From the NCBI GenBank assembly GCA_963779415.1, contig CAVZYA010000002.1:640001-704000 (forward strand): DNA of 64,000 nucleotides. Direction: 5' to 3'. Below the pieces are notes generated by a model. The model saw nothing but the letters and a program-made list of their open reading frames with translations. It had not been told where the DNA came from and did no database searches. Position 1 is the first letter of the stretch. Every line of letters begins with the position of its first letter. Made by a program: the position numbers and the translations under genes. This document shows, one piece after another, positions 1-64,000 of this stretch. The DNA is from an uncultured Acidobacteriota bacterium. GTDB lineage: Bacteria; Acidobacteriota; Thermoanaerobaculia; UBA5066.

Positions 1-1759
1 CTGGCCGTTCGACCTCAACAGCCGCCTGTACCCGGACGGAATGCCGCCGTGGGACAAGCAGCACATCTTCTCCGTCATGAACAGCGGTGGCCTTGACGCC
101 AACGTCAAGTTCAGCACGATAGCTCTGACTCCGGGTTGGACGCCGCCCCGCATGTGGCCTGCGTTCGCCCCGGAACCCCTCAGTCCAACCAGAACCAAGA
201 GTTCGATCGGGCGGGCTGCGGCCGGACGGCACCCTTCAACTGCTACCAGGACCCGGTACACCGGACTGGCCGGTCCTCTGGCCGGCATCCCGGCGTTCGG
301 AGTGGATCTCAACGCTTCGAACTTCGTCACCTGGCCGGACGCTTCTGTTCCGGGCACCTGGACCATCATCGCGCCCGAGCCCGGCAGCTCGTACTTCGGC
401 GGTGACTTCCTGAACGGCGATTTCTCCAAGCTCTGGGTCGTGGATTACGCGCTGAACCAGCTCAGCACGCTGGACACCACGACCGGCGCGAAAACGGTCG
501 TCGGCCCGATGACTCCAAACTCCGGCGAGTCATGGACCGGTCTCAAGAGCTCCTCGGATGGCAATGTTTACGCCGCGGCCACGACCTGCGCTTCGTCGAC
601 GCTCTACACGGTCGACCCGGCGACAGGCCACGCGACGGCGATCGGTCCGATCACCAACGGCGGGTGCGTCATCGACATCGCCATCAACAACGCAGGCGAG
701 ATCTATGGTGTCGACCTCGTCTCGGACAACCTGCTGAAGATCAACCCCGCCACCGGTGCCGGCACGGTCGTCGGCCCGCTGGGAATAGACGCCAACTACG
801 CACAGGGGATGTCTTTCGAGAAGGACAGCGGAATTCTCTACTGGGCTGCGTTCAACAACGGAGCCTTCCAGGGCGAGCTTCGCACCATCGACACGGCGAC
901 GGGTGCCAGCTTCCTGATTGGTCCCTTCCCCGGCGGTGCCGAGGTGGACGCCTTTGCCATCGCCTCCGGCGGTGGCGTGACGCTCCCGTGGGTCACCCTC
1001 ACTCCGACCGAGGGCGTGGTCCCGGCCAATGGCCAACTCGACATCCTCACCGAGTTCTTCCCTGAGGGTGTGCCGCCGGCCAACTTCGGCCTCTATCGGG
1101 CCCAGGTCAAGTCCACCAACGACACGCCGTCCCCCCTGCCGACGATCTCCGTCTACTTCACCAAGGCCTTCTGGGACGTTCCGCGCGGCTCCTTCGCCGA
1201 TGCCTTCATTCACGGCCTGGCCGGCGCGCGCGTCACGAAAGGCTGCGGCGGCGGGAACTTCTGCCCGAACGACCCCGTCAGCCGTGCCGAGATGGCCATC
1301 ATGGTGGTCCGTGGCATCCACGGTCCTGACTTCGTACCACCCCCCGCTGTCGGAATCTTCGCGGACGTGGTGATCTCCGACACCGACAACACCGCCGACT
1401 ACATCGAGCAGCTCTACACCGACGGCGTCGTCGCCGGCTGCGCAGTCGGCCCCCCGCTTCTCTACTGCCCCAACAGTCTCGTCAACCGTGCCCAGATGGC
1501 CGTCTTCATCTCCGCCGGCATCCTGCTTCCGCCGGTCAATCCTCCGACGGGCTACTTCACGGACATGGCCGGATATCACTGGGCCGATGGCTATGCCGAG
1601 GCTCTCTTCAACGCGGGAATCACCGCAGGGTGCGGCTCCCATATCTTCTGCCCGAGCACCAACATCACCCGTGCTCAGCTCTCCGTGTGGCTTGTGACCG
1701 GACTCGGTATTCCTTACTACACCCACCCGATCGGCCCGGACAAGCCGGCCGGCAAGTAA
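1..1759 (+). CDS. Surface protein (5' partial) with beta-propeller-like region and three Cys-containing SLH repeats
   Basis: The frame is open from the window start. Repeats of the type 'LYTVDPATGHATAIGP' are followed by SLH motifs FWDVPRGSFADAFIHGL..VTKGCGGGNFCPNDPVSRAEMA, GVVAGC..YCPNSLVNRAQMA and GITAGCGSHIFCPSTNITRAQLS. Confidence 0.85.
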   Translation, partial: WPFDLNSRLYPDGMPPWDKQHIFSVMNSGGLDANVKFSTIALTPGWTPPRMWPAFAPEPLSPTRTKSSIGRAAAGRHPSTATRTRYTGLAGPLAGIPAFGVDLNASNFVTWPDASVPGTWTIIAPEPGSSYFGGDFLNGDFSKLWVVDYALNQLSTLDTTTGAKTVVGPMTPNSGESWTGLKSSSDGNVYAAATTCASSTLYTVDPATGHATAIGPITNGGCVIDIAINNAGEIYGVDLVSDNLLKINPATGAGTVVGPLGIDANYAQGMSFEKDSGILYWAAFNNGAFQGELRTIDTATGASFLIGPFPGGAEVDAFAIASGGGVTLPWVTLTPTEGVVPANGQLDILTEFFPEGVPPANFGLYRAQVKSTNDTPSPLPTISVYFTKAFWDVPRGSFADAFIHGLAGARVTKGCGGGNFCPNDPVSRAEMAIMVVRGIHGPDFVPPPAVGIFADVVISDTDNTADYIEQLYTDGVVAGCAVGPPLLYCPNSLVNRAQMAVFISAGILLPPVNPPTGYFTDMAGYHWADGYAEALFNAGITAGCGSHIFCPSTNITRAQLSVWLVTGLGIPYYTHPIGPDKPAGK

Positions 1760-1768
1760 TCTCCAACC

Positions 1769-1794
1769 GACCGGGGGGAGTCGTCCCCCCGGTC
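1769..1794 (+). terminator. GC-rich hairpin after the SLH gene
   Basis: Inverted repeat GACCGGGGGGA..TCCCCCCGGTC with no U-tract. Confidence 0.4.
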
Positions 1795-1809
1795 ATGGGC
1801 TCAACCGAG

Positions 1810-1841
1810 AGCCGGGCGCGCAAGCGCCCGGCTTCTTTTTT
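1810..1841 (+). terminator. Rho-independent terminator
   Basis: AGCCGGGCGC-GCAA-GCGCCCGGCT stem-loop followed by TCTTTTTT. Confidence 0.8.
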
Positions 1842-1890
1842 CGGTGCGCCGGGCAGGGCGTCTCATCTGTCGGGGTACTATCGAACGGAC

Positions 1891-4800
1891 GTGGCTACCG
1901 GATCGCACCGTATCGTCCTTGCCGGGTACTACGGATTCGGGAATGCCGGTGACGAGGCGATTCTGGCGTCTCTTCTCGCGGGACTCCGGAGCCGCGATCC
2001 CGGGATCCGGGCCACCGTCCTGTCGGGGAATCCGGCCGTCACGGTAGCCGCTCACGGAGTCTCCGCCGTGGCGTGGCCGGACATCGAAGGGCTCTCGGAC
2101 GCGATCGAGAACAGCGACATCGTCGTCGTCGGGGGGGGCGGTCTTTTCCACGACTATTGGGGAGTCGACCCGGACACCCTCTTGACGGACCGGGGATGGG
2201 GAATTCCGTCGTACGCGGCGCCCGTCCTGCTCGCGGCCCTTCACGAGACCCCTGCGCTGATCGTCGGCGTCGGGGTCGGCCCGCTCGATTCGTTGGCCGG
2301 CAAGAAGCTGACCCGGCAGATCTGCGAGCTGGCGGAGGGCGTCACCGTCAGGGATGCCGCATCGGCCGAGCTTCTCGCGGCGATCGGCGTCGCCCGGAAC
2401 CGGGTGGAGGTGACGGCCGACCCGGCATTCACGTTCACTCCGACGGCGTCCGATCGGGAGCGGGCCGCGCAGCGGGTGCCCGAGGGAGACGGACCTCTCG
2501 TCGCCCTGGCCCTCCGGGCCTGGGACATCGGCGTGCACTCGCCGCGCTGGGAGGGCGAGGTCGCGGCGGCGGCCGACGATCTTGTCCGGACGGCCGGGGC
2601 GCGGATCCTGTTCGTCCCGTTCCAGGACCTGCCGTCCGCCAAAGGAGAACGACGCCGCCGTCGCGGAGAGAGTCGCGGCGCGGATGACAGCCGGGCACCG
2701 CGCAGAAGTCGTGCGGCCTCCGCTGAGCGCCGGGGAGACGGCCGCTCTTCTCGCCCGGTGCGACGCCGTCGTCGGCATGCGGCTCCACGCCCTGATCTTC
2801 GCCCTGAGCGGAGGGGTTCCGGCGGTGGCCCTTTCCTACGACCCGAAGGTGGAAGCCACGATGTCGGCGCTGGGCCTCGAAGAGGAGACGATTCGGCTGG
2901 CCGACCTCGAGCGGACGTCGCTGGTCTCCGCCGTGACCAGAGTGCTCGAAGGCCGGGAAGAGCTGGGACGACGGCTCGCTCCGCTCCTCGAAAAGGCCCG
3001 GGCGGCGGCGACGAAGAACGTGGACCGGATCTGGGAGCGGCTCGAGCGGCCGACGGTGCGCTCCGCCCCCCGCGCGGGACGGGAACTCTTCGTGAAGGGG
3101 ATCCGGGCGCAGATCCGCGCGATCGCCCTGGCGAGGGCTGCCGCGGAGACGGACCGCTCCCGGATCACCCTACTTGAAAACGCAGTGGCTGAAGCGCAGC
3201 GCCGCGTGGTCGAAGCGGCTGAAGCGCAGCGCCGCACGGCGGAGGACGCCGCCTTGTTTCGGGAACAGCTCGCCATGGCGAAGGCGGAGGCGGCGGAAAC
3301 GCAGCGTCAAATAGCCGATTCGGCGGCTGAAGTGGAACAGGTCAGGGCGGGGGCGGCCGTCCTGGAGCGCGAGAACCTGCGGCTGATCGAGTCCCTGGAC
3401 AGTGCCCGCCGCGAGGTCCAGGCCTGGAAGGCGGCCCACGACGACGCCCGACACTCCCTGGAGGGGGTCCGTGAAGAGTTGAGCCGCTGGCACGCCTCGC
3501 GCCTCTTCCGGACGGGAACTCTCTACTGGCGCCTCCGGGGAATGCTGACGGGCCGGTCGTCGGGGTCGGCTCCGGCCGTGGGGACGAACCCGGCGGAGCG
3601 GTCCCGCGACGTTCCGGACCCGGCCCCGGCGTCTCTCGCGGCCGGTTCGGAGCCGCAGCCCCCGTCCGAGCCGGCCTGGCGTCCGGAGCGCCCGAGCGGC
3701 GTCGAATCCCTGCCCCGAGGGACGTACGACGTCATCGTCTTTTCGATCATCGACTGGGAATTCCGCTTCCAGCGTCCGCAACAGCTTGCAAGTCAGTTCG
3801 GACGGAAGGGGCACCGGGTCCTCTACGTCTCGTGTTCCCGGTTCCTGCCGGACGGAGGCCCGGCCTGGCAGACGGTCCGGCAGGCGGAGAACGTCGCCGA
3901 GGTGCGGATCCGGTCGGCCCGGGCTCTCGACATCTACGGGGGAAAGCTGGAAGGGCGGGACCTCGACGTTCTCGAGGAGGCGTTCTCGGTCCTGGCGCGG
4001 GACCTCGCAATCGCCGACGCCGTTTGCAAGGTGGACATTCCATTCTGGACTCCGCTCGTCCTGCGGCTTCGGGAGCGATTCGGGTGGCGCGTGGTCTATG
4101 ACTGCATGGACGAATGGAACAACTTCCCCGGATTCAAGGAGCCGGTCCTTGCGGCCGAAGCGACGCTCGTCCGCGACGCGGACGTGACCCTCGTCTCCGC
4201 CGACCGGCTGCTGGCGAAGTGGAGCGAGCACGACACGGCCCTTGATGGTGCGCAACGCCGTGGACCTCGATCACTACACCCGGCTCTACGGTCCGAACGA
4301 TCTCCTCGGGAAGGTTTCGCATCCGGTCATCGGCTATTACGGCGCTCTCGCGTCGTGGGTCGACGTCCCGTTGCTCAAGAAGGTGGCCGAGACCTTTCCG
4401 GACGGGACCATCGTCCTCGCGGGAGGCCACTTCGACGTCGATCTCGGCCCGATCGCTTCGACTCGAGAACGTTCGCCTCCTCGGGCAGCGGCCCTACGAG
4501 GAGATGCCGCTCCTTCTCTGGCACTTCGATGCCTGCATCATTCCGTTCCTCGTGAACGACATCACCGAGGCGACGAACCCCGTGAAGTTCTACGAGTACA
4601 TCTCGCAGGGGAAGCCGGTGGTCGTTCCCGACCTCACGGAGCTGCGCCCGTTCTCGGAAGTCTGCTACCTCGCGCGGGACCACGACGACTTCGTCGCGAA
4701 GCTCCGCCTCGCCCTGGCGGAGGCGCCGGACGACCCGCGGCGGAAAAAGAGGCAGGAACTCGCCGCGGAGAACGACTGGTCGGCCCGCGCGGAGACGATC

Positions 4801-5616
4801 GACCGCGCCGTCCGGGAGTCCTTCCCGCTCGTCTCGGTCGTCGTCGTCACGTACGGAGGGCTGGAGCTGACGAAGGAATGCCTCCGGTCGCTTCTCTTCG
4901 CGGAGACGTGGCCCCGTCTGGAAGTGATCGTCGTCGACAACGGCTCGTCGGACGGGACACCGGCGTTCCTCCGGGAGTTCGCCGGGACGGATGCGCGGAT
5001 GAAGACGATCCTCAACGCCACGAACCGCGGCTTTGCAGCGGCCAACAACCAGGGGATCGCCATGTCGGCTGGGGAGATCGTCGTCCTTCTCAACAACGAC
5101 ACGGTCGTCCCGCAGGGCCTGATGGGACGCCTCGTGGCCCACCTCAAGCGGGACGCCGGGCTCGGGATGGTCTGCCCGACGACGAACTTCTGCGGAAACG
5201 AGGCCAAGGTCGACCCGGACTACTCGGACATTTCCGGCCTGCCCGCATTCGCGGCGAAGCGGGCGGCGGAATACTCCGGAGTGGTCTTCGACATCCCGAT
5301 CGCCGCGATGTACTGCGTCGCGCTCCGTCGCGAGGTCCTGGAGAAGGTCGGGCCGCTCGACGAGGCGTTCGGCATCGGGATGTTCGAGGACGACGACTAC
5401 GCCCTCAGGATCCGGGAGGCCGGGCTTCGGGTCGTCTGCGCGGAGGACGCGTACGTCCACCACGTCGGACAGGGATCTTTCCGGAAACTCCCTCGCGAGG
5501 AGTACGAGAAGCTCTGGCGCGAGAACCGCGAAAAGTTCGAGCGGAAATGGGGACGGCCCTGGAAGCCGCACCGTGTCCGGGAAGGAGCCTCTCCGGTCGT
5601 CTCGAGGATAGAGTGA
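1891..5616 (+). CDS. Multidomain polysaccharide pyruvyltransferase (CsaB-like) / coiled-coil / GT4 / GT2 fusion, interrupted by 3 frameshifts (~2641, ~4240, ~4465)
   Basis: GYYGFGNAGDEAIL, VGGGGLFHD, GVGVGPL, VTADPAF and VVGMRLHALIFA are PS pyruvyltransferase motifs. An Ala/Glu/Arg-rich helical linker follows, then GT4-like motifs (IDWEFRFQRPQQLA, YDCMDEW, IGYYGALASWVD, TNPVKFYEY) and GT2 motifs (VSVVVVTY, VVDNGSSDGT, LLNNDT, FEDDDY). The ORFs 1630, 2582, 4242 and 4504 join by single-base shifts. Confidence 0.8.
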
Positions 5617-5689
5617 GCCGCGGCGTACCGGTCACGCACGAGGCGGGCCCGGGCAGGAGGGCGTCCGACGTCCGCAGAGCCGGCTGGGC

Positions 5690-6883
5690 ATGAAGGACGT
5701 CCGGTACCTGATCCTCGGCGCCGGCCCGAGCGGGCTGGCTTTCGCCAGCACCCTCAAGGACCGTGGGGAGACGTCGTTCCTGGTCCTCGAGAAGGAGGAG
5801 GTCCCGGGGGGCCTCTGCCGAAGCAAGGTCGTCGACGGAGCCCCCCTCGACATCGGAGGCGGGCACTTCCTCGACGTGGCGCGCCCGCATGTTCTGAAGT
5901 TTCTTTTTCGCTTTCTTCCGGAGAGCGAATGGCAGGGGCACACCCGCCGGGCCCGGATCCGCCTGCGCGGGCGGGAGATCGATCACCCGATAGAGGCCAA
6001 CCTCTGGCAGCTTCCGCTCGATGCCCAGGTCGACTACCTCGAGTCGATAGCCGCCTCCGGCTCGGTGCGCGGTCTGCCGGAGCCGGAGGCGTTTGGCGAG
6101 TGGATCGCGTGGAAGCTCGGCTCGCGGATCGCGGGCGACTACATGCTCCCGTACAACGAGAAGCTCTTCGGATGCCCTCTCGCCGAGTTGGGAACGTACT
6201 GGCTCGAGAAGCTCCCGAGCGTCTCGTTTCGGGAGACGCTTCGCTCCTGCCTCGAGCGGAAGGCCTTCGGGACGCTGGCGGCCCATGGCCGGTTCCTCTA
6301 CCCGCGGAGCGGCGGGTACGGAGAGGTCTGGGCGCGGATGGGAGAGGCCCTCGGGGAGCGCCTCCTGACCGGTACGCCTTCCCGGGAGATCGACGTCGAA
6401 CGAAGGGTGGTGAACGGCCGCTACCGGGCGGAGACGATCGTGTCGAGCATCGCGTGGCCGCTCTGGCCCGGACTGACGAACTTGCCCCCGGAAGTCGGCG
6501 CGGCGATCAACCAACTGAGGCACGCATCCATCGACGTCACTTACCTCCCGGAGACCGTCGAGACCGACGCACACTGGATCTACGAGCCGGACCCGGAAGT
6601 TCCGCACCATCGCCTCCTTCCGCGTCCGAACTTTCTTGCCGGTTCCCGAGGGCATTGGACGGAAGCGAATGCCACCCGAAGCGTGCCCACCGCCTCGTTC
6701 CGTCACCACAACGCCTTCGCCTATCCCGTGAACACGCTGGGGAAGCGGGAAGCGATGGGAACGATTCTCGGGTGGGCACGGGCCCGGTCGATCGTCCCGA
6801 TCGGCCGCTGGGGCCTCTGGGAACACATGAACTCGGATGTCGCCGTCGCGAGGGCGATGGCGGCCGCAGAGGCATCGTGCTAG
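5690..6883 (+). CDS. FAD-dependent oxidoreductase (protoporphyrinogen oxidase / UDP-galactopyranose mutase-like family)
   Basis: GAGPSG dinucleotide-binding motif, GGLCRS, DIGGGHF, PYNEKL, FLYPRSGGYG, C-terminal GRWGLWEHMNSD. Lies in a glycan operon. Confidence 0.75.
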   Translation: MKDVRYLILGAGPSGLAFASTLKDRGETSFLVLEKEEVPGGLCRSKVVDGAPLDIGGGHFLDVARPHVLKFLFRFLPESEWQGHTRRARIRLRGREIDHPIEANLWQLPLDAQVDYLESIAASGSVRGLPEPEAFGEWIAWKLGSRIAGDYMLPYNEKLFGCPLAELGTYWLEKLPSVSFRETLRSCLERKAFGTLAAHGRFLYPRSGGYGEVWARMGEALGERLLTGTPSREIDVERRVVNGRYRAETIVSSIAWPLWPGLTNLPPEVGAAINQLRHASIDVTYLPETVETDAHWIYEPDPEVPHHRLLPRPNFLAGSRGHWTEANATRSVPTASFRHHNAFAYPVNTLGKREAMGTILGWARARSIVPIGRWGLWEHMNSDVAVARAMAAAEASC

Positions 6884-6932
6884 GCGGTTCGGATGTCGCT
6901 TTCGGCGCGGATGCCGCGGGAAGGGCTCGACC

Positions 6933-9195
6933 GTGAGGCTGGCGCTCTGTCTCCTGACCTGGAACGAAGTCGAGGGGTGCCGGCGGGACGTTCCCCGGCT
7001 CGACCGGTCGGCGTTCGAGGAGCTCTTCGCCATCGACGGGGGAAGCCGCGACGGAACGGTGGAGTATCTCGAAGGGGAGGGGATCCCCGTCTACCGGCAG
7101 AGCGAGCCGGGCCTCAATGCCGCCTACCACGACGCGATCGAGCGGACGACCTGCGACGCCCTCGTCGTTTTTCCTCCGAAGGGAACGATCGACCCGTCCG
7201 CAACGCTCGCTTTCCGAAAGCTGTTCGAGGGGGGCGCGGACCTGGTCGTTGCGGGCCGCTCGCTTCCAGGCGGGAGGACCGAGGAGGACGACCGGTTCAT
7301 CAAGCCGAGGAAGTGGGGCGTCGCCTGGCTCAGCCTCTTCACGTCGCTCGTCTGGCGCGGGGAGGGCCCGCGCATCCGCGACGTCCTCCATGGTTTTCGC
7401 GGGTTCAAGGTCGATGCCTTCCGGAAAATGGCTCCCTTGAGGACCGGATTGTCGATCGACCTGGAGACGGTCGTCCGTGCCTACCGCCTTGGTCTGCGCC
7501 GATGCGAATTCCCGGTGATCGAGAGGCCGAGGAGCTTACGGCGAGACGCACTTCCCCATCGCCCGGACGGCCAAGAAGCTCGCGGCGTACCTCGTGGAGG
7601 AGATTCGCCGGACGGACCCGAGAAGTACCGAGGCAGTGCCTGCAATCACCCGAGGTCCCGCGAACGACGAGGAGCCTCCGAAACAGGCCCCGGCGGGGGC
7701 CGCCGCGCTGGGACCTCGCGCCACGTGGTCGTTCTTTCTCGGAGTGTTCCTGACCCTTCTCTCGCTGTCGCCTGGCTCCATCAGTGGAATGGGCTACACG
7801 ATCGCGAACATGAAAGCGGCGAACCAGATCCTCGCGAAGCTGGGAATGACCTCGGCGGGCCCGGCCGCTGCGGCCTTCGAGATCCCCCTGCACGGCGTCC
7901 TCGAGGTGGGGTTGGAGCTGCCCTTCATGGCGATCGGGCATTTGACCACCCCCATCTGGATCGGTCCGGAGAGAGCCCTGTCCGCCCAGCCGGTCTTGTT
8001 CACGGCCCTGCTGGGAACGCTGGCCTTCGTCTGGGCGTTTCGGCTGGCGGGCAGTCGGGTCTGGGCACTCGTCATCGGTCTGTCGGCGGTCTTCGCGACG
8101 GTTCTCTGGCCCTACGCCTACATCGGTCTCGAGACGTCGCAGTCGTTGTGCCTGATCGCGGCGGCCTACATCGCCCTCGAAAGCGGTCCCCACGCCTCGT
8201 GGTCGCGTACGCTGGCGGTCGCCGTCGTCGGAGGGCTCGCGGTCAGCCTGAAGATCAACGGCATCTTCCTCGTGCCCGCGGTCGCCTTCGCCGTCTTCCG
8301 CTTCGTCTGGTCGGGGTCGAGCCGCGGCCGGAGCGCGAAGGTGGCCGTGATCACGACCCTGATGGCGGCGTTCTTCGTTGGAAACGTCCTGTTGCGGAAC
8401 AAGTTCTGGGCCAGACACGGCGGTAACTTTGAGGTGTTCAAGGGCTGGAGCGTCGACGGCCCGGTGACGTGGGCTCTCGTGATGGCGTCCCTCCTCTTCT
8501 CCGTGAACAAGGGGTTCTTCGTCTTCTCGCCGATCTGCGGGGTCGGGATGGCGGGACTTCGTCGGGCGATCGCGGTTCGAAAGGACGTGGCCGTCTTCGT
8601 TCTTCTGGCGCTTGCGGGCCCCCTCGCGGGAATGTCGTTCTTCGTGAACTGGGCGGACGAGACGTGGGGCGCGCGGTACCTTCACGGGGCGGTCGTTCCA
8701 GTTCTGTTGCTTCTCGCCGCCTCGCGCGCGGGGCAGCCGTTCAGGCCAAGGAGGGAGTGGCCGCTCATCTCCGCCATTGTCATCGGGGTCTCGATTTCGT
8801 TCCTCGGGTGCTTCGCGTACTACGGGAGTGTCAAGTCTGCCGCGGGGCGGACGAAGAGCTCGACGCTCGAGAACCTCGTCTACAACCTCGAGTTCAATCA
8901 GATTCGCTTCAACGCGAAACTGTTCTCGTTATGGGTGAGACGGCTTGCTGGACGCGGCGTCGCACCGGAGCCCTGGGTGCCGGCGGTGCACTGGTGGTAC
9001 GAGCGGCCGGCCGACATGAAGGTCCTCGAACCGGTTGAGATTGCGCCGTCTTTCGTACCTCAGCCGATTCTCTTTCGCGACCTCGGGCCGCATCCAATCA
9101 CGCCCGCGCGGGTGATCTGGTCGGCGTACTTCCTCTTCCTGTGCGGGGGTGTATGGCTTCTGGTCGGGCTGAGCCGGACCCTACTGAAGGAATGA
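6933..9195 (+). CDS. GT2 (polyprenol-phosphate glycosyltransferase-like) domain fused to a multi-TM GT-C-like membrane domain; frameshift ~7535
   Basis: LTWNE, IDGGSRDGT, DVLHGFRGF, EFPVIERPR. After a one-base shift the sequence reads YGETHFPIARTAKKLAAYLVEE in frame with the 7594-9195 hydrophobic ORF (NKGFFVFSP, WGARYL). Confidence 0.7.
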
Positions 9196-9204
9196 CCGGC
9201 GGCG

Positions 9205-11764
9205 ATGGCGATGTCGCCTGTGCGGCTCCGCGCCGGGGGCTTCACCTTCGGTCGGACTTCGATGCGTAAAGACCAGAGACCCCGAGGAACGGACAGAACT
9301 CCACGGAAGGATCCGGCCGTGACGGGCAGCCCGGACGAAGGAATGCGGCCGAACGGCGCGCGGCAGGCGGGGCTCGTTCTGGCGGCGCTGCTGGCCGTCC
9401 TTGTAGTCACGAACTTCAATATCGTCTTCCTCGGGCAGACGCTCGTCGCCAGCGCCAACCACCCGCCGTTCGATGACCGCACCACTCACCTCCGGCCAAC
9501 CCGCGGCGTGAGATTCGCGAATGCCAACTGGCACGACCTCGGCGGAACCTGGTGGCAATGGGAACCCGCCGGGGTCGCGGTCTCCGACGCTTTTCGGCGG
9601 GGGGAAGTTCCACTGTGGGACCCGACGATCGCGGGCGGTGTGGACGCGCACGCGAGCCTCTTTCCGAGCCAGTACTTTCCGCCCTATCTACCGGTGCTGC
9701 TGCTTGGCGACACTCCGGCACTGCGGGATGCCTACTACCTGGCGATCATTCTCGCGTCGGGACTGGCCATGGCAGGGCTGCTGCTTCGCAACCGCTTTCT
9801 GCCGGCCTCGGCGGCCGCAGGCGGGGTCGCGTACATGCTGTGCGGGGCCGTGATACAGACGGCCAACTCCAACCTGGGCCAGGCGACGGCCATGCTGCCT
9901 TTGATGCTGCTGGTCACGGACTGGCTCCTGGAGCGCCCCTCGGGGCCGCGTTTCGCCGCGACCGCAGCGGTTGTCGGGGCCAGCGCACTTGCAGGCTTTC
10001 TTCCGGTCGTCTTCTCGGGTTTCCTGCTGGTCGCGCTGCTGGCGGTGGCACACGCCGTGATCCCGGCGAACGCAGGCGAGAGCGGGCGCCGGCGAGGTGC
10101 GGCGACGGCTCGGTCCCTTGGCGATGGCTGCCGGGGCGGGGCTCCTCGGTCTCGCCCTTGCGGCGTTCCTCATCGTGCCGGCGGAGAAAGCCTCGGCGGC
10201 GTCGGCTGAGTTTCTCGGGTGGTACACCGGCCTCGGCCGCCAGGCTTACTCCGCGAACGAGTTCCTCACCCTTGTCTCACCGCTCCTGAGCTGGGACGTC
10301 AACCAAACCCAGGTGGTAACGAGCACACTCTTTCCGCCCCTGAATTCGTGGCAGGCACATCTTTTCCACGTGGGCCTCGTCGTGCTGCTCCTGGCCTCTT
10401 TGGCGAGACCGCTCGAGCGGCCAGCCTATCGCCGGTTGTTCCTCGCGTTCGGGTTGATTTCAGGGGTTGTCTTCGCGAAGCTCTTCGGGCTGCCCCCTGT
10501 GCAGTGGCTGGCCGATCTGCCGGTGCTTCGCTACACGCACTTCATTCCGTACTTCTGCGGCGCGCTCGCGGTCGGTCTCGCCGGCCTCGCGGCCTGCGGC
10601 GTCGAGTCGATCGTCTGTCGCGTTCCTCGCCGAAATGATCTTCTTGGGGGCGCTGCTGTCGTATTCGTCGTCCTGGGAAGTCTGGTTTTGTTCGCCCTTG
10701 CCCGAGGCTTCAATCGTTCCGCCGCTGGCGCGCAGTACCTGCGCTGGGCCCTGGAGCTGGACCGGGTCGTCGCGGCAGCCGTGGGAATCCTGGTGCTGGT
10801 GTGGTTGCGTCGGCAGGGCCTGCTCTCCGGGAAGAAGGCCGGCCTCGTGGCGGTGGGACTGCTCGTCCTCGAGCTGGGGCCGCTCGCCTACCACGGACGC
10901 TACGGCCGCGCCGACGTCTGGCGCGAGGTGCCGGAGTACGTCCGGTTTCTGCAACGCGACAAGGAGCTTTTCCGCATTCACAGCGTTCAAGACGTTGCCC
11001 TCACCCCCAACGTCTTTCAGGCCATGGGGATTCAGGGAATCGGCTCGCGGGCGGTCTTCAATCCGTCGCGATTCAGCTCGCTCGTCAAGTCGTACTTCGA
11101 CGACCGCCCGAGTTCCTCCTTCATCCTGCCGACCCAGCTTCTGCCCACGGACCGCGTCGTCCTCGATCTGCTGAACGTCAAATATGTCGTCTTACACGCT
11201 CCCACGGCGGAACAGCGAGCCGAGCTCGCGGCGGCCCGTCTCGAGGAAGCGTCGTCCGATGGGAAGTTCGTGATTTTTCGCAATCCGACCTGCTGGCCCA
11301 GGGCATACGTGGCCCGCCGATACAGGGTGGTTGGCAGTGCTACGGAGGCTCTGGCCAATTTGGCTACGCTGAAGGGCCCCGACGAGGTCATTCTGGAGGC
11401 GCGACCGGGCTTCGACTCGGGTGCCGGAGGGGCGTCGGAAGACGGGACGTGTCGGATCTCGGAGTACCGTGCGGACACCGTTACGCTGGAGGTCGATTCG
11501 CCCGGGCCTGCGATTGCGGTTCTCCTGGATAGTTTTGCGCCGGGCTGGACGGCAAGAGTGAATGGTGTGCCAGCTCCCATCGTACCTGCCAACGGTGCGT
11601 TCCGGGGCGTCGAGGTTGCGGCGGGACGCTCCGTCGTGACGATGCAATACCGTACGCCCGGACTTGACCTCGGACTGGCGATCTCCGGGCTTGCTCTGGC
11701 GGCGATGGCATTGTGCCTAGTTCCCGCGGTGCGTCGAGTCCGTCGGGGCGGTCCCGTCCGGTGA
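9205..11764 (+). CDS. YfhO-family membrane glycosyltransferase (GT-C); frameshift ~10095; start uncertain (9205-9343)
   Basis: GEVPLWDPTIAGG, many TM segments, LDLLNVKYVV, PRAY, PGWTARVNG..ANGAFRGVEV..G. Confidence 0.75.
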
Positions 11765-12607
11765 CGGCGACAGCCCGGCGCCTGCCTTCCAGAGTTCGCG
11801 GCGCAGTCGCCAGAGACCACGGAGCTGCTGCAGCACGATGAGAGGGAGCTTCGAAACGTAGAAGATCTGTGTGGCCCCGGCCTTGCGCGCGTAATGTGAG
11901 ACAGGCACCTCTGCGATGCGGTACCCTGCCTTGTGGCAGCGGACGACGAACTCCGCCGTGAAGAACGCGAAGTGACGCACCCGCGGGGCGAGCCTCGTGA
12001 CCGCCTCGCGACGCATCAGCCGGAACCCCGTATCCATGTCGGTATACGGTACCTGAAAGAGGCAGCGCAGCAGGAGGTTGAGTCCCCGTGAGAGAAGAAT
12101 CCGGTAGTGCGGGTCCATGCGGGGACTCTTCTTCCCCAGAATGACGTCGTGGCTGGCCATCAGGGGGACGAGGCGCCAGAAGTCGATCGCGGCGAATTGG
12201 TAGTCCGAGTCGACCAGGAAGACCCAGTCGCGCTCCGCGAGTGCGACGGCATCCTTGACGGCAGCGAGGTAGCCCTTGCGTCTTTCTCCTGTGTAGATCC
12301 GGATCGGCAAGGTGCCGCCGAGCCGGGACACCACCATCTTGGTGTCGTCCGTAGAGCCATCCTCGGCGACGATCATCTCGAACGGAACCTTCCCGTTCAG
12401 TTCGTCGAAATAGTTCCTGACGGTTTGCTCGATGATCATGGCCTCGTTGAAAACCGGGAAAACCACGGAGATACCGCTCCCGATGGCTGCCGGGTCGAGG
12501 CGAGGATCGAGGGCCACGTGGCGGGCGACTGTAGCAGCGTGAAGGTCGGTGTCAAGCCGCGGAGAGGGTCGTGGGGTTGACCGCGTCACCGATCGGATAC
12601 TCTTCAT
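11717..12607 (-). CDS. GT2 family glycosyltransferase (dolichol-phosphate mannosyltransferase-like)
   Basis: ISVVFPVFNEA, EDGSTDDT, FLVDSDYQ, DMDTGFRLM, IAEVPVSH. Start uncertain. Confidence 0.85.
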   Translation of the reverse strand: MKSIRSVTRSTPRPSPRLDTDLHAATVARHVALDPRLDPAAIGSGISVVFPVFNEAMIIEQTVRNYFDELNGKVPFEMIVAEDGSTDDTKMVVSRLGGTLPIRIYTGERRKGYLAAVKDAVALAERDWVFLVDSDYQFAAIDFWRLVPLMASHDVILGKKSPRMDPHYRILLSRGLNLLLRCLFQVPYTDMDTGFRLMRREAVTRLAPRVRHFAFFTAEFVVRCHKAGYRIAEVPVSHYARKAGATQIFYVSKLPLIVLQQLRGLWRLRRELWKAGAGLSPSPDGTAPTDSTHRGN

Positions 12608-12655
12608 CCAGCACGATGGAGGCGGCCGCGTCACGCGCCCGGCGTCGAGAGTCCG

Positions 12656-13168
12656 GTGAGCGCGGCAGTCGCGGACCGAGGGAGAGGTGGTGATCCGTTG
12701 AGCGCGCGGAGGCAGACGACGCGAACGGGCGCCTCCAGGGTCACCCTGGCCGTGGTGGCAGTGCTGTTCGTCTCGATCCAGCTGGCGATCGGGGCCCGGG
12801 GCATCTGGTCGGACTTCAGGATCGCGTTCCGGGACGCCGCCCTCGACGTTTTCAGTTCGGCCTTTCGTAAGCGTCTCGACTTCGTGCAAGCGAGGAACAG
12901 AACCGCTCAGCCGCTGATCCTTTTCCTCGAGCGGCCCGACGCCTGGTACGCGGGCCTCTGGCAGCGGGCGCTCTATCCGGTTCCCGTCTTCGTGGTCGAC
13001 GAAGTGAACATTCTCCACTCGCCGAGGTATCAGGCCCTCCGGTCCGAGCGCGACATCCACCTGGCGGTCGCGGTCGGGATCCCGCCCCCGGAGGCCGGCT
13101 TTCGGCCGATCGCCCAGCTCCCTCCAGAGCCGGGCCGCCCTGAGGCCTGGTTCGGGGAGGTTCCTTGA
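12656..13168 (+). CDS. Hypothetical membrane-anchored protein
   Basis: N-terminal hydrophobic segment; stop overlaps the next start. Confidence 0.55.
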   Translation: MSAAVADRGRGGDPLSARRQTTRTGASRVTLAVVAVLFVSIQLAIGARGIWSDFRIAFRDAALDVFSSAFRKRLDFVQARNRTAQPLILFLERPDAWYAGLWQRALYPVPVFVVDEVNILHSPRYQALRSERDIHLAVAVGIPPPEAGFRPIAQLPPEPGRPEAWFGEVP

Positions 13169-14538
13169 CCTTCAGGCTCGGGGCCCTCGCCGTCGTCCTG
13201 CTCTTTGGGTGGTCGTTCGTCTCGGCGGGAGATCTCATTTTGGGTCGCCGGTCGAGGGGCTTCGTGGAGCTGAACGAAGCGTTCCTCGTGGGGCTTTCGG
13301 CGGCGGCGTTTCTGATCTTCCCGCTGACCCTTCTCATGCCGCATGGCGCCATCCCGGCGCTCGTTGTCATTCTGGTGGTGGCCGTGTTGGCTCGTGCGTT
13401 CGGCCGGGGGCTGCCAACCGAACCGGCCGGTGAGAGAAAGCCGCCGGACGCGGGACCCCTCCGGGACGACCCGGTGGCGACAGGGCTCGTTTTCTGTCTC
13501 GTTCTTCTCGCCGCACTGTTCGCCATCCTGAATCTCCGATACAGCTATCTTTGGGATGGGTTCCAGATCTGGGCTTCGAAAGCGATGGTCCTGTTCCATC
13601 AGAAGGGACTGGTCAAGACGCTCTGGCCCGAGGCCGGACAGGTTGGCCGCGTCGTCAACTACCCGAATCTCGTTCCTCTCTACGAGGCGCTCCTGGCGTT
13701 CGTCAGGCGACAGTTCGTGTTCAATGAGCTGAAGCCGGTCTTCCTGGCCTTCTTCGTCTCGCTGATCGTCGCGACATACGATCTCGCCTCGGCCTTCGTG
13801 CCGCGCCGAGCGGCGCTCCTTGCGGCGCTGCTTGCCGGCTCACTTCCCGCCCTTGCCACGAAGGAAAGCGTCGGTGGGTATGCGGACATGCCGCTCGCCT
13901 GCTACTTCGCGGCAACGGCCGCGGCCGGTGTCGATGCCGGCCGCCGATGCCGGACCGGACGATCCGCCCTTCCTTTTCTCGCGGGGGGCGCGCTCCTGGT
14001 GAAGAACGAGGGGATTCTTTTCGTCGGCGTCGGCCTCGGGATCCTGGCCGTCGATGAGGCGCTTTCCGCGCGCCGGGACCTTCTCCAGCGACTGCGGGGT
14101 GCCGCTCTCCCGGTAGCGGTGATGGGGTGCTACCTGATCGAGCGGATCCTTTACCGGCAGTGGACAAAAGCCGTCGATATGGAATTCGCAGGGTTGGATG
14201 TCCCCTCGCTCTCCCGGGCGGTCTCGAGGATCGGTCTGGTCGCGACCGAGACCGTTCGGTACGCCTCTGACTTCCAGCAGTGGGGACTTCTCTGGCCCGT
14301 GTTCGTAGCCGCGGCCGTGGTGCTGATCTCCCGGGGAGATCGTTCCGAACGCCGGATGGCGCTGGCCGTCGCAGGCACATCCGTTCTCTACGCGGCGATT
14401 TTCCTCATGACGAACTGGGACGTGCCTCTCCATGTCGAGAATGCCTTTCCGAGGCTTCTCGGTCAGATCGCGCCGATCGCGGTGGTCGTCATCGTCTCTG
14501 CCTGGAGGCGCCTCCGTTCGGGCCTGCGGATCGGATGA
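13165..14538 (+). CDS. Multi-TM membrane protein, GT-C/PMT-like glycosyltransferase
   Basis: WDGFQIWASKA, NYPNLVP, GYADMPL and VKNEG motifs with about 11 hydrophobic segments. Confidence 0.7.
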   Translation: MTFRLGALAVVLLFGWSFVSAGDLILGRRSRGFVELNEAFLVGLSAAAFLIFPLTLLMPHGAIPALVVILVVAVLARAFGRGLPTEPAGERKPPDAGPLRDDPVATGLVFCLVLLAALFAILNLRYSYLWDGFQIWASKAMVLFHQKGLVKTLWPEAGQVGRVVNYPNLVPLYEALLAFVRRQFVFNELKPVFLAFFVSLIVATYDLASAFVPRRAALLAALLAGSLPALATKESVGGYADMPLACYFAATAAAGVDAGRRCRTGRSALPFLAGGALLVKNEGILFVGVGLGILAVDEALSARRDLLQRLRGAALPVAVMGCYLIERILYRQWTKAVDMEFAGLDVPSLSRAVSRIGLVATETVRYASDFQQWGLLWPVFVAAAVVLISRGDRSERRMALAVAGTSVLYAAIFLMTNWDVPLHVENAFPRLLGQIAPIAVVVIVSAWRRLRSGLRIG

Positions 14539-14571
14539 TCTTCTTTCAGCGCGAGGGAGGCCGGGAGGCCG

Positions 14572-16946
14572 CTATGGCGTGCGGCGAGCACGGAAGGCGA
14601 GCCCGGCCATGACGAGGAGGGCGGTTGCGGAGAGGGCGGTCAGAGCGGCTCCGAGGCGAAACGACGCCGGGGCGTACCGGAAGCGGACGGTGTGCGTGCC
14701 CGGGCCGAGCGGGACCCCCCGGAAGATGTAGTCGGCCCGGAGGAGAGGGGCCGGCCGGCCGTCCACGAGCGCGGTCCAGCCGGGGTAGTGAGTCTCCGAG
14801 ACGACGAGCAGGGCGTTCGACCCGACTTCGGCATCGACGGACGTCTCGCCGGACTCGGACCGGATTCCGGTGACGCGCATCTGTCCGGGTGTGGTCGTCC
14901 CCGCCCTCTGGCCAGGCGGGGGCGGTGTCCACGACGGCCCGGACGGCCGGGTCGAAGCCGGGCTGCTCGATCCGCTCGAGGGCGGCGCGGTCGTCCGGGA
15001 TCGTTTCGACTCCCTCCGAGGGAACGAGAAAAGCTCTCGGAAGCGACCGGACGTTCTCGAAGACGGAGACGGCTCCCTCTTTCCGGATCAGCCGGAAGCG
15101 GTCGGGGCGGGAGAGGAGGCGCTCGGCGCTTCCGTTGTAGGAATTTGCGACGAGATACTTGACGTTCATCAGGTCGAGGGACCGGTTGTTCGCCGAGATG
15201 ATCTGCTCGGATCTGAGGATTGGGCGAGAGGGATCCTCCGCGGCGTTCCGGTCAGCGGGGAGAGGAATTCCGACGTCCGCCTCAGGACGTAGAAAGAGCC
15301 CGTAGGAGCCTCGAATCCGAACGCGGTCTCGTCGCTTGGCGGCGCCGTCCCGTCCACGACGGCGATTCGATGGACCGAAGAGTCGGTCTCGCGGAGAAAA
15401 CGGTAGAGGGAGGGCTCGGGGAAGACGGCCTGCCGCGGGAAGAACGGAACGTTCCCGTACGCAAAGGGGATGAGGTCGAAAAGGACGATCAGGGACGCGC
15501 TGACGCCGAGGGCCCGCTCACGGCCCGGCGGACCGAGGAGAGCCCACGCGAGCCAGCCAGATGAGATGACGGCGAAGACCAGCGACGAGACGAGGCCGCA
15601 CGGCCCGGCGAGGATGGGAGGTTTCCCGGCGAAATGGAAGACAAGGGTGACGGTGGCCGCGATCAGAAGAAGCGCAGGGACAAATAGGGCGAGCCGTCGG
15701 ACCCTTTGCCTCACCAGCTGGTCGGTTGTCTTCTGGAGAGCGGTCAGCCCGAGACCCGCGAGGATGGCGATCGCGAAGTCGACGAGGAGGATGAGGCGAA
15801 AGGGATGCAGGGACCTGATGACGGGGATCGCGTGGTAGACCCAGAGAGCAGGAGGGAACCCGAAGGCGGTCAGGAAGGCCACGAGGAAAAGGCCGACGAA
15901 AAAAAGCGCTTCGCGCCGCCGGTTTCCCGTGAGAGCCAGCGGGACGAGGAGCAGAGGAAGGAGGCCCGCATATCCCGAGTGCTCCGGAATGAAAACCCCG
16001 ACCGGGCTCGGGTTCGTCGTGGCGTCGCGGGAGAGGAACATGACCAATTGCCGAAGTGGGATGCCGCCCCAAGGCGCGCAGTCTGTCTGACGCGAAAGCC
16101 GCGGAACCCACTCGAGAAACGGAACGATGTGAACGGCGGCGAGCCCGAGGGCGAGGAGCCCGGCAGCGGAGAGGGCGAGGAGGAAACGGGACCGCCCTCC
16201 CGGAGCCGCCCCTTCCGGCATGGGTGAAACCAGCCGGAACACGGCCCAGGCCGCGGTCGCCGCGAGAACGTAGACCGCGATCTCGGCGTGGCCGGCCAGG
16301 ATCGGAAGGGGAAACGCGAGGGCGGCAAGGACGATCCGGAGAAGAGTCGGGCGAGTTCTGATGGCCTCGACGGCCAGGAAGCAGAGGGGAAGGTAGATCG
16401 CGGTGTCGGACTGACACCACCCTTGCCACGAGACCAGGAACCCCGAAAGGGAAAAGACGGCCCCGGAAACGACCGCGCCCCCCGTCGAAGCGCCGAGCCG
16501 ACGGGCGAGGAGGGCTGCGAGGAGGAAAGCGACGAACATCCGGAAGGGGAACGCCACGGCCCAGAGGGTCTTCAGCGGAAGGAGGGTGCCGAGGAGGAAG
16601 GGCGGGTAGAAGACTGCCGAATCCGAATCCGCCGCGAGAGGCACTCCTGCAAAGGCGCGGGGATTCCAGAGAGGGAGATGGCCGGAGCGGAAGATCTCGT
16701 GGACGAGCTTTCTGGTCGGGTACTTGTCGACGACGAGATCCCCCATCTCGGCGTGCCGAAGGTGAAGGGCGGGGCCGGCACGCCAGGAATCCCAGAGAGG
16801 GAAGTTCGTCACGACCTCGGCCGGCAGGGGAATCCGGCCGAAGAGAAGCGGCCAGAAGAGGAGAAGCGCGGCGAATCCGGCGGCGAGACAAAGGATCCAG
16901 GGTGCGGTCTGGATCGGAAGCCCGTCCGGACAGGTTCCTCCGTCAT
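14572..16946 (-). CDS. YfhO-family membrane glycosyltransferase, tandem copy 1 (frameshifts ~16915, ~15222, ~14900)
   Basis: Near-identical to 16943-19339. Its ATG overlaps the TGA of copy 2. Motifs GHLPLWNP, MNVKYLV, LPRAF, HYPGWTALVDG. Confidence 0.8.
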
Positions 16947-19338
16947 GGCCGGATACGGTCCCGGTGGGCGCCGCCCGCGCGGAAGGCAAGCCCCACCATG
17001 ACGAGGAGGGCGGTTGCGGAGAGGGCGGTCAGAGCGGCTCCGAGGCGAAACGACGCCGGGGCGTACCGGAAGCGGACGGTGTGCGTGCCCGGGCCGAGCG
17101 GGACCCCCCGGAAAATGTAGTCGGCCCGGAGGAGAGGGGCCGGCCGGCCGTCCACGAGCGCCGTCCAGCCGGGGTAGTGAGTCTCCGAGACGACGAGCAG
17201 GGCGTTCGACCCGACTTCGGCATCGACGGACGTCTCGCCGGACTCGGACCGGATTCCGGTGACGCGCATCTGTCCGGGTGTGGTCGTCCCGCCCTCTGGC
17301 CAGGCGGGGGCGGTGTCCACGACGGCCCGGACGGCCGGGTCGAAGCCGGGCTGCTCGATCCGCTCGAGGGCGGCGCGGTCGTCCGGGATCACCTCGACTC
17401 CCTCCGAGGGAACGAGAAAAGCTCTCGGAAGCGACCGGACGTTCTCGAAGACGGAGACGGCTCCCTCTTTCCGGATCAGCCGGAAGCGGTCGGGGCGGGA
17501 GAGGAGGCGCTCGGCGCTTCCGTTGTAGGAATTTGCGACGAGATACTTGACGTTCATCAGGTCGAGGGACCGGCTCTGGACCGAAATGAGCCGCTCGGAC
17601 TTGAGATAGGGGCTCAGGGCGGACCGCCGTGGAGCGCCGGTCAGCGGCGACAGGAACTCCGATGTCCGCCTCAGGGCGTAGAAGGAGCCAGTCGGGGCCT
17701 CGAATCCGTACGCCGTCTCGTTCCCGGGCGGCACCGTCGCGTCCACGGAGGCGACCCTGTGGGCCGACGAGTCGGTCTCGCGCAGGAAGCGATAGAGGGA
17801 CGGTTCGGGAAAGACGGCTTCCCGCGGGAAGAACGGGACGTTCCCGTATGCGAAGGGGATGAGGTCGAAAAGGACGATCAGGGAAGCGCTGACGCCGAGG
17901 GCCCGCTCACGGCCCGGCGGACCAAGGAGAGCCCAAGCAAGCCAGCAAGCCGAGAGGAGGGCGAAGACCAGCGACGAGACGAGGCCGCACGGTCCGGCGA
18001 GGATGGGAGGTTTCCCGGCGAAATGGAAGACAAGGGTGACGGTGGCGGCGATCAGAAGAAGCGCAGGGACAAATAGGGCGAGCCGTCGGACCCTTTGCCT
18101 CACGGGTCGGTCGGTTGTTCTCTGGAGAGCGGTCAACCCGAGACCCGCGAGGATGGCGATCGCGAAGTCGACGAGAAAGATGAGGCGAAATGGATGCAGG
18201 GACCTGATGACGGGGATCGCGTGGTAGACCCAGAGAGCAGGAGGGAACCCGAAGGCGGTCAGGAAGGCCACGAGGAAAAGGCCGACGAAAAAAAGCGCTT
18301 CGCGCCGCCGGTTTCCCGTGAGGGCCAGCGGGACGAGGAGCAGAGGAAGGAGGCCCGCATATCCCGAGTGCTCCGGAATGAAAACCCCGACCGGGCTCGG
18401 GTTCGTCGTGGCGTCGCGGGAGAGGAACGTGACCGCTTCCCGAAGTGGAATGCCGCCCCAGAACGCACCGTCTGTCCGACGCGCGAGCCGCGGAACCCAC
18501 TCGAGAAACGGAACGATGTGAACGGCGGCGAGCCCGAGGGCGAGGAGTCCGGCAGCCGAAAGGGCGAGGAGGAAACGGGACCGCCCTCCCGGGACCGCCC
18601 CTTCCGGCATGGGTGAAGCCAGCCGGAACACGGCCCAGGCCGCGGTCGCCGCGAGGACGTAGACCGCGATCTCGGCGTGGCCGGCCAGGATCGGAAGGGG
18701 AAACGCGAGGGCGGCGAGGACGATCCGGAGAAGAGTCGGGCGGGTCCTGATGGCCTCGACGGCCAGGAAGCAGAGGGGAAGCCAGATCGCGGTGTCGGAC
18801 TGACACCACCCTTGCCACGAGACCAGGAACCCCGAAAGAGAGAAGACGGTCCCGGAAACGACCGCGCCCCCCGTCGAAGCGCCGAGCCGACGGGCGAGAA
18901 GGGCTGCGAGGAGGAAAGCGACGAACATCCGGAAGGGGAACGCCACGGCCCAGAGGGTCTTCAGCGGAAAGAGGGTGCCGAGGAGGAAGGGCGGGTAGAA
19001 GACTGCCGACGCCGAATCCGCCGCGAGAGGCACTCCTGCGAAGGCGCCGGGATTCCAGAGAGGGAGATGGCCGGAACGGAAGATCTCGTGGACGAGCTTT
19101 CTGACCGGGTACTCGAAGACGACGAGATCTCCCATCTCGGCGTGCCGAAGGTGAAGGGCGGGACCGGCACGCCAGGAATCCCAGAGAGGGAAGTTCGTCA
19201 GGACCTCGGCCGGCAGGGGAATCCAGCTGAAGAGAAGCGGCCAGAAGAGGAGAAGCGCGGCGAATCCGGCGACGAGACAGAAGATCCAGGTGCTGCCCGT
19301 CTGGATCCGGAAGCCCGTCCGGACAGGTTCCTCCGTCA
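14583..19338. repeat. Tandem direct duplication, unit ~2.39 kb
   Basis: ~14583-16945 aligns with ~16972-19338 with long identical stretches. Confidence 0.9.
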
Positions 19339-19339
19339 C
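16943..19339 (-). CDS. YfhO-family membrane glycosyltransferase, tandem copy 2 (intact)
   Basis: GTG start overlaps the stop of the upstream lipoprotein. Motifs GHLPLWNPGAFAGVP, SLDLMNVKY, YPGWTALVDG..ADYIFRGVPLGPGTHTVRFRY. Confidence 0.85.
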   Translation of the reverse strand: MTEEPVRTGFRIQTGSTWIFCLVAGFAALLLFWPLLFSWIPLPAEVLTNFPLWDSWRAGPALHLRHAEMGDLVVFEYPVRKLVHEIFRSGHLPLWNPGAFAGVPLAADSASAVFYPPFLLGTLFPLKTLWAVAFPFRMFVAFLLAALLARRLGASTGGAVVSGTVFSLSGFLVSWQGWCQSDTAIWLPLCFLAVEAIRTRPTLLRIVLAALAFPLPILAGHAEIAVYVLAATAAWAVFRLASPMPEGAVPGGRSRFLLALSAAGLLALGLAAVHIVPFLEWVPRLARRTDGAFWGGIPLREAVTFLSRDATTNPSPVGVFIPEHSGYAGLLPLLLVPLALTGNRRREALFFVGLFLVAFLTAFGFPPALWVYHAIPVIRSLHPFRLIFLVDFAIAILAGLGLTALQRTTDRPVRQRVRRLALFVPALLLIAATVTLVFHFAGKPPILAGPCGLVSSLVFALLSACWLAWALLGPPGRERALGVSASLIVLFDLIPFAYGNVPFFPREAVFPEPSLYRFLRETDSSAHRVASVDATVPPGNETAYGFEAPTGSFYALRRTSEFLSPLTGAPRRSALSPYLKSERLISVQSRSLDLMNVKYLVANSYNGSAERLLSRPDRFRLIRKEGAVSVFENVRSLPRAFLVPSEGVEVIPDDRAALERIEQPGFDPAVRAVVDTAPAWPEGGTTTPGQMRVTGIRSESGETSVDAEVGSNALLVVSETHYPGWTALVDGRPAPLLRADYIFRGVPLGPGTHTVRFRYAPASFRLGAALTALSATALLVMVGLAFRAGGAHRDRIRP

Positions 19340-20043
19340 GGCTGGATGACGAAGAAGGTGGGGGCCGAGAGCCCGCTCCTGGACTCCGCGTCCTTGACGA
19401 CGACCTTGACCCTTCTGGGCTTGGCGACGAGTTCCGGGGGGACGAAAGCAACGATGGCCACGGGGCTCTGGAAGATGGTCTTCAGCTCGACTCCGTCGAA
19501 GACGACGACCGACTTCGGGTCGAATCCGGACCCGGCCACACCCAGCGTCCATCGGCCGTCGGGCTGGACGCCGAACGGGATTCCGGCCTTGGCGCCGGGG
19601 GGAAAGAGATCCTTGATGACCGCCACCTCTCCAGCAGCCTTGGGAGGGAGAATCCGGAAGACCACGCTGGCGGACGTCCGGTCGGGATTCCGGTCGCGGA
19701 CCGTGACGGGGATGGAACCGGCGGCGGCGACGAGATCGTTCGGAACGATGGCGGCCACCGCCTTCGGGCTCTGATAGTTCGTCCGGAGCGCCCGGTCGCC
19801 GAAATAGACCTGCGACGAGTGGGTGAACCCGGTCCCGGCGACACCGAGGGATGACGAGCCGTCCTCGATCGCCTGGAACGGGACGCCGGCGGTGGCGATC
19901 GGAGGGAACAGCTCGCGAATCTCGGGTGCAGCAACGGAGGCGGCGGCCTGCGACCCCTTCGGCTCGGCGGGAGCGATCCTGTCGTCCTTGCCGCAAGCGG
20001 TCAGGAGCAGGGGGAAGACGAACAGGAAGATACGACTCTTCAT
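19336..20043 (-). CDS. Lipoprotein with two IPT/TIG-like repeats
   Basis: Lipobox LLLTAC. Two internal repeats 'LFPP.A.AG.PF....DG...LGVAG.GF...S.V.F....L.T.(Y/F)QSP.A..A.VP..LVA'. Confidence 0.75.
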   Translation of the reverse strand: MKSRIFLFVFPLLLTACGKDDRIAPAEPKGSQAAASVAAPEIRELFPPIATAGVPFQAIEDGSSSLGVAGTGFTHSSQVYFGDRALRTNYQSPKAVAAIVPNDLVAAAGSIPVTVRDRNPDRTSASVVFRILPPKAAGEVAVIKDLFPPGAKAGIPFGVQPDGRWTLGVAGSGFDPKSVVVFDGVELKTIFQSPVAIVAFVPPELVAKPRRVKVVVKDAESRSGLSAPTFFVIQP

Positions 20044-22277
20044 TGCAGGTCCTCCTCCAGGGTGAGAACGAGAGTATCAGGAGCGGCGGAAGAGGTCGGG
20101 GATGGCCTCGCCGGCGCGGCCGGATTTCGGCCTGCAGCGACGTAGCCGAGGGACCGAAGCTGCTTCAGGACCTCCTCCGGGACCGGGGCCCGCGATCCCT
20201 CGTGGCTCGAAGGCGTCGCGAAGAGCTGCATGGAGCCGGGCACCGTCTTACGAGGAGCCGAGAGCCCTTCCCAGCTGAGCGTGGACCGCCCCCGGGGAAG
20301 CGCAGCACCGTCGTTTCTCACGACCGTGACGCCCCGCCGGCACCGAAGGCTCAGTTCCGTGCCGTCGCCGAAGCGCTCCGGCCGGAGGAAGAGCCACCTC
20401 GGGATCGGGCCGGCCGGCAGCGATCCCGCAACCTCCCTTTCCTGGTCTGTCTTCGCGATTGCCGACACCTCCGCGCCGCCGAGGGCCGTGACACTCTCCC
20501 AGCGGCCTGTCGTCCGGGCGCGAAACTCGACGCGCCCGGCCTCAGCGGGAACACGGACGACGAGGGCGCCCGACGACGCCGCGGGAAGGATCCGTTCAAG
20601 GTCGCCCAGGAATGGCTCGAGAAATGCGCGGTCCACGGCCCTCGGACTCTTCTCGTCCGGGTCGGCGGCGAGGTCGTAGGCCTCCATCGGCGGCATCGCC
20701 GGGTACGGATTTCCACCCCACCAGTTCGTCATCTCCTGGGTTGGCCGGAGGATCAGCTTCCTGCCGGCCCGTTCGAAGGCGAAGGCCGTGTACGGGGGGG
20801 ATAGCGAGAGGAGCAAGCGCGTTCTCGCGGCCGCTGGATCTTTCTCGAGGGTGAAGAGAGAGATCCCCTCGAAGGTCGGAGGAGCGGTCAGACCGGAGAG
20901 TTCGAGCAGGGTCGGAGCGACGTCGAGAAGAGTCGAAGGGGCCTTCAGAACCGCTCCGGGGCGCGGGGCTTTTGGAGCCAGAAGGAGAAACGGAACCCGG
21001 ATCTCCTCGTCGTGAAGGTAAGGGTGGCCGTGCCCGAAAATGAGGGGCTCGGGGATCGACGGCCGGTCGTCGAGCAACTCGCCGTGGTCGGACGTGGCGA
21101 CGAGAACGGTCCGCGCGGCGACTCCGGCCTCGGCCAGTCCCCGCCTGAGAATCCCGAGAGCCTCGTCGGTGAGGACGACCTGCTCGGCGTACTTCTTCCG
21201 GAGCGCCTCGGCCAGCTCACTCCGGCCGGGAACCGCCTCCGGAAGGAAAAGCGGTATGGCCGTGTACTGGTGGACCTGAAATGTGTGAAAGAAGACGAAG
21301 AGCGGCTCGCGTTGGTGGGCCCGGACGAGGTCGAGGACGCGGGAAACGCTCTGGACGACGCTCTCGTCTGTGATGTTGACCGTCAGGTAGCGCTCGAAGC
21401 CGCGCGCGAGGCCATAGCTTGAATCGACGAATCCGCCGTTCGTGACCGCGAAGGTCCGGTACCCGGCGAGCCGATACGTTTCGGCGAGAGTCGGAAGCCC
21501 GGGACCGAGGACCGAGTCTTCCGCGATGACGCCGTGCGTCGTCACCGCCGTCGAGGTGAAGAGCGAAGCATGGGAAGGGAGCGTCCAGGACGCGGGCGCC
21601 ACCATCCGTTCGACCCGGAGCCCCTCTCGCGCGAGACGGTCGAACTCGGGCGTTTCGGGGGCGACCGTCCCACCGTAGCAGCGGAGGTGATCCGCGCGGA
21701 GCGTGTCGACCATGAAGACGACGACGAGGGGAGGGTCGGCGGGCAGATGTTCCGGGACAAGGACGGGCTCGGAGACGAGCGCAGGCGTATCGACGGGGTC
21801 GTTCGCGGGCTCTCCCTTGATCCGCGAGCTGGCCTCGATCCGGAGCGCAGCTGCTTTCTCGTGCGGCGTCCAGGGGATCTCGACTTCAGTCCAGTTCGGC
21901 CTGACTCCCTTCGTGAGATGAACGGTCCGGAGGAGCGTGGTCGTCCCGCCCGCTTCCCGCGAAATACGGAAATCGGCCTCCACATCCGGTTCCGGATCGT
22001 CGGCCGCGAGACCGATGGAAAGCCAGAGGGTCGCGGCACGGGAAGAGGGGATCGTCCAGCGGAGGACCTGCCCCGCCGCGAGCCGTCTCGCCGGACGTGC
22101 ATCGCCGGAGATCTTGATCGCCTCCGCGCCGGCCAGAGGGAGGTGACGGACCATTTCCGGACGCGCCCGGCACCCGGAAAAGAGAACGAGGAGACTCGCC
22201 ACCAGCAACGCGAGACGGCCGCGCTCCGACAGGGTGCGTCCCTTCGGACCCGTCATCCGAAAACGTTGAGCCCTCAC
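20040..22277 (-). CDS. Sulfatase / alkaline-phosphatase-superfamily hydrolase or transferase, probably exported
   Basis: VDTLRADHL, WTLPSHASLFT, FFHTFQVH, TSDHGE, GHG and DVAPTLL motifs; lipobox-like LFSGC. Start uncertain. Confidence 0.8.
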   Translation of the reverse strand: MRAQRFRMTGPKGRTLSERGRLALLVASLLVLFSGCRARPEMVRHLPLAGAEAIKISGDARPARRLAAGQVLRWTIPSSRAATLWLSIGLAADDPEPDVEADFRISREAGGTTTLLRTVHLTKGVRPNWTEVEIPWTPHEKAAALRIEASSRIKGEPANDPVDTPALVSEPVLVPEHLPADPPLVVVFMVDTLRADHLRCYGGTVAPETPEFDRLAREGLRVERMVAPASWTLPSHASLFTSTAVTTHGVIAEDSVLGPGLPTLAETYRLAGYRTFAVTNGGFVDSSYGLARGFERYLTVNITDESVVQSVSRVLDLVRAHQREPLFVFFHTFQVHQYTAIPLFLPEAVPGRSELAEALRKKYAEQVVLTDEALGILRRGLAEAGVAARTVLVATSDHGELLDDRPSIPEPLIFGHGHPYLHDEEIRVPFLLLAPKAPRPGAVLKAPSTLLDVAPTLLELSGLTAPPTFEGISLFTLEKDPAAARTRLLLSLSPPYTAFAFERAGRKLILRPTQEMTNWWGGNPYPAMPPMEAYDLAADPDEKSPRAVDRAFLEPFLGDLERILPAASSGALVVRVPAEAGRVEFRARTTGRWESVTALGGAEVSAIAKTDQEREVAGSLPAGPIPRWLFLRPERFGDGTELSLRCRRGVTVVRNDGAALPRGRSTLSWEGLSAPRKTVPGSMQLFATPSSHEGSRAPVPEEVLKQLRSLGYVAAGRNPAAPARPSPTSSAAPDTLVLTLEEDLQ

Positions 22278-22369
22278 GATTCGACTTTACCGCACCGGGC
22301 ACAGCCGTCTTCACGGCGGTCCGGCCCGAGGTCTCGTTCCTCGACGACGGTACCGGGTCAGTCGGCTCG

Positions 22370-25132
22370 TCAGTTCCAGAGCTGAAGGTTGAAGGCGGTC
22401 ACGAGGAAAGGCGCCATCTGCCAGCGGGTGACGTTGCCGGCGGGGCAGTACTTGCCGCCGCCGCAGCCTGCGGTGACCCCTCCCGCATAGATGTAGTGGA
22501 TGAACTTGCAGCCCCCGTCCGTCGGCGGGACGTCGCTGAAGAGGGAACTGCCGCCCAAGGTGCAGTTGTAGGGACCGACCAAAGGAACGGTTCCGCTGGC
22601 CGGAACTGCAGCGCCTGAGCCGGCCATGGCCGTAGCGAGGAAAACGGCCATCTGCCAGCGGTTGACGAGGCTGGAGGGACAGTAATTGCCGCCGCCGCAG
22701 CCGCCGGTGATTCCCCGAGCGTAGATGTAGTGGATGGACGGGCAGGCGCCGTCGGTGGGTGGCACGTCTCCGAAAAGCGAGATACCGCCGCTCGTGCAGT
22801 CATAGGGTCCGACACCGGAAACGGTGCCCGACACGGGAACCGGCACGCCGGGCCCGAGGAGAGAGGTGGCGAGGAAGACGGCCATCTGCCAGCGGGTGAC
22901 GTTTCCGGCGGGGCAGTAATTGCCGCCGCCGCAGCCTGCGGTGATGCCGTTGTGGAAGATGTTCTCGACGAAGCGGTAGGCGCCGTCGGAAGTCGGCACG
23001 TCAGTGAAGCTGTTTCCCACGTGCAGCGTCCAGCTCTTCGAAAAGCCGGTGCTCAACGTCTCGAGGAAGGTGGCGTCCCAGTGGGCGGCGGGACGGGTCG
23101 TCGGGGCGCTGACGCCGACGATGTAGCAGTTCCCCGTGGCCGTCCGGCAGTCCGTGGAAACTCCGTTCGGGATCGTTCCGTACGACGCCGCGCCGTCCGT
23201 CAGCGTGTAGTTGGCCCCCGGCGGGCCCGTGAACGCGGAGGCGGTTCCTGTCAGCGACAGCGGTGCGCCGGAGACGTTCTTCCATGACGGCGCGACAACC
23301 ACGGTCTCGCCCGGCTCGAGGACGCCATTTCCGTTCGGGTCCTCCGAGAGCGCGGTCGGAACCGCGTTGACGTACGAGAAGATCCCCACGGCGGTCGCCG
23401 ACGTGGTGTCCGGATTCGTGATGGCGACGTCGACGTATCCTGCCGCGTGCGCGGGCGTCACGGCCGTGATCTTGTTCGATGTGACGACGACCACGGAGGT
23501 GGCGGCGATCCCGCCGAACGTCACTCCGGCACCCGAAACGAAGTTCGCCCCCGCGATCGTCACGGGCGTTCCCCCCTGCGGGGCCCCGTATGACGGGGAA
23601 AGGCCGGAGAGGACCGGACGGACGAACGCGAGATCCACCGCGGCCTTCGCGTCGAGGCGCCCCCATCCGTAAACGTCGTTCGGAGGAGAGGCGGGGCCGC
23701 AGGCTGAAGAGGCGATCGGGACGGCCGAGTCGGCGAGGATCCGCTCGGTCTGGTCGATCTGCCCGACGAGGGCCGGCTGCGCGGACCAGAGGAGGGCGAC
23801 CGCGCCGGCCACGTGCGGGCCGGCCATCGAGGTCCCCGACATCGAGCCGTAGCCGCCGCCGGGAACGGAGGAGCGGACGTTCGTCCCGGGTGCCGTGATG
23901 TCGGGCTTTGTTCTTCCGCTTCCGTCGATCGTAACGGGACCGAGGCTGCTGAACCCCGCGATCGTGTCGGTGCCCGTATTCAGGGCCCCGACGGAGAAGA
24001 CCTCGTCGTAGATCGCGGGAGGATCGCTCACGCTGGAACAGCCGGGTCCGTCGTTGCCGGCCGAGACGGCCGTGAAGATTCCGGCCGCACGCTGGGCGGC
24101 GGCGGCGGCCTGAAGCGTGAGCGCGCTGCAACCCTCCGACGTCGGACAGCCCCAGGAGTTGTTCGTGACGTTCGGGGCTTTCGCCGGATCGCCTTGCGAC
24201 GGGGAGCCCCCGACCGGATAGGGAGCCAGGAAGAACTGGAAGCACTCGAGGTACGTGGCCGGCGTGCCGGCGCCGCCGTCCATGTTCCGGCACCCGATCC
24301 ACTTCGCGCCCGGCGCCATCCCGATCTGGTTCGCGCCGGCGAGGCCGAGCACCGTCCCCATCGTGTGTGTCCCGTGGCCGTAGTCGTCGCAGGGAGCTGT
24401 GGCGTCGTGCCCGCAGCTCCCGGTCGAGGAATGAATCGCGTCGTGCCAGTTGTAGTCGTGGCTGGCGACCGTGCCGTTCCAGCCGCGGTACGCGGGCTTC
24501 AACGCCGGGTGAGTCCACTCGTATCCCGTGTCCTGCCCGCCGGCGACGATCCCCTGACCGGTGTAGCCGAGAGCCCAGACCTGGGGGGCGTGGCTGTAGG
24601 CGATTCCGGGCTCGACCGTGTCGGGGCTTAGAGTCGGAAAGAGAGTTCCTCCGGGTCGGGGAAGAGAGACCAAAACCCGGGGGTTTCCCTCCACGCGCGC
24701 CACATCGGGCCTCGCGGCCAGCTCGAGAACGAGGGCGCGGCCCCCGGTGACCGCGATGGCGTTGACGATGAAGAAGGGCTCGTAGGGAACGCCGAGTTGC
24801 TTCAGGCGCTCGATAAGAGGACCCTGCGTCCCGGCCGCCGTCCCGAGGAGCGCGTCGCGGACGAATCGCCCCTTTTCCACCCGTGAAGGGAGAGCGACGG
24901 CTTCGGAAAGGTCCGCCTGCCGGGAGAGGACGACGAGGAAGTCGGTCTGGCGGCCGGATTCCGTCGTCCTCATCACCCAGTCCGAGACTTTGGCCAGGGC
25001 GGTCGCTCTGGTTTCGGGCTGCCCGGGACCGGGCTGCGACACGGCAGGGCTTACGAAAAGAAGGAAAGAGACGAGGGTGGCAGCGGTCATTCCGCCCGTC
25101 GACTTCGCGCCGAAGATCGAGGTGACTTTCAT
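22370..25132 (-). CDS. S8 subtilisin-like serine protease with IPT/TIG, Ig-like and three SLH repeats
   Basis: Catalytic DTG, HGTHTMG and GTSMAGP; signal peptide; [20 protein letters not shown] repeats. Confidence 0.92.
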   Translation of the reverse strand: MKVTSIFGAKSTGGMTAATLVSFLLFVSPAVSQPGPGQPETRATALAKVSDWVMRTTESGRQTDFLVVLSRQADLSEAVALPSRVEKGRFVRDALLGTAAGTQGPLIERLKQLGVPYEPFFIVNAIAVTGGRALVLELAARPDVARVEGNPRVLVSLPRPGGTLFPTLSPDTVEPGIAYSHAPQVWALGYTGQGIVAGGQDTGYEWTHPALKPAYRGWNGTVASHDYNWHDAIHSSTGSCGHDATAPCDDYGHGTHTMGTVLGLAGANQIGMAPGAKWIGCRNMDGGAGTPATYLECFQFFLAPYPVGGSPSQGDPAKAPNVTNNSWGCPTSEGCSALTLQAAAAAQRAAGIFTAVSAGNDGPGCSSVSDPPAIYDEVFSVGALNTGTDTIAGFSSLGPVTIDGSGRTKPDITAPGTNVRSSVPGGGYGSMSGTSMAGPHVAGAVALLWSAQPALVGQIDQTERILADSAVPIASSACGPASPPNDVYGWGRLDAKAAVDLAFVRPVLSGLSPSYGAPQGGTPVTIAGANFVSGAGVTFGGIAATSVVVVTSNKITAVTPAHAAGYVDVAITNPDTTSATAVGIFSYVNAVPTALSEDPNGNGVLEPGETVVVAPSWKNVSGAPLSLTGTASAFTGPPGANYTLTDGAASYGTIPNGVSTDCRTATGNCYIVGVSAPTTRPAAHWDATFLETLSTGFSKSWTLHVGNSFTDVPTSDGAYRFVENIFHNGITAGCGGGNYCPAGNVTRWQMAVFLATSLLGPGVPVPVSGTVSGVGPYDCTSGGISLFGDVPPTDGACPSIHYIYARGITGGCGGGNYCPSSLVNRWQMAVFLATAMAGSGAAVPASGTVPLVGPYNCTLGGSSLFSDVPPTDGGCKFIHYIYAGGVTAGCGGGKYCPAGNVTRWQMAPFLVTAFNLQLWN

Positions 25133-25286
25133 GGAACCTCTCGGCCGCGGGTCCCATGCTCCGTTCGTCCGCGAGGAACCGGAGGCTCGGACTCTGCGAC
25201 CCTTTTCTTCAGACTAACGCCGAGGAGCGGTGGATGGTCAATGAGGTAGATGGTTCACTCGCGGCCCTCCGCCGGATCGGAAATCA

Positions 25287-28200
25287 TCAGTAGAGAAGCG
25301 GGATCTGAAAAGCGGTGACGAGGAAGGGCGCCATCTGCCAGCGGGTGACGTCGCTTGCGGGGCAGTACTTGCCACCGCCACAGCCGGCGGTGACCCCTCC
25401 CGCATAGATGTAGTGGATGAACCTGCAGCCCGGGTCCGCCGGCGGGACGTCGCTGAAGAGGGAGTTGCCGCCCGAAGTACAGTCGTAGGTGCCCACACCC
25501 GGGACGGTACCGCTCGTCGGCACGGTGCCGGTCGGGCCGACCATGGCCGTGGCGAGAAAGACCGCCATCTGCCAGCGGCTGATGTTCGAGGCCGGGCAGT
25601 AGTTCCCGCCACCGCATCCGGCGGTGATTCCTGCCGCATAGATGTAGTGGATGAACTTGCAGCCCCCGTCCGTCGGCGGGATGTCGGCGAAGAGGGAGTT
25701 GCCGCCGGAGGTGCAGTTGTACGTGCCCACGCCCGGGACGATCCCGCTCGTCGGCACGGTGCCGGTCGGGCCGACCATGGCCGTGGCGAGGAAGACGGCC
25801 ATCTGCCAGCGGGTGACGTCGCTGGCGGGGCAGTAGTTGCCGCCGCCGCAGCCGGCGGTGATCAGGTTGTGGAGAAGGGTCTCGACGAAGCGGTAGGCGC
25901 CGTCGGAGACGGGCATGTCGGAAAAGCTCCGGCCGACGTGGAGCGTCCAGGTCTTGGGGAGGCCGATGCTGAGGGTCTCGAGAAAGGTGGCGTCCCAGTG
26001 GGCGGCGGGGCGGGTCGCCGGATTGGAGACGGAGAGTCGGTAAGAGGCCACCCCGACCGACCAGCTGTCGGCCGTGGCGCCGGGAGCGATGGTCCCGTAG
26101 TCGGCGGCGGAGTCGAGAAGGGAGTAGGTGGCGCCGGCCGGCCCGGTGAAGGCGGAGGCCGTTCCGGTGAGAGCCAGCGGCGACGCCCCGGTGTTCTTCC
26201 AGGAGGCGTTGACGAGGACCGTCTCACCCGGCTCGAGGATGCCGTTGACGTTCGAGCTCGTTCCGCCCGTGGCATGGGCATCCTCGACGACGCCGGTGGG
26301 CTGGACGTCCACGATCGGGACGGATGCGTTGGCCGTCGGCGAGGTGCAGCCTCCCGCGTTCGTCTCGGTCACGGTGAGGGACACGGTGCCTGAGCTTCCG
26401 GCAGTGAAGGTGATCTGGTTCGTCGTACCGCCGGACGTGATCGAGCCGTTGGTGATCCCCCAGCTGTAACTGCTCCCGGCATGGAGCGGGACGCTCGCGA
26501 CGAGTCCCGTTGCCTCGGGGAACGCAAAGGCCGGCGCCGTGATGACGGGAAGGCCCGGCACGGTGCTGACGAGGACGACCGTTTGCCCGGCGGCCGAGGT
26601 GCAGCCGGCGGCGGTCACCGTGACGCTGTAGGTTCCGGAGGCTGCTGCTGTCGCACCGGGGATCGTCGGGTTCTGCAGCGCCGATGCGAAGCCGTTGGGA
26701 CCCGACCACGCATAGGTGGCACCGGCCACCGTCGGTGTCGAGAGCGAAACCGTATCCCCGACGCAGTAGGGCCCCCCGTTGAACGCGGTGGGGGTCCACG
26801 AGCACGAGTACGTGTACGCCGACGGCAGGCTTCCCGTCTGAAGGTCGGGGTTCGTCACGGCCACGGTCACGGCCCCGGCCGCGTGGACGGGGGTGAGGGC
26901 GTGAACCGTCGTCTCCGAGACGTAGGTGATCCCGATGGCCGAGGTACCGCCGAAGGTCACCGCGGCGCCCGGCTGGAACTGGGTCCCGGAGACCGTCACG
27001 ACGGTCCCGCCCGAGACGGGTCCGTTCGCAGGAGAGACTCCCGTCACCGTCGGCGAAGGTCCCGGGCCCGGCGTCAGACGAAAGACGACCCCGCCGGCAC
27101 GAGCCCCGGCCGAATAGGTCGTCCCGTAAGAGTTCCCGTCGGATCCCTGCACGAGGTCGGCTCGCGGATCTGCTCCGTCGCTTCCCGACAGGGAGTGGAG
27201 CGTCGTCAGCGCCCCGGCCGGCGTGATCTTGAAGATCGTGCCGTATCCCTTCGTGCCACCCGAGGACGTCGTCCCATAGAACCTGCCGTCGGTTTCCTGG
27301 ACGAGACCGGCGTAGGGATACGCCCCGTCGCTGTACGCGAACGAGTGGAGCGTCGTCAGCGCCCCGGCCGACGTGATCTTGAAGATCGTGCCGTAGCCGT
27401 CCGTGCCGCCCAGGGACGTCGTCCCGTAGAAATTGCCGTCGGTCCCCTGCCTGACACCGGCCTGCGGATTCGCCCCGTCGCTTCCGGCGAAGGAGTGGAG
27501 CGTCGTGAGCGCTCCTGCCGGCGTGACCTTGAAGACCGTGCCGTAGCCGCCCGAGCCGCCCGCGTACGTCGTCCCGTAGAAGTTGCCGTCGATTGCCTGC
27601 ACGAGGCCGGCATAAGGATTCGCCCCGTCGCTCCCCGCGAACGAGTAGAGCGTCGTCAGCGTTCCTGCGGGCGTGATCTTGAAGACCGTGCCGTTTCCGC
27701 CCGAGCCGCCCGAGGACGTCGTCCCATAGAAGTTGCCGTCGGTTGCCTTCACGAGGCTGGCTCGCGGATTTGTCCCGTCACTCCCCAAAAAGGAGTGGAG
27801 CGTCGTCAGCGTCCCCGTTGGGGTGATCCTGAAGATCGTTCCAGAGTCAACAGTGCCCCCGTAGTACGTCGTCCCATAGAAGTTGCCGTCGGTTCCCTGT
27901 AGGAGGCCGGAGTACGGATTATCCCCGTCACCCCCCGCGAAAGAGTAGAGCGTTGTCAGCACCCCCGCCGGCGTGATCTTGAAGACCGTGCCGTAGTTTC
28001 CCGGGTTTCCCTGACGCGTCGTCCCGTAGAAGTTTCCGTCGGTTCCCTGCACGAGGGTGCCGAGCGGAAGTGCCGCTTCGCTGCGTGTGAACGGGTAGAG
28101 CGTCGTGAGCGCCCCCGCCGACGTGATCCTGAAGATGGTGCCGACACCGCCTGAACCTCCGTTGTACGTGGTCCCGTAGAAATTCCCGTCGGTTCCCTGC

Positions 28201-29249
28201 GCGAGGCTGGCGTACGGAGCAGCCCCATCGCCCCAGACGAACGAGTGGAGCGTCGTGAGCGTCCCGGCAAGCGTGATCTTGAACGCCGTGCCGTATCCGG
28301 CGGCTCCACCGTGAGACGTCGTCCCGTACAGGTTGCTGTCGGCTCCCCGCACGAGGCCGGCGTAGGGAGCTGCCCCGTCGCTTCCCGCGAAGGTGTAGAG
28401 CGTCGTCAGCGCCCCGCCCGGCGTGATCATGAAGACCGTGCCGTTCCCGCTCGTGCCGCCCGAGGATGCCGTCCCGTAGAAGTTCCCGTCGATTCCCTGC
28501 GCGAGGCCGGCCAGCGGATTCGTTCCTTCGCTCGCCGTAAGAGAGTGGAGCGTCGTCAGCGCCCCCGCCGGCGTGATCTGAAAAGCCGTTCCGTTTCCGC
28601 TCGTGCCGCCCAGGTACGTCGTCCCGTAGAAGTTTCCGTCGCTTCCCTTCACGAGGCCGGCGTACGGAGCCGCCCCGTCGCTCCCCGCGAACGAGTAGAG
28701 CGTCGTCAGGGCCCCCGCCGGCGTGACCCTGAAAACCGTGCCGGAACTTGCCGTGCCGCCCGCATAGGTCGTCCCGTAGAAGTTCCCGTCGGATCCCTGC
28801 ACAAGGCCGCCCTGAGGATTCGCCCCGTCGCTTCCCGCGAAGGAGTAAAGCGTCGTCAGCACCCCGGCCGTCGTAACCTTGAAAACCGTACCGCTTCCGC
28901 TCGCGCCTCCCTGAGACGTCGTCCCGTAGAGGTTCCCGTCGGTTCCCTGCACGAGCGCCGCCTGGGGAGAGCTTCCATCGCTCCCCGCGAAGGAGTAGAG
29001 GGTCGTGAGCACCCCTGCGGACGTGATGCGGTAGACGCTGCCCTGACTGTTCGTCCCGCCCTGGCTCGTCGTACCGTAGAAGTTCCCGTCACCGGCCTGG
29101 ACCAGCCCTGCCGGATACGGCTGCCCGAACGCGAAGGTATGGAGGACCGTGTAGGTCTGCGCCGCGGCCGGGGCCGCAGCGATCAGGATGGCGGAGGCGA
29201 CGGCGATCAGAACGACGTGACCGCACGCGGAGACTCTTTCGACGCGCAT
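25287..29249 (-). CDS. GloVer-type (TIGR03803-like) tandem-repeat surface protein with IPT/TIG, Ig-like and three SLH repeats
   Basis: Signal peptide ending AAAQ. 14 repeats of 'DG.NP.AGLVQG.DGNFYGTT..GG..G.GTVFKITPAG.LTTL.SF'. Same C-terminal module as its neighbours. Confidence 0.88.
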   Translation of the reverse strand: MRVERVSACGHVVLIAVASAILIAAAPAAAQTYTVLHTFAFGQPYPAGLVQAGDGNFYGTTSQGGTNSQGSVYRITSAGVLTTLYSFAGSDGSSPQAALVQGTDGNLYGTTSQGGASGSGTVFKVTTAGVLTTLYSFAGSDGANPQGGLVQGSDGNFYGTTYAGGTASSGTVFRVTPAGALTTLYSFAGSDGAAPYAGLVKGSDGNFYGTTYLGGTSGNGTAFQITPAGALTTLHSLTASEGTNPLAGLAQGIDGNFYGTASSGGTSGNGTVFMITPGGALTTLYTFAGSDGAAPYAGLVRGADSNLYGTTSHGGAAGYGTAFKITLAGTLTTLHSFVWGDGAAPYASLAQGTDGNFYGTTYNGGSGGVGTIFRITSAGALTTLYPFTRSEAALPLGTLVQGTDGNFYGTTRQGNPGNYGTVFKITPAGVLTTLYSFAGGDGDNPYSGLLQGTDGNFYGTTYYGGTVDSGTIFRITPTGTLTTLHSFLGSDGTNPRASLVKATDGNFYGTTSSGGSGGNGTVFKITPAGTLTTLYSFAGSDGANPYAGLVQAIDGNFYGTTYAGGSGGYGTVFKVTPAGALTTLHSFAGSDGANPQAGVRQGTDGNFYGTTSLGGTDGYGTIFKITSAGALTTLHSFAYSDGAYPYAGLVQETDGRFYGTTSSGGTKGYGTIFKITPAGALTTLHSLSGSDGADPRADLVQGSDGNSYGTTYSAGARAGGVVFRLTPGPGPSPTVTGVSPANGPVSGGTVVTVSGTQFQPGAAVTFGGTSAIGITYVSETTVHALTPVHAAGAVTVAVTNPDLQTGSLPSAYTYSCSWTPTAFNGGPYCVGDTVSLSTPTVAGATYAWSGPNGFASALQNPTIPGATAAASGTYSVTVTAAGCTSAAGQTVVLVSTVPGLPVITAPAFAFPEATGLVASVPLHAGSSYSWGITNGSITSGGTTNQITFTAGSSGTVSLTVTETNAGGCTSPTANASVPIVDVQPTGVVEDAHATGGTSSNVNGILEPGETVLVNASWKNTGASPLALTGTASAFTGPAGATYSLLDSAADYGTIAPGATADSWSVGVASYRLSVSNPATRPAAHWDATFLETLSIGLPKTWTLHVGRSFSDMPVSDGAYRFVETLLHNLITAGCGGGNYCPASDVTRWQMAVFLATAMVGPTGTVPTSGIVPGVGTYNCTSGGNSLFADIPPTDGGCKFIHYIYAAGITAGCGGGNYCPASNISRWQMAVFLATAMVGPTGTVPTSGTVPGVGTYDCTSGGNSLFSDVPPADPGCRFIHYIYAGGVTAGCGGGKYCPASDVTRWQMAPFLVTAFQIPLLY
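27075..29150 (-). repeat. Intragenic tandem repeat, 14 x 150 bp
   Basis: GTCCCGTAGA-like word recurs exactly every 150 nt from 27121 to 29071. Confidence 0.9.
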
Positions 29250-29459
29250 GTTTGCCCCTCTCACTGTCCTCGTGCCTTGACCGGCCGGTCCGTAAGAAGC
29301 CCGTTTCACGGGCCGAAGCGGCAGAGCGGAACCGCTTGGTTTCTGACGACCATCAGGCACTCAGTCCGCGAACTCGTCCAGGATTCTCCTTGATGAGGAG
29401 TGACGCCGGAGAGAGGCCATCTTACGCTGGAGACTCCGTGCGGCCGCCCGTTCAGGTGC

Positions 29460-32400
29460 TCAGTAGAGGAGCGGGATGTCGAATGCGGTGACGAGGAAGG
29501 GAGCCATCTGCCACCGGGTGACGTTGCTTGCGGGGCAGTACTTGCCGCCGCCACAGCCGGCGGTGACCCCTCCCGCATAGATGTAGTGGATGAACTTGCA
29601 GCCCCCGTCCGTCGGCGGGACGTCGCTGAAGAGGGAGTTGCCCCCCGAGGTGCAGTTGTAGGTGCCCACACCCGGGACGGTACCGCTCGTCGGCACGGTG
29701 CCGCTCGGACCGACCATGGCGGCCGCGAGGAAGACGGCCATCTGGTTCCGCGTGACGTTCGACGCCGGGCAGTAGTTGCCGCCGCCGCAGCCGGCGGTGA
29801 TCGCCTGGGCGTAGATGTAGTGGATGGAAGGGCAGGCGCCGTTGGTGGGCGCCACGTCTCCGAAGAGCGAGTTGCCGCCGCTGGCGCAGTCATAGGGTCC
29901 GACACCGGAAACGGTGCCCGACGCAGGAACCGGCACTCCAGGCCCGAGCAGGGACGTGGCGAGGAAGACGGCCATCTGCCAGCGGGTGACGTTGCTGGCG
30001 GGGCAGTAAATGCCGACGCCGCAGCCGGCGGTGATGCCGTTGTGGAGGAGGGTCTCGGCGAAGCGGTAGGCGCCGTCGGAGACGGGGACGTCGGTGAAGC
30101 TCTTGCCAATGTGGAGCGTCCAGCTCTTCGCGATACCGTTGCTGAGCGTCTCGAGGAAGGTGGCGTCCCAGTGAGTGGCGGGGCGGGAGACCGGGTTGGA
30201 GACGGAGAGGCGATAGGACGGCCCGCCGGCCGAGAAGCTGTCGGCGGTGGCTCCGGGGGCGATGGTGCCGTAGTCCGCCGACGAGTCGAGCAGGGAATAG
30301 GTCGCCCCGGCGAGACCCGCAAAGCCCGAAGCCGTGCCCGTGAGGGCGAGCGGGGAAGCACTGATGTTCTTCCAGGAAGGGTTGACGAGAACCGTCTCGC
30401 CCGGCTCGAGGATCGTGTTGACGTTCGAGACCGTGCCGATCGTGGCATGGGCATCTTCGACGAGGCCGGCGGGCTCGCCGCTTATGTAGACGTTGACGAT
30501 CGTGGTCGGAGAGGCGCAGCCCGTGGCGGTCGTCGTCTCCACGACGGACAGGACGGTGGATCCCGAGGTTCCCGCCGTGAAGGTGATCTGGTTCGTCGTG
30601 GTGCCGGAGGTGATCGTCCCGTTGGTGATGCCCCAGCTGTAACCGTCTCCGGCGTGGGGCAGAACGCTCGCCACGAGTCCCGTCGCTCCCGGCAGGGCCG
30701 AAGCCGGGGCCGTGATGTACGGGTTGGGAACCGGATTGACGGTGACGGACGTCGTGCCGGGGGAAGAGGCGGTGCACCCGGGGACTGTCACGATGACGCT
30801 GTAGGTCCCGGCGTTCGCCGCGGTGGCGTTCGGGATGGTCGGGTTCTGGACGGCAGAGGCGAAGCCGTTCGGACCGGTCCATGCGTACGTCGCGCCGGAG
30901 ACCGTGGGCGTCGAGAGCGAAATGGTCGCGCCGGCGCAGTAGGGCCCGGTGTTGCCGGCCGTGGGCGTGGCGGTGGTGCAGAAGAAGTTGTATCCGCCGA
31001 CGAGCGTGTAGCCCTGATTTCCCGGATTGATCACCGTGACGTCTGCCGCGCCCGAGGCGTGGGCGGGCGTCGCGGCCGTGATCGTCGTGGCGTTCACCCT
31101 GACGACCGAGGTCGCGCTTGCGCCGCCGATCTTCACCGCGACTCCGCTGGCGAAGTTCGAGCCGCTGATCGTGACGGCGGTCCCGCCGAGGGGGGTACCC
31201 GACGGCGGCGAGATCCCCGTCACCACCGGGCCGGGCACCGTTCCGAAGCAGGACGACTGGCCTTCGACGAAGCTCCGGATCGTCGTCTTCACGACCTGGC
31301 TCGGTTCGCCCGTCACGCCGAGATACATCTTGATGGCGCTGTATCCGCCGATCAGGTGGCAGTAGCTCATGACCGTCCCCTTCTCCGGGGGGACGCTCGT
31401 CGGTCCGGAGTAGCAGCCCGCCTCGCCCGCGTAGCACTTGTCGACGGGCGGGCTGTAGCAGTGGGTATGCACCGATCCGAAGTTGTGCCCCAGCTCGTGC
31501 GTGACGGCGAAGAAGTCCCAGTAGGTCGTCGAGATGTTCGGGGGAGAGACGCCGCTCAGGTTCCCGGTGACTCCGTATGAGAACCAACTGCAGAGCGAAT
31601 CGAGATATGCGATCCCTCCGCCCAGTCCCCGTCCGGACAGCATGTGTGCCGTCGTACGTGGTACGGCGGTCCGGTTCGCATTCCAGTAGGTGACGAACTC
31701 GGACAGGGCACCCGACGAATTCGTGGCCGTCCACGGGTCGTCCGACGTCGTCCAGATGGAGAGATAGTTGACCTGTTGCGTGACGAGAACGTCGCGCTGG
31801 TAGACCGCAGAGATGGCGGCGAAGAGGTCGCCGACATAACTCGTGAGATTCGGGACCGAGTTGAACTTCGCATAGAGCTCGTGGTCGGTCTCGATGGCGA
31901 TCCCCGCGTAGTACATGACGCTGCTCAGAGGAGCTGTCGGAGATTTCGGGACCAGCGCCTCCGGGGGAACCGGCAAAGCGTCCGCATCGCAACGAAAGAG
32001 CCGCATGGCATCTGGAGCATCGGTTTCCGGCGAGATCGTCCGGATGAGGGTCCGCCCTGGCGGGCCGTCCCGGTAGGCGCCACGTTCGGGCGCAATCGTC
32101 GCGACGCGGTCCTTCATGACGATGAGTCCGCGGACGGACGTCCCGAGCGCCAGGACGACGAGGGACTCTGGATCCCCGACAACGGTGCCGGTAAACCACC
32201 GGTCCGACGGCACCGGAGCGCGCGACTCCCCGAGCGGTCCGTGAACGACGATCTCGGCGTTCCCGGTGAAGACCTGGAGGGACGAAACCTCCAGCGTCAC
32301 TTCGGTCCCGTCTTCGAGGGCGATCGGCTCCGTGACGATTCTCTGACCGGCCGCAACGGTTCCTTCCAGGCCTTGGAAGGCCCGCTCGTCCACCGGTCGC

Positions 32401-32471
32401 TGGGCGGCGGCGGAACCGGCCAGAAACAGTCCCACCGTCGCGAAGACAACTGCAAGGCGAAGGGCTTTCAT
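29460..32471 (-). CDS. M12 reprolysin-like zinc metalloprotease with IPT/TIG, Ig-like and three SLH repeats
   Basis: [11 protein letters not shown] zinc motif, Met-turn GTVMSY, GGGIAYL; signal peptide; SLH repeats. Confidence 0.9.
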
Positions 32472-32797
32472 CGGAGTTCGCCCCCTGTGCCACGAAGGAG
32501 TGCAAAGCGGACGCCGGATCCCGCGTCGAGCCTCACGCCCGGAGATTCGCTAGTGGGAACGCCGTCTTTGATGACTCGCGTCACGCTTTCGGCCGTTCGC
32601 GGCGGTGGATCGCCCGGGCCGACCGACAGAATTCGTCATTTCCGCGGCGAATCGCCCGACAGGCTCTGTCGGCCCGGATCTCCGCGCACGACCGCCTGCT
32701 AAGATCGGTTCGCGGTTTTCGGACCAGCACGGGCGGGTAAAACGGGAGCGACCATGGCTGAAATTCCTCTCTGCCGGCCCGTCCCGGGACGCCATTG

Positions 32798-34198
32798 ATG
32801 GAGGAGATTCCCGATGGCGGCCGCGAGGCGCCGGCGCGTGCCGCTCTCGACTCGGAGCGCGCGGATCTCGCAGCACGCCTGAAGGGGTGCGAGGCCGAGT
32901 GCGACAGCCTGAGGAGGGAGAGGGAGCGGCACCTCGACGAGATCTCGTACCACTCCGGGCGCGAGGAAGTCCTCCGGCGCGAGCTGGCTTCGATCCACGG
33001 CTCGCGGCTCTGGAAGGTCGGGATGACGTGGTGGCGGTTCCTCGATCTGCTTCGCCGCCTCCGCGGACGGCCCGATCCGGGAAAGAGCGCGGGCCTCGCC
33101 GTCCCCGCCCTCCGGCAGGAGCTGCTCTCCCGGGTCGCCCGGTCCGGGGTCGACCCGTCCCGGATCGTCGTTCTGCTCCCCTCGATCGGCTGGAACATCG
33201 CCCTCGTCCAGCGGCCGCAGCACCTGGCGCGGGAGTTCGTGAAGCAGGGATATCTCGTCGTCTACGACTGCACGGGGAGCGCCGCGGACATCTTCGGCGG
33301 CTTCCGGGAGGTCGAGAAGAACCTCCTCCTCTTCAACGGCCCGCTCGCGGTCCTGGAGGCGCTGGAGAACCCGCTCCTCTGGGCCTTTCCCTACAACGCA
33401 ACGCTCGTGGACCAGTGGACCCGCCGGCGCGTCCTCTACGACTTCATCGACGACCTCGACGTTTTCCCGTACGACAAGGACGAGCTGGCGAGGGGCCACG
33501 AGAAGATGCTCCGGGAAGCGGAGCAGGTCTTCTGCGTCTCGAAAAAGCTGCTGGAGAAGACGCGTCTCGCGCGTCCCGACGCCGTCTACCTTCCGAACGC
33601 GGTCGAGGCCGAGCGGTTCGAGTCGCTCACCAGCCCCGAGCCGCCTTTGCCCGGGTTCCTGGAGTTCACCGGGCGCTTCGGGCAGGTGGCCGGCTACTAC
33701 GGCGCCATCGCGAGCTGGATGGACGTGGAGCTGGTGGCCGGGACGGCGCGCCGGCGGCCCGACTGGGGATTCGTCCTCATCGGTTTCAAGCTGGCCGATG
33801 CCCCCTCCCTGAAGCCGCTCGAAGCACTGGAAAACGTCCTCCTCCTCGACGCACAGCGCTACGAGCGGCTTCCGGGGTACCTGGCCCGGTTCACGGCCGG
33901 GTTCATCCCTTTCAAGGTGAACGCGGTGACCGAGGCGACCTCGCCGCTCAAGCTCTACGAGTACTTCTCCGGCGGCAAGCCCGTCATCAGCACGCCGATA
34001 CCCGAGTGCACGGCCTATCCCGAGGTGACGATCGTCCGGGATGCCGCGGAGTTCTCGGCGGCGCTCGACAAGGCCGCGCGGGACGCGGCGAGCCCCGTGT
34101 TCGTCGCCCGCGTCAGAGCCATCGGGCGGGAGAACTCCTGGGCGGCCCGCGTCGCGACGGTGCGGCGCCTGATCGAGACCGGGACGGAGCGCGCTTAA
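32798..34198 (+). CDS. GT4-like glycosyltransferase with N-terminal coiled coil
   Basis: VQRPQHLA, YDFIDD, GYYGAIASWMD, TSPLKLYEY, GKPVIST, NSW..R. Confidence 0.85.
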   Translation: MEEIPDGGREAPARAALDSERADLAARLKGCEAECDSLRRERERHLDEISYHSGREEVLRRELASIHGSRLWKVGMTWWRFLDLLRRLRGRPDPGKSAGLAVPALRQELLSRVARSGVDPSRIVVLLPSIGWNIALVQRPQHLAREFVKQGYLVVYDCTGSAADIFGGFREVEKNLLLFNGPLAVLEALENPLLWAFPYNATLVDQWTRRRVLYDFIDDLDVFPYDKDELARGHEKMLREAEQVFCVSKKLLEKTRLARPDAVYLPNAVEAERFESLTSPEPPLPGFLEFTGRFGQVAGYYGAIASWMDVELVAGTARRRPDWGFVLIGFKLADAPSLKPLEALENVLLLDAQRYERLPGYLARFTAGFIPFKVNAVTEATSPLKLYEYFSGGKPVISTPIPECTAYPEVTIVRDAAEFSAALDKAARDAASPVFVARVRAIGRENSWAARVATVRRLIETGTERA

Positions 34199-34260
34199 GC
34201 TTCGCGGAATCCTTCCGGCCTTTCCGGAACCCGGCGCGGGAGGAGAAAGAGGAGACGTCA

Positions 34261-34851
34261 ATGTCGATGAATGACCCGGACCGTGATCGGATCGAGAAGT
34301 CCCTGGAGTCGCTCTCTCGCGAGCTGCGCTGGCATCGGCGGGCGTGGCTCGTTCTCGCTCTGGCGGGTGGTGCGGTGGCGATTGCCGGAGCCGCGAAGCC
34401 TCCCGCGAGCCAGGAGCTACGCGCGACGAAGATCGTGCTGACCGATCCGTCCGGCGCCGTCCGCGGCACGCTGGGTGTCGAGGCCGACGGCACGCCCGCC
34501 CTGCGCCTCCTCGACGCGGCCGGGGTCGAGCGCCTCGCCGCGCTCGTCTCCGGGACGGGCCCCTCGATCTCGCTCCTCGAAGGGGACCGGAAGACCTCCG
34601 CGAAGCTGGTGGTCGAGGGCGGTGTTCCGCGCCTCGCCCTTTCGGACCGGACGGGGACCGACCGTCTCTGGGTCGCCGTTCGGGTCGGCTCGCCGGTCGT
34701 CCAGTTCATCGCGCCCGACGGCGTGGCGCGCTGCGGCCTCGCCACGATGAACGACGACACGGGTGTCGCTGTCGTTTCGGGCGCGAGCGGATCCGTGCCG
34801 GGCCTCGTTCTCTACAACAAGGATCGGAAGATCGTCTGGTCGGCGCCGTGA
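34261..34851 (+). CDS. Hypothetical membrane-anchored protein with beta-rich repeats
   Basis: RBS-like GAGGAG before the ATG; short coiled coil, one TM, then repeats L.L.D..G..R. Confidence 0.7.
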   Translation: MSMNDPDRDRIEKSLESLSRELRWHRRAWLVLALAGGAVAIAGAAKPPASQELRATKIVLTDPSGAVRGTLGVEADGTPALRLLDAAGVERLAALVSGTGPSISLLEGDRKTSAKLVVEGGVPRLALSDRTGTDRLWVAVRVGSPVVQFIAPDGVARCGLATMNDDTGVAVVSGASGSVPGLVLYNKDRKIVWSAP

Positions 34852-34856
34852 CCCGT

Positions 34857-35066
34857 CGAGCGCGGGATGCGCGGATCGTCGAAAAGAGCCCTCAGTTCGG
34901 CCAGTGAAGGCCGAGGGCCGCGGACAGGAATACAGCCATCTGGCCGCGTGTGACGGGCGTGTCGGGGCAGTAAGTTACCGCCGCCGCATCCGGCCGTGAT
35001 TCCCGACGCGTAGAGCGCCTCCACGAACTTGAAGAAAGGATGATTCGTGGGGACGTCGCTGAAGGT
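34857..35066. repeat. Direct repeat R2 copy 1 (partner ~37954-38162)
   Basis: SLH 3' end plus 35 bp of downstream non-coding DNA (CGAGCGCGGGATGCGCGGATCGTCGAAAAGAGCCC) repeated at ~3097-bp offset. Confidence 0.88.
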
Positions 35067-35684
35067 CGCCACGCCCGGCGCGGGAGAGACCTGGAGCTTG
35101 TAGCGGACCCGAACGCCGCGCCACCTGAGGTCCGACGTCGGGGAACTGGCGGTTCCCACCCAGACCACGTAAGAGTTCGACGTGTTGTCGACGGTCGGGG
35201 GAGAGAGGGGGTTGTGCGTGGAGACCCCCCAACCGCCGGAGCCGCTGCTCGCAGTACTCGCGAGGGTCACGTACGGATCGCCAGAGGCGGGAAACTGATA
35301 GACGAAAGCGTTCAGGTTGAGCGAGGCGTTCCAGTCGTAGTAATAGAAGTCGATGCCCGTGATCAGCGCGCCGTCCGGAAGGTTGAGCGGCGCCCAGGCC
35401 TGGGCGTTGGTTCCGCTCCCCAGAAAGACGCCGGAGCCGTTCCCGTCTTCGTTGACGATGATGTCCGGTCGGCAGGCAGTGAACGCGGCGCCTCCCACGA
35501 AGAGCGACGTCTCCGTTGCGGTTCCGTAGGCCGGCGCTGGAGAGCCGGGAGACACCGGGGCCGCCAGCGTCACCCCGGGAGTACCCGTCTCCTGGGCCTC
35601 CAGACCCGGATTCGGGGTGGCGGCACACAGAACGAGAATCGTCACTGCCGCAGGAATCACGAGACGATCGCGAAGTGCTTTCAT
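34892..35684 (-). CDS. Small secreted single-SLH protein A (frameshift ~34974)
   Basis: Signal peptide, variable beta-rich core, [40 protein letters not shown](Y)CPDTPVTRGQMAVFLSAALGLHWPN. Confidence 0.85.
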
Positions 35685-35947
35685 GGTCCTTGCCTCCTTC
35701 GAGACTCTCTCTGGAGGTCCCGGGGCTGCCGACGGAGCCGGGGCCGGTGGATTGAAGGTGACGGGTCGACGTCGCTCCTTGCCTGGGCCCGGCGAACGAC
35801 TACGGCCAGTAGAGGCCGAGGGCTGCGGAGAGGAAGACCGCCATCTGGCCGCGGGTGACGGGCGTATCGGGGCAGAAGTTGCCGCCGCCGCACCCCGCCG
35901 TGATGCCCGACGCGTAGAGGGCCTCCACGAACTTGAAGAACGGATGA
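35507..35947. repeat. Direct repeat R1 copy 1 (partner ~36407-36848)
   Basis: Near-identical block at 901-bp offset. It spans the SLH 3' end of one gene, the 115-bp spacer and the 5' signal region of the next gene. Confidence 0.9.
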
Positions 35948-36585
35948 CCGGTGGGGACGTCTCTGAAGGTCGCCACGCCCGGCGCCGGCGAGACCTGCAG
36001 CTTGTAGCGGACGCGGATGCCGCGCCACTTGAGGTCGGTAACCGGAGGCGCCCCCGTTCCCACCCAGGCCCAGTAGCTGTTTGTGTTGTTGTTCACGTTC
36101 CAGGGAGAGGACAGATCCAGGGAAACCGATCCGAACCCGGCGGTGCCGCTGCTGGTCAAGTTGGAGCCGATCTGGTTGGGCATGGATCCCACGGAATCGA
36201 CCTCGTAGATTCGGCGGAGATGTTCTGCGCGTTCGCGTCGTAATAGTAGAAGTCGAATCCCGTGATGGCCGCGCCCTGCGGGAGGTTCATGGGCGCCCAG
36301 GCGTAGGCGGCGCTCACCCCGGTGAAATAGGCGGAGCCCAACCCGTCCTGGACGACGTCGACGCTCGGAACGGCGTTGTGGAACGCCGGGCCCCCGACGT
36401 AATACGACGTCTCCGTCGCGGTTCCGTAGGCAGGCGCGGGAGATGTCGGGAGACACCGGGGCCGTCAGCATCACCCCGGGAGTACCCGTCTCCTGGGCCT
36501 CCAGACCCGGATTCGGGGTTGCGGCACACAGAACGAGAATCGTCACTGCCGCAGGAATCACGAGACGATCGCGAAGTGCTTTCAT
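35800..36585 (-). CDS. Small secreted single-SLH protein B (compensating frameshifts ~36440 and ~36212)
   Basis: Same N-terminus as protein A. The middle part is in the 36156-36341 frame (AWAPMNLPQGAAITGFDFYYYD). SLH C-terminus. Confidence 0.85.
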   Translation of the reverse strand: MKALRDRLVIPAAVTILVLCAATPNPGLEAQETGTPGVMLTAPVSPDISRACLRNRDGDVVLRRGPGVPQRRSERRRRPGRVGLRLFHRGERRLRLGAHEPPAGRGHHGIRLLLLRRERAEHLRRIYEVDSVGSMPNQIGSNLTSSGTAGFGSVSLDLSSPWNVNNNTNSYWAWVGTGAPPVTDLKWRGIRVRYKLQVSPAPGVATFRDVPTGHPFFKFVEALYASGITAGCGGGNFCPDTPVTRGQMAVFLSAALGLYWP

Positions 36586-36848
36586 GGTCCTTGCCTCCTT
36601 CGAGACTCTCTCTGGAGGTCCCGGGGCTGCCGACGGAGCCGGGGCCGGTGGATTGAAGGTGACGGGTCGACGTCGCTCCTTGCCTGGGCCTGGCGAACGA
36701 CTATTGCCAGTAGAGGCCGAGAGCCGCGGAGAGAAAGACCGCCATCTGGCCGCGGGTGACGGGCGTGTCGGGGCAGAAGTTGCCGCCGCCGCATCCCGCC
36801 GTGATGCCCGACGCGTAGAGGGCCTCCACGAACTTGAAGAACGGATGA
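36407..36848. repeat. Direct repeat R1 copy 2
   Basis: See copy 1. Confidence 0.9.
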
Positions 36849-37567
36849 GTGGTGGGAACGTCGGTGAAGGTGGCGACGACGGGTGCCGGGGACACCTGCC
36901 GTTGCCACTGGTACCGGACCTTCTGGAGCGTCAGACCCGAGGTGGTCTCGAAGTAAACCCGCTGCGTCAGGTTGCAGTCACGGTTGTTGACGGTGTAATT
37001 GGTGAGACCAACGAAATCCGTCTGGGCTCCCCCGGAGCCCGACGTGACCGACGTTGCGATCACAGTGGTTGTTGTGGGGCCTGCGGCATACGACGGCCAG
37101 CAGGTCTCGAGAAGAAAGAAATCGATATCAAATGTCGCGTTCGTGTCGTACGCCCACCAGCGGACGAACTGGAGGTTGACGCCTTCGGGAAGGTTCACCG
37201 CGGCATCTGCATAACCCTCCACCCCGGTGCGGCTGAGATTCGTGCAGCATCCTTCTTCTCCACCGTCGTATTGCCAGGGGGATGCGGCGGTGTTCACGCG
37301 GCCGACGAAAGACTTCGGGGCGAGATTGGTGTAGGAGGTTTGCAGCCCGTAGAAGTCGGGACTGGTGGGTCCGTCGGGGACTCGCGCGGCTCCGACGTAG
37401 TTCGCCACGTAAACGTTCGTGGCGTCGCGCGGGAATCCCATCTTTTCGAGCTGATTCGGATCGGAGACGAGGGTTCTCTCGCTCGCGGGTACCTGCCCCA
37501 GCGCCTTGGAGGAGAGAACTCCGGCAGCTATCGCGAGGCAGGCCAGGGCGACCAAGGCTCTTCTCAT
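36701..37567 (-). CDS. Small secreted single-SLH protein C
   Basis: Signal peptide MRRALVALAC..; NLPEGVNLQFVRWWAYD core; SLH C-terminus. Confidence 0.88.
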   Translation of the reverse strand: MRRALVALACLAIAAGVLSSKALGQVPASERTLVSDPNQLEKMGFPRDATNVYVANYVGAARVPDGPTSPDFYGLQTSYTNLAPKSFVGRVNTAASPWQYDGGEEGCCTNLSRTGVEGYADAAVNLPEGVNLQFVRWWAYDTNATFDIDFFLLETCWPSYAAGPTTTTVIATSVTSGSGGAQTDFVGLTNYTVNNRDCNLTQRVYFETTSGLTLQKVRYQWQRQVSPAPVVATFTDVPTTHPFFKFVEALYASGITAGCGGGNFCPDTPVTRGQMAVFLSAALGLYWQ

Positions 37568-37953
37568 GGGCTCTCCTTTCCCCAATGACCTGCCGAAATG
37601 TGGTTTCGGCCCGATGAGCGGTCAAGGTGACGCCACACCCGCATCGAGGCCCGCGCGACTCGCAATGCAGAAAGACGGCCGGGCGAGTCGTGGCTAAGTC
37701 CCTCTCCCTACAGTCCTTTCCACAGCCCCGGACAAGCGGCATCTTGATCGAAGAAAGCGGAAGGTCTGATGTGCAGGCATCAACAGGAGTTCTAACGTGT
37801 CAAGGCTTCCCGGAAAGCGCTCTCCCATGGGCGGCGGCATCAGCGGGCGTAGGTCGCTCAGGTGCCCGAGGGCTGCGTCCCGGGCCTCGCCCGATCAGGC
37901 CGGACAGGCCTCGGCAGCTTCCGGTCGGCCCCGTGGTCGACACGGCCAGTCGG

Positions 37954-38162
37954 CGAGCGCGGGATGCGCGGATCGTCGAAAAGAGCCCTCAGTTCGGCCA
38001 GTGAAGGCCGAGGGCCGCGGACAGGAATACAGCCATCTGGCCGCGGGTCACCGGGGTGTCCGGGCAGTAATTACCGCCGCCGCAGCCGGCCGTGATTCCC
38101 GACGCGTAGAGCGCCTCCACGAACTTGAAGAAAGGATGATTCGTGGGGACGTCGCCGAAGGT
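37954..38162. repeat. Direct repeat R2 copy 2
   Basis: See copy 1. Confidence 0.88.
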
Positions 38163-38780
38163 GGCAACGCCCGGACCCGGCGAGACCTGAAGGTGGTAGT
38201 AGACGCGAATTCCAGCCGCTCTGAGGTTTGAAGTGTGGTCCGCGGAAAAGGCCAGCCACAGCCAGTAATTGGTCGTCTGGTTGTCGATGACGAGCGTGGA
38301 ACCGGGGGTGACGGAGGTGAAGCCGCACCCCGGAGTCGCGGCGAGGCCGGTGTTTCCAATGGGTGTGACGTTTCCTGAGCTCGTGCCTCCAGCCGTAGCG
38401 GTCGCCAACCCAAAGAGAAGATTACCGGTGGCGATATTGTCGCACGCGTCCAGCTCGACCGAGTCCACGACCACTCCCGTCGGAAGCTGCACCTGTGCCC
38501 ACCAATCAGCCGAGCCCGTTGTGTTCTGGTAGAAGCTGATACCCGACCCGGTAAACACGCTCAAGGAATAGGTCGAATTGATCGGCCTGAATTCCGTAAT
38601 CGACACCTTCTGGATGATCTGGGAACCGGTTCCGTACTCCGGCGCCGGGGCCTGGACCTGCACAGGCGGGTGTGGGGCCTGGGATCCCGCCAGCGTCGAC
38701 TGGGCGACGCCGGTCGAGGAGATTCCGAGGAGCAGAATGGCCGCAGCCGGAATCACGAGCCGATCACCGAGTGTTTTCAT
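37989..38780 (-). CDS. Small secreted single-SLH protein D
   Basis: MKTLGDRLVIPAA signal; QLPTGVVVDSVELDACD core; SLH C-terminus. Confidence 0.88.
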   Translation of the reverse strand: MKTLGDRLVIPAAAILLLGISSTGVAQSTLAGSQAPHPPVQVQAPAPEYGTGSQIIQKVSITEFRPINSTYSLSVFTGSGISFYQNTTGSADWWAQVQLPTGVVVDSVELDACDNIATGNLLFGLATATAGGTSSGNVTPIGNTGLAATPGCGFTSVTPGSTLVIDNQTTNYWLWLAFSADHTSNLRAAGIRVYYHLQVSPGPGVATFGDVPTNHPFFKFVEALYASGITAGCGGGNYCPDTPVTRGQMAVFLSAALGLHWPN

Positions 38781-38863
38781 TGTTCCTTCTTCCTTGGACG
38801 AGTTTTTTGAAGGTCGCCGGGATCTTCGGCTGGCGCGGGGAAATCGACGGGACGGACGAGGCC

Positions 38864-38896
38864 TCAGTTTGGCCAGTGCAGTCCGAGCGCCGAGGC
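38864..38896 (-). pseudogene. Remnant 3' end of a deleted SLH paralog
   Basis: Reverse complement reads gcc tcg gcg ctc gga ctg cac tgg cca aac tga = ASALGLHWPN*, matching the ends of proteins A and D. Confidence 0.7.
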
Positions 38897-39071
38897 GGTT
38901 GTTCACTCCCCTGCCGGGCGCCCGGGGATGCCGGTTCCGGTCGGCAGCGAACGGTCCCCCGGCTCGGAAGAGTCATTCGTAAGCGCATGGCGTCGATGAC
39001 CCCCTCCAGAAACGGGAGCGCCCGCCGGGTTCTCCGGCGGGCGCTCCGCTCCGCGAACTCGTTGTCTCAAA

Positions 39072-39116
39072 TCAGTGCGACACGTGCAATCCAGGCGCCG
39101 CGGCGAGGAAGACGGC
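39072..39116 (-). pseudogene. Degenerate remnant 3' end of a second SLH paralog
   Basis: Encodes AVFLAAAPGLHVSH*, similar to AVFLSAALGLHWPN*. Confidence 0.5.
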
Positions 39117-39159
39117 CGCAAGCCGAGGTGCCGGACTGGACGTGTCAATCATGCCGGAA

Positions 39160-39987
39160 TCAGTTCCACTGCAAGCCGAGGGCCGAAGCAAGGAAGACGG
39201 CCATCTGGCCGCGGGTGACAGGGGTGTTGGGGCAGAAGTTGCCGCCTCCGCATCCGGCCGTGATGCCCGACGCGTAGAGCGCCTCCACGAACTTGAAGTA
39301 GGTACTACCCGTGGGGACGTCGCTGAAAGTCGCCACCCCGGGACCCGGGCTGACCTGGAGGATGTACCCAACGATCATCCCGGCCACCCTCTCCGTTCCG
39401 TCCGAGGCGTTGGGTTCGGCCAGCGCGATGAACTGGTTGTTGAAGTTGTCGACAACGAGGTTGTCGGCCGAGAGATTTGCCGTCACGAAGTTGACGCCCG
39501 TACTTTGGAAAGCCAGGGTCGAGCAGATAAAGCCCGGCACACCGCAGGCACTACTGGTCGGGTAGTATGTGCAGCCAGAGCCTGTCCAGGGGCACTTGGT
39601 CAGGCTCCCAAATGTCCGGGCAGAGGCCGAGTTGTCGTAGTAATCCAGCTCCAGGTAGATGACTTTGGCGCCGCTGGGAAGGCGAACGGGGGCCACCAAG
39701 TCGGTAGCACCGCTGGTCGGCCAGCGCTGGCCGCGCCCAAAGTCGTTGCTGGTGTAAGGGTTAGTGCTGGCCCACGGGAAAAACGAACTTGGGGGGATCA
39801 TGACGTAAGAGACCGCGGAACCGCCGTACGTGTCGGGCAGGTTGGGTTTCGGGGGAACGGTTGTCGTTTGCTGTCCCTCCATCGTGCTCCACGGGATGTC
39901 GGAAGCATTCTGGGCCATCGCCGGTCCCGCCATCAGGACCGCCGAAACCAGAACCGTCAGGAAAATTCCCATCACTGTTTTCTTCAT
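39160..39987 (-). CDS. Small secreted single-SLH protein E
   Basis: AGGAGG RBS; signal MKKTVMG..AMAQ; RLPSGAKVIYLELDYYD core; SLH C-terminus. Confidence 0.88.
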   Translation of the reverse strand: MKKTVMGIFLTVLVSAVLMAGPAMAQNASDIPWSTMEGQQTTTVPPKPNLPDTYGGSAVSYVMIPPSSFFPWASTNPYTSNDFGRGQRWPTSGATDLVAPVRLPSGAKVIYLELDYYDNSASARTFGSLTKCPWTGSGCTYYPTSSACGVPGFICSTLAFQSTGVNFVTANLSADNLVVDNFNNQFIALAEPNASDGTERVAGMIVGYILQVSPGPGVATFSDVPTGSTYFKFVEALYASGITAGCGGGNFCPNTPVTRGQMAVFLASALGLQWN

Positions 39988-40183
39988 TTCAGGCTCCTCC
40001 TTCCTTTCGAAAAACGGACCATGCGGATTTCGTTTCATTCGACCCCCCTCCTTACCTTGCGGCTGGGGAGGCGTGACCTTTTTCGAAGCCGACCCCTCGC
40101 GAAGACGCTCTCCGTTCGGGCGGCCCCAACGCGCGGAATCTTCCCCCCAGGCGATACCGCGAATTCAACTTATCCTAAGATTC

Positions 40184-40211
40184 ATTCTGGCCCTTTCCCG
40201 GAGGATGTCAA
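40184..40211 (-). promoter_or_regulatory. Putative sigma70 promoter upstream of the SLH array
   Basis: TTGACA-16 nt-CAGAAT on the minus strand, about 200 bp upstream of gene E. Confidence 0.5.
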
Positions 40212-40225
40212 CGAGGTCCTGCGGC

Positions 40226-41143
40226 CTAACGTGGCGGCGGGGTTTGGGCCGGGGCCGGGCTCGGGCCGGGCGGCTCGAAGAAGCCCGGCGGTACGGGCTG
40301 GTTCACGCGGAGCGAGTCGACGCGGAACGAGGAGACCTCTTTCTCCCCGGAGAAGGCATCCGAAAAGAAGGGATATTCGAGGCCTTCAACGGTCCGGAAG
40401 TCAGAGTAGCGCAGGCGGATACGCTCTTTCTTCCCCTCCGGGGAAGCGGCCGGGCCCTCCCAGGAGAATTCCGCGATCCGGTGCTCGCCGTCGAGGACGG
40501 CCTCCGTCGTCTGACCGGCCATCTCTATCACGAGGACTTCGCGCCGCTCTCCACCCGGCCCGGCAGAATCACCGACTGATACCCGGAAGAGCTTGTGGCG
40601 GCGCCATTTAAGGATGGAGACGGGGTTCCGCATGGCGGTCGTTTCGAGCTTCGCTCTTTCCTCCTCGGGCAGATCGACATTCCCCAAAGCGCCGGTCATC
40701 CACGCCCGGTCGGAGGTGATGGTCGTCGAAAAGACGTCTCCGGTCGGGAGAACGACTTCCCGCCGGACGTTGTCGGGGTAGAGGAACGTGGTCTTGATGG
40801 TCGCTTCTTTTTCACCGAGAGCGGATCGTTGCCTGAGCTTTCCGGTCGATTCGAGGCTCTTCACCCCGTCGACGACCGCTGCCCCGCCCGTCGCCTCGAC
40901 GGCCTTCTCGAGAAGCTTCCATGCAGGCGTATCCGGTGTCGTGAAGTCGCTCCACTGAACCTTGTCGGCACCGGACATGGCCGGCGGGGCCGTGTCCGGG
41001 GCAGGGGGTCCGGCCACTTCCGCGGTGGCCCTCCCGGCGGGCTCTGTAGCCGGGGGAGAAGCCGGTGGGGTGGCGCAACCCGTGACGATCAGCAGGCCCG
41101 CGGCAGCGAGTGCCGGTGTGCGTCGAAGGGAAGAGACTTTCAT
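40226..41143 (-). CDS. Lipoprotein of unknown function (possibly LolA-like fold)
   Basis: Lipobox IVTGC, Pro-rich linker, LEKAVEATGG..VKS and YSDFRTVEGL.YPF motifs. Confidence 0.7.
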   Translation of the reverse strand: MKVSSLRRTPALAAAGLLIVTGCATPPASPPATEPAGRATAEVAGPPAPDTAPPAMSGADKVQWSDFTTPDTPAWKLLEKAVEATGGAAVVDGVKSLESTGKLRQRSALGEKEATIKTTFLYPDNVRREVVLPTGDVFSTTITSDRAWMTGALGNVDLPEEERAKLETTAMRNPVSILKWRRHKLFRVSVGDSAGPGGERREVLVIEMAGQTTEAVLDGEHRIAEFSWEGPAASPEGKKERIRLRYSDFRTVEGLEYPFFSDAFSGEKEVSSFRVDSLRVNQPVPPGFFEPPGPSPAPAQTPPPR

Positions 41144-41255
41144 TCCGGTTCCTCCCGTGGCAGGAATGTCGCGGTCGCTATCGTACGGGATCTGCCGGGA
41201 GGTCGTCTGTCGCTTCGCGGCCCGTTTGCGAAATGCACGTAGACTCGGCGGGATC

Positions 41256-42062
41256 GTGCGTACCGCCTTGGCCCTTCTCGCCACTTCGGCTCTGCTTTCG
41301 GCCGCTCCGCCCGCACCGGCACCGATGCCTGTCGTTCGCGAGTTCCGCGTCGGGCCGATCGACTCGGCGAAGGTCGGGATGGAGCTGGTCTTCGAGGCGA
41401 ACGGCGCGCCGTGCGGCGAGTCGGTGAAGGGGACGTTCACGCTCTTCGGCTCGGCGCCCGGAGTGCCGGTCGACGCGCCGCTCGTCTACCTCCCGGAGGG
41501 GGGCTGTGCGTTGAGGTTCGACTACCCCTTTGCCGCGATCGGCCCGGACCTCGTGGGGAAGTCGAAGGTGGATGCGCTGGAATGGTCGCTTTCCGGAGAG
41601 CGGCGCTCGCTCCCGCCCGCAAAGTCGATCGCCTGGAGCGGCCGGACGCCGCGCGAGGCGATAAGACTGACGGAGTCGATGAAGGTGGCGCTTCGCCGCT
41701 TCGTCGAAGTGCGGAACGTGACGGTCGGAGAGTTCGGCTTCGCAAGCTCGACGGTGAACGCGACGATCGACGTGACGAACCCGCTCTCTTTCGATCTCCG
41801 GATCGTCGAGGCCGCCTACGAGCTGACGGTGGACGGGACACCCGTCGCGAAAGGGCGGAAGGAGAGGGTCCTCCTCCACGCGAAGCGGGAAAGCCGGATC
41901 GAGCTGCCGGTGGAGCTGGATTACGCGGGGTTTTTCGCGGCGGCCGGCAACGCCGCGCTCGGAAACGGGGTGGCCGGCGTCCTTTCAGGGGTCGGAAAGC
42001 TCCGCCTCCCGGCCGGCGACCTCGAGTTTTCGTTCGAGTTCCCCGTGACGCTCTCGCGGTGA
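41256..42062 (+). CDS. Secreted LEA type 2 (WHy) domain protein
   Basis: Signal peptide; VTNPLSFDLRIVEAAYELTVDGTPVAKG. Confidence 0.75.
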   Translation: MRTALALLATSALLSAAPPAPAPMPVVREFRVGPIDSAKVGMELVFEANGAPCGESVKGTFTLFGSAPGVPVDAPLVYLPEGGCALRFDYPFAAIGPDLVGKSKVDALEWSLSGERRSLPPAKSIAWSGRTPREAIRLTESMKVALRRFVEVRNVTVGEFGFASSTVNATIDVTNPLSFDLRIVEAAYELTVDGTPVAKGRKERVLLHAKRESRIELPVELDYAGFFAAAGNAALGNGVAGVLSGVGKLRLPAGDLEFSFEFPVTLSR

Positions 42063-42114
42063 CTGCGGAAGCGCTCTCACGACACAGCCCCGGAGAAAGG
42101 CCACGGGCCCGGGA

Positions 42115-42444
42115 CTAGAAGAGGTGGGACTTGAGCGCCGACGCGACGTGACGCCGGTTGGAAGCGGACAGCGCCCCGATTCGTCGGAGCAAGAGTCGGG
42201 TATCCAGCGTGAAGAGCTTCAGGCGGACGATGCAAGGAAGAGGAAGGCCGGCTGCAGCCGTCTCCTCGATCTCGACGTCGCCGGGCCAGGCGTGATGCGC
42301 CTTCGTCGTGATCATGGCGAGGACGACGTGGCCTGAAGCGTGGAAGGTCTTGCGGCTCAGGACGAGGGCGGGGCGGCGTTTCGCTCCGGCCTTCTCGGAG
42401 AAGGGGAACGGAACGACGACGACGTCCCAGAGGTCACAGATCAC
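42115..42444 (-). CDS. PemK/MazF-family toxin
   Basis: DVVVVPFPFSE...KRRPALVLS and AMITT motifs. Confidence 0.9.
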   Translation of the reverse strand: MICDLWDVVVVPFPFSEKAGAKRRPALVLSRKTFHASGHVVLAMITTKAHHAWPGDVEIEETAAAGLPLPCIVRLKLFTLDTRLLLRRIGALSASNRRHVASALKSHLF

Positions 42445-42661
42445 GGAAGGCCTCGTTGTCGTCGGCGGACCCCCATTCCTCGAGAGTCTCCGCGACGGCG
42501 AAGTGGAAGGCTGCGTCGAAGGGCTCGGCCCGCCTCAGGATCGCCCGGTCGTCCTTCACTTCGTACGAAACGAGGTCTCCCGGGGAGAGATGGAGAGCCT
42601 CGCGTACCTCGACCGGGATGGTGACCTGCCCTTTTCCGGAGAGTCGGCTGGTCTTCTTCAT
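42434..42661 (-). CDS. AbrB/MazE-family antitoxin
   Basis: SGKGQVTIPVEVREALHLSPGD; overlaps the toxin start. Confidence 0.9.
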   Translation of the reverse strand: MKKTSRLSGKGQVTIPVEVREALHLSPGDLVSYEVKDDRAILRRAEPFDAAFHFAVAETLEEWGSADDNEAFRDL

Positions 42662-42738
42662 CTCTTTACTCTTTACGTAAAGAATACTCTGCCGTTTCCG
42701 TCGAGACAACCCGAATCGTCGTGGTAGGAACCCGGACC

Positions 42739-43908
42739 TCAGAACGTCAGCAGCCGGTGATATGTCCCGACGACGTCGAGGGAGGCGTACGCCGCGGCGC
42801 GTCCCCTTCCGCCTTCGGCCAGCTTGGCACGCGTCCGGTCGCTCCGCCAGAGAAGCTCCAGCGCGTCGGCGGTCGAGGTCTCGTCCTTCGGATTGAAGTA
42901 GAGGGCATCTTCCCGGGCGAGTTCCGTGAGCGCGGGTATCGCGGAGCAGGCCACGGGGGTTCCGAGCGCCATCGCCTCGAGGACGGGGATGCCGAATCCC
43001 TCGAACAGGGACGGGAAGACGAGAAAGCGCGCGCCCTGGAGGAGCGCCGTCACGTGAGCGTCCGGAAGATAGGGAAAGAGACGGACGGCGCCGGCGAGGC
43101 CCCGCTGGCGGACGGCGGCGAGAAGCCCCTCGCGGCCGGCATCCAGCGCGCCGCAAAGGACGAGCTTGAGGTCGGGAGCGGCGCGTCGCGCGCGGACGAG
43201 GGCGGAAAGGAGCCGGTCGTGGTTCTTGTGGGGCCAGTAGTTGGCGGGGTAGACGGCGAACCCGTCCGGTGAGAGATCGAGCCGGGAAAGTATGTCGGCC
43301 TGCTCCGCAGTCCGCAGAGGCTCGCGCGGCGCACCCGTGACGGGGGGAAGGACGGTGATCCGCGCGGGGTCCAGCCCCGCTTTCGCGACGCCGTCCCGCT
43401 TCGTCGCTTCCGAGACGGCGACGAGCCGATCGACGCGGCCGAGATCCCGCCGGAAAGCCGCCCGGCGCCTTCGCTCCTTCCCGTCGAAGAATTTCGGATA
43501 CGAAAGCTCCTGAAAATCATGCGCCACGGCCAGGTGCGGGAGATCGGGCTCGTGGAAGAGAGCCGTGAAGAGCGGGCTGAAGAGAACGTCCGCCCCGCGG
43601 CTGCGAAGAGAGTCCCGGTCGGGAACCCACCGCGCGACGGCGGGGGGGAGCCGGCGCAGTTCCCGGCGGAGGCGGCGGGGCTCGACGATCTCCTCTCCGA
43701 GGATGGCGACGTCGAGGTTCTCTCTCCGGAGCGGCTCGAGGAGCGGCGCGGCCTCCCTCTTCACGAGGACGGTATAGCGGTGCGCGTCGGTCCGGCCGGC
43801 GAGCGCTCCGAGAAGGCGGAGGACGAAACGGCCGGCGCCGCCGCCCGAGCCGTCGGGCGGCAGCGTGGAGAGGTCGACGAAGACGCGGCGTTCCGTCCCG
43901 GCGGCCAC
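42739..43908 (-). CDS. GT4 family glycosyltransferase
   Basis: HDFQ, AVSEAT, WPHKNH, FPSLFEGFGIPVLEAMALGTPV. Confidence 0.9.
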   Translation of the reverse strand: MAAGTERRVFVDLSTLPPDGSGGGAGRFVLRLLGALAGRTDAHRYTVLVKREAAPLLEPLRRENLDVAILGEEIVEPRRLRRELRRLPPAVARWVPDRDSLRSRGADVLFSPLFTALFHEPDLPHLAVAHDFQELSYPKFFDGKERRRRAAFRRDLGRVDRLVAVSEATKRDGVAKAGLDPARITVLPPVTGAPREPLRTAEQADILSRLDLSPDGFAVYPANYWPHKNHDRLLSALVRARRAAPDLKLVLCGALDAGREGLLAAVRQRGLAGAVRLFPYLPDAHVTALLQGARFLVFPSLFEGFGIPVLEAMALGTPVACSAIPALTELAREDALYFNPKDETSTADALELLWRSDRTRAKLAEGGRGRAAAYASLDVVGTYHRLLTF

Positions 43909-43937
43909 GCCCCCACTTTGGCACAATGCCGTCGATC

Positions 43938-44936
43938 ATGTCGCGCATCCTGATCACGGGGATCACGGGGCAGGACGGCTCGTACCTGACGGAGTCCCAC
44001 CTGGCTTCGGGGGACGAAGTGCACGGGATGGTCCGGCAGTCGAGTCTCCTCCAGAGAACGCGCCTCGATTCGCTCCCCGCCCTCCGGGCGGCGCGGGAAA
44101 CGGGGCGGCTCTCTCTTCACTACGCCGACCTTCAGGACACGAGCAGCCTCATCGCCCTGATGCGGAAAGTGACGCCCGACGTCGTCTACCACCTCGCGGG
44201 TCAGAGCCACGTCGGGATCTCCTTCGACATGCCCGAGTACACGGCCGAGGCGACGGGGCTCGGAACGCTCCGGCTTCTCGAGGCGGTGCGGCAGGTGGCG
44301 CCGGAGTGCCGCTTCTTCTTCGCGGCCACGAGCGAGATCTTCGGCGAGCCGCTGGAAGTGCCGCAGACGGAGAAGACACCGATGGCGCCGATCAATCCGT
44401 ACGCCGCGGCGAAGGTCTACGGTCTGAACCTCGTCCGGATCTACCGGAAAGCGTACGGGCTCCACGCCTCGGTCGGAATCCTCTTCAACCACGAGAGCCC
44501 GCGCCGGGGCGAGAACTACGTCACGCGGAAGGTCTCGGGCGCCGCCGCGCGGATCGCCCGGAGGCTCCAGAAGGAGCTGCACCTCGGGACGCTCGAGCCG
44601 CGGCGCGACTGGAGCTACGCGGTGGACATGGTGGACGGCATCCGACGGATCGTGGCGGCCGACCGGGGGGACGACTACGTCCTCGCCTCCGGCGTCTCGC
44701 ACTCGGTCCGGGACTTCTGCGAGGCGGCCTTCTCCCGGGTCGGCCTCGACTACCGGAAGCACGTCGTCCTCGATCCGACGTTCGTCCGTCCTCTCGACAT
44801 CTCGGAGACGCGCGGCGACTCGTCGAAGGCGCAGCGACAGCTGGGGTGGGCGCCGAAGACGGGATTTGACGAGCTGGTCCGGATCATGATCGATGCCGAG
44901 CTCGCGGCACTGGATCGGCCGGCGGAGAGCGCCTGA
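43938..44936 (+). CDS. gmd: GDP-mannose 4,6-dehydratase
   Basis: GITGQDGSYL, LAGQSHV, PYAAAK, GILFNHESPRRG..YVTRK. Confidence 0.92.
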   Translation: MSRILITGITGQDGSYLTESHLASGDEVHGMVRQSSLLQRTRLDSLPALRAARETGRLSLHYADLQDTSSLIALMRKVTPDVVYHLAGQSHVGISFDMPEYTAEATGLGTLRLLEAVRQVAPECRFFFAATSEIFGEPLEVPQTEKTPMAPINPYAAAKVYGLNLVRIYRKAYGLHASVGILFNHESPRRGENYVTRKVSGAAARIARRLQKELHLGTLEPRRDWSYAVDMVDGIRRIVAADRGDDYVLASGVSHSVRDFCEAAFSRVGLDYRKHVVLDPTFVRPLDISETRGDSSKAQRQLGWAPKTGFDELVRIMIDAELAALDRPAESA

Positions 44937-45832
44937 CGACGCCTCCGACCGTCATCGTCCCGGCCTTTCGCCGTCCGGAGGCGTCGCGCCGGACGCTCGC
45001 GTCCCTCGTCGCGGCCGGGGCCGGGAAGATTCTCTTCGTGGACGACGACGGGACGGCCTCGGGCGAAGAGCTCGCGCGCGAGTTCCCTCTCGTCGAGGTG
45101 ATCCGGACCGACCGGCCGCGGTGGTGGACGGGGTGCATCGTTCTCGGCGTCGAGCGGGCGCTCGAGCGGAGCGACGGCTCCGTCCTCTTCTTCAATCAGG
45201 ACGTGGTCTGCGCCCCGGACTACTTCGACAGGCTGGCCGAAGCGGCATTCCGCTTTCCCGGCAGTCTGATCGGGAGCGCCGTCCTCTATGCCCACGATCC
45301 GGAGCGGGTCTGGTCGGCGGGGGGAGCGATCGAGTGGTGGGGGCGCGGAATCCGCGGCCTTCATCACGGCGAGAGCGTCTCCGCCCTCCCGGCCGATCCC
45401 TTCGACGCGGACTGGCTCTTCGGGATGGGGACCTACGTTCCCCGCGAGGCGTTCCTCGAGATCGGCCTTCCCGACGAGAAGCGCTTCCCGCAGGCATGGG
45501 GCGACGTCGACTTCACCCTTCGGGCGCGAAGGAGAGGGTACCGGCTCGTGGTGGCTCCTTCGGCCCGGCTCTTCCACGAGGTCGGCGCATACGACCCGAG
45601 AGTGGCGGGTCCGCCGAGCGCGAGGCAATACGCGGCCGGACTCGCCGACCCGAAGCACAACCTCTCCCTCTCCGCGCACGCGACGATCTGGCGGCGCTAC
45701 GGGCCGCGGCTCCTCTGGCCGCTCTCGCTGGCTCTCCGGATCGGAATTCTTCTGCTCAATTTCATTCGCATCCGGCTGAGATTCCCGCGCGAGCAGCGTC
45801 CAACCGGAGGCCAGGGTGGTTTTTCTGCTTAG
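44933..45832 (+). CDS. GT2 family glycosyltransferase (start uncertain; frame open from ~44933)
   Basis: TVIVPAFRR, FFNQD, FPQAWGDVDFTLRA. Confidence 0.8.
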   Translation: MTTPPTVIVPAFRRPEASRRTLASLVAAGAGKILFVDDDGTASGEELAREFPLVEVIRTDRPRWWTGCIVLGVERALERSDGSVLFFNQDVVCAPDYFDRLAEAAFRFPGSLIGSAVLYAHDPERVWSAGGAIEWWGRGIRGLHHGESVSALPADPFDADWLFGMGTYVPREAFLEIGLPDEKRFPQAWGDVDFTLRARRRGYRLVVAPSARLFHEVGAYDPRVAGPPSARQYAAGLADPKHNLSLSAHATIWRRYGPRLLWPLSLALRIGILLLNFIRIRLRFPREQRPTGGQGGFSA

Positions 45833-45943
45833 AAGGCGCGGGAACGGCCGAATCGCGGGGAACGCCGTTGCCGCGAGGCGGACGCAGAGCCTTTGCTTCA
45901 GTCTTTATTCACCTTCTAAGAGAATCTTCTTCGGACTTTTTCC

Positions 45944-46858
45944 TTGAGTACCCGTCTGCCTTCGATCTCGTTGGTGACCCCCTCTCTGAATCAGGGGCCG
46001 TTCCTCCGCGCGACGATCGAGAGCGTCCTCGCCCAGGAATACCCGGAGCTCGAGGTCCTCGTTCAGGACGGGGGGTCGACGGACGGGACGCTCGAGATCC
46101 TCCGCGAGTACGAAGGGCGGATCGCGTGGGTCTCCGAGAAGGACCGCGGGCAGGCCGACGCCATCAATCGTGGCCTCCACCGGGCGCGGGGCGAAGTGCT
46201 CGGCTACCTGAACAGCGACGACGTCCTCCGGCCGGGCGCCCTCCGCGCCGTGGGGGAGGCTTTCGCGTCGCGGCCGGAGACGCTCTTCGTCTGGGGGCGC
46301 GCCGCCTACCTCGATGCGGAAGGAAGGACGGTTTCGCCCTATCTCGCTCGCCCGGACGCGCTCGAGCGCCTCGCCGACGCCTGCTTCATCGCGCAGCCGG
46401 CGGCCTTCTTCCGGCGAAGGGTCTGGGACGAAGTCGGCGACTTCGACGAGACGCTGCACCACACGATGGATTACGACTACTGGCTCCGGATCGCCGAGCG
46501 GTACGGCGCATCCTGCGGCACCTTCCTCGACCGGGAGCTGGCCGGCTGCCGGATGCACGCGGGGGCGAAGACCGTGGCGGGATGGGACCGGGGGCTGGAA
46601 GAGATCTTTTCCCTCGTCAAGCGCCGGACGGGCTACGTCTCCCTCTGGTGGTGCGTGGCGAAGTGGGACCACAGGATGGACGGCCGCAGCCAGGCCACCG
46701 ATCCGCATCCCGTCCCCTGGCGCGCCTATCTCCCCGCGATCCTCGAGTTCCTGCGTCGTAACCCTCCGGGGTTCTGGAAGCGGGGCTTTCGGGTGCCGTC
46801 CGGGGTTTTCGCAAACGTCTCGCCGCGGGAGCGTGACGCCGTCTTTCCTGACGCATAA
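45944..46858 (+). CDS. GT2 family glycosyltransferase
   Basis: [31 protein letters not shown]. Confidence 0.9.
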
Positions 46859-46870
46859 TTCGCGCCCTCG

Positions 46871-49723
46871 ATGGACTCGATCGTCATTCGCGGGGCCCGC
46901 GAGCACAACCTCAAGAACGTCTCGCTGACGATTCCCCGCAACGCTCTCGTCGTCCTGACGGGGGTCTCCGGGTCGGGGAAGTCGTCTCTCGCGTTCGACA
47001 CGCTCTTCGCCGAGGGGCAGCGCCGGTACGTGGAGTCGCTCTCCGCCTACGCGCGGCAGTTTCTCGAGCAGATGGAGAAGCCGGACGTCGACTCGATCGA
47101 GGGACTCTCGCCCGCCATCTCGATCGAGCAGAAGACGACCTCGAAGAACCCGCGCTCGACCGTCGGGACGGTGACGGAGATCTACGACTACCTCCGCCTC
47201 CTCTACGCGTCGATCGGGAAGCCCCATTGCCCCTCCTGCGGCAGGGAGATCTCCGCACAGACGATCCAGCAGATGACGGACCGGGTCCTCGCGATGCCGG
47301 AGGGGACGCGGTTCCTCGTCCTCGCCCCCTATGTCCGCGGGAAGAAGGGGGAGTACCGGCGGCAGATGTCGGAGATGGTCCGGCAGGGGTTTCTCCGCGC
47401 GCGCGTGGACGGGACGATGGTCGACCTCGAGACGCCGCCGGAGCTGGACAAGCAGAAGAAGCACACGATCGAGATCGTCGTCGACCGGCTCCAGGTCCGG
47501 CGGGACGACGAGACGCGCCGCCGGCTCGCCGACTCGCTCGAGACGGCGACGAAGGCGGCGGAGGGGCTCGTCACGATCGCCGTCGTGAAGGAAGAAGGGG
47601 CGCCGACGGAGGACGAGACGCTCTCGACGAGCTATGCCTGCCCCGACTGCGCCACGTCGCTCGCCGAGATCACGCCCCGCCTCTTCTCGTTCAACTCCCC
47701 CTTTGGCGCCTGCCCCGCCTGCAGCGGCCTCGGCTCGGTGAAGACCCCCGACCCGGAGCGGATCGTGCCGGACCCGTCGCTCTCGATCCGCGACGGCGCG
47801 ATCGCCCTCTTCAAGCCCGGCTCGTCGGCGTGGCGCCTCCGGCAGATCGAGCAGCTTTCGAAGGCCGCGAAGTTCCCGCTCGACGTGCCGTGGAAGAAGC
47901 TGCCGAAGGAGGTCCGCGAGCTGATCCTTCACGGCTCCGGGGACCGCGAGATCAAGTGGAGGTGGAAGTCGGAGAAGGGGGAGTACAACTGGTCCTCGTC
48001 CTACAAGGGGCTCGTGACGCTCCTTTCGGAGAAGTACAAGGAGCTGGAAAGCGACGAGATGCGGCTCGAGCTGGAGGAGTTCTTCTCGTCGACCCCCTGT
48101 TCCGACTGCGGCGGGCGGCGGCTGAAGAAGGAGGCGCTCTCGGTCCTCGTCGCGGAGCGCCCCATCGACGCCCTGACGACCCTCACGCTGGAGGAGGCGA
48201 AGGCGTTCTTCGAAGGGCTCTCCCCGACGAAGCGGGAGAGCGAGATCGCCGGGAAGATCCTGAAGGAGATCCGGGACCGGCTCGGCTTTTTGAACGACGT
48301 CGGGATCGGCTACCTCTCGCTCTCCCGCGCGTCGGCGACGCTTTCGGGGGGCGAGGCGCAGCGCATCCGCCTCGCGACGCAGATCGGCTCGAAGCTGATG
48401 GGGGTCCTCTACGTCCTCGACGAGCCCTCCATCGGCCTCCACCCGAAGGACAACCGGAGGCTGATCGACACGCTCGTCGCGATGCGCGACCTCGGAAACA
48501 CGGTCGTCGTCGTGGAGCACGACGAGGAGACGATCCGATCGGCGGACCGCGTCGTCGACCTCGGGCCGGGGGCCGGGATCCACGGAGGCGAGGTGGTGGG
48601 GGAGGGGCGGGCCGACGAGCTCGCGGGCTTTCCGCGGTCGCTGACCGGGAAGTACCTCTCTGGCGCTCTCTCGATCGAGGTCCCCTCCCGGAGGCGCCCG
48701 GGGAGCGGGAAGATGCTCGCCGTCGTCGGTGCGCGGGAAAACAACCTCAAGAACATTACCGTCCGCTTCCCTCTCGGTGTCTTCACGGCGGTGACGGGGG
48801 TCTCCGGCTCGGGAAAGTCGACGCTCGTCAACGACATCCTCTTCCGTGCCGCGGCGCGCGCTTTCCACGACTCGACCGAGAGGCCCGGAGCCCACACGCG
48901 GATCGACGGGCTCGCCCATCTCGACAAGGTGATCGACATCGATCAGTCGCCGATCGGGCGGACGCCGCGCTCGAATCCGGCCACGTACACGAACCTGATG
49001 ACCCCGATCCGGGACCTGATGTCGCAGGTGCCCGAGGCCCGGATGCGGGGGTACGGACCGGGGCGCTTCTCGTTCAACGTGAAGGGGGGGCGCTGCGAGA
49101 ACTGCGGCGGCGGCGGGCAGATCGCCATCGAGATGCACTTCCTCCCCGACATCTACGTGACGTGCGACGTCTGCGGCGGGAAGCGATACAACCGGGAGAC
49201 GCTGGAGGTCCGGTACAAGGGGCTGAACATCGCCGACGTCCTCGCCCTGACCGTCGAGCAGGCGGCCGAGGTCTTCGCGAACGTCCCCGGAATCCGCGTC
49301 GTCGTCGAAACGCTCGCCGAGGTGGGTCTCGGCTACATCCACCTCGGACAGCCCGCCACGACGCTCTCGGGGGGCGAGGCGCAGAGGGTGAAGCTCGCGC
49401 GCGAGCTGGCGCGGCGGGCCACGGGGCGGACTCTCTACATCCTCGACGAGCCGACGACGGGGCTCCACTTCGACGACGTCGGGAAGCTCCTCGCGGTGCT
49501 GCATGCCCTCGTCGACCGGGGGAACACGGTCATCGTCATCGAGCACAACCTCGACGTCGTCAAGACGGCCGACTGGGTCGTGGACCTCGGCCCGGAGGGG
49601 GGGGCGCGGGGGGGCGAGGTGATCGCGGAGGGGACGCCGGAGGCCGTCTCGTCGGCACCGGGCTCGGCCACGGGTCTTTACCTCTCGAAGGTCCTCGCCG
49701 GGCGGCGCCGCGCAAAACGGTGA
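46871..49723 (+). CDS. uvrA: Excinuclease ABC subunit A
   Basis: Two Walker A motifs (GVSGSGKS), zinc fingers, LSGGEAQR twice. Confidence 0.97.
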
Positions 49724-49760
49724 AGCGGAGCGGGGCCTCGACTACAATCGAGAATTCACC

Positions 49761-50870
49761 GTGCTGACGGGATTCAACACCGATATCCGTCATTCCGAGC
49801 GCGTCTATCACGTGCAGACGGAGGACCGCGGCCCGGCCAATCCGGTCATCGAGTCGCTCGTCTACGTCGGCGGGGAGATCCTTCTCTCGAAGAAGAGCCC
49901 GTACGCCGAGCACGTCCACGGCGACAAGGTGGACGAGAAGGCCGTCCGGGAGATGATGGACGTCCAGCATCGGCGGATCATCGAGGCGATCCGGCGCGGC
50001 CGGCTGGAGTCGAAGAGGTCGGGAGAATCCGCCCTCGACTTCGGCGAGGAGACGTTTCCGTCGCCCCAGGGGGTCTCGCCGGCAGCGGTCGCGGCGGTCG
50101 CCGCGATCCTTTCGGCCCCCGTCGAGCCTCTCCCGGGCGACGACAAGGCTCGCGCCGCGGCAAAGGAGAGATCCGGCGTTCGGTCGGGCGTCCGCCCGTC
50201 CGGTGCGCGCCCCGGCGGAAGACCGATCTCCGGCGTCTCGCCCCGGGCCCAGCCGATTCCGGCCCACACGCCGCAGCCTCTTCCGAGGCCTTCCAGTTCC
50301 AGCGGCACGCCGGCGGTGCGAGCCACGATCTCTTCGGCGGATAACTCGGACGTCTACGTCGAGACCTTCGTCTCGTCGGGGCCGCCTCCCGCCCCCGCGG
50401 CGACTCCGCGCCCCACGTCCCGCCCGTCCAGCACGGCACCGGCCGTTCCCGCGCCTGTCGCGCCTGTCACGCCGACCCGCCCCGCGTCGCCGCCTCCGGC
50501 CGGAGGATCGAAGACCCTGGATCAGGTCATCGTCGACTACCTCGCCTCGGAGGCCGCCTCGGAGCGGCTGGAGCTTTCGATCATGGCGGGAGCCGACTTC
50601 GTCTCGGGCGGGACGGTGCCGCTCACGGTCATCGCGACGACCTCGCTCTCGCGAAAGCCGGTTCCGGGCACGCAGATCACGATCCGGGTCGTCTCCACGT
50701 CCGGGCCGCCGCAGGTCCTTTACCGCGGCCTGACGGGAAACGACGGAATGGTGAAGATTTCCTGCGTCCTTCCGGAGATCGGCGGCGCGAACGCCGCGCT
50801 CATCATCGTCGGCTTCTCGTCGATCGGGAGCAGCGAGTCGAAGTACCTCGTCCGGAAGAGGGACGGCTGA
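49761..50870 (+). CDS. Hypothetical protein with Pro/Ser-rich linker
   Basis: Globular-looking N-terminus (GFNTDI..YHVQTEDRG..NPVIESLVY), low-complexity linker, beta-rich C-terminus. Confidence 0.75.
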   Translation: MLTGFNTDIRHSERVYHVQTEDRGPANPVIESLVYVGGEILLSKKSPYAEHVHGDKVDEKAVREMMDVQHRRIIEAIRRGRLESKRSGESALDFGEETFPSPQGVSPAAVAAVAAILSAPVEPLPGDDKARAAAKERSGVRSGVRPSGARPGGRPISGVSPRAQPIPAHTPQPLPRPSSSSGTPAVRATISSADNSDVYVETFVSSGPPPAPAATPRPTSRPSSTAPAVPAPVAPVTPTRPASPPPAGGSKTLDQVIVDYLASEAASERLELSIMAGADFVSGGTVPLTVIATTSLSRKPVPGTQITIRVVSTSGPPQVLYRGLTGNDGMVKISCVLPEIGGANAALIIVGFSSIGSSESKYLVRKRDG

Positions 50871-50952
50871 GACGGATCGCCGCGGTCCTTCCCTCTGCCG
50901 GGCTTTCGTGTATATTTCGCCCCCGCCTCCGGGCTCTCCCCGGGCGGCGAAC

Positions 50953-51028
50953 GGGCCGCTAGCTCAATTGGTAGAGCAAGAGACTCTTAATCTCTGGGTT
51001 GGGGGTTCAAGTCCCTCGCGGCTCACCA
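50953..51028 (+). tRNA. tRNA-Lys(CTT)
   Basis: 76-nt cloverleaf; anticodon arm AGAGA-CTCTTAA-TCTCT; GTTCAAG; 3' CCA. Confidence 0.95.
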
Positions 51029-51039
51029 GAAATGGTCCG

Positions 51040-51068
51040 AGGCCGGCTTTCGAGCCGGCCTTTTTTTT
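51040..51068 (+). terminator. Rho-independent terminator
   Basis: AGGCCGGCT-TTCG-AGCCGGCCT followed by a T run. Confidence 0.9.
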
Positions 51069-51084
51069 CCTTTTGGAGGGATGA

Positions 51085-53148
51085 ATGCGCTATCGAATCC
51101 TCGCCGTCCTCTTATTCGTCCTCGTCGCCGCGGCCCTTCCCGCAGCCGCGACGCGCCCGATGAGCCTCGACGACCTCCTGGACGCCGCCCGCGTCTCCGA
51201 CCCGCAGCTCTCGCCCGACGGGAAGTGGGTCGCCTTCGTCCGGACCGGGACGGACCAAAAGACGCTGAAGAGGAACGCCGACCTCTTCCTCGTCCCGTCG
51301 GACGGCTCGGCGCCGCCGCGCCCCCTGACTCGCGACGAGAAGAGCGACTCGGCGCCGCGCTTCTCGCCGGACGGGCGGACACTGGCCTTCCTCTCGACGC
51401 GGAGCGGCTCCTCGCAGGTCTGGCTCCTCCGCCTCGACGGCGGCGAGCCCCGAAAGATCACTGAGGTCCCCGGAGGCGTCGAGACGCCTCTCGTCTTCTC
51501 GCCCGACGGCCGGCGGGTGGCTTTCGTCGCCGACGTCTTTCCGGTATGCGCCGACGAGGCGTGCAACCGGAAACGGTTCGAGGAGTCGGAGAAGGGGGTC
51601 GTGAAGGCCTACCACCTGACCCGCCTCATGTCCCGGCACTGGGACACCTGGCGCCCCGAGGTCCGGCACCACGTTCTCCTCGCCGACCTCGAGACGGGAA
51701 AGACATCGGACGTGACCCCCGGCGACTTCGACTCCCCTCCCCATTTCTACGAGGAAGGCGGCGTCGTCTTCTCGCCGGACGGAAAGCAACTCGCGGTCGT
51801 CTCCAACCGCGACGGGAACGACAAGGAGGCGTGGACGACCAACAAAGACGTCTTTCTGATCCCGGCCTCCGGGGGCGAAGCGCGGAAGCTGACCGCGAAT
51901 CCCGCCGCCGACGTCTCCCCCGAGTTCACTCCGGACGGGAAGTTCCTGATCACGCGCTCGCAGCGGCGGCCCGGCTTCGAGGCCGACCGGTGGTGGCTCG
52001 TGGCGTGGGACGTCGCGACGGGGGCGAAGCGGACGATCTTCTCGGAGCCCGACCTCTCCGTGGACGAGTTCGTACTCTCGCGGGACGGGAAGACCGTCTA
52101 CTTCACGGCGGAAAGCGAGGGCCGGAAGAACCTCTACGAGGTCCCCTTCGAGGGGGGAACGCCGAAAGAGCTGAAAAAGGGGGGAGACATCGGCTCGCTC
52201 AGGACCGGAGGCGGCTTCGTGGTCTTCGCGGAATCGACTCTGACTTCGCCCCCTGAGGTCTTCCTTCTTTCACTAGAAGAAAGATCGGCGTCACCCGCCG
52301 CGGGGACGCATCCGGTGAAGGCCCTGACCGACGAGAACGCGAAATGGCTCGCCGAGACGACCCGCAACGTCCCCGAGAGCTTCAGTGTGAAAGGAGCGGG
52401 GGGTGCGCCGGTCCAGTCCTGGCTCATCAAGCCTCCCGGCTTCGACCCGGCGAAGAAGTACCCCGTCGTCTTCCTGATCCATGGCGGGCCGCAGGGCGCC
52501 TGGGAGGACGGCTGGTCGTACCGCTGGTGCCCGACGCTCTGGGCCGCACAGGGATGGATCGTCGTCCTTCCGAACCCGAGGGGCTCGACCGGCTTCGGAC
52601 AGAAGTTCGTGGACGAGATCTCGGGCGACTGGTGCGGGAAGGTGATGACCGATCTCTTCGCGGTCTTCGACGACGTGGCGAGGAGTCCGTTCGTCGACGC
52701 CTCGCGAATGGGCATCGCCGGGGCGAGCTACGGCGGTTACGCGGTCGACTGGATCCTGACGCAGACGGACCGCTTCAAGGCGGCCGTGACGCACGACGGG
52801 GTCTTCGACCTCTCCTCGATGGCCGGCTCGACCGACGAGCTCTGGTTCGACGAATGGGACAACGGCGGCCCGTCGTGGTCGAAGGCGGCGAAGGCGCACG
52901 TGGCCCGCTGCTCGCCCCTCCTCTACGCGGAGCGGATCGTGACGCCGACGTTCGTCGTCACGAACGAGCTCGATTACCGCGTGCCGGTCGACCAGGGCTT
53001 CCAGCTCTTCACGCTCCTCCGCCGGCGGGGCGTCCCGAGCGAGGCGCTCGTCTTTCCCGACGAGGGGCACTTCGTCCTGAAGCCGTGGAACTCGAAGCTC
53101 TGGCACGAATCGGTCTTCGGATGGATGAAGAAGTACCTCGGGCCCTGA
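51085..53148 (+). CDS. S9 family peptidase (dipeptidyl aminopeptidase / acylaminoacyl-peptidase)
   Basis: Signal peptide, SPDG propeller repeats, IHGGP, GASYGG, DYRVP, DEGH. Confidence 0.93.
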   Translation: MRYRILAVLLFVLVAAALPAAATRPMSLDDLLDAARVSDPQLSPDGKWVAFVRTGTDQKTLKRNADLFLVPSDGSAPPRPLTRDEKSDSAPRFSPDGRTLAFLSTRSGSSQVWLLRLDGGEPRKITEVPGGVETPLVFSPDGRRVAFVADVFPVCADEACNRKRFEESEKGVVKAYHLTRLMSRHWDTWRPEVRHHVLLADLETGKTSDVTPGDFDSPPHFYEEGGVVFSPDGKQLAVVSNRDGNDKEAWTTNKDVFLIPASGGEARKLTANPAADVSPEFTPDGKFLITRSQRRPGFEADRWWLVAWDVATGAKRTIFSEPDLSVDEFVLSRDGKTVYFTAESEGRKNLYEVPFEGGTPKELKKGGDIGSLRTGGGFVVFAESTLTSPPEVFLLSLEERSASPAAGTHPVKALTDENAKWLAETTRNVPESFSVKGAGGAPVQSWLIKPPGFDPAKKYPVVFLIHGGPQGAWEDGWSYRWCPTLWAAQGWIVVLPNPRGSTGFGQKFVDEISGDWCGKVMTDLFAVFDDVARSPFVDASRMGIAGASYGGYAVDWILTQTDRFKAAVTHDGVFDLSSMAGSTDELWFDEWDNGGPSWSKAAKAHVARCSPLLYAERIVTPTFVVTNELDYRVPVDQGFQLFTLLRRRGVPSEALVFPDEGHFVLKPWNSKLWHESVFGWMKKYLGP

Positions 53149-53173
53149 CAGGTCGGGGCGACCCGCAGGGCAG

Positions 53174-55069
53174 ATGAAGCCCGATTTTTCACCGCCGTCG
53201 GTCCGGACGATACCGGTCGTCTTCCTGATGAGTGTGCCGGTCGTGGCGGGGATCACCGTGGACCTGGTCGTCGAGGCGCTCGGAGCGGTTTCCCTCCTCG
53301 GGAGCCGGAACGCGTGGCGGATCTCCTGGTTGGTCGGGACCGCGGCCGTCGTCCTGGCGCTCCGGCTTCTCTACAGGGTCCTCGAAGGAGCCCGGGACGC
53401 GCGACGGCCCCCTCCGGACGTTCCGGTTCTCGTTGCGATCCCGGTCATTCTCGCGGTGACTCTTCTGACGGCGCTCGTCTCCCCGCCGAACACCTACGAC
53501 GCGCTCACCTACCACAACTCCCGCGTCATGCAGTGGTGGGATCACGGGCACCTCGGATTCTGGGAGACGTCGATCCGGAGGCAGCTCCTGATGCCTCCCC
53601 TCGCTTCCTACTTCCGGCTCTCGCTCTACGGCCCGACGGGGTCGGATCTTCTCTTCAACGCCGTCCAGTGGCTCTTCTTCGTCTACGCGATCGTCGGCGC
53701 CTGGGCTCTCGCCGAAGCGCTCGCTCCCGGGCGGAAGGCGAGCAGCCTCGCCGCGGTTCTCGTCGCCACGATGCCGATGGCCGTTCTTCAGAGCACCAGC
53801 TCCCAGAACGATCTCGTTTGCGCGGGCTACGTCGTCGGAGCAGCCTTCTTCCTGGCGCGCGTCCTCGGCGATCCGGTGTCCGGGGCCGGTATGGATCTCA
53901 CGCTGCTCGGCGGAGCCGTCGGGCTGGCTCTCCTGACGAAAGGGACGGCAATCCCGTTCGCTCTTCCCCTTCTCGCCGTGGGTGTCGGCGTCGCTCTCTA
54001 TCGGGCGGTCCGGTCCCACGGCGCCCGAGGTCGGACGGCGCTCGGCGGCGCGCTGGCCGCCGTCGCCCTCGCCGTTCTCCTCAATCTCCCGCACACTCTC
54101 CGCGTTCTCTCGTGGTTACCTTCGGCGGAGGACCGCTACCCGGAGGTCGTTCGGCTTTCTTCCTATCTTCAGGATGGCTTCGAGACCGGCGCCGGACGGG
54201 CCCTCTCGCAATTGACGAGAAACGGGGTCCTTCAGCTCGGACAGCTCCGCTTCCTCGGGGTCCGCTCGGCAGCCGTCGTCGGGGGCGTCTCCCGCCTCCA
54301 CGCGTGGCTCGGGCTCGACGTCGACGATCCGTCGATCTCGTTTCGACGCACGCGCTTCGAAGAGGCCCGATGGCAGTTGCCGAATCACGAAGACACGGCG
54401 CCGTCCACTCTCCACTTCCTTCTCGCGCTCCTGTCTCCGGCGCTGCTGCTCATGGGCGGGAACGCCGCGCGGGGCCTCAGGCGCGCGCTCGGGCTCACGT
54501 TTGCGGTCGGGTGGGCTCTCTGGGTCCTCTTCTGCCTGAGTGTCACCTGGATGCCGTGGAACCAGCGCCTCCAGCTCCCGGTGCTGATTCTCCTGATGGT
54601 TCCGGCCGCGGTCGCCTGTTCGGCGGTCCCCCGCTTCGGCCGTGCCATCGCCGTCCTCGCTCTCGTCTCCTCCGTTCCCTACCTTCTCCTGAACTTCTCG
54701 CGGCCTCTTCTCGGGCTCGATCCCGTCTCGCACCCACCGGTGTGGCGTCGCCTCTGGACGGGGGGCGGAACCGGAGAGGTCCGGTCGATCCTCGGGACAT
54801 CGCGATGGGACGACTACTTTCGAAATGCCGCGGGTTACCGCAAGGGGATCGAGAAAAGCCTCTCGACGATCGCAACGGAATGCCCGGACGGAGCCATCGT
54901 CGGTCTCCGCGTGCCGGAGAGTTATCCCGAGTACCTTCTCTGGGCCGGGGCCCGGCATCTCGGCCGCGACTTCCGGTTTCGGCATCTCGGCGCTTCGTCG
55001 GGGTCCGGGAACGCCTGCGCCGTCATCCGCGGAAACTCCGGTGTCGTCGAGGTCGTGCGGAGCCGCTGA
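53174..55069 (+). CDS. Multi-TM GT-C/ArnT-like membrane glycosyltransferase
   Basis: PPNTYDALTYHNSRV, QSTSSQND, LLTKGT and many TM segments. Confidence 0.75.
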   Translation: MKPDFSPPSVRTIPVVFLMSVPVVAGITVDLVVEALGAVSLLGSRNAWRISWLVGTAAVVLALRLLYRVLEGARDARRPPPDVPVLVAIPVILAVTLLTALVSPPNTYDALTYHNSRVMQWWDHGHLGFWETSIRRQLLMPPLASYFRLSLYGPTGSDLLFNAVQWLFFVYAIVGAWALAEALAPGRKASSLAAVLVATMPMAVLQSTSSQNDLVCAGYVVGAAFFLARVLGDPVSGAGMDLTLLGGAVGLALLTKGTAIPFALPLLAVGVGVALYRAVRSHGARGRTALGGALAAVALAVLLNLPHTLRVLSWLPSAEDRYPEVVRLSSYLQDGFETGAGRALSQLTRNGVLQLGQLRFLGVRSAAVVGGVSRLHAWLGLDVDDPSISFRRTRFEEARWQLPNHEDTAPSTLHFLLALLSPALLLMGGNAARGLRRALGLTFAVGWALWVLFCLSVTWMPWNQRLQLPVLILLMVPAAVACSAVPRFGRAIAVLALVSSVPYLLLNFSRPLLGLDPVSHPPVWRRLWTGGGTGEVRSILGTSRWDDYFRNAAGYRKGIEKSLSTIATECPDGAIVGLRVPESYPEYLLWAGARHLGRDFRFRHLGASSGSGNACAVIRGNSGVVEVVRSR

Positions 55070-55115
55070 ACGGGCCCCATCGTGCGTGCTAGCATCACGG
55101 GCTTCAGCCCGCCGG

Positions 55116-55199
55116 GCGGGAGTGGCGGAATGGCAGACGCGCGGGACTTAGGCTCCCGTGGGGAAACCCGTGAGGGTTCGATTCCCTCCTCCCGCACCA
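55116..55199 (+). tRNA. tRNA-Leu(TAG)
   Basis: Acceptor stem GCGGGAG/CTCCCGC; anticodon arm CGGGA-CTTAGGC-TCCCG; long variable arm; CCA. Confidence 0.93.
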
Positions 55200-55234
55200 C
55201 TCCGAAGGCATCACGAGAGCAAGGAAGCCGCCCC

Positions 55235-56536
55235 ATGATCAACTCTTTCGTCGACGAGTCCCCGACCAAGAAGTCCCTGACCGTGGAGATCCCGGCCGAG
55301 GAAGTCCGCCGCGTGACGGACCGGACGGCCCGGAAGGTCGCCCGCGAGCTCGAGCTTCCGGGTTTCCGGAAAGGAAAGGTGCCGCCGGATCTCGTCCGGA
55401 AGAGGTTCGCGGACGCCCTGAAGAACGAAGTCGTCGAGCACCTCGTCCAGGAGGCCGTCGCCGAGGCGCTGAAGGAGAGGAGCCTCGTGCCGCTCGGCCC
55501 GCCGAAGGTGGGCGAGGTGAAGTTCGAGTTCGACGCCCCTCTCTCGTTCTCCGTGGAGCTCGAGGTGCGGCCCCCCGTCGCGCCGAAGGACTACCGCGGG
55601 CTCAAGGTCCCCGCGGGCTCCTCGACGCCCACCGCCGAGGAGATCGCCCTGGTTCTCGAGCGGCTTCGTGAAGGCCACGCCCACTTCGACGCCGTCGAGG
55701 GGCGCTCGGCCGCCGACGGGGACTTCGCGCTCGTCGACCTGAAGGGGACCTTCCCGGCCGGGGACGGCAAGGACTTCGAGGCCGAGAAGACCCTCGTCGA
55801 GATCGGCGGCGAGCAGACGCTCCCGGAGCTTTCGGCCCACCTCCGCCACGCGGAGCCGGGGGCGACCACCACCTTCCAGAAGGACTATCCCGCCGGCGCG
55901 CCGGACCCGGCCTACGCAGGGAAGACGGTCCTCTACACCGTCCACCTCGTCGCCCTGAAAAGCCGCGTCCTGCCGCCTCTCGACGACGACCTCGCGCGGA
56001 CCATCCTGACGCCACGCGAAGGGGAAGCGCCCGAGGGGGCGGACCTCGCCTTCCTCAGGGAGAAGGTGACGGAGTCGCTGACGAAGGACAAGGAGGGGGT
56101 CCTCCGGGAGAACCGTCGCCGCGCCCTTCTCGACGGCCTCCTCGCCCTGAACGACGTCGCGGCCCCCGAGTCGATGGTGGAGGCGGAGATCGAGTCGGCG
56201 CTCCGGGAGTACGCCCGGCACCTCACCCGGCAGGGGGTGAACCTGAAGGAGGCGCAGCTCGACTGGAACTCGCTCCGGGGCGAGGCGCGCGACGGCGCGG
56301 TCCGCCGCGTGAAGGAGTACCTCCTTCTCGACGCGATCGGCGAGGCGGAGAGCGTCTCCGTCACCGACACGGAGCTCGACGCGGAGCTGAAGCGCCGGTC
56401 GCAGGCGGCCGGGATGTCGTTCGCGGAGCTGAAGGGAGCGCTCGTGAAGGCGCACCGCCTCGAAGGGCTCCGCGAGGAGATGAGGATCGAAAGAGTCCTC
56501 GAGTTCCTCCTCGCCGAAGCCGTCGTCGCGAGCTGA
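55235..56536 (+). CDS. tig: Trigger factor
   Basis: PGFRKGKVP signature; synteny with clpP. Confidence 0.95.
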   Translation: MINSFVDESPTKKSLTVEIPAEEVRRVTDRTARKVARELELPGFRKGKVPPDLVRKRFADALKNEVVEHLVQEAVAEALKERSLVPLGPPKVGEVKFEFDAPLSFSVELEVRPPVAPKDYRGLKVPAGSSTPTAEEIALVLERLREGHAHFDAVEGRSAADGDFALVDLKGTFPAGDGKDFEAEKTLVEIGGEQTLPELSAHLRHAEPGATTTFQKDYPAGAPDPAYAGKTVLYTVHLVALKSRVLPPLDDDLARTILTPREGEAPEGADLAFLREKVTESLTKDKEGVLRENRRRALLDGLLALNDVAAPESMVEAEIESALREYARHLTRQGVNLKEAQLDWNSLRGEARDGAVRRVKEYLLLDAIGEAESVSVTDTELDAELKRRSQAAGMSFAELKGALVKAHRLEGLREEMRIERVLEFLLAEAVVAS

Positions 56537-56567
56537 CGCGTAAGATCCGGCCGGAGGGCACAGGTCC

Positions 56568-57170
56568 ATGTCGATGCTGATCCCGATGGTCATCGAGCAG
56601 ACGAATCGCGGGGAGCGCGCGTACGACATCTACTCGCGCCTCCTGAAGGACAACGTCATCTTCCTCGGCTCGGGGATCAACGACGAGATCTCGAACCTCG
56701 TCATCGCCCAGATGCTCTTCCTCGAGGCGGAGAACCCCGAGAAGGACATCACGCTCTACATCAACTCGCCGGGCGGATCGGTCTCGGCGGGCCTCGCGAT
56801 CTACGACACCATGCAGTACGTGAAGCCGGACGTCGCGACCTACTGCATCGGGCAGGCCGCCTCGATGGCCGCGGTCCTTCTGGCCGGCGGCGCGAAGGGG
56901 AAGCGCGCCGCGCTCCCGAACGCCCGGATCCTGATCCATCAGCCGCACGGTGGGGCCGAAGGACAGGTCTCCGACATCGAGATCCAGGCCAAGGAGATGC
57001 TCCGGACGAAGAAGAGGCTGAACGAGATCCTCTCCTTCCACACGGGGCAGCCCTTCCCCACGATCGAGAAGGACACGGACCGGGACAACATTTTCGAGCC
57101 CGACGGCGCGAAGGACTACGGCCTGATCGACCTCGTCATCCGCCGGCGTGACGACAAGACGGTCCCCTGA
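56568..57170 (+). CDS. clpP: ATP-dependent Clp protease proteolytic subunit
   Basis: [25 protein letters not shown]. Confidence 0.97.
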
Positions 57171-57263
57171 GGGCCCGGGCGGCGCCGCGCCGCCGGGTTG
57201 ACCCCCGGGGCGGAGAGGTTAAGATCCCGTTGGAGCCATGAGGAGGGCGACCGCGGTCATTTC

Positions 57264-58508
<1,245 letters not shown>

Positions 58509-58587
58509 GGCCTCTCGCCTCCTTCCGCCCCGGAGCTTCAGAGATGCCACCCCCCGTCTCTCGTGTTTTTTCTATCGAGGTGATCCC

Positions 58588-61008
<2,421 letters not shown>

Positions 61009-61175
61009 GCGGCCTGTAACCCTTTTTCCCGGGATTGCGTAGAATAAGGGTGCGCCGGGGGTGCCTTGCCCGGTCTCCCGACGGCGGCTCCCGCCGCCCC
61101 TTCCGAACGACGACCCCGAAAGAGTCCCGGATCTCCTTCAGCACGCGGTCCGAGTCGGGCCGCTTCCAGACTTCG

Positions 61176-61910
61176 ATGGCTTCCACCTCATCGCACCCGA
61201 GCCTTCCTGCCGGTCTTCGGGCCGGACGGGAGACCTCCGCCTTGAAGGGAAGGCTCGGCCGCGAGGTGCGGCTCGTCCTCGCCGCCCATCGGCCCGGCGA
61301 GCGGCCGACCGGGACGCTACTCCCGGTCGTCGCGATTCTCGGCCGGTCGAACGTCGGGAAGTCGAGCCTCCTGAACGCCCTCCTCGGCGCGAAGGCGGCG
61401 CGCGTCTCGGCCACCCCCGGGCGTACGCAGGCGCTCTACTGGTATCGCGTGGACGAGACGTTCGACCTCGTCGACTGTCCGGGCTACGGGTATGCGAAGA
61501 CGGGGAGACAGAAGAGAGAGAGCCTCGAAAGGTTAATCGAGTGCTTGCTGACAGGCGCGGCCGAAGATGGCGGCGCGCCGCAGACGGCGCGACAGCCGGT
61601 TGCCGCACTCCTCCTCGTCGATGGACGCCTCGAGCCTCAGAGCTCCGACCTCTCCATGGCCCTCTTTCTAAGAGAATCCTTCGTCCCCACGTTCGTTGCC
61701 GCGACGAAGTGGGATGCGGTCAGACCTTCCGAGCGCGTCCGCCGCGAGCGAACGCTCGCGGCGGCATATCGTGACGAATCCCGCCCCCTCCTGCCCGTCT
61801 CGGCCGAGACGGGCGAAAACCTGAACGCCCTTGCCCGGCTCCTTCGCGACCGGGTGATGGCCCCGCCCCGCGGCCGCCTCTCCTCCGGCGCGTCCGCACC
61901 TCTCATTTGA
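61176..61910 (+). CDS. yihA: YihA/EngB-family GTP-binding protein
   Basis: [25 protein letters not shown]; follows lon. Start uncertain. Confidence 0.88.
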
Positions 61911-61921
61911 AGGAGGCCCCC

Positions 61922-63277
<1,356 letters not shown>

Positions 63278-63287
63278 GACCCTCGCT

Positions 63288-64000
63288 TCAGGCGTGCAGC
63301 TCCACGACGTCCTTGTCGACGAGGACGTGGTGGCGGTCGACCTGCTGGCCGTCGAACTTCGCGTGCCCCCAGATCCGGGCGAACTTGAGCCGTTCGGCGA
63401 TCTCCTTGTGGACGTGCAGGGCGAAGTCGTGGATCGTCGCCCCCTCCGGGAGGACGAACGGGCGGTCCATGTCCGGCTTGTGCCCCGGCTCCTTGCCGTA
63501 GACGCGGATCTTCTTCAGTTCGCGGAAGAGGTGCTCGCGGAGGGGTTCGAGGCCGGCGCCGGTCGCCGCCGAGACGGCGAAGAAGGGGAGGTCCTCGCCG
63601 ATCGCCTCGCGCGCGAGCGCGGCGAAGGTCCCGTCGTCGACGTCGCTCTTGTTTCCGAGGACGCCGACCGGCTTCGCCATGAGGAAGGGGGGCGCGTTCG
63701 CGGGGAGCGGGCGGATTCGCGGCCAGACGCGGGCACGGGAGAGCAGGTCGAAGAGGAGCCGCGCGGCGTCGGCCGTGTCGTCCGCCGCGACGTCGAAGAC
63801 GAGGAGGAGGCCGTCGGCGTTGTGCGCGAGGTTCACGAGATACGGCTCGGCGTGGTCGGCGGAGACCGGCGGCGTGTCGACGAGCTGGATCGGCACGTCC
63901 TCGAACGCCGTCATCCCGGGAAGAGGGGCGCGCGTCGTGAACGGGTAGTCGCCGATCTCGGGATGGGCGTGGGTCAGGGCGGCCAGGAGCGACGACTTGC
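63288..64000 (-). CDS. OBG/DRG-like GTPase with C-terminal TGS domain (5' partial)
   Basis: KSSLL..YPFTT, DTPP, NKSD, and a TGS-type tail [22 protein letters not shown]. Confidence 0.85.

Follow-up and report, generated by a model that had tools for sequence, protein, structure and literature searches.

Five related genes, A–E, in the 64,000-nucleotide stretch of DNA analysed here (the window) likely form an array of tandem paralogues evolving by birth and death, which encodes wall-anchored CBM-like heads, predicted to be trimeric, and bears a few footprints of gene conversion, with no dedicated switching machine.

A conserved SLH tail behind divergent cores

ORF and domain analysis of the window places genes A–E on the minus strand throughout, spanning 34892–39987, in a context of SLH exoproteases, glycosyltransferases and a pyruvyl transferase. 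The array described in the earlier note, i.e. five SLH genes sharing a tail but differing in their cores, is confirmed by the ORFs and by Pfam SLH matches in all five: each gene encodes a signal peptide, a divergent core of about 150–170 aa and a single C-terminal SLH domain. All are full length, with their own start codon, signal peptide and Shine-Dalgarno-like AGGAGG. With two dispersed copies, both intact, the genome holds seven full-length paralogues. The genes considered below are the following:

39160–39987, minus strand: gene E, 275 aa, intact; signal peptide, divergent core and C-terminal SLH domain (E 6.7e-11)
37989–38780, minus strand: gene D, 263 aa, intact; protein used for folding and for the trimer model
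36701–37567, minus strand: gene C, 288 aa, intact; most divergent core of the array; SLH E 3.6e-12
35800–36585, minus strand: gene B; ORF open, about 36208–36444 read out of frame
34892–35684, minus strand: gene A; extra base inside the SLH tail; core nearest B, 3' end nearest D
1846–3100, plus strand: CsaB-like polysaccharide pyruvyl-transferase gene; PF04230 match, interrupted near 2660 by a frame break

Pfam SLH (PF00395) detects one domain per gene, with E-values of 3.8e-5 to 3.6e-12 and scores of 24–46.5 bits, above the curated cut-off of 20.8; the low score of gene A is due to its frame break. The tail runs over about 65 aa from a QVSP motif to the stop codon. Its near-invariance, put forward in the earlier note, holds at the protein level but not at the DNA level, where the five copies are 80–93% identical. 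Between paralogues, the tail displays a dN of 0.01–0.17 and a dS of 0.29–1.17; with such dS values, the tails are maintained by purifying selection and not by continuous homogenisation. Other genomes of the order have arrays with the same combination of constant tail and variable core (tail DNA 75–89% identical), which makes it a property of the family, preserved by selection on the anchor. Judged from these comparisons, the near-invariant tail reflects purifying selection on anchoring. All seven paralogues read TRGQ where the TRAE motif is expected, so that T and R are kept and A and E are not; a TRAE-type SLH motif is implicated in binding of the wall polymer in PMC12285257.

The cores adopt a predicted CBM-like fold and define a large family

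The amino-acid identity of the cores to that of D is only 20–29%, and core dS exceeds 1.1 in every pair but A–B (core dN 0.43, dS 0.55, dN/dS 0.77), a result of the core-versus-tail dN/dS comparison suggested in the earlier note (tail dN 0.01–0.17, as above). The conserved "skeleton" that this note had discerned is recovered as ten invariant columns (P, G, F, G, A, L, P, G, D and N) in an alignment of six cores. In another genome, a young intact duplicate pair displays a core dN/dS of 0.43 and a tail dN of 0. By these substitution measures, the heads evolve fast.

Prediction of the core fold, also proposed earlier, was carried out on the protein of gene D (pLDDT 81.7, pTM 0.71). The best Foldseek matches to this model are CBM86, CBM6, CBM35, CBM22 and CBM36, with E-values of 2e-5 and weaker and target-normalised TM-scores of up to 0.66. 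VIA-align gives a Z-score of 11.4 with 7zvo_A (123 residues aligned, rmsd 2.6), and Z-scores of 10.9 and 10.6 with CBM16 and CBM22, respectively, the matches covering residues 51–198 of D. The modelled core fold is thus a CBM6/35/22-like β-sandwich; to judge by this fold, a glycan or some other surface ligand is probably bound by the head. No Pfam CBM family matches A–E at E ≤ 1, and no Pfam family of any kind is found at E ≤ 0.01 in the core of 28 scanned homologues.

The core family comprises 5647 clusters at E ≤ 1e-3 among 1.84 billion representatives. Core matches were found in 10 of the 41 searched genomes, this one included, and form tandem runs of 2–6 core genes in five of these 10. Among the best 150 core homologues, 62 carry three tandem cores per chain (about 390–990 aa, mostly 440–640); the model of one three-core homologue forms one rigid unit (pLDDT 92.7, pTM 0.90).

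Anchoring by a predicted trimer

The SLH spindle consists of three units, supplied either by a tandem triplet or by a homotrimer of single units, and a functional SLH module needs all three; with one unit per chain, a trimer is therefore the most likely working form of the protein. When residues 45–263 of D were submitted in three copies, the scores were 0.94, 0.93 and 0.93, versus 0.00 for the best of three controls, and the runs agreed in at least 81% of contacts, with a partner pLDDT of at least 90. In the calibration of this score, which used two copies whereas the D run used three, 20 of 30 solved same-chain pairs came up to this mark, as did one of 23 single chains. The predicted interface includes residues 217–263, and the high score of the SLH part may reflect its likeness to solved SLH trimers. 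Conservation of the core does not rise at the predicted interface (mean column entropy 2.64, versus 2.57 for the rest of the core; Mann-Whitney p = 0.20), and the core–core contacts are therefore without evolutionary support.

CsaB-type pyruvyl transferases make the ligand of SLH domains. In the pyruvyl-transferase gene of the window, PF04230 matches with 88 and 48.5 bits over two frames. PMC12285257 describes a three-prong spindle that arises when the lone SLH domain of SlpA, an outer-membrane protein, or of the endolysin LysBT1 trimerises, and a homotrimer is likewise predicted for D.

Footprints of recombination in the array

The repeats that cross the gene boundaries, together with two shorter segments, are located as follows:

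35498–35976, minus strand: R1 at the B–A junction (repeat search, windowed identity)
36399–36877, minus strand: R1 at the C–B junction, 901 nt from the B–A copy
34854–35113, minus strand: R2 in A, covering the tail and about 40 nt past the stop codon
37951–38209, minus strand: R2 in D, at an offset of 3097 from the A copy
38867–38896, minus strand: probable tail-end relic with stop codon, about 85 nt upstream of the D start; 8 of 10 residues as in A/D
39084–39116, minus strand: probable second tail-end relic, in the E–D spacer, a sixth repeat copy; 9 of 11 residues, E 0.016

Both repeats, reported in the earlier note, are real. R1 extends over about 440 bp at an offset of 901 with 96–97% identity; its B–A copy contains the last ~175 nt of the B tail, a 115-nt spacer and the Shine-Dalgarno sequence, signal peptide and N-terminus of A. 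The repeat search returns a match of 300 nt at 97%, and 40-nt windows over 35498–35976 compared with the positions at +901 are 82–100% identical; mismatches number 14 in 35546–35960, only one of them lying in 35570–35789. R2, at an offset of 3097, measures 260 nt with 91.9% identity (20 mismatches), about 100 nt being identical, and includes a 36-nt exact repeat that spans the stop codon.

Between A and B, dS is 0.04 in the signal peptide, which belongs to R1, versus 0.55 in the core and 0.42 in the tail (tail dN 0.035); uniform divergence after a single duplication is therefore excluded. In the last 280 nt of gene A, the discriminating sites follow one another as a B-block, a D-block, a short B/C-block and a D-block (47 sites, 12 runs, permutation p = 0.00016). 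The view that A resembles B at its 5' end and D at its 3' end is upheld, and the tail of A is a significant B/D mosaic. Relationships within the array conflict: the tails of A and D and those of B and C are closest, whereas the closest cores are those of A and B. For the relic at 38867–38896, the E-value is 0.002, the space searched being very small. Taken as sequence evidence, these features support the conclusion that recombination left footprints in the array.

In the mechanism that we propose, each protein comprises a Sec signal peptide, a CBM6/35/22-like head and a single C-terminal SLH domain, and the three tails of a trimer would form a three-prong spindle binding pyruvylated cell-wall polysaccharide. 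Purifying selection for anchoring and trimerisation would keep the tail while the heads diverge fast. Homologous recombination at the conserved tails and junctions would expand, contract and patch the array through unequal crossing-over, deletion and short gene-conversion tracts, of which R1, R2, the mosaic tail of A and the two relic tail ends would be the footprints.

Frame breaks in genes A and B

Gene A contains one extra base at 34971–34973. Gene B contains an extra base at 36444 and is missing one near 36208, so that the listed ORF of 261 aa has about 80 codons in the wrong frame: its true frame is the ORF 36156–36464, and 36222–36467 gives a separate core match in another frame. These breaks are probably consensus errors of the assembly, since the unrelated pyruvyl-transferase gene of the window is also broken. 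The housekeeping genes at 46.8–64 kb are all intact; the genome, in 3 contigs, is 92.4% complete. One metagenome contig (run X2, depth 2.9) is without one base at 34974; paralogue D or another strain could be the origin of this contig. In a neighbouring glycosyltransferase-like gene, two apparent frame shifts have weak support.

If A and B were young pseudogenes in an array that is being lost, the frame breaks would be real, and three of them do affect two adjacent genes, the A–B core dN/dS of 0.77 is close to neutrality and the tail-end relics could mark earlier gene loss. We nevertheless regard such decay as unlikely: the A and B tails are under strong purifying selection (dN 0.035 for a dS of 0.42), a frame break also occurs outside the array, one contig is without the extra base of A, and no such damage affects C, D, E or the two dispersed paralogues.

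A different reading makes the pattern in part an artefact of a metagenome-type consensus, mixed reads of paralogues or co-existing strains having produced the frame breaks and the B/C patch of A and perhaps sharpened R1 and R2. The extra base of A lies exactly at the edge of this 23-nt B/C-like patch within D-like sequence, and the X2 contig, the frame-split single-copy pyruvyl-transferase gene, the apparent shifts in the glycosyltransferase-like neighbour and a completeness of just 92.4% despite 3 contigs are consistent with it. Yet R1 and R2 sit between unique cores and are spanned by the three-contig assembly, their copies differ (14 and 20 mismatches) as true diverged repeats would, the constant-tail pattern is found in other genomes, the housekeeping genes at 46.8–64 kb are intact and the X2 contig possibly comes from paralogue D or a different strain, which makes an artefact of this extent quite unlikely.

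An ordinary paralogue array or a switching system

The absence of a visible recombinase, pointed out in the earlier note, extends to recombinase, integrase and reverse-transcriptase domains in the 31 large ORFs of the window, and PF00078 (reverse transcriptase) has no match across the 92.4% complete genome. There are no inverted repeats of at least 30 nt in 32000–43000 and no within-core repeat pairs except for the A–B paralogy. Two metagenome runs hold 5–6% of the sampled words, as short contigs only, and no joints were reported.

Three known designs were rejected. A diversity-generating retroelement does not fit a 92.4% complete genome in which no reverse transcriptase was found, nor cores devoid of repeat pairs beyond A–B. 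In the sap switching of Campylobacter fetus, a movable promoter lies between homologues of opposite orientation or between inverted repeats; such invertible-promoter switching of an S-layer does not fit zero inverted repeats of at least 30 nt in 32000–43000 and genes on one strand. Silent cassettes of the vls/pilS type were discarded as well, as all five genes are complete with start, Shine-Dalgarno sequence and signal peptide: having their own start signals, none is a silent cassette.

More generally, the tail and junction repeats could provide the homology by which cores are frequently swapped, expanded or excised, a programmed variation that would change the displayed head. The constant-variable-constant layout, the 220-nt stretch of R1 with one mismatch and the ~100 identical nt of R2 (both long enough for RecA-type recombination), the mosaic tail of A, the tail-end relics in the E–D spacer and the rapid evolution of the heads are all compatible with this scheme. 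We consider it most improbable, however, because the five complete genes display no asymmetry between expression site and silent cassettes, inverted repeats are lacking and gene orientation is single, neither a recombinase (31 large ORFs) nor a reverse transcriptase (92%-complete genome) was found, the tail dS of 0.29–1.17 implies that exchanges are rare on an evolutionary scale, and the cores beyond A/B have no DNA-level similarity, so that no donor–recipient pairs are visible. Thus, from the earlier proposal of core swapping, expansion or excision, as in antigenic-variation arrays, the recombination stands, given the R1 dS and the A mosaic, but an antigenic-variation-type cassette system is not supported.

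It is also very unlikely that tail and junction act as portable homology arms for the exchange of heads between paralogues or strains, with the A and B frame breaks as on/off states. Were this true, the array would be a natural cassette system diversifying a trimeric wall-anchored receptor or lectin, for example in response to phages or predators or to broaden its choice of ligands.

Discussion

As a birth-and-death array of paralogues, the locus is nothing unusual, a set of duplicated genes for surface proteins that share a conserved anchor. The analysis does define a large family without Pfam annotation (5647 clusters), common in soil metagenomes, whose members join a CBM-like head to one SLH anchor and, by prediction, assemble as trimers; some relatives contain three heads per chain. 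If the heads bind glycans, this family could be a main route by which little-studied soil bacteria tether ligands or substrates at the cell surface, and the conserved tail would be a convenient handle for protein display on such cells.

SlpA and LysBT1, as described in PMC12285257, resemble D in having one SLH unit per chain, the spindle homotrimer of D being a prediction; the partner domain is a CBM-like β-sandwich in D and a β-barrel with coiled coil or an amidase in SlpA/LysBT1. The core shares its fold with CBM6, CBM35, CBM36, CBM22 and CBM16 (7zvo_A, 2cdo_A, 4xun_A; Z 10.4–11.4, 121–133 residues, rmsd 2.6–3.8), but sequence identity is only 7–14%, no Pfam CBM matches, no glycoside hydrolase is attached and a trimeric or three-in-one-chain arrangement is predicted.

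Antigenic variation by gene conversion is exemplified by vlsE and the vls cassettes of Borrelia, pilE/pilS of Neisseria and tprK of Treponema. Conserved flanks around variable segments and segmental exchange between copies are common to these systems and A–E. Unlike them, A–E include no truncated silent cassettes and no single expression site, their exchanges are rare (tail dS 0.29–1.17) and their setting is not a host-associated pathogen. A conserved anchor combined with a variable functional domain is also the principle of the SLH proteins (BSLs) of B. anthracis and of the CWB2-anchored Cwp proteins of C. difficile. These share with A–E one conserved non-covalent wall anchor, diverse heads, many paralogues per genome and clustering with genes for the anchoring polysaccharide (here the pyruvyl transferase and the glycosyltransferases), whereas A–E differ in relying on a single C-terminal SLH unit instead of three, in drawing their heads from one unannotated fold family and in forming tight tandem arrays.

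Tandem genes with a constant tail and divergent cores

The genome (4.36 Mb in three contigs, 68% G+C), whose contig 2 includes the window, carries the following head-to-tail array:

39160–39987 (−), gene E
37989–38780 (−), gene D
36701–37567 (−), gene C
35800–36585 (−), gene B
34892–35684 (−), gene A

Each product comprises a signal peptide, a core of about 150–170 aa (the head) and a tail of about 65 aa extending from a QVSP motif to the stop, in which Pfam recognizes one SLH domain (24–46.5 bits, with a cut-off of 20.8). An earlier note on this DNA had described a near-invariant SLH tail joined to divergent cores, which is correct: the cores share only 20–29% identity with that of D, with ten invariant columns, and the tails are nearly identical at the protein level. 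An AGGAGG-like Shine-Dalgarno site precedes all five genes (5/5), a single promoter-like site was found, upstream of E, and terminator-like sites were fewer than expected by chance (2, against a mean of 4.8 in shuffled sequences). A search for regulatory RNA, made with the 3′ flank shared by A and D in mind, gave no Rfam matches in 30–44 kb. A long open frame converges on gene A. Its last 200 codons or so (34260–34851 (+)) have the look of a genuine membrane-anchored protein and no Pfam match; the stop is some 40 nt away from that of A, so that the A/D-type 3′ flank is located between two convergent genes.

The first 46.8 kb of the window form a cell-envelope locus that includes, besides the array, a pyruvyl transferase, glycosyltransferases, a sulfatase, a MazF-type gene, more glycosyltransferases, a GDP-mannose dehydratase and the following SLH proteins:

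2–1759, SLH protein
22370–25213 (−), S8 subtilase with TIG, three SLH units at its end
25287–29360 (−), TIG/PKD exoprotein, three SLH units at its end
29460–32471 (−), reprolysin-like M12 metalloprotease with TIG/PKD, three SLH units at its end

The three consecutive SLH exoproteins (22370–32471) suggest that SLH is widely used to hold enzymes at the surface. The MazF/PemK-type toxin gene (42115–42534 (−)), about 2 kb from the array, overlaps an ORF just upstream (42434–43156 (−)), the C-terminal part of which we take to resemble a small AbrB/SpoVT-type antitoxin.

Purifying selection and probable local conversion

Both repeat pairs reported in the earlier note are real. R1 (offset 901), found at the C–B and B–A junctions, runs from the final ~175 nt of one tail through the 115-nt spacer and into the following gene, whose signal peptide and N-terminus it includes (35498–35976 and its copy at +901 nt, with an 82–100% match in 40-nt windows); it displays a single mismatch in 35570–35789 and 14 in 35546–35960. 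R2 connects A and D (34854–35113 and 37951–38209, 91.9% over 260 nt) and includes about 100 nt that are identical across the stop codon into a 3′ flank common to these two genes only. Repeats of such lengths suffice for RecA-type recombination to delete or duplicate units of 0.9 kb or 3.1 kb occasionally, a side effect that comes with any tandem repeat.

Nei-Gojobori distances were computed from codon alignments of seven paralogs (A–E plus one intact dispersed copy on each of contigs 1 and 3). Tail pairs are constrained, with dN of 0.01–0.17 and dS of 0.29–1.17, and core pairs have dS above 1.1 in all cases except A–B (dN 0.43, dS 0.55). Since tail dN is low at such dS values, the tails are old and under purifying selection on the protein, and are not continuously homogenized.

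Homology between genes A and B extends from end to end (82% over 1113 nt, 15 gaps), which makes them the youngest pair. Their divergence is uneven: dS is 0.04 in the signal peptide, where the spacer upstream is also virtually identical, 0.55 in the core and 0.42 in the tail, which rules out a single duplication followed by even divergence. The simplest reading of these distances is a later conversion tract of about 300–440 nt. In addition, tail kinship (A nearest D, dS 0.29; B nearest C, dS 0.33) conflicts with core kinship, where A is nearest B. The last 280 nt of A contain 47 sites that discriminate B from D, and these fall into 12 runs (permutation p = 0.00016), with the following blocks:

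35130–35058, B-like
35046–34977, D-like
34974–34952, B/C-like
34934–34860, D-like, flank included

A chi-square test on these blocks gives p = 3e-6, which is overstated, the blocks having been defined post hoc. Gene A does, as the earlier note put it, share its 5′ end with B (the signal-peptide dS of 0.04) and its 3′ end with D, the latter as a mosaic. The extra base of A described below sits at one boundary of the short B/C-like patch, which is compatible with patchy heteroduplex repair and with a chimeric consensus alike.

Two further segments in the E–D spacer suggest earlier gene loss:

38867–38896, probable tail-end relic
39084–39116, probable tail-end relic

Frame breaks in A and B

The assembled gene A contains one extra base within its tail (34971–34973), and gene B has one base too many at 36444 and one too few near 36208. 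This puts about 80 codons of the 261-aa ORF listed for B in the wrong frame, the correct one being found in a separate ORF (36156–36464). We think that these breaks are consensus errors and not biology, on three grounds: (i) the single-copy CsaB-like polysaccharide pyruvyl-transferase gene (PF04230, 1846–3100 (+)) is split near 2660, with PF04230 positions 1–220 in one frame and 232–280 in another; (ii) genome completeness is only 92.4% although there are just three contigs; (iii) a contig from metagenome run X2 (depth 2.9) has exactly one base fewer at 34974. The first ground can be read either as an assembly indel or as real inactivation of an enzyme that makes the SLH ligand, and the X2 contig could come from paralog D or from another strain. 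The metagenome data consist of two runs containing 5–6% of the sampled words and yielded short assembled contigs (150–200 nt), none of which lies over the frame breaks of B; the list of joints, by which deletions, circles or chimeras would be recognized, was empty for these contigs. That the breaks are real, A and B being true pseudogenes, remains a rival to the consensus-error reading, against which the housekeeping genes at 46.8–64 kb, all intact, have to be set. A glycosyltransferase-like gene (3740–5616 (+)) seemingly occupies three frames, with shifts near 4230 and 4500 followed by a GT2 domain; only its last piece has a Pfam match, a weak one, and its frame breaks are not secure. A GC-phase frame plot for counting frame breaks over the window was too noisy and was discarded.

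Turnover of the array and of its relatives

Core swapping or expansion by recombination, as in antigenic-variation arrays, had been proposed in the earlier note. Its observations are confirmed and its interpretation is partly supported: local conversion has left footprints, such as the A–B dS contrast and the mosaic tail of A, but we found nothing that points to programmed variation. The five genes are all complete and share one orientation, and no inverted repeats of at least 30 nt occur in 32–43 kb. The remark that no recombinase is visible holds: among 31 large ORFs in the window, not one contains a recombinase, integrase or reverse-transcriptase domain. The reverse transcriptase family PF00078 has no match in the genome, which is 92.4% complete. 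Altogether, the array is a birth-and-death set of paralogous SLH-anchored CBM-like proteins with a few gene-conversion footprints.

A profile of the core matched 10 of the 41 genomes searched, including this one, and 9 of 30 high-quality genomes; by family, with this genome excluded, the counts are 4/24, 5/9 and 0/7. Tandem runs are present in five other genomes (sizes listed: 3 and 2; 6 and 3; 6; 5 and 2 genes), with tails that are 75–89% identical in DNA and cores devoid of DNA similarity. A constant tail, a fast-evolving head and tandem turnover are thus properties of the family and not of the locus. In one of the compared genomes (G039, L019:7603–10050), two adjacent members are 90% identical over 1.1 kb (core dN/dS 0.43, tail dN 0), indicating a recent tandem duplication and hence that gene birth is ongoing in the family. 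No synteny was found in the best same-genus genome (G003), where the flanking glycosyltransferase has 35% identity and the LEA_2 neighbor was not found. The closest relatives of D in a protein search (69%, 61% and 52% identity) are on short contigs. A scan of metagenome contigs gave 47 loci, with a best full-length identity of 46%; 21 of them are at least 3 kb long, and 9 of these 21 have at least two core matches, a weak indication of arrays given that the counts were taken with overlapping frames and repeated contigs left in.

A large family of CBM-like heads

The AlphaFold model of D, obtained from a 70-sequence alignment (pLDDT 81.7, pTM 0.71), consists of a β-sandwich (residues 51–198) and two helices in the tail. 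The predicted core fold, one of the checks proposed in the earlier note, resembles carbohydrate-binding modules: the top Foldseek matches in the PDB are CBM86, CBM6, CBM35, CBM22 and CBM36, followed by ephrin-receptor ligand-binding domains and APC10, and an independent search with VIA-align returned nearly exclusively carbohydrate-binding modules (Z of 11.4 for 7zvo_A, 10.9 for CBM16 and 10.6 for CBM22, decreasing to about 9 at rank 50). No Pfam family covers the core in A–E or in the 28 homologs scanned, whose other domains are SLH (9/28), Peptidase_C25 (1/28) and a MopE motif (1/28), and a Protein Atlas look-up of the D core gave unnamed clusters only, at 0.91.

The profile, built from six cores and run against 1.84 billion representatives, retrieved 5647 representative clusters with a threshold of E ≤ 1e-3 and 1134 when this was tightened to E ≤ 1e-10. 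No prior description of the core family was found in literature searches on SLH/S-layer proteins of Acidobacteriota and on tandem surface paralogs and gene conversion, and the definition of this large, unannotated head-domain family is the main yield of our analysis. In one protein of 988 aa (P0071), the core is fused to a gingipain-type Peptidase_C25 and its propeptide, so that the head is reused as an accessory module of a secreted protease. Among the best 150 matches, 62 by our count contain three tandem cores (roughly 390–990 aa, mostly 440–640). Such proteins (e.g. P0009 and P0007) are secreted, and none of the four scanned against Pfam contains SLH. P0009 is modeled as a single rigid body (pLDDT 92.7, pTM 0.90), which suggests that it may be a single-chain version of a three-head assembly. 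Single-chain jelly-roll pseudo-trimers proposed by Foldseek as whole-body matches (4ind, 4zch, 5kca) had TM-scores of at most 0.25 and provided no support.

Predicted trimerization

A working SLH module consists of three units. When three copies of D (residues 45–263) were submitted to complex prediction, the scores were 0.94, 0.93 and 0.93, versus 0.00 for the best of three controls, with at least 81% of contacts agreeing between runs and a partner pLDDT of at least 90. In the calibration, 20 of 30 solved same-chain pairs attained this mark, as did 1 of 23 single chains; since two copies were used there, such counts apply only roughly to a trimer. The predicted interface involves the tail (217–263) and parts of the core. 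Its SLH part may have passed because it resembles structures already solved. The core–core contacts are without evolutionary support, as conservation at the predicted interface is no higher than in the remaining core (column entropy 2.64 versus 2.57, p = 0.20); the idea that the conserved skeleton forms the trimer interface was rejected on the same figures. Relatives in which one chain contains three cores hint independently at a grouping of three heads.

The SLH units of the window and of two dispersed paralogs (L001:3388–4224 and L002:7154–7972) have two cysteines in a G-C-G-G-G-N-[FY]-C-P loop; these cysteines might provide a lineage-specific disulfide or a metal site. The same units display TRGQ in place of the TRAE motif described in PMC12285257. 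To judge from the complex prediction for D, the array proteins are probably trimeric; according to PMC12285257, SlpA and the endolysin LysBT1 each have a single SLH domain, which in both cases builds a three-prong spindle as a homotrimer.
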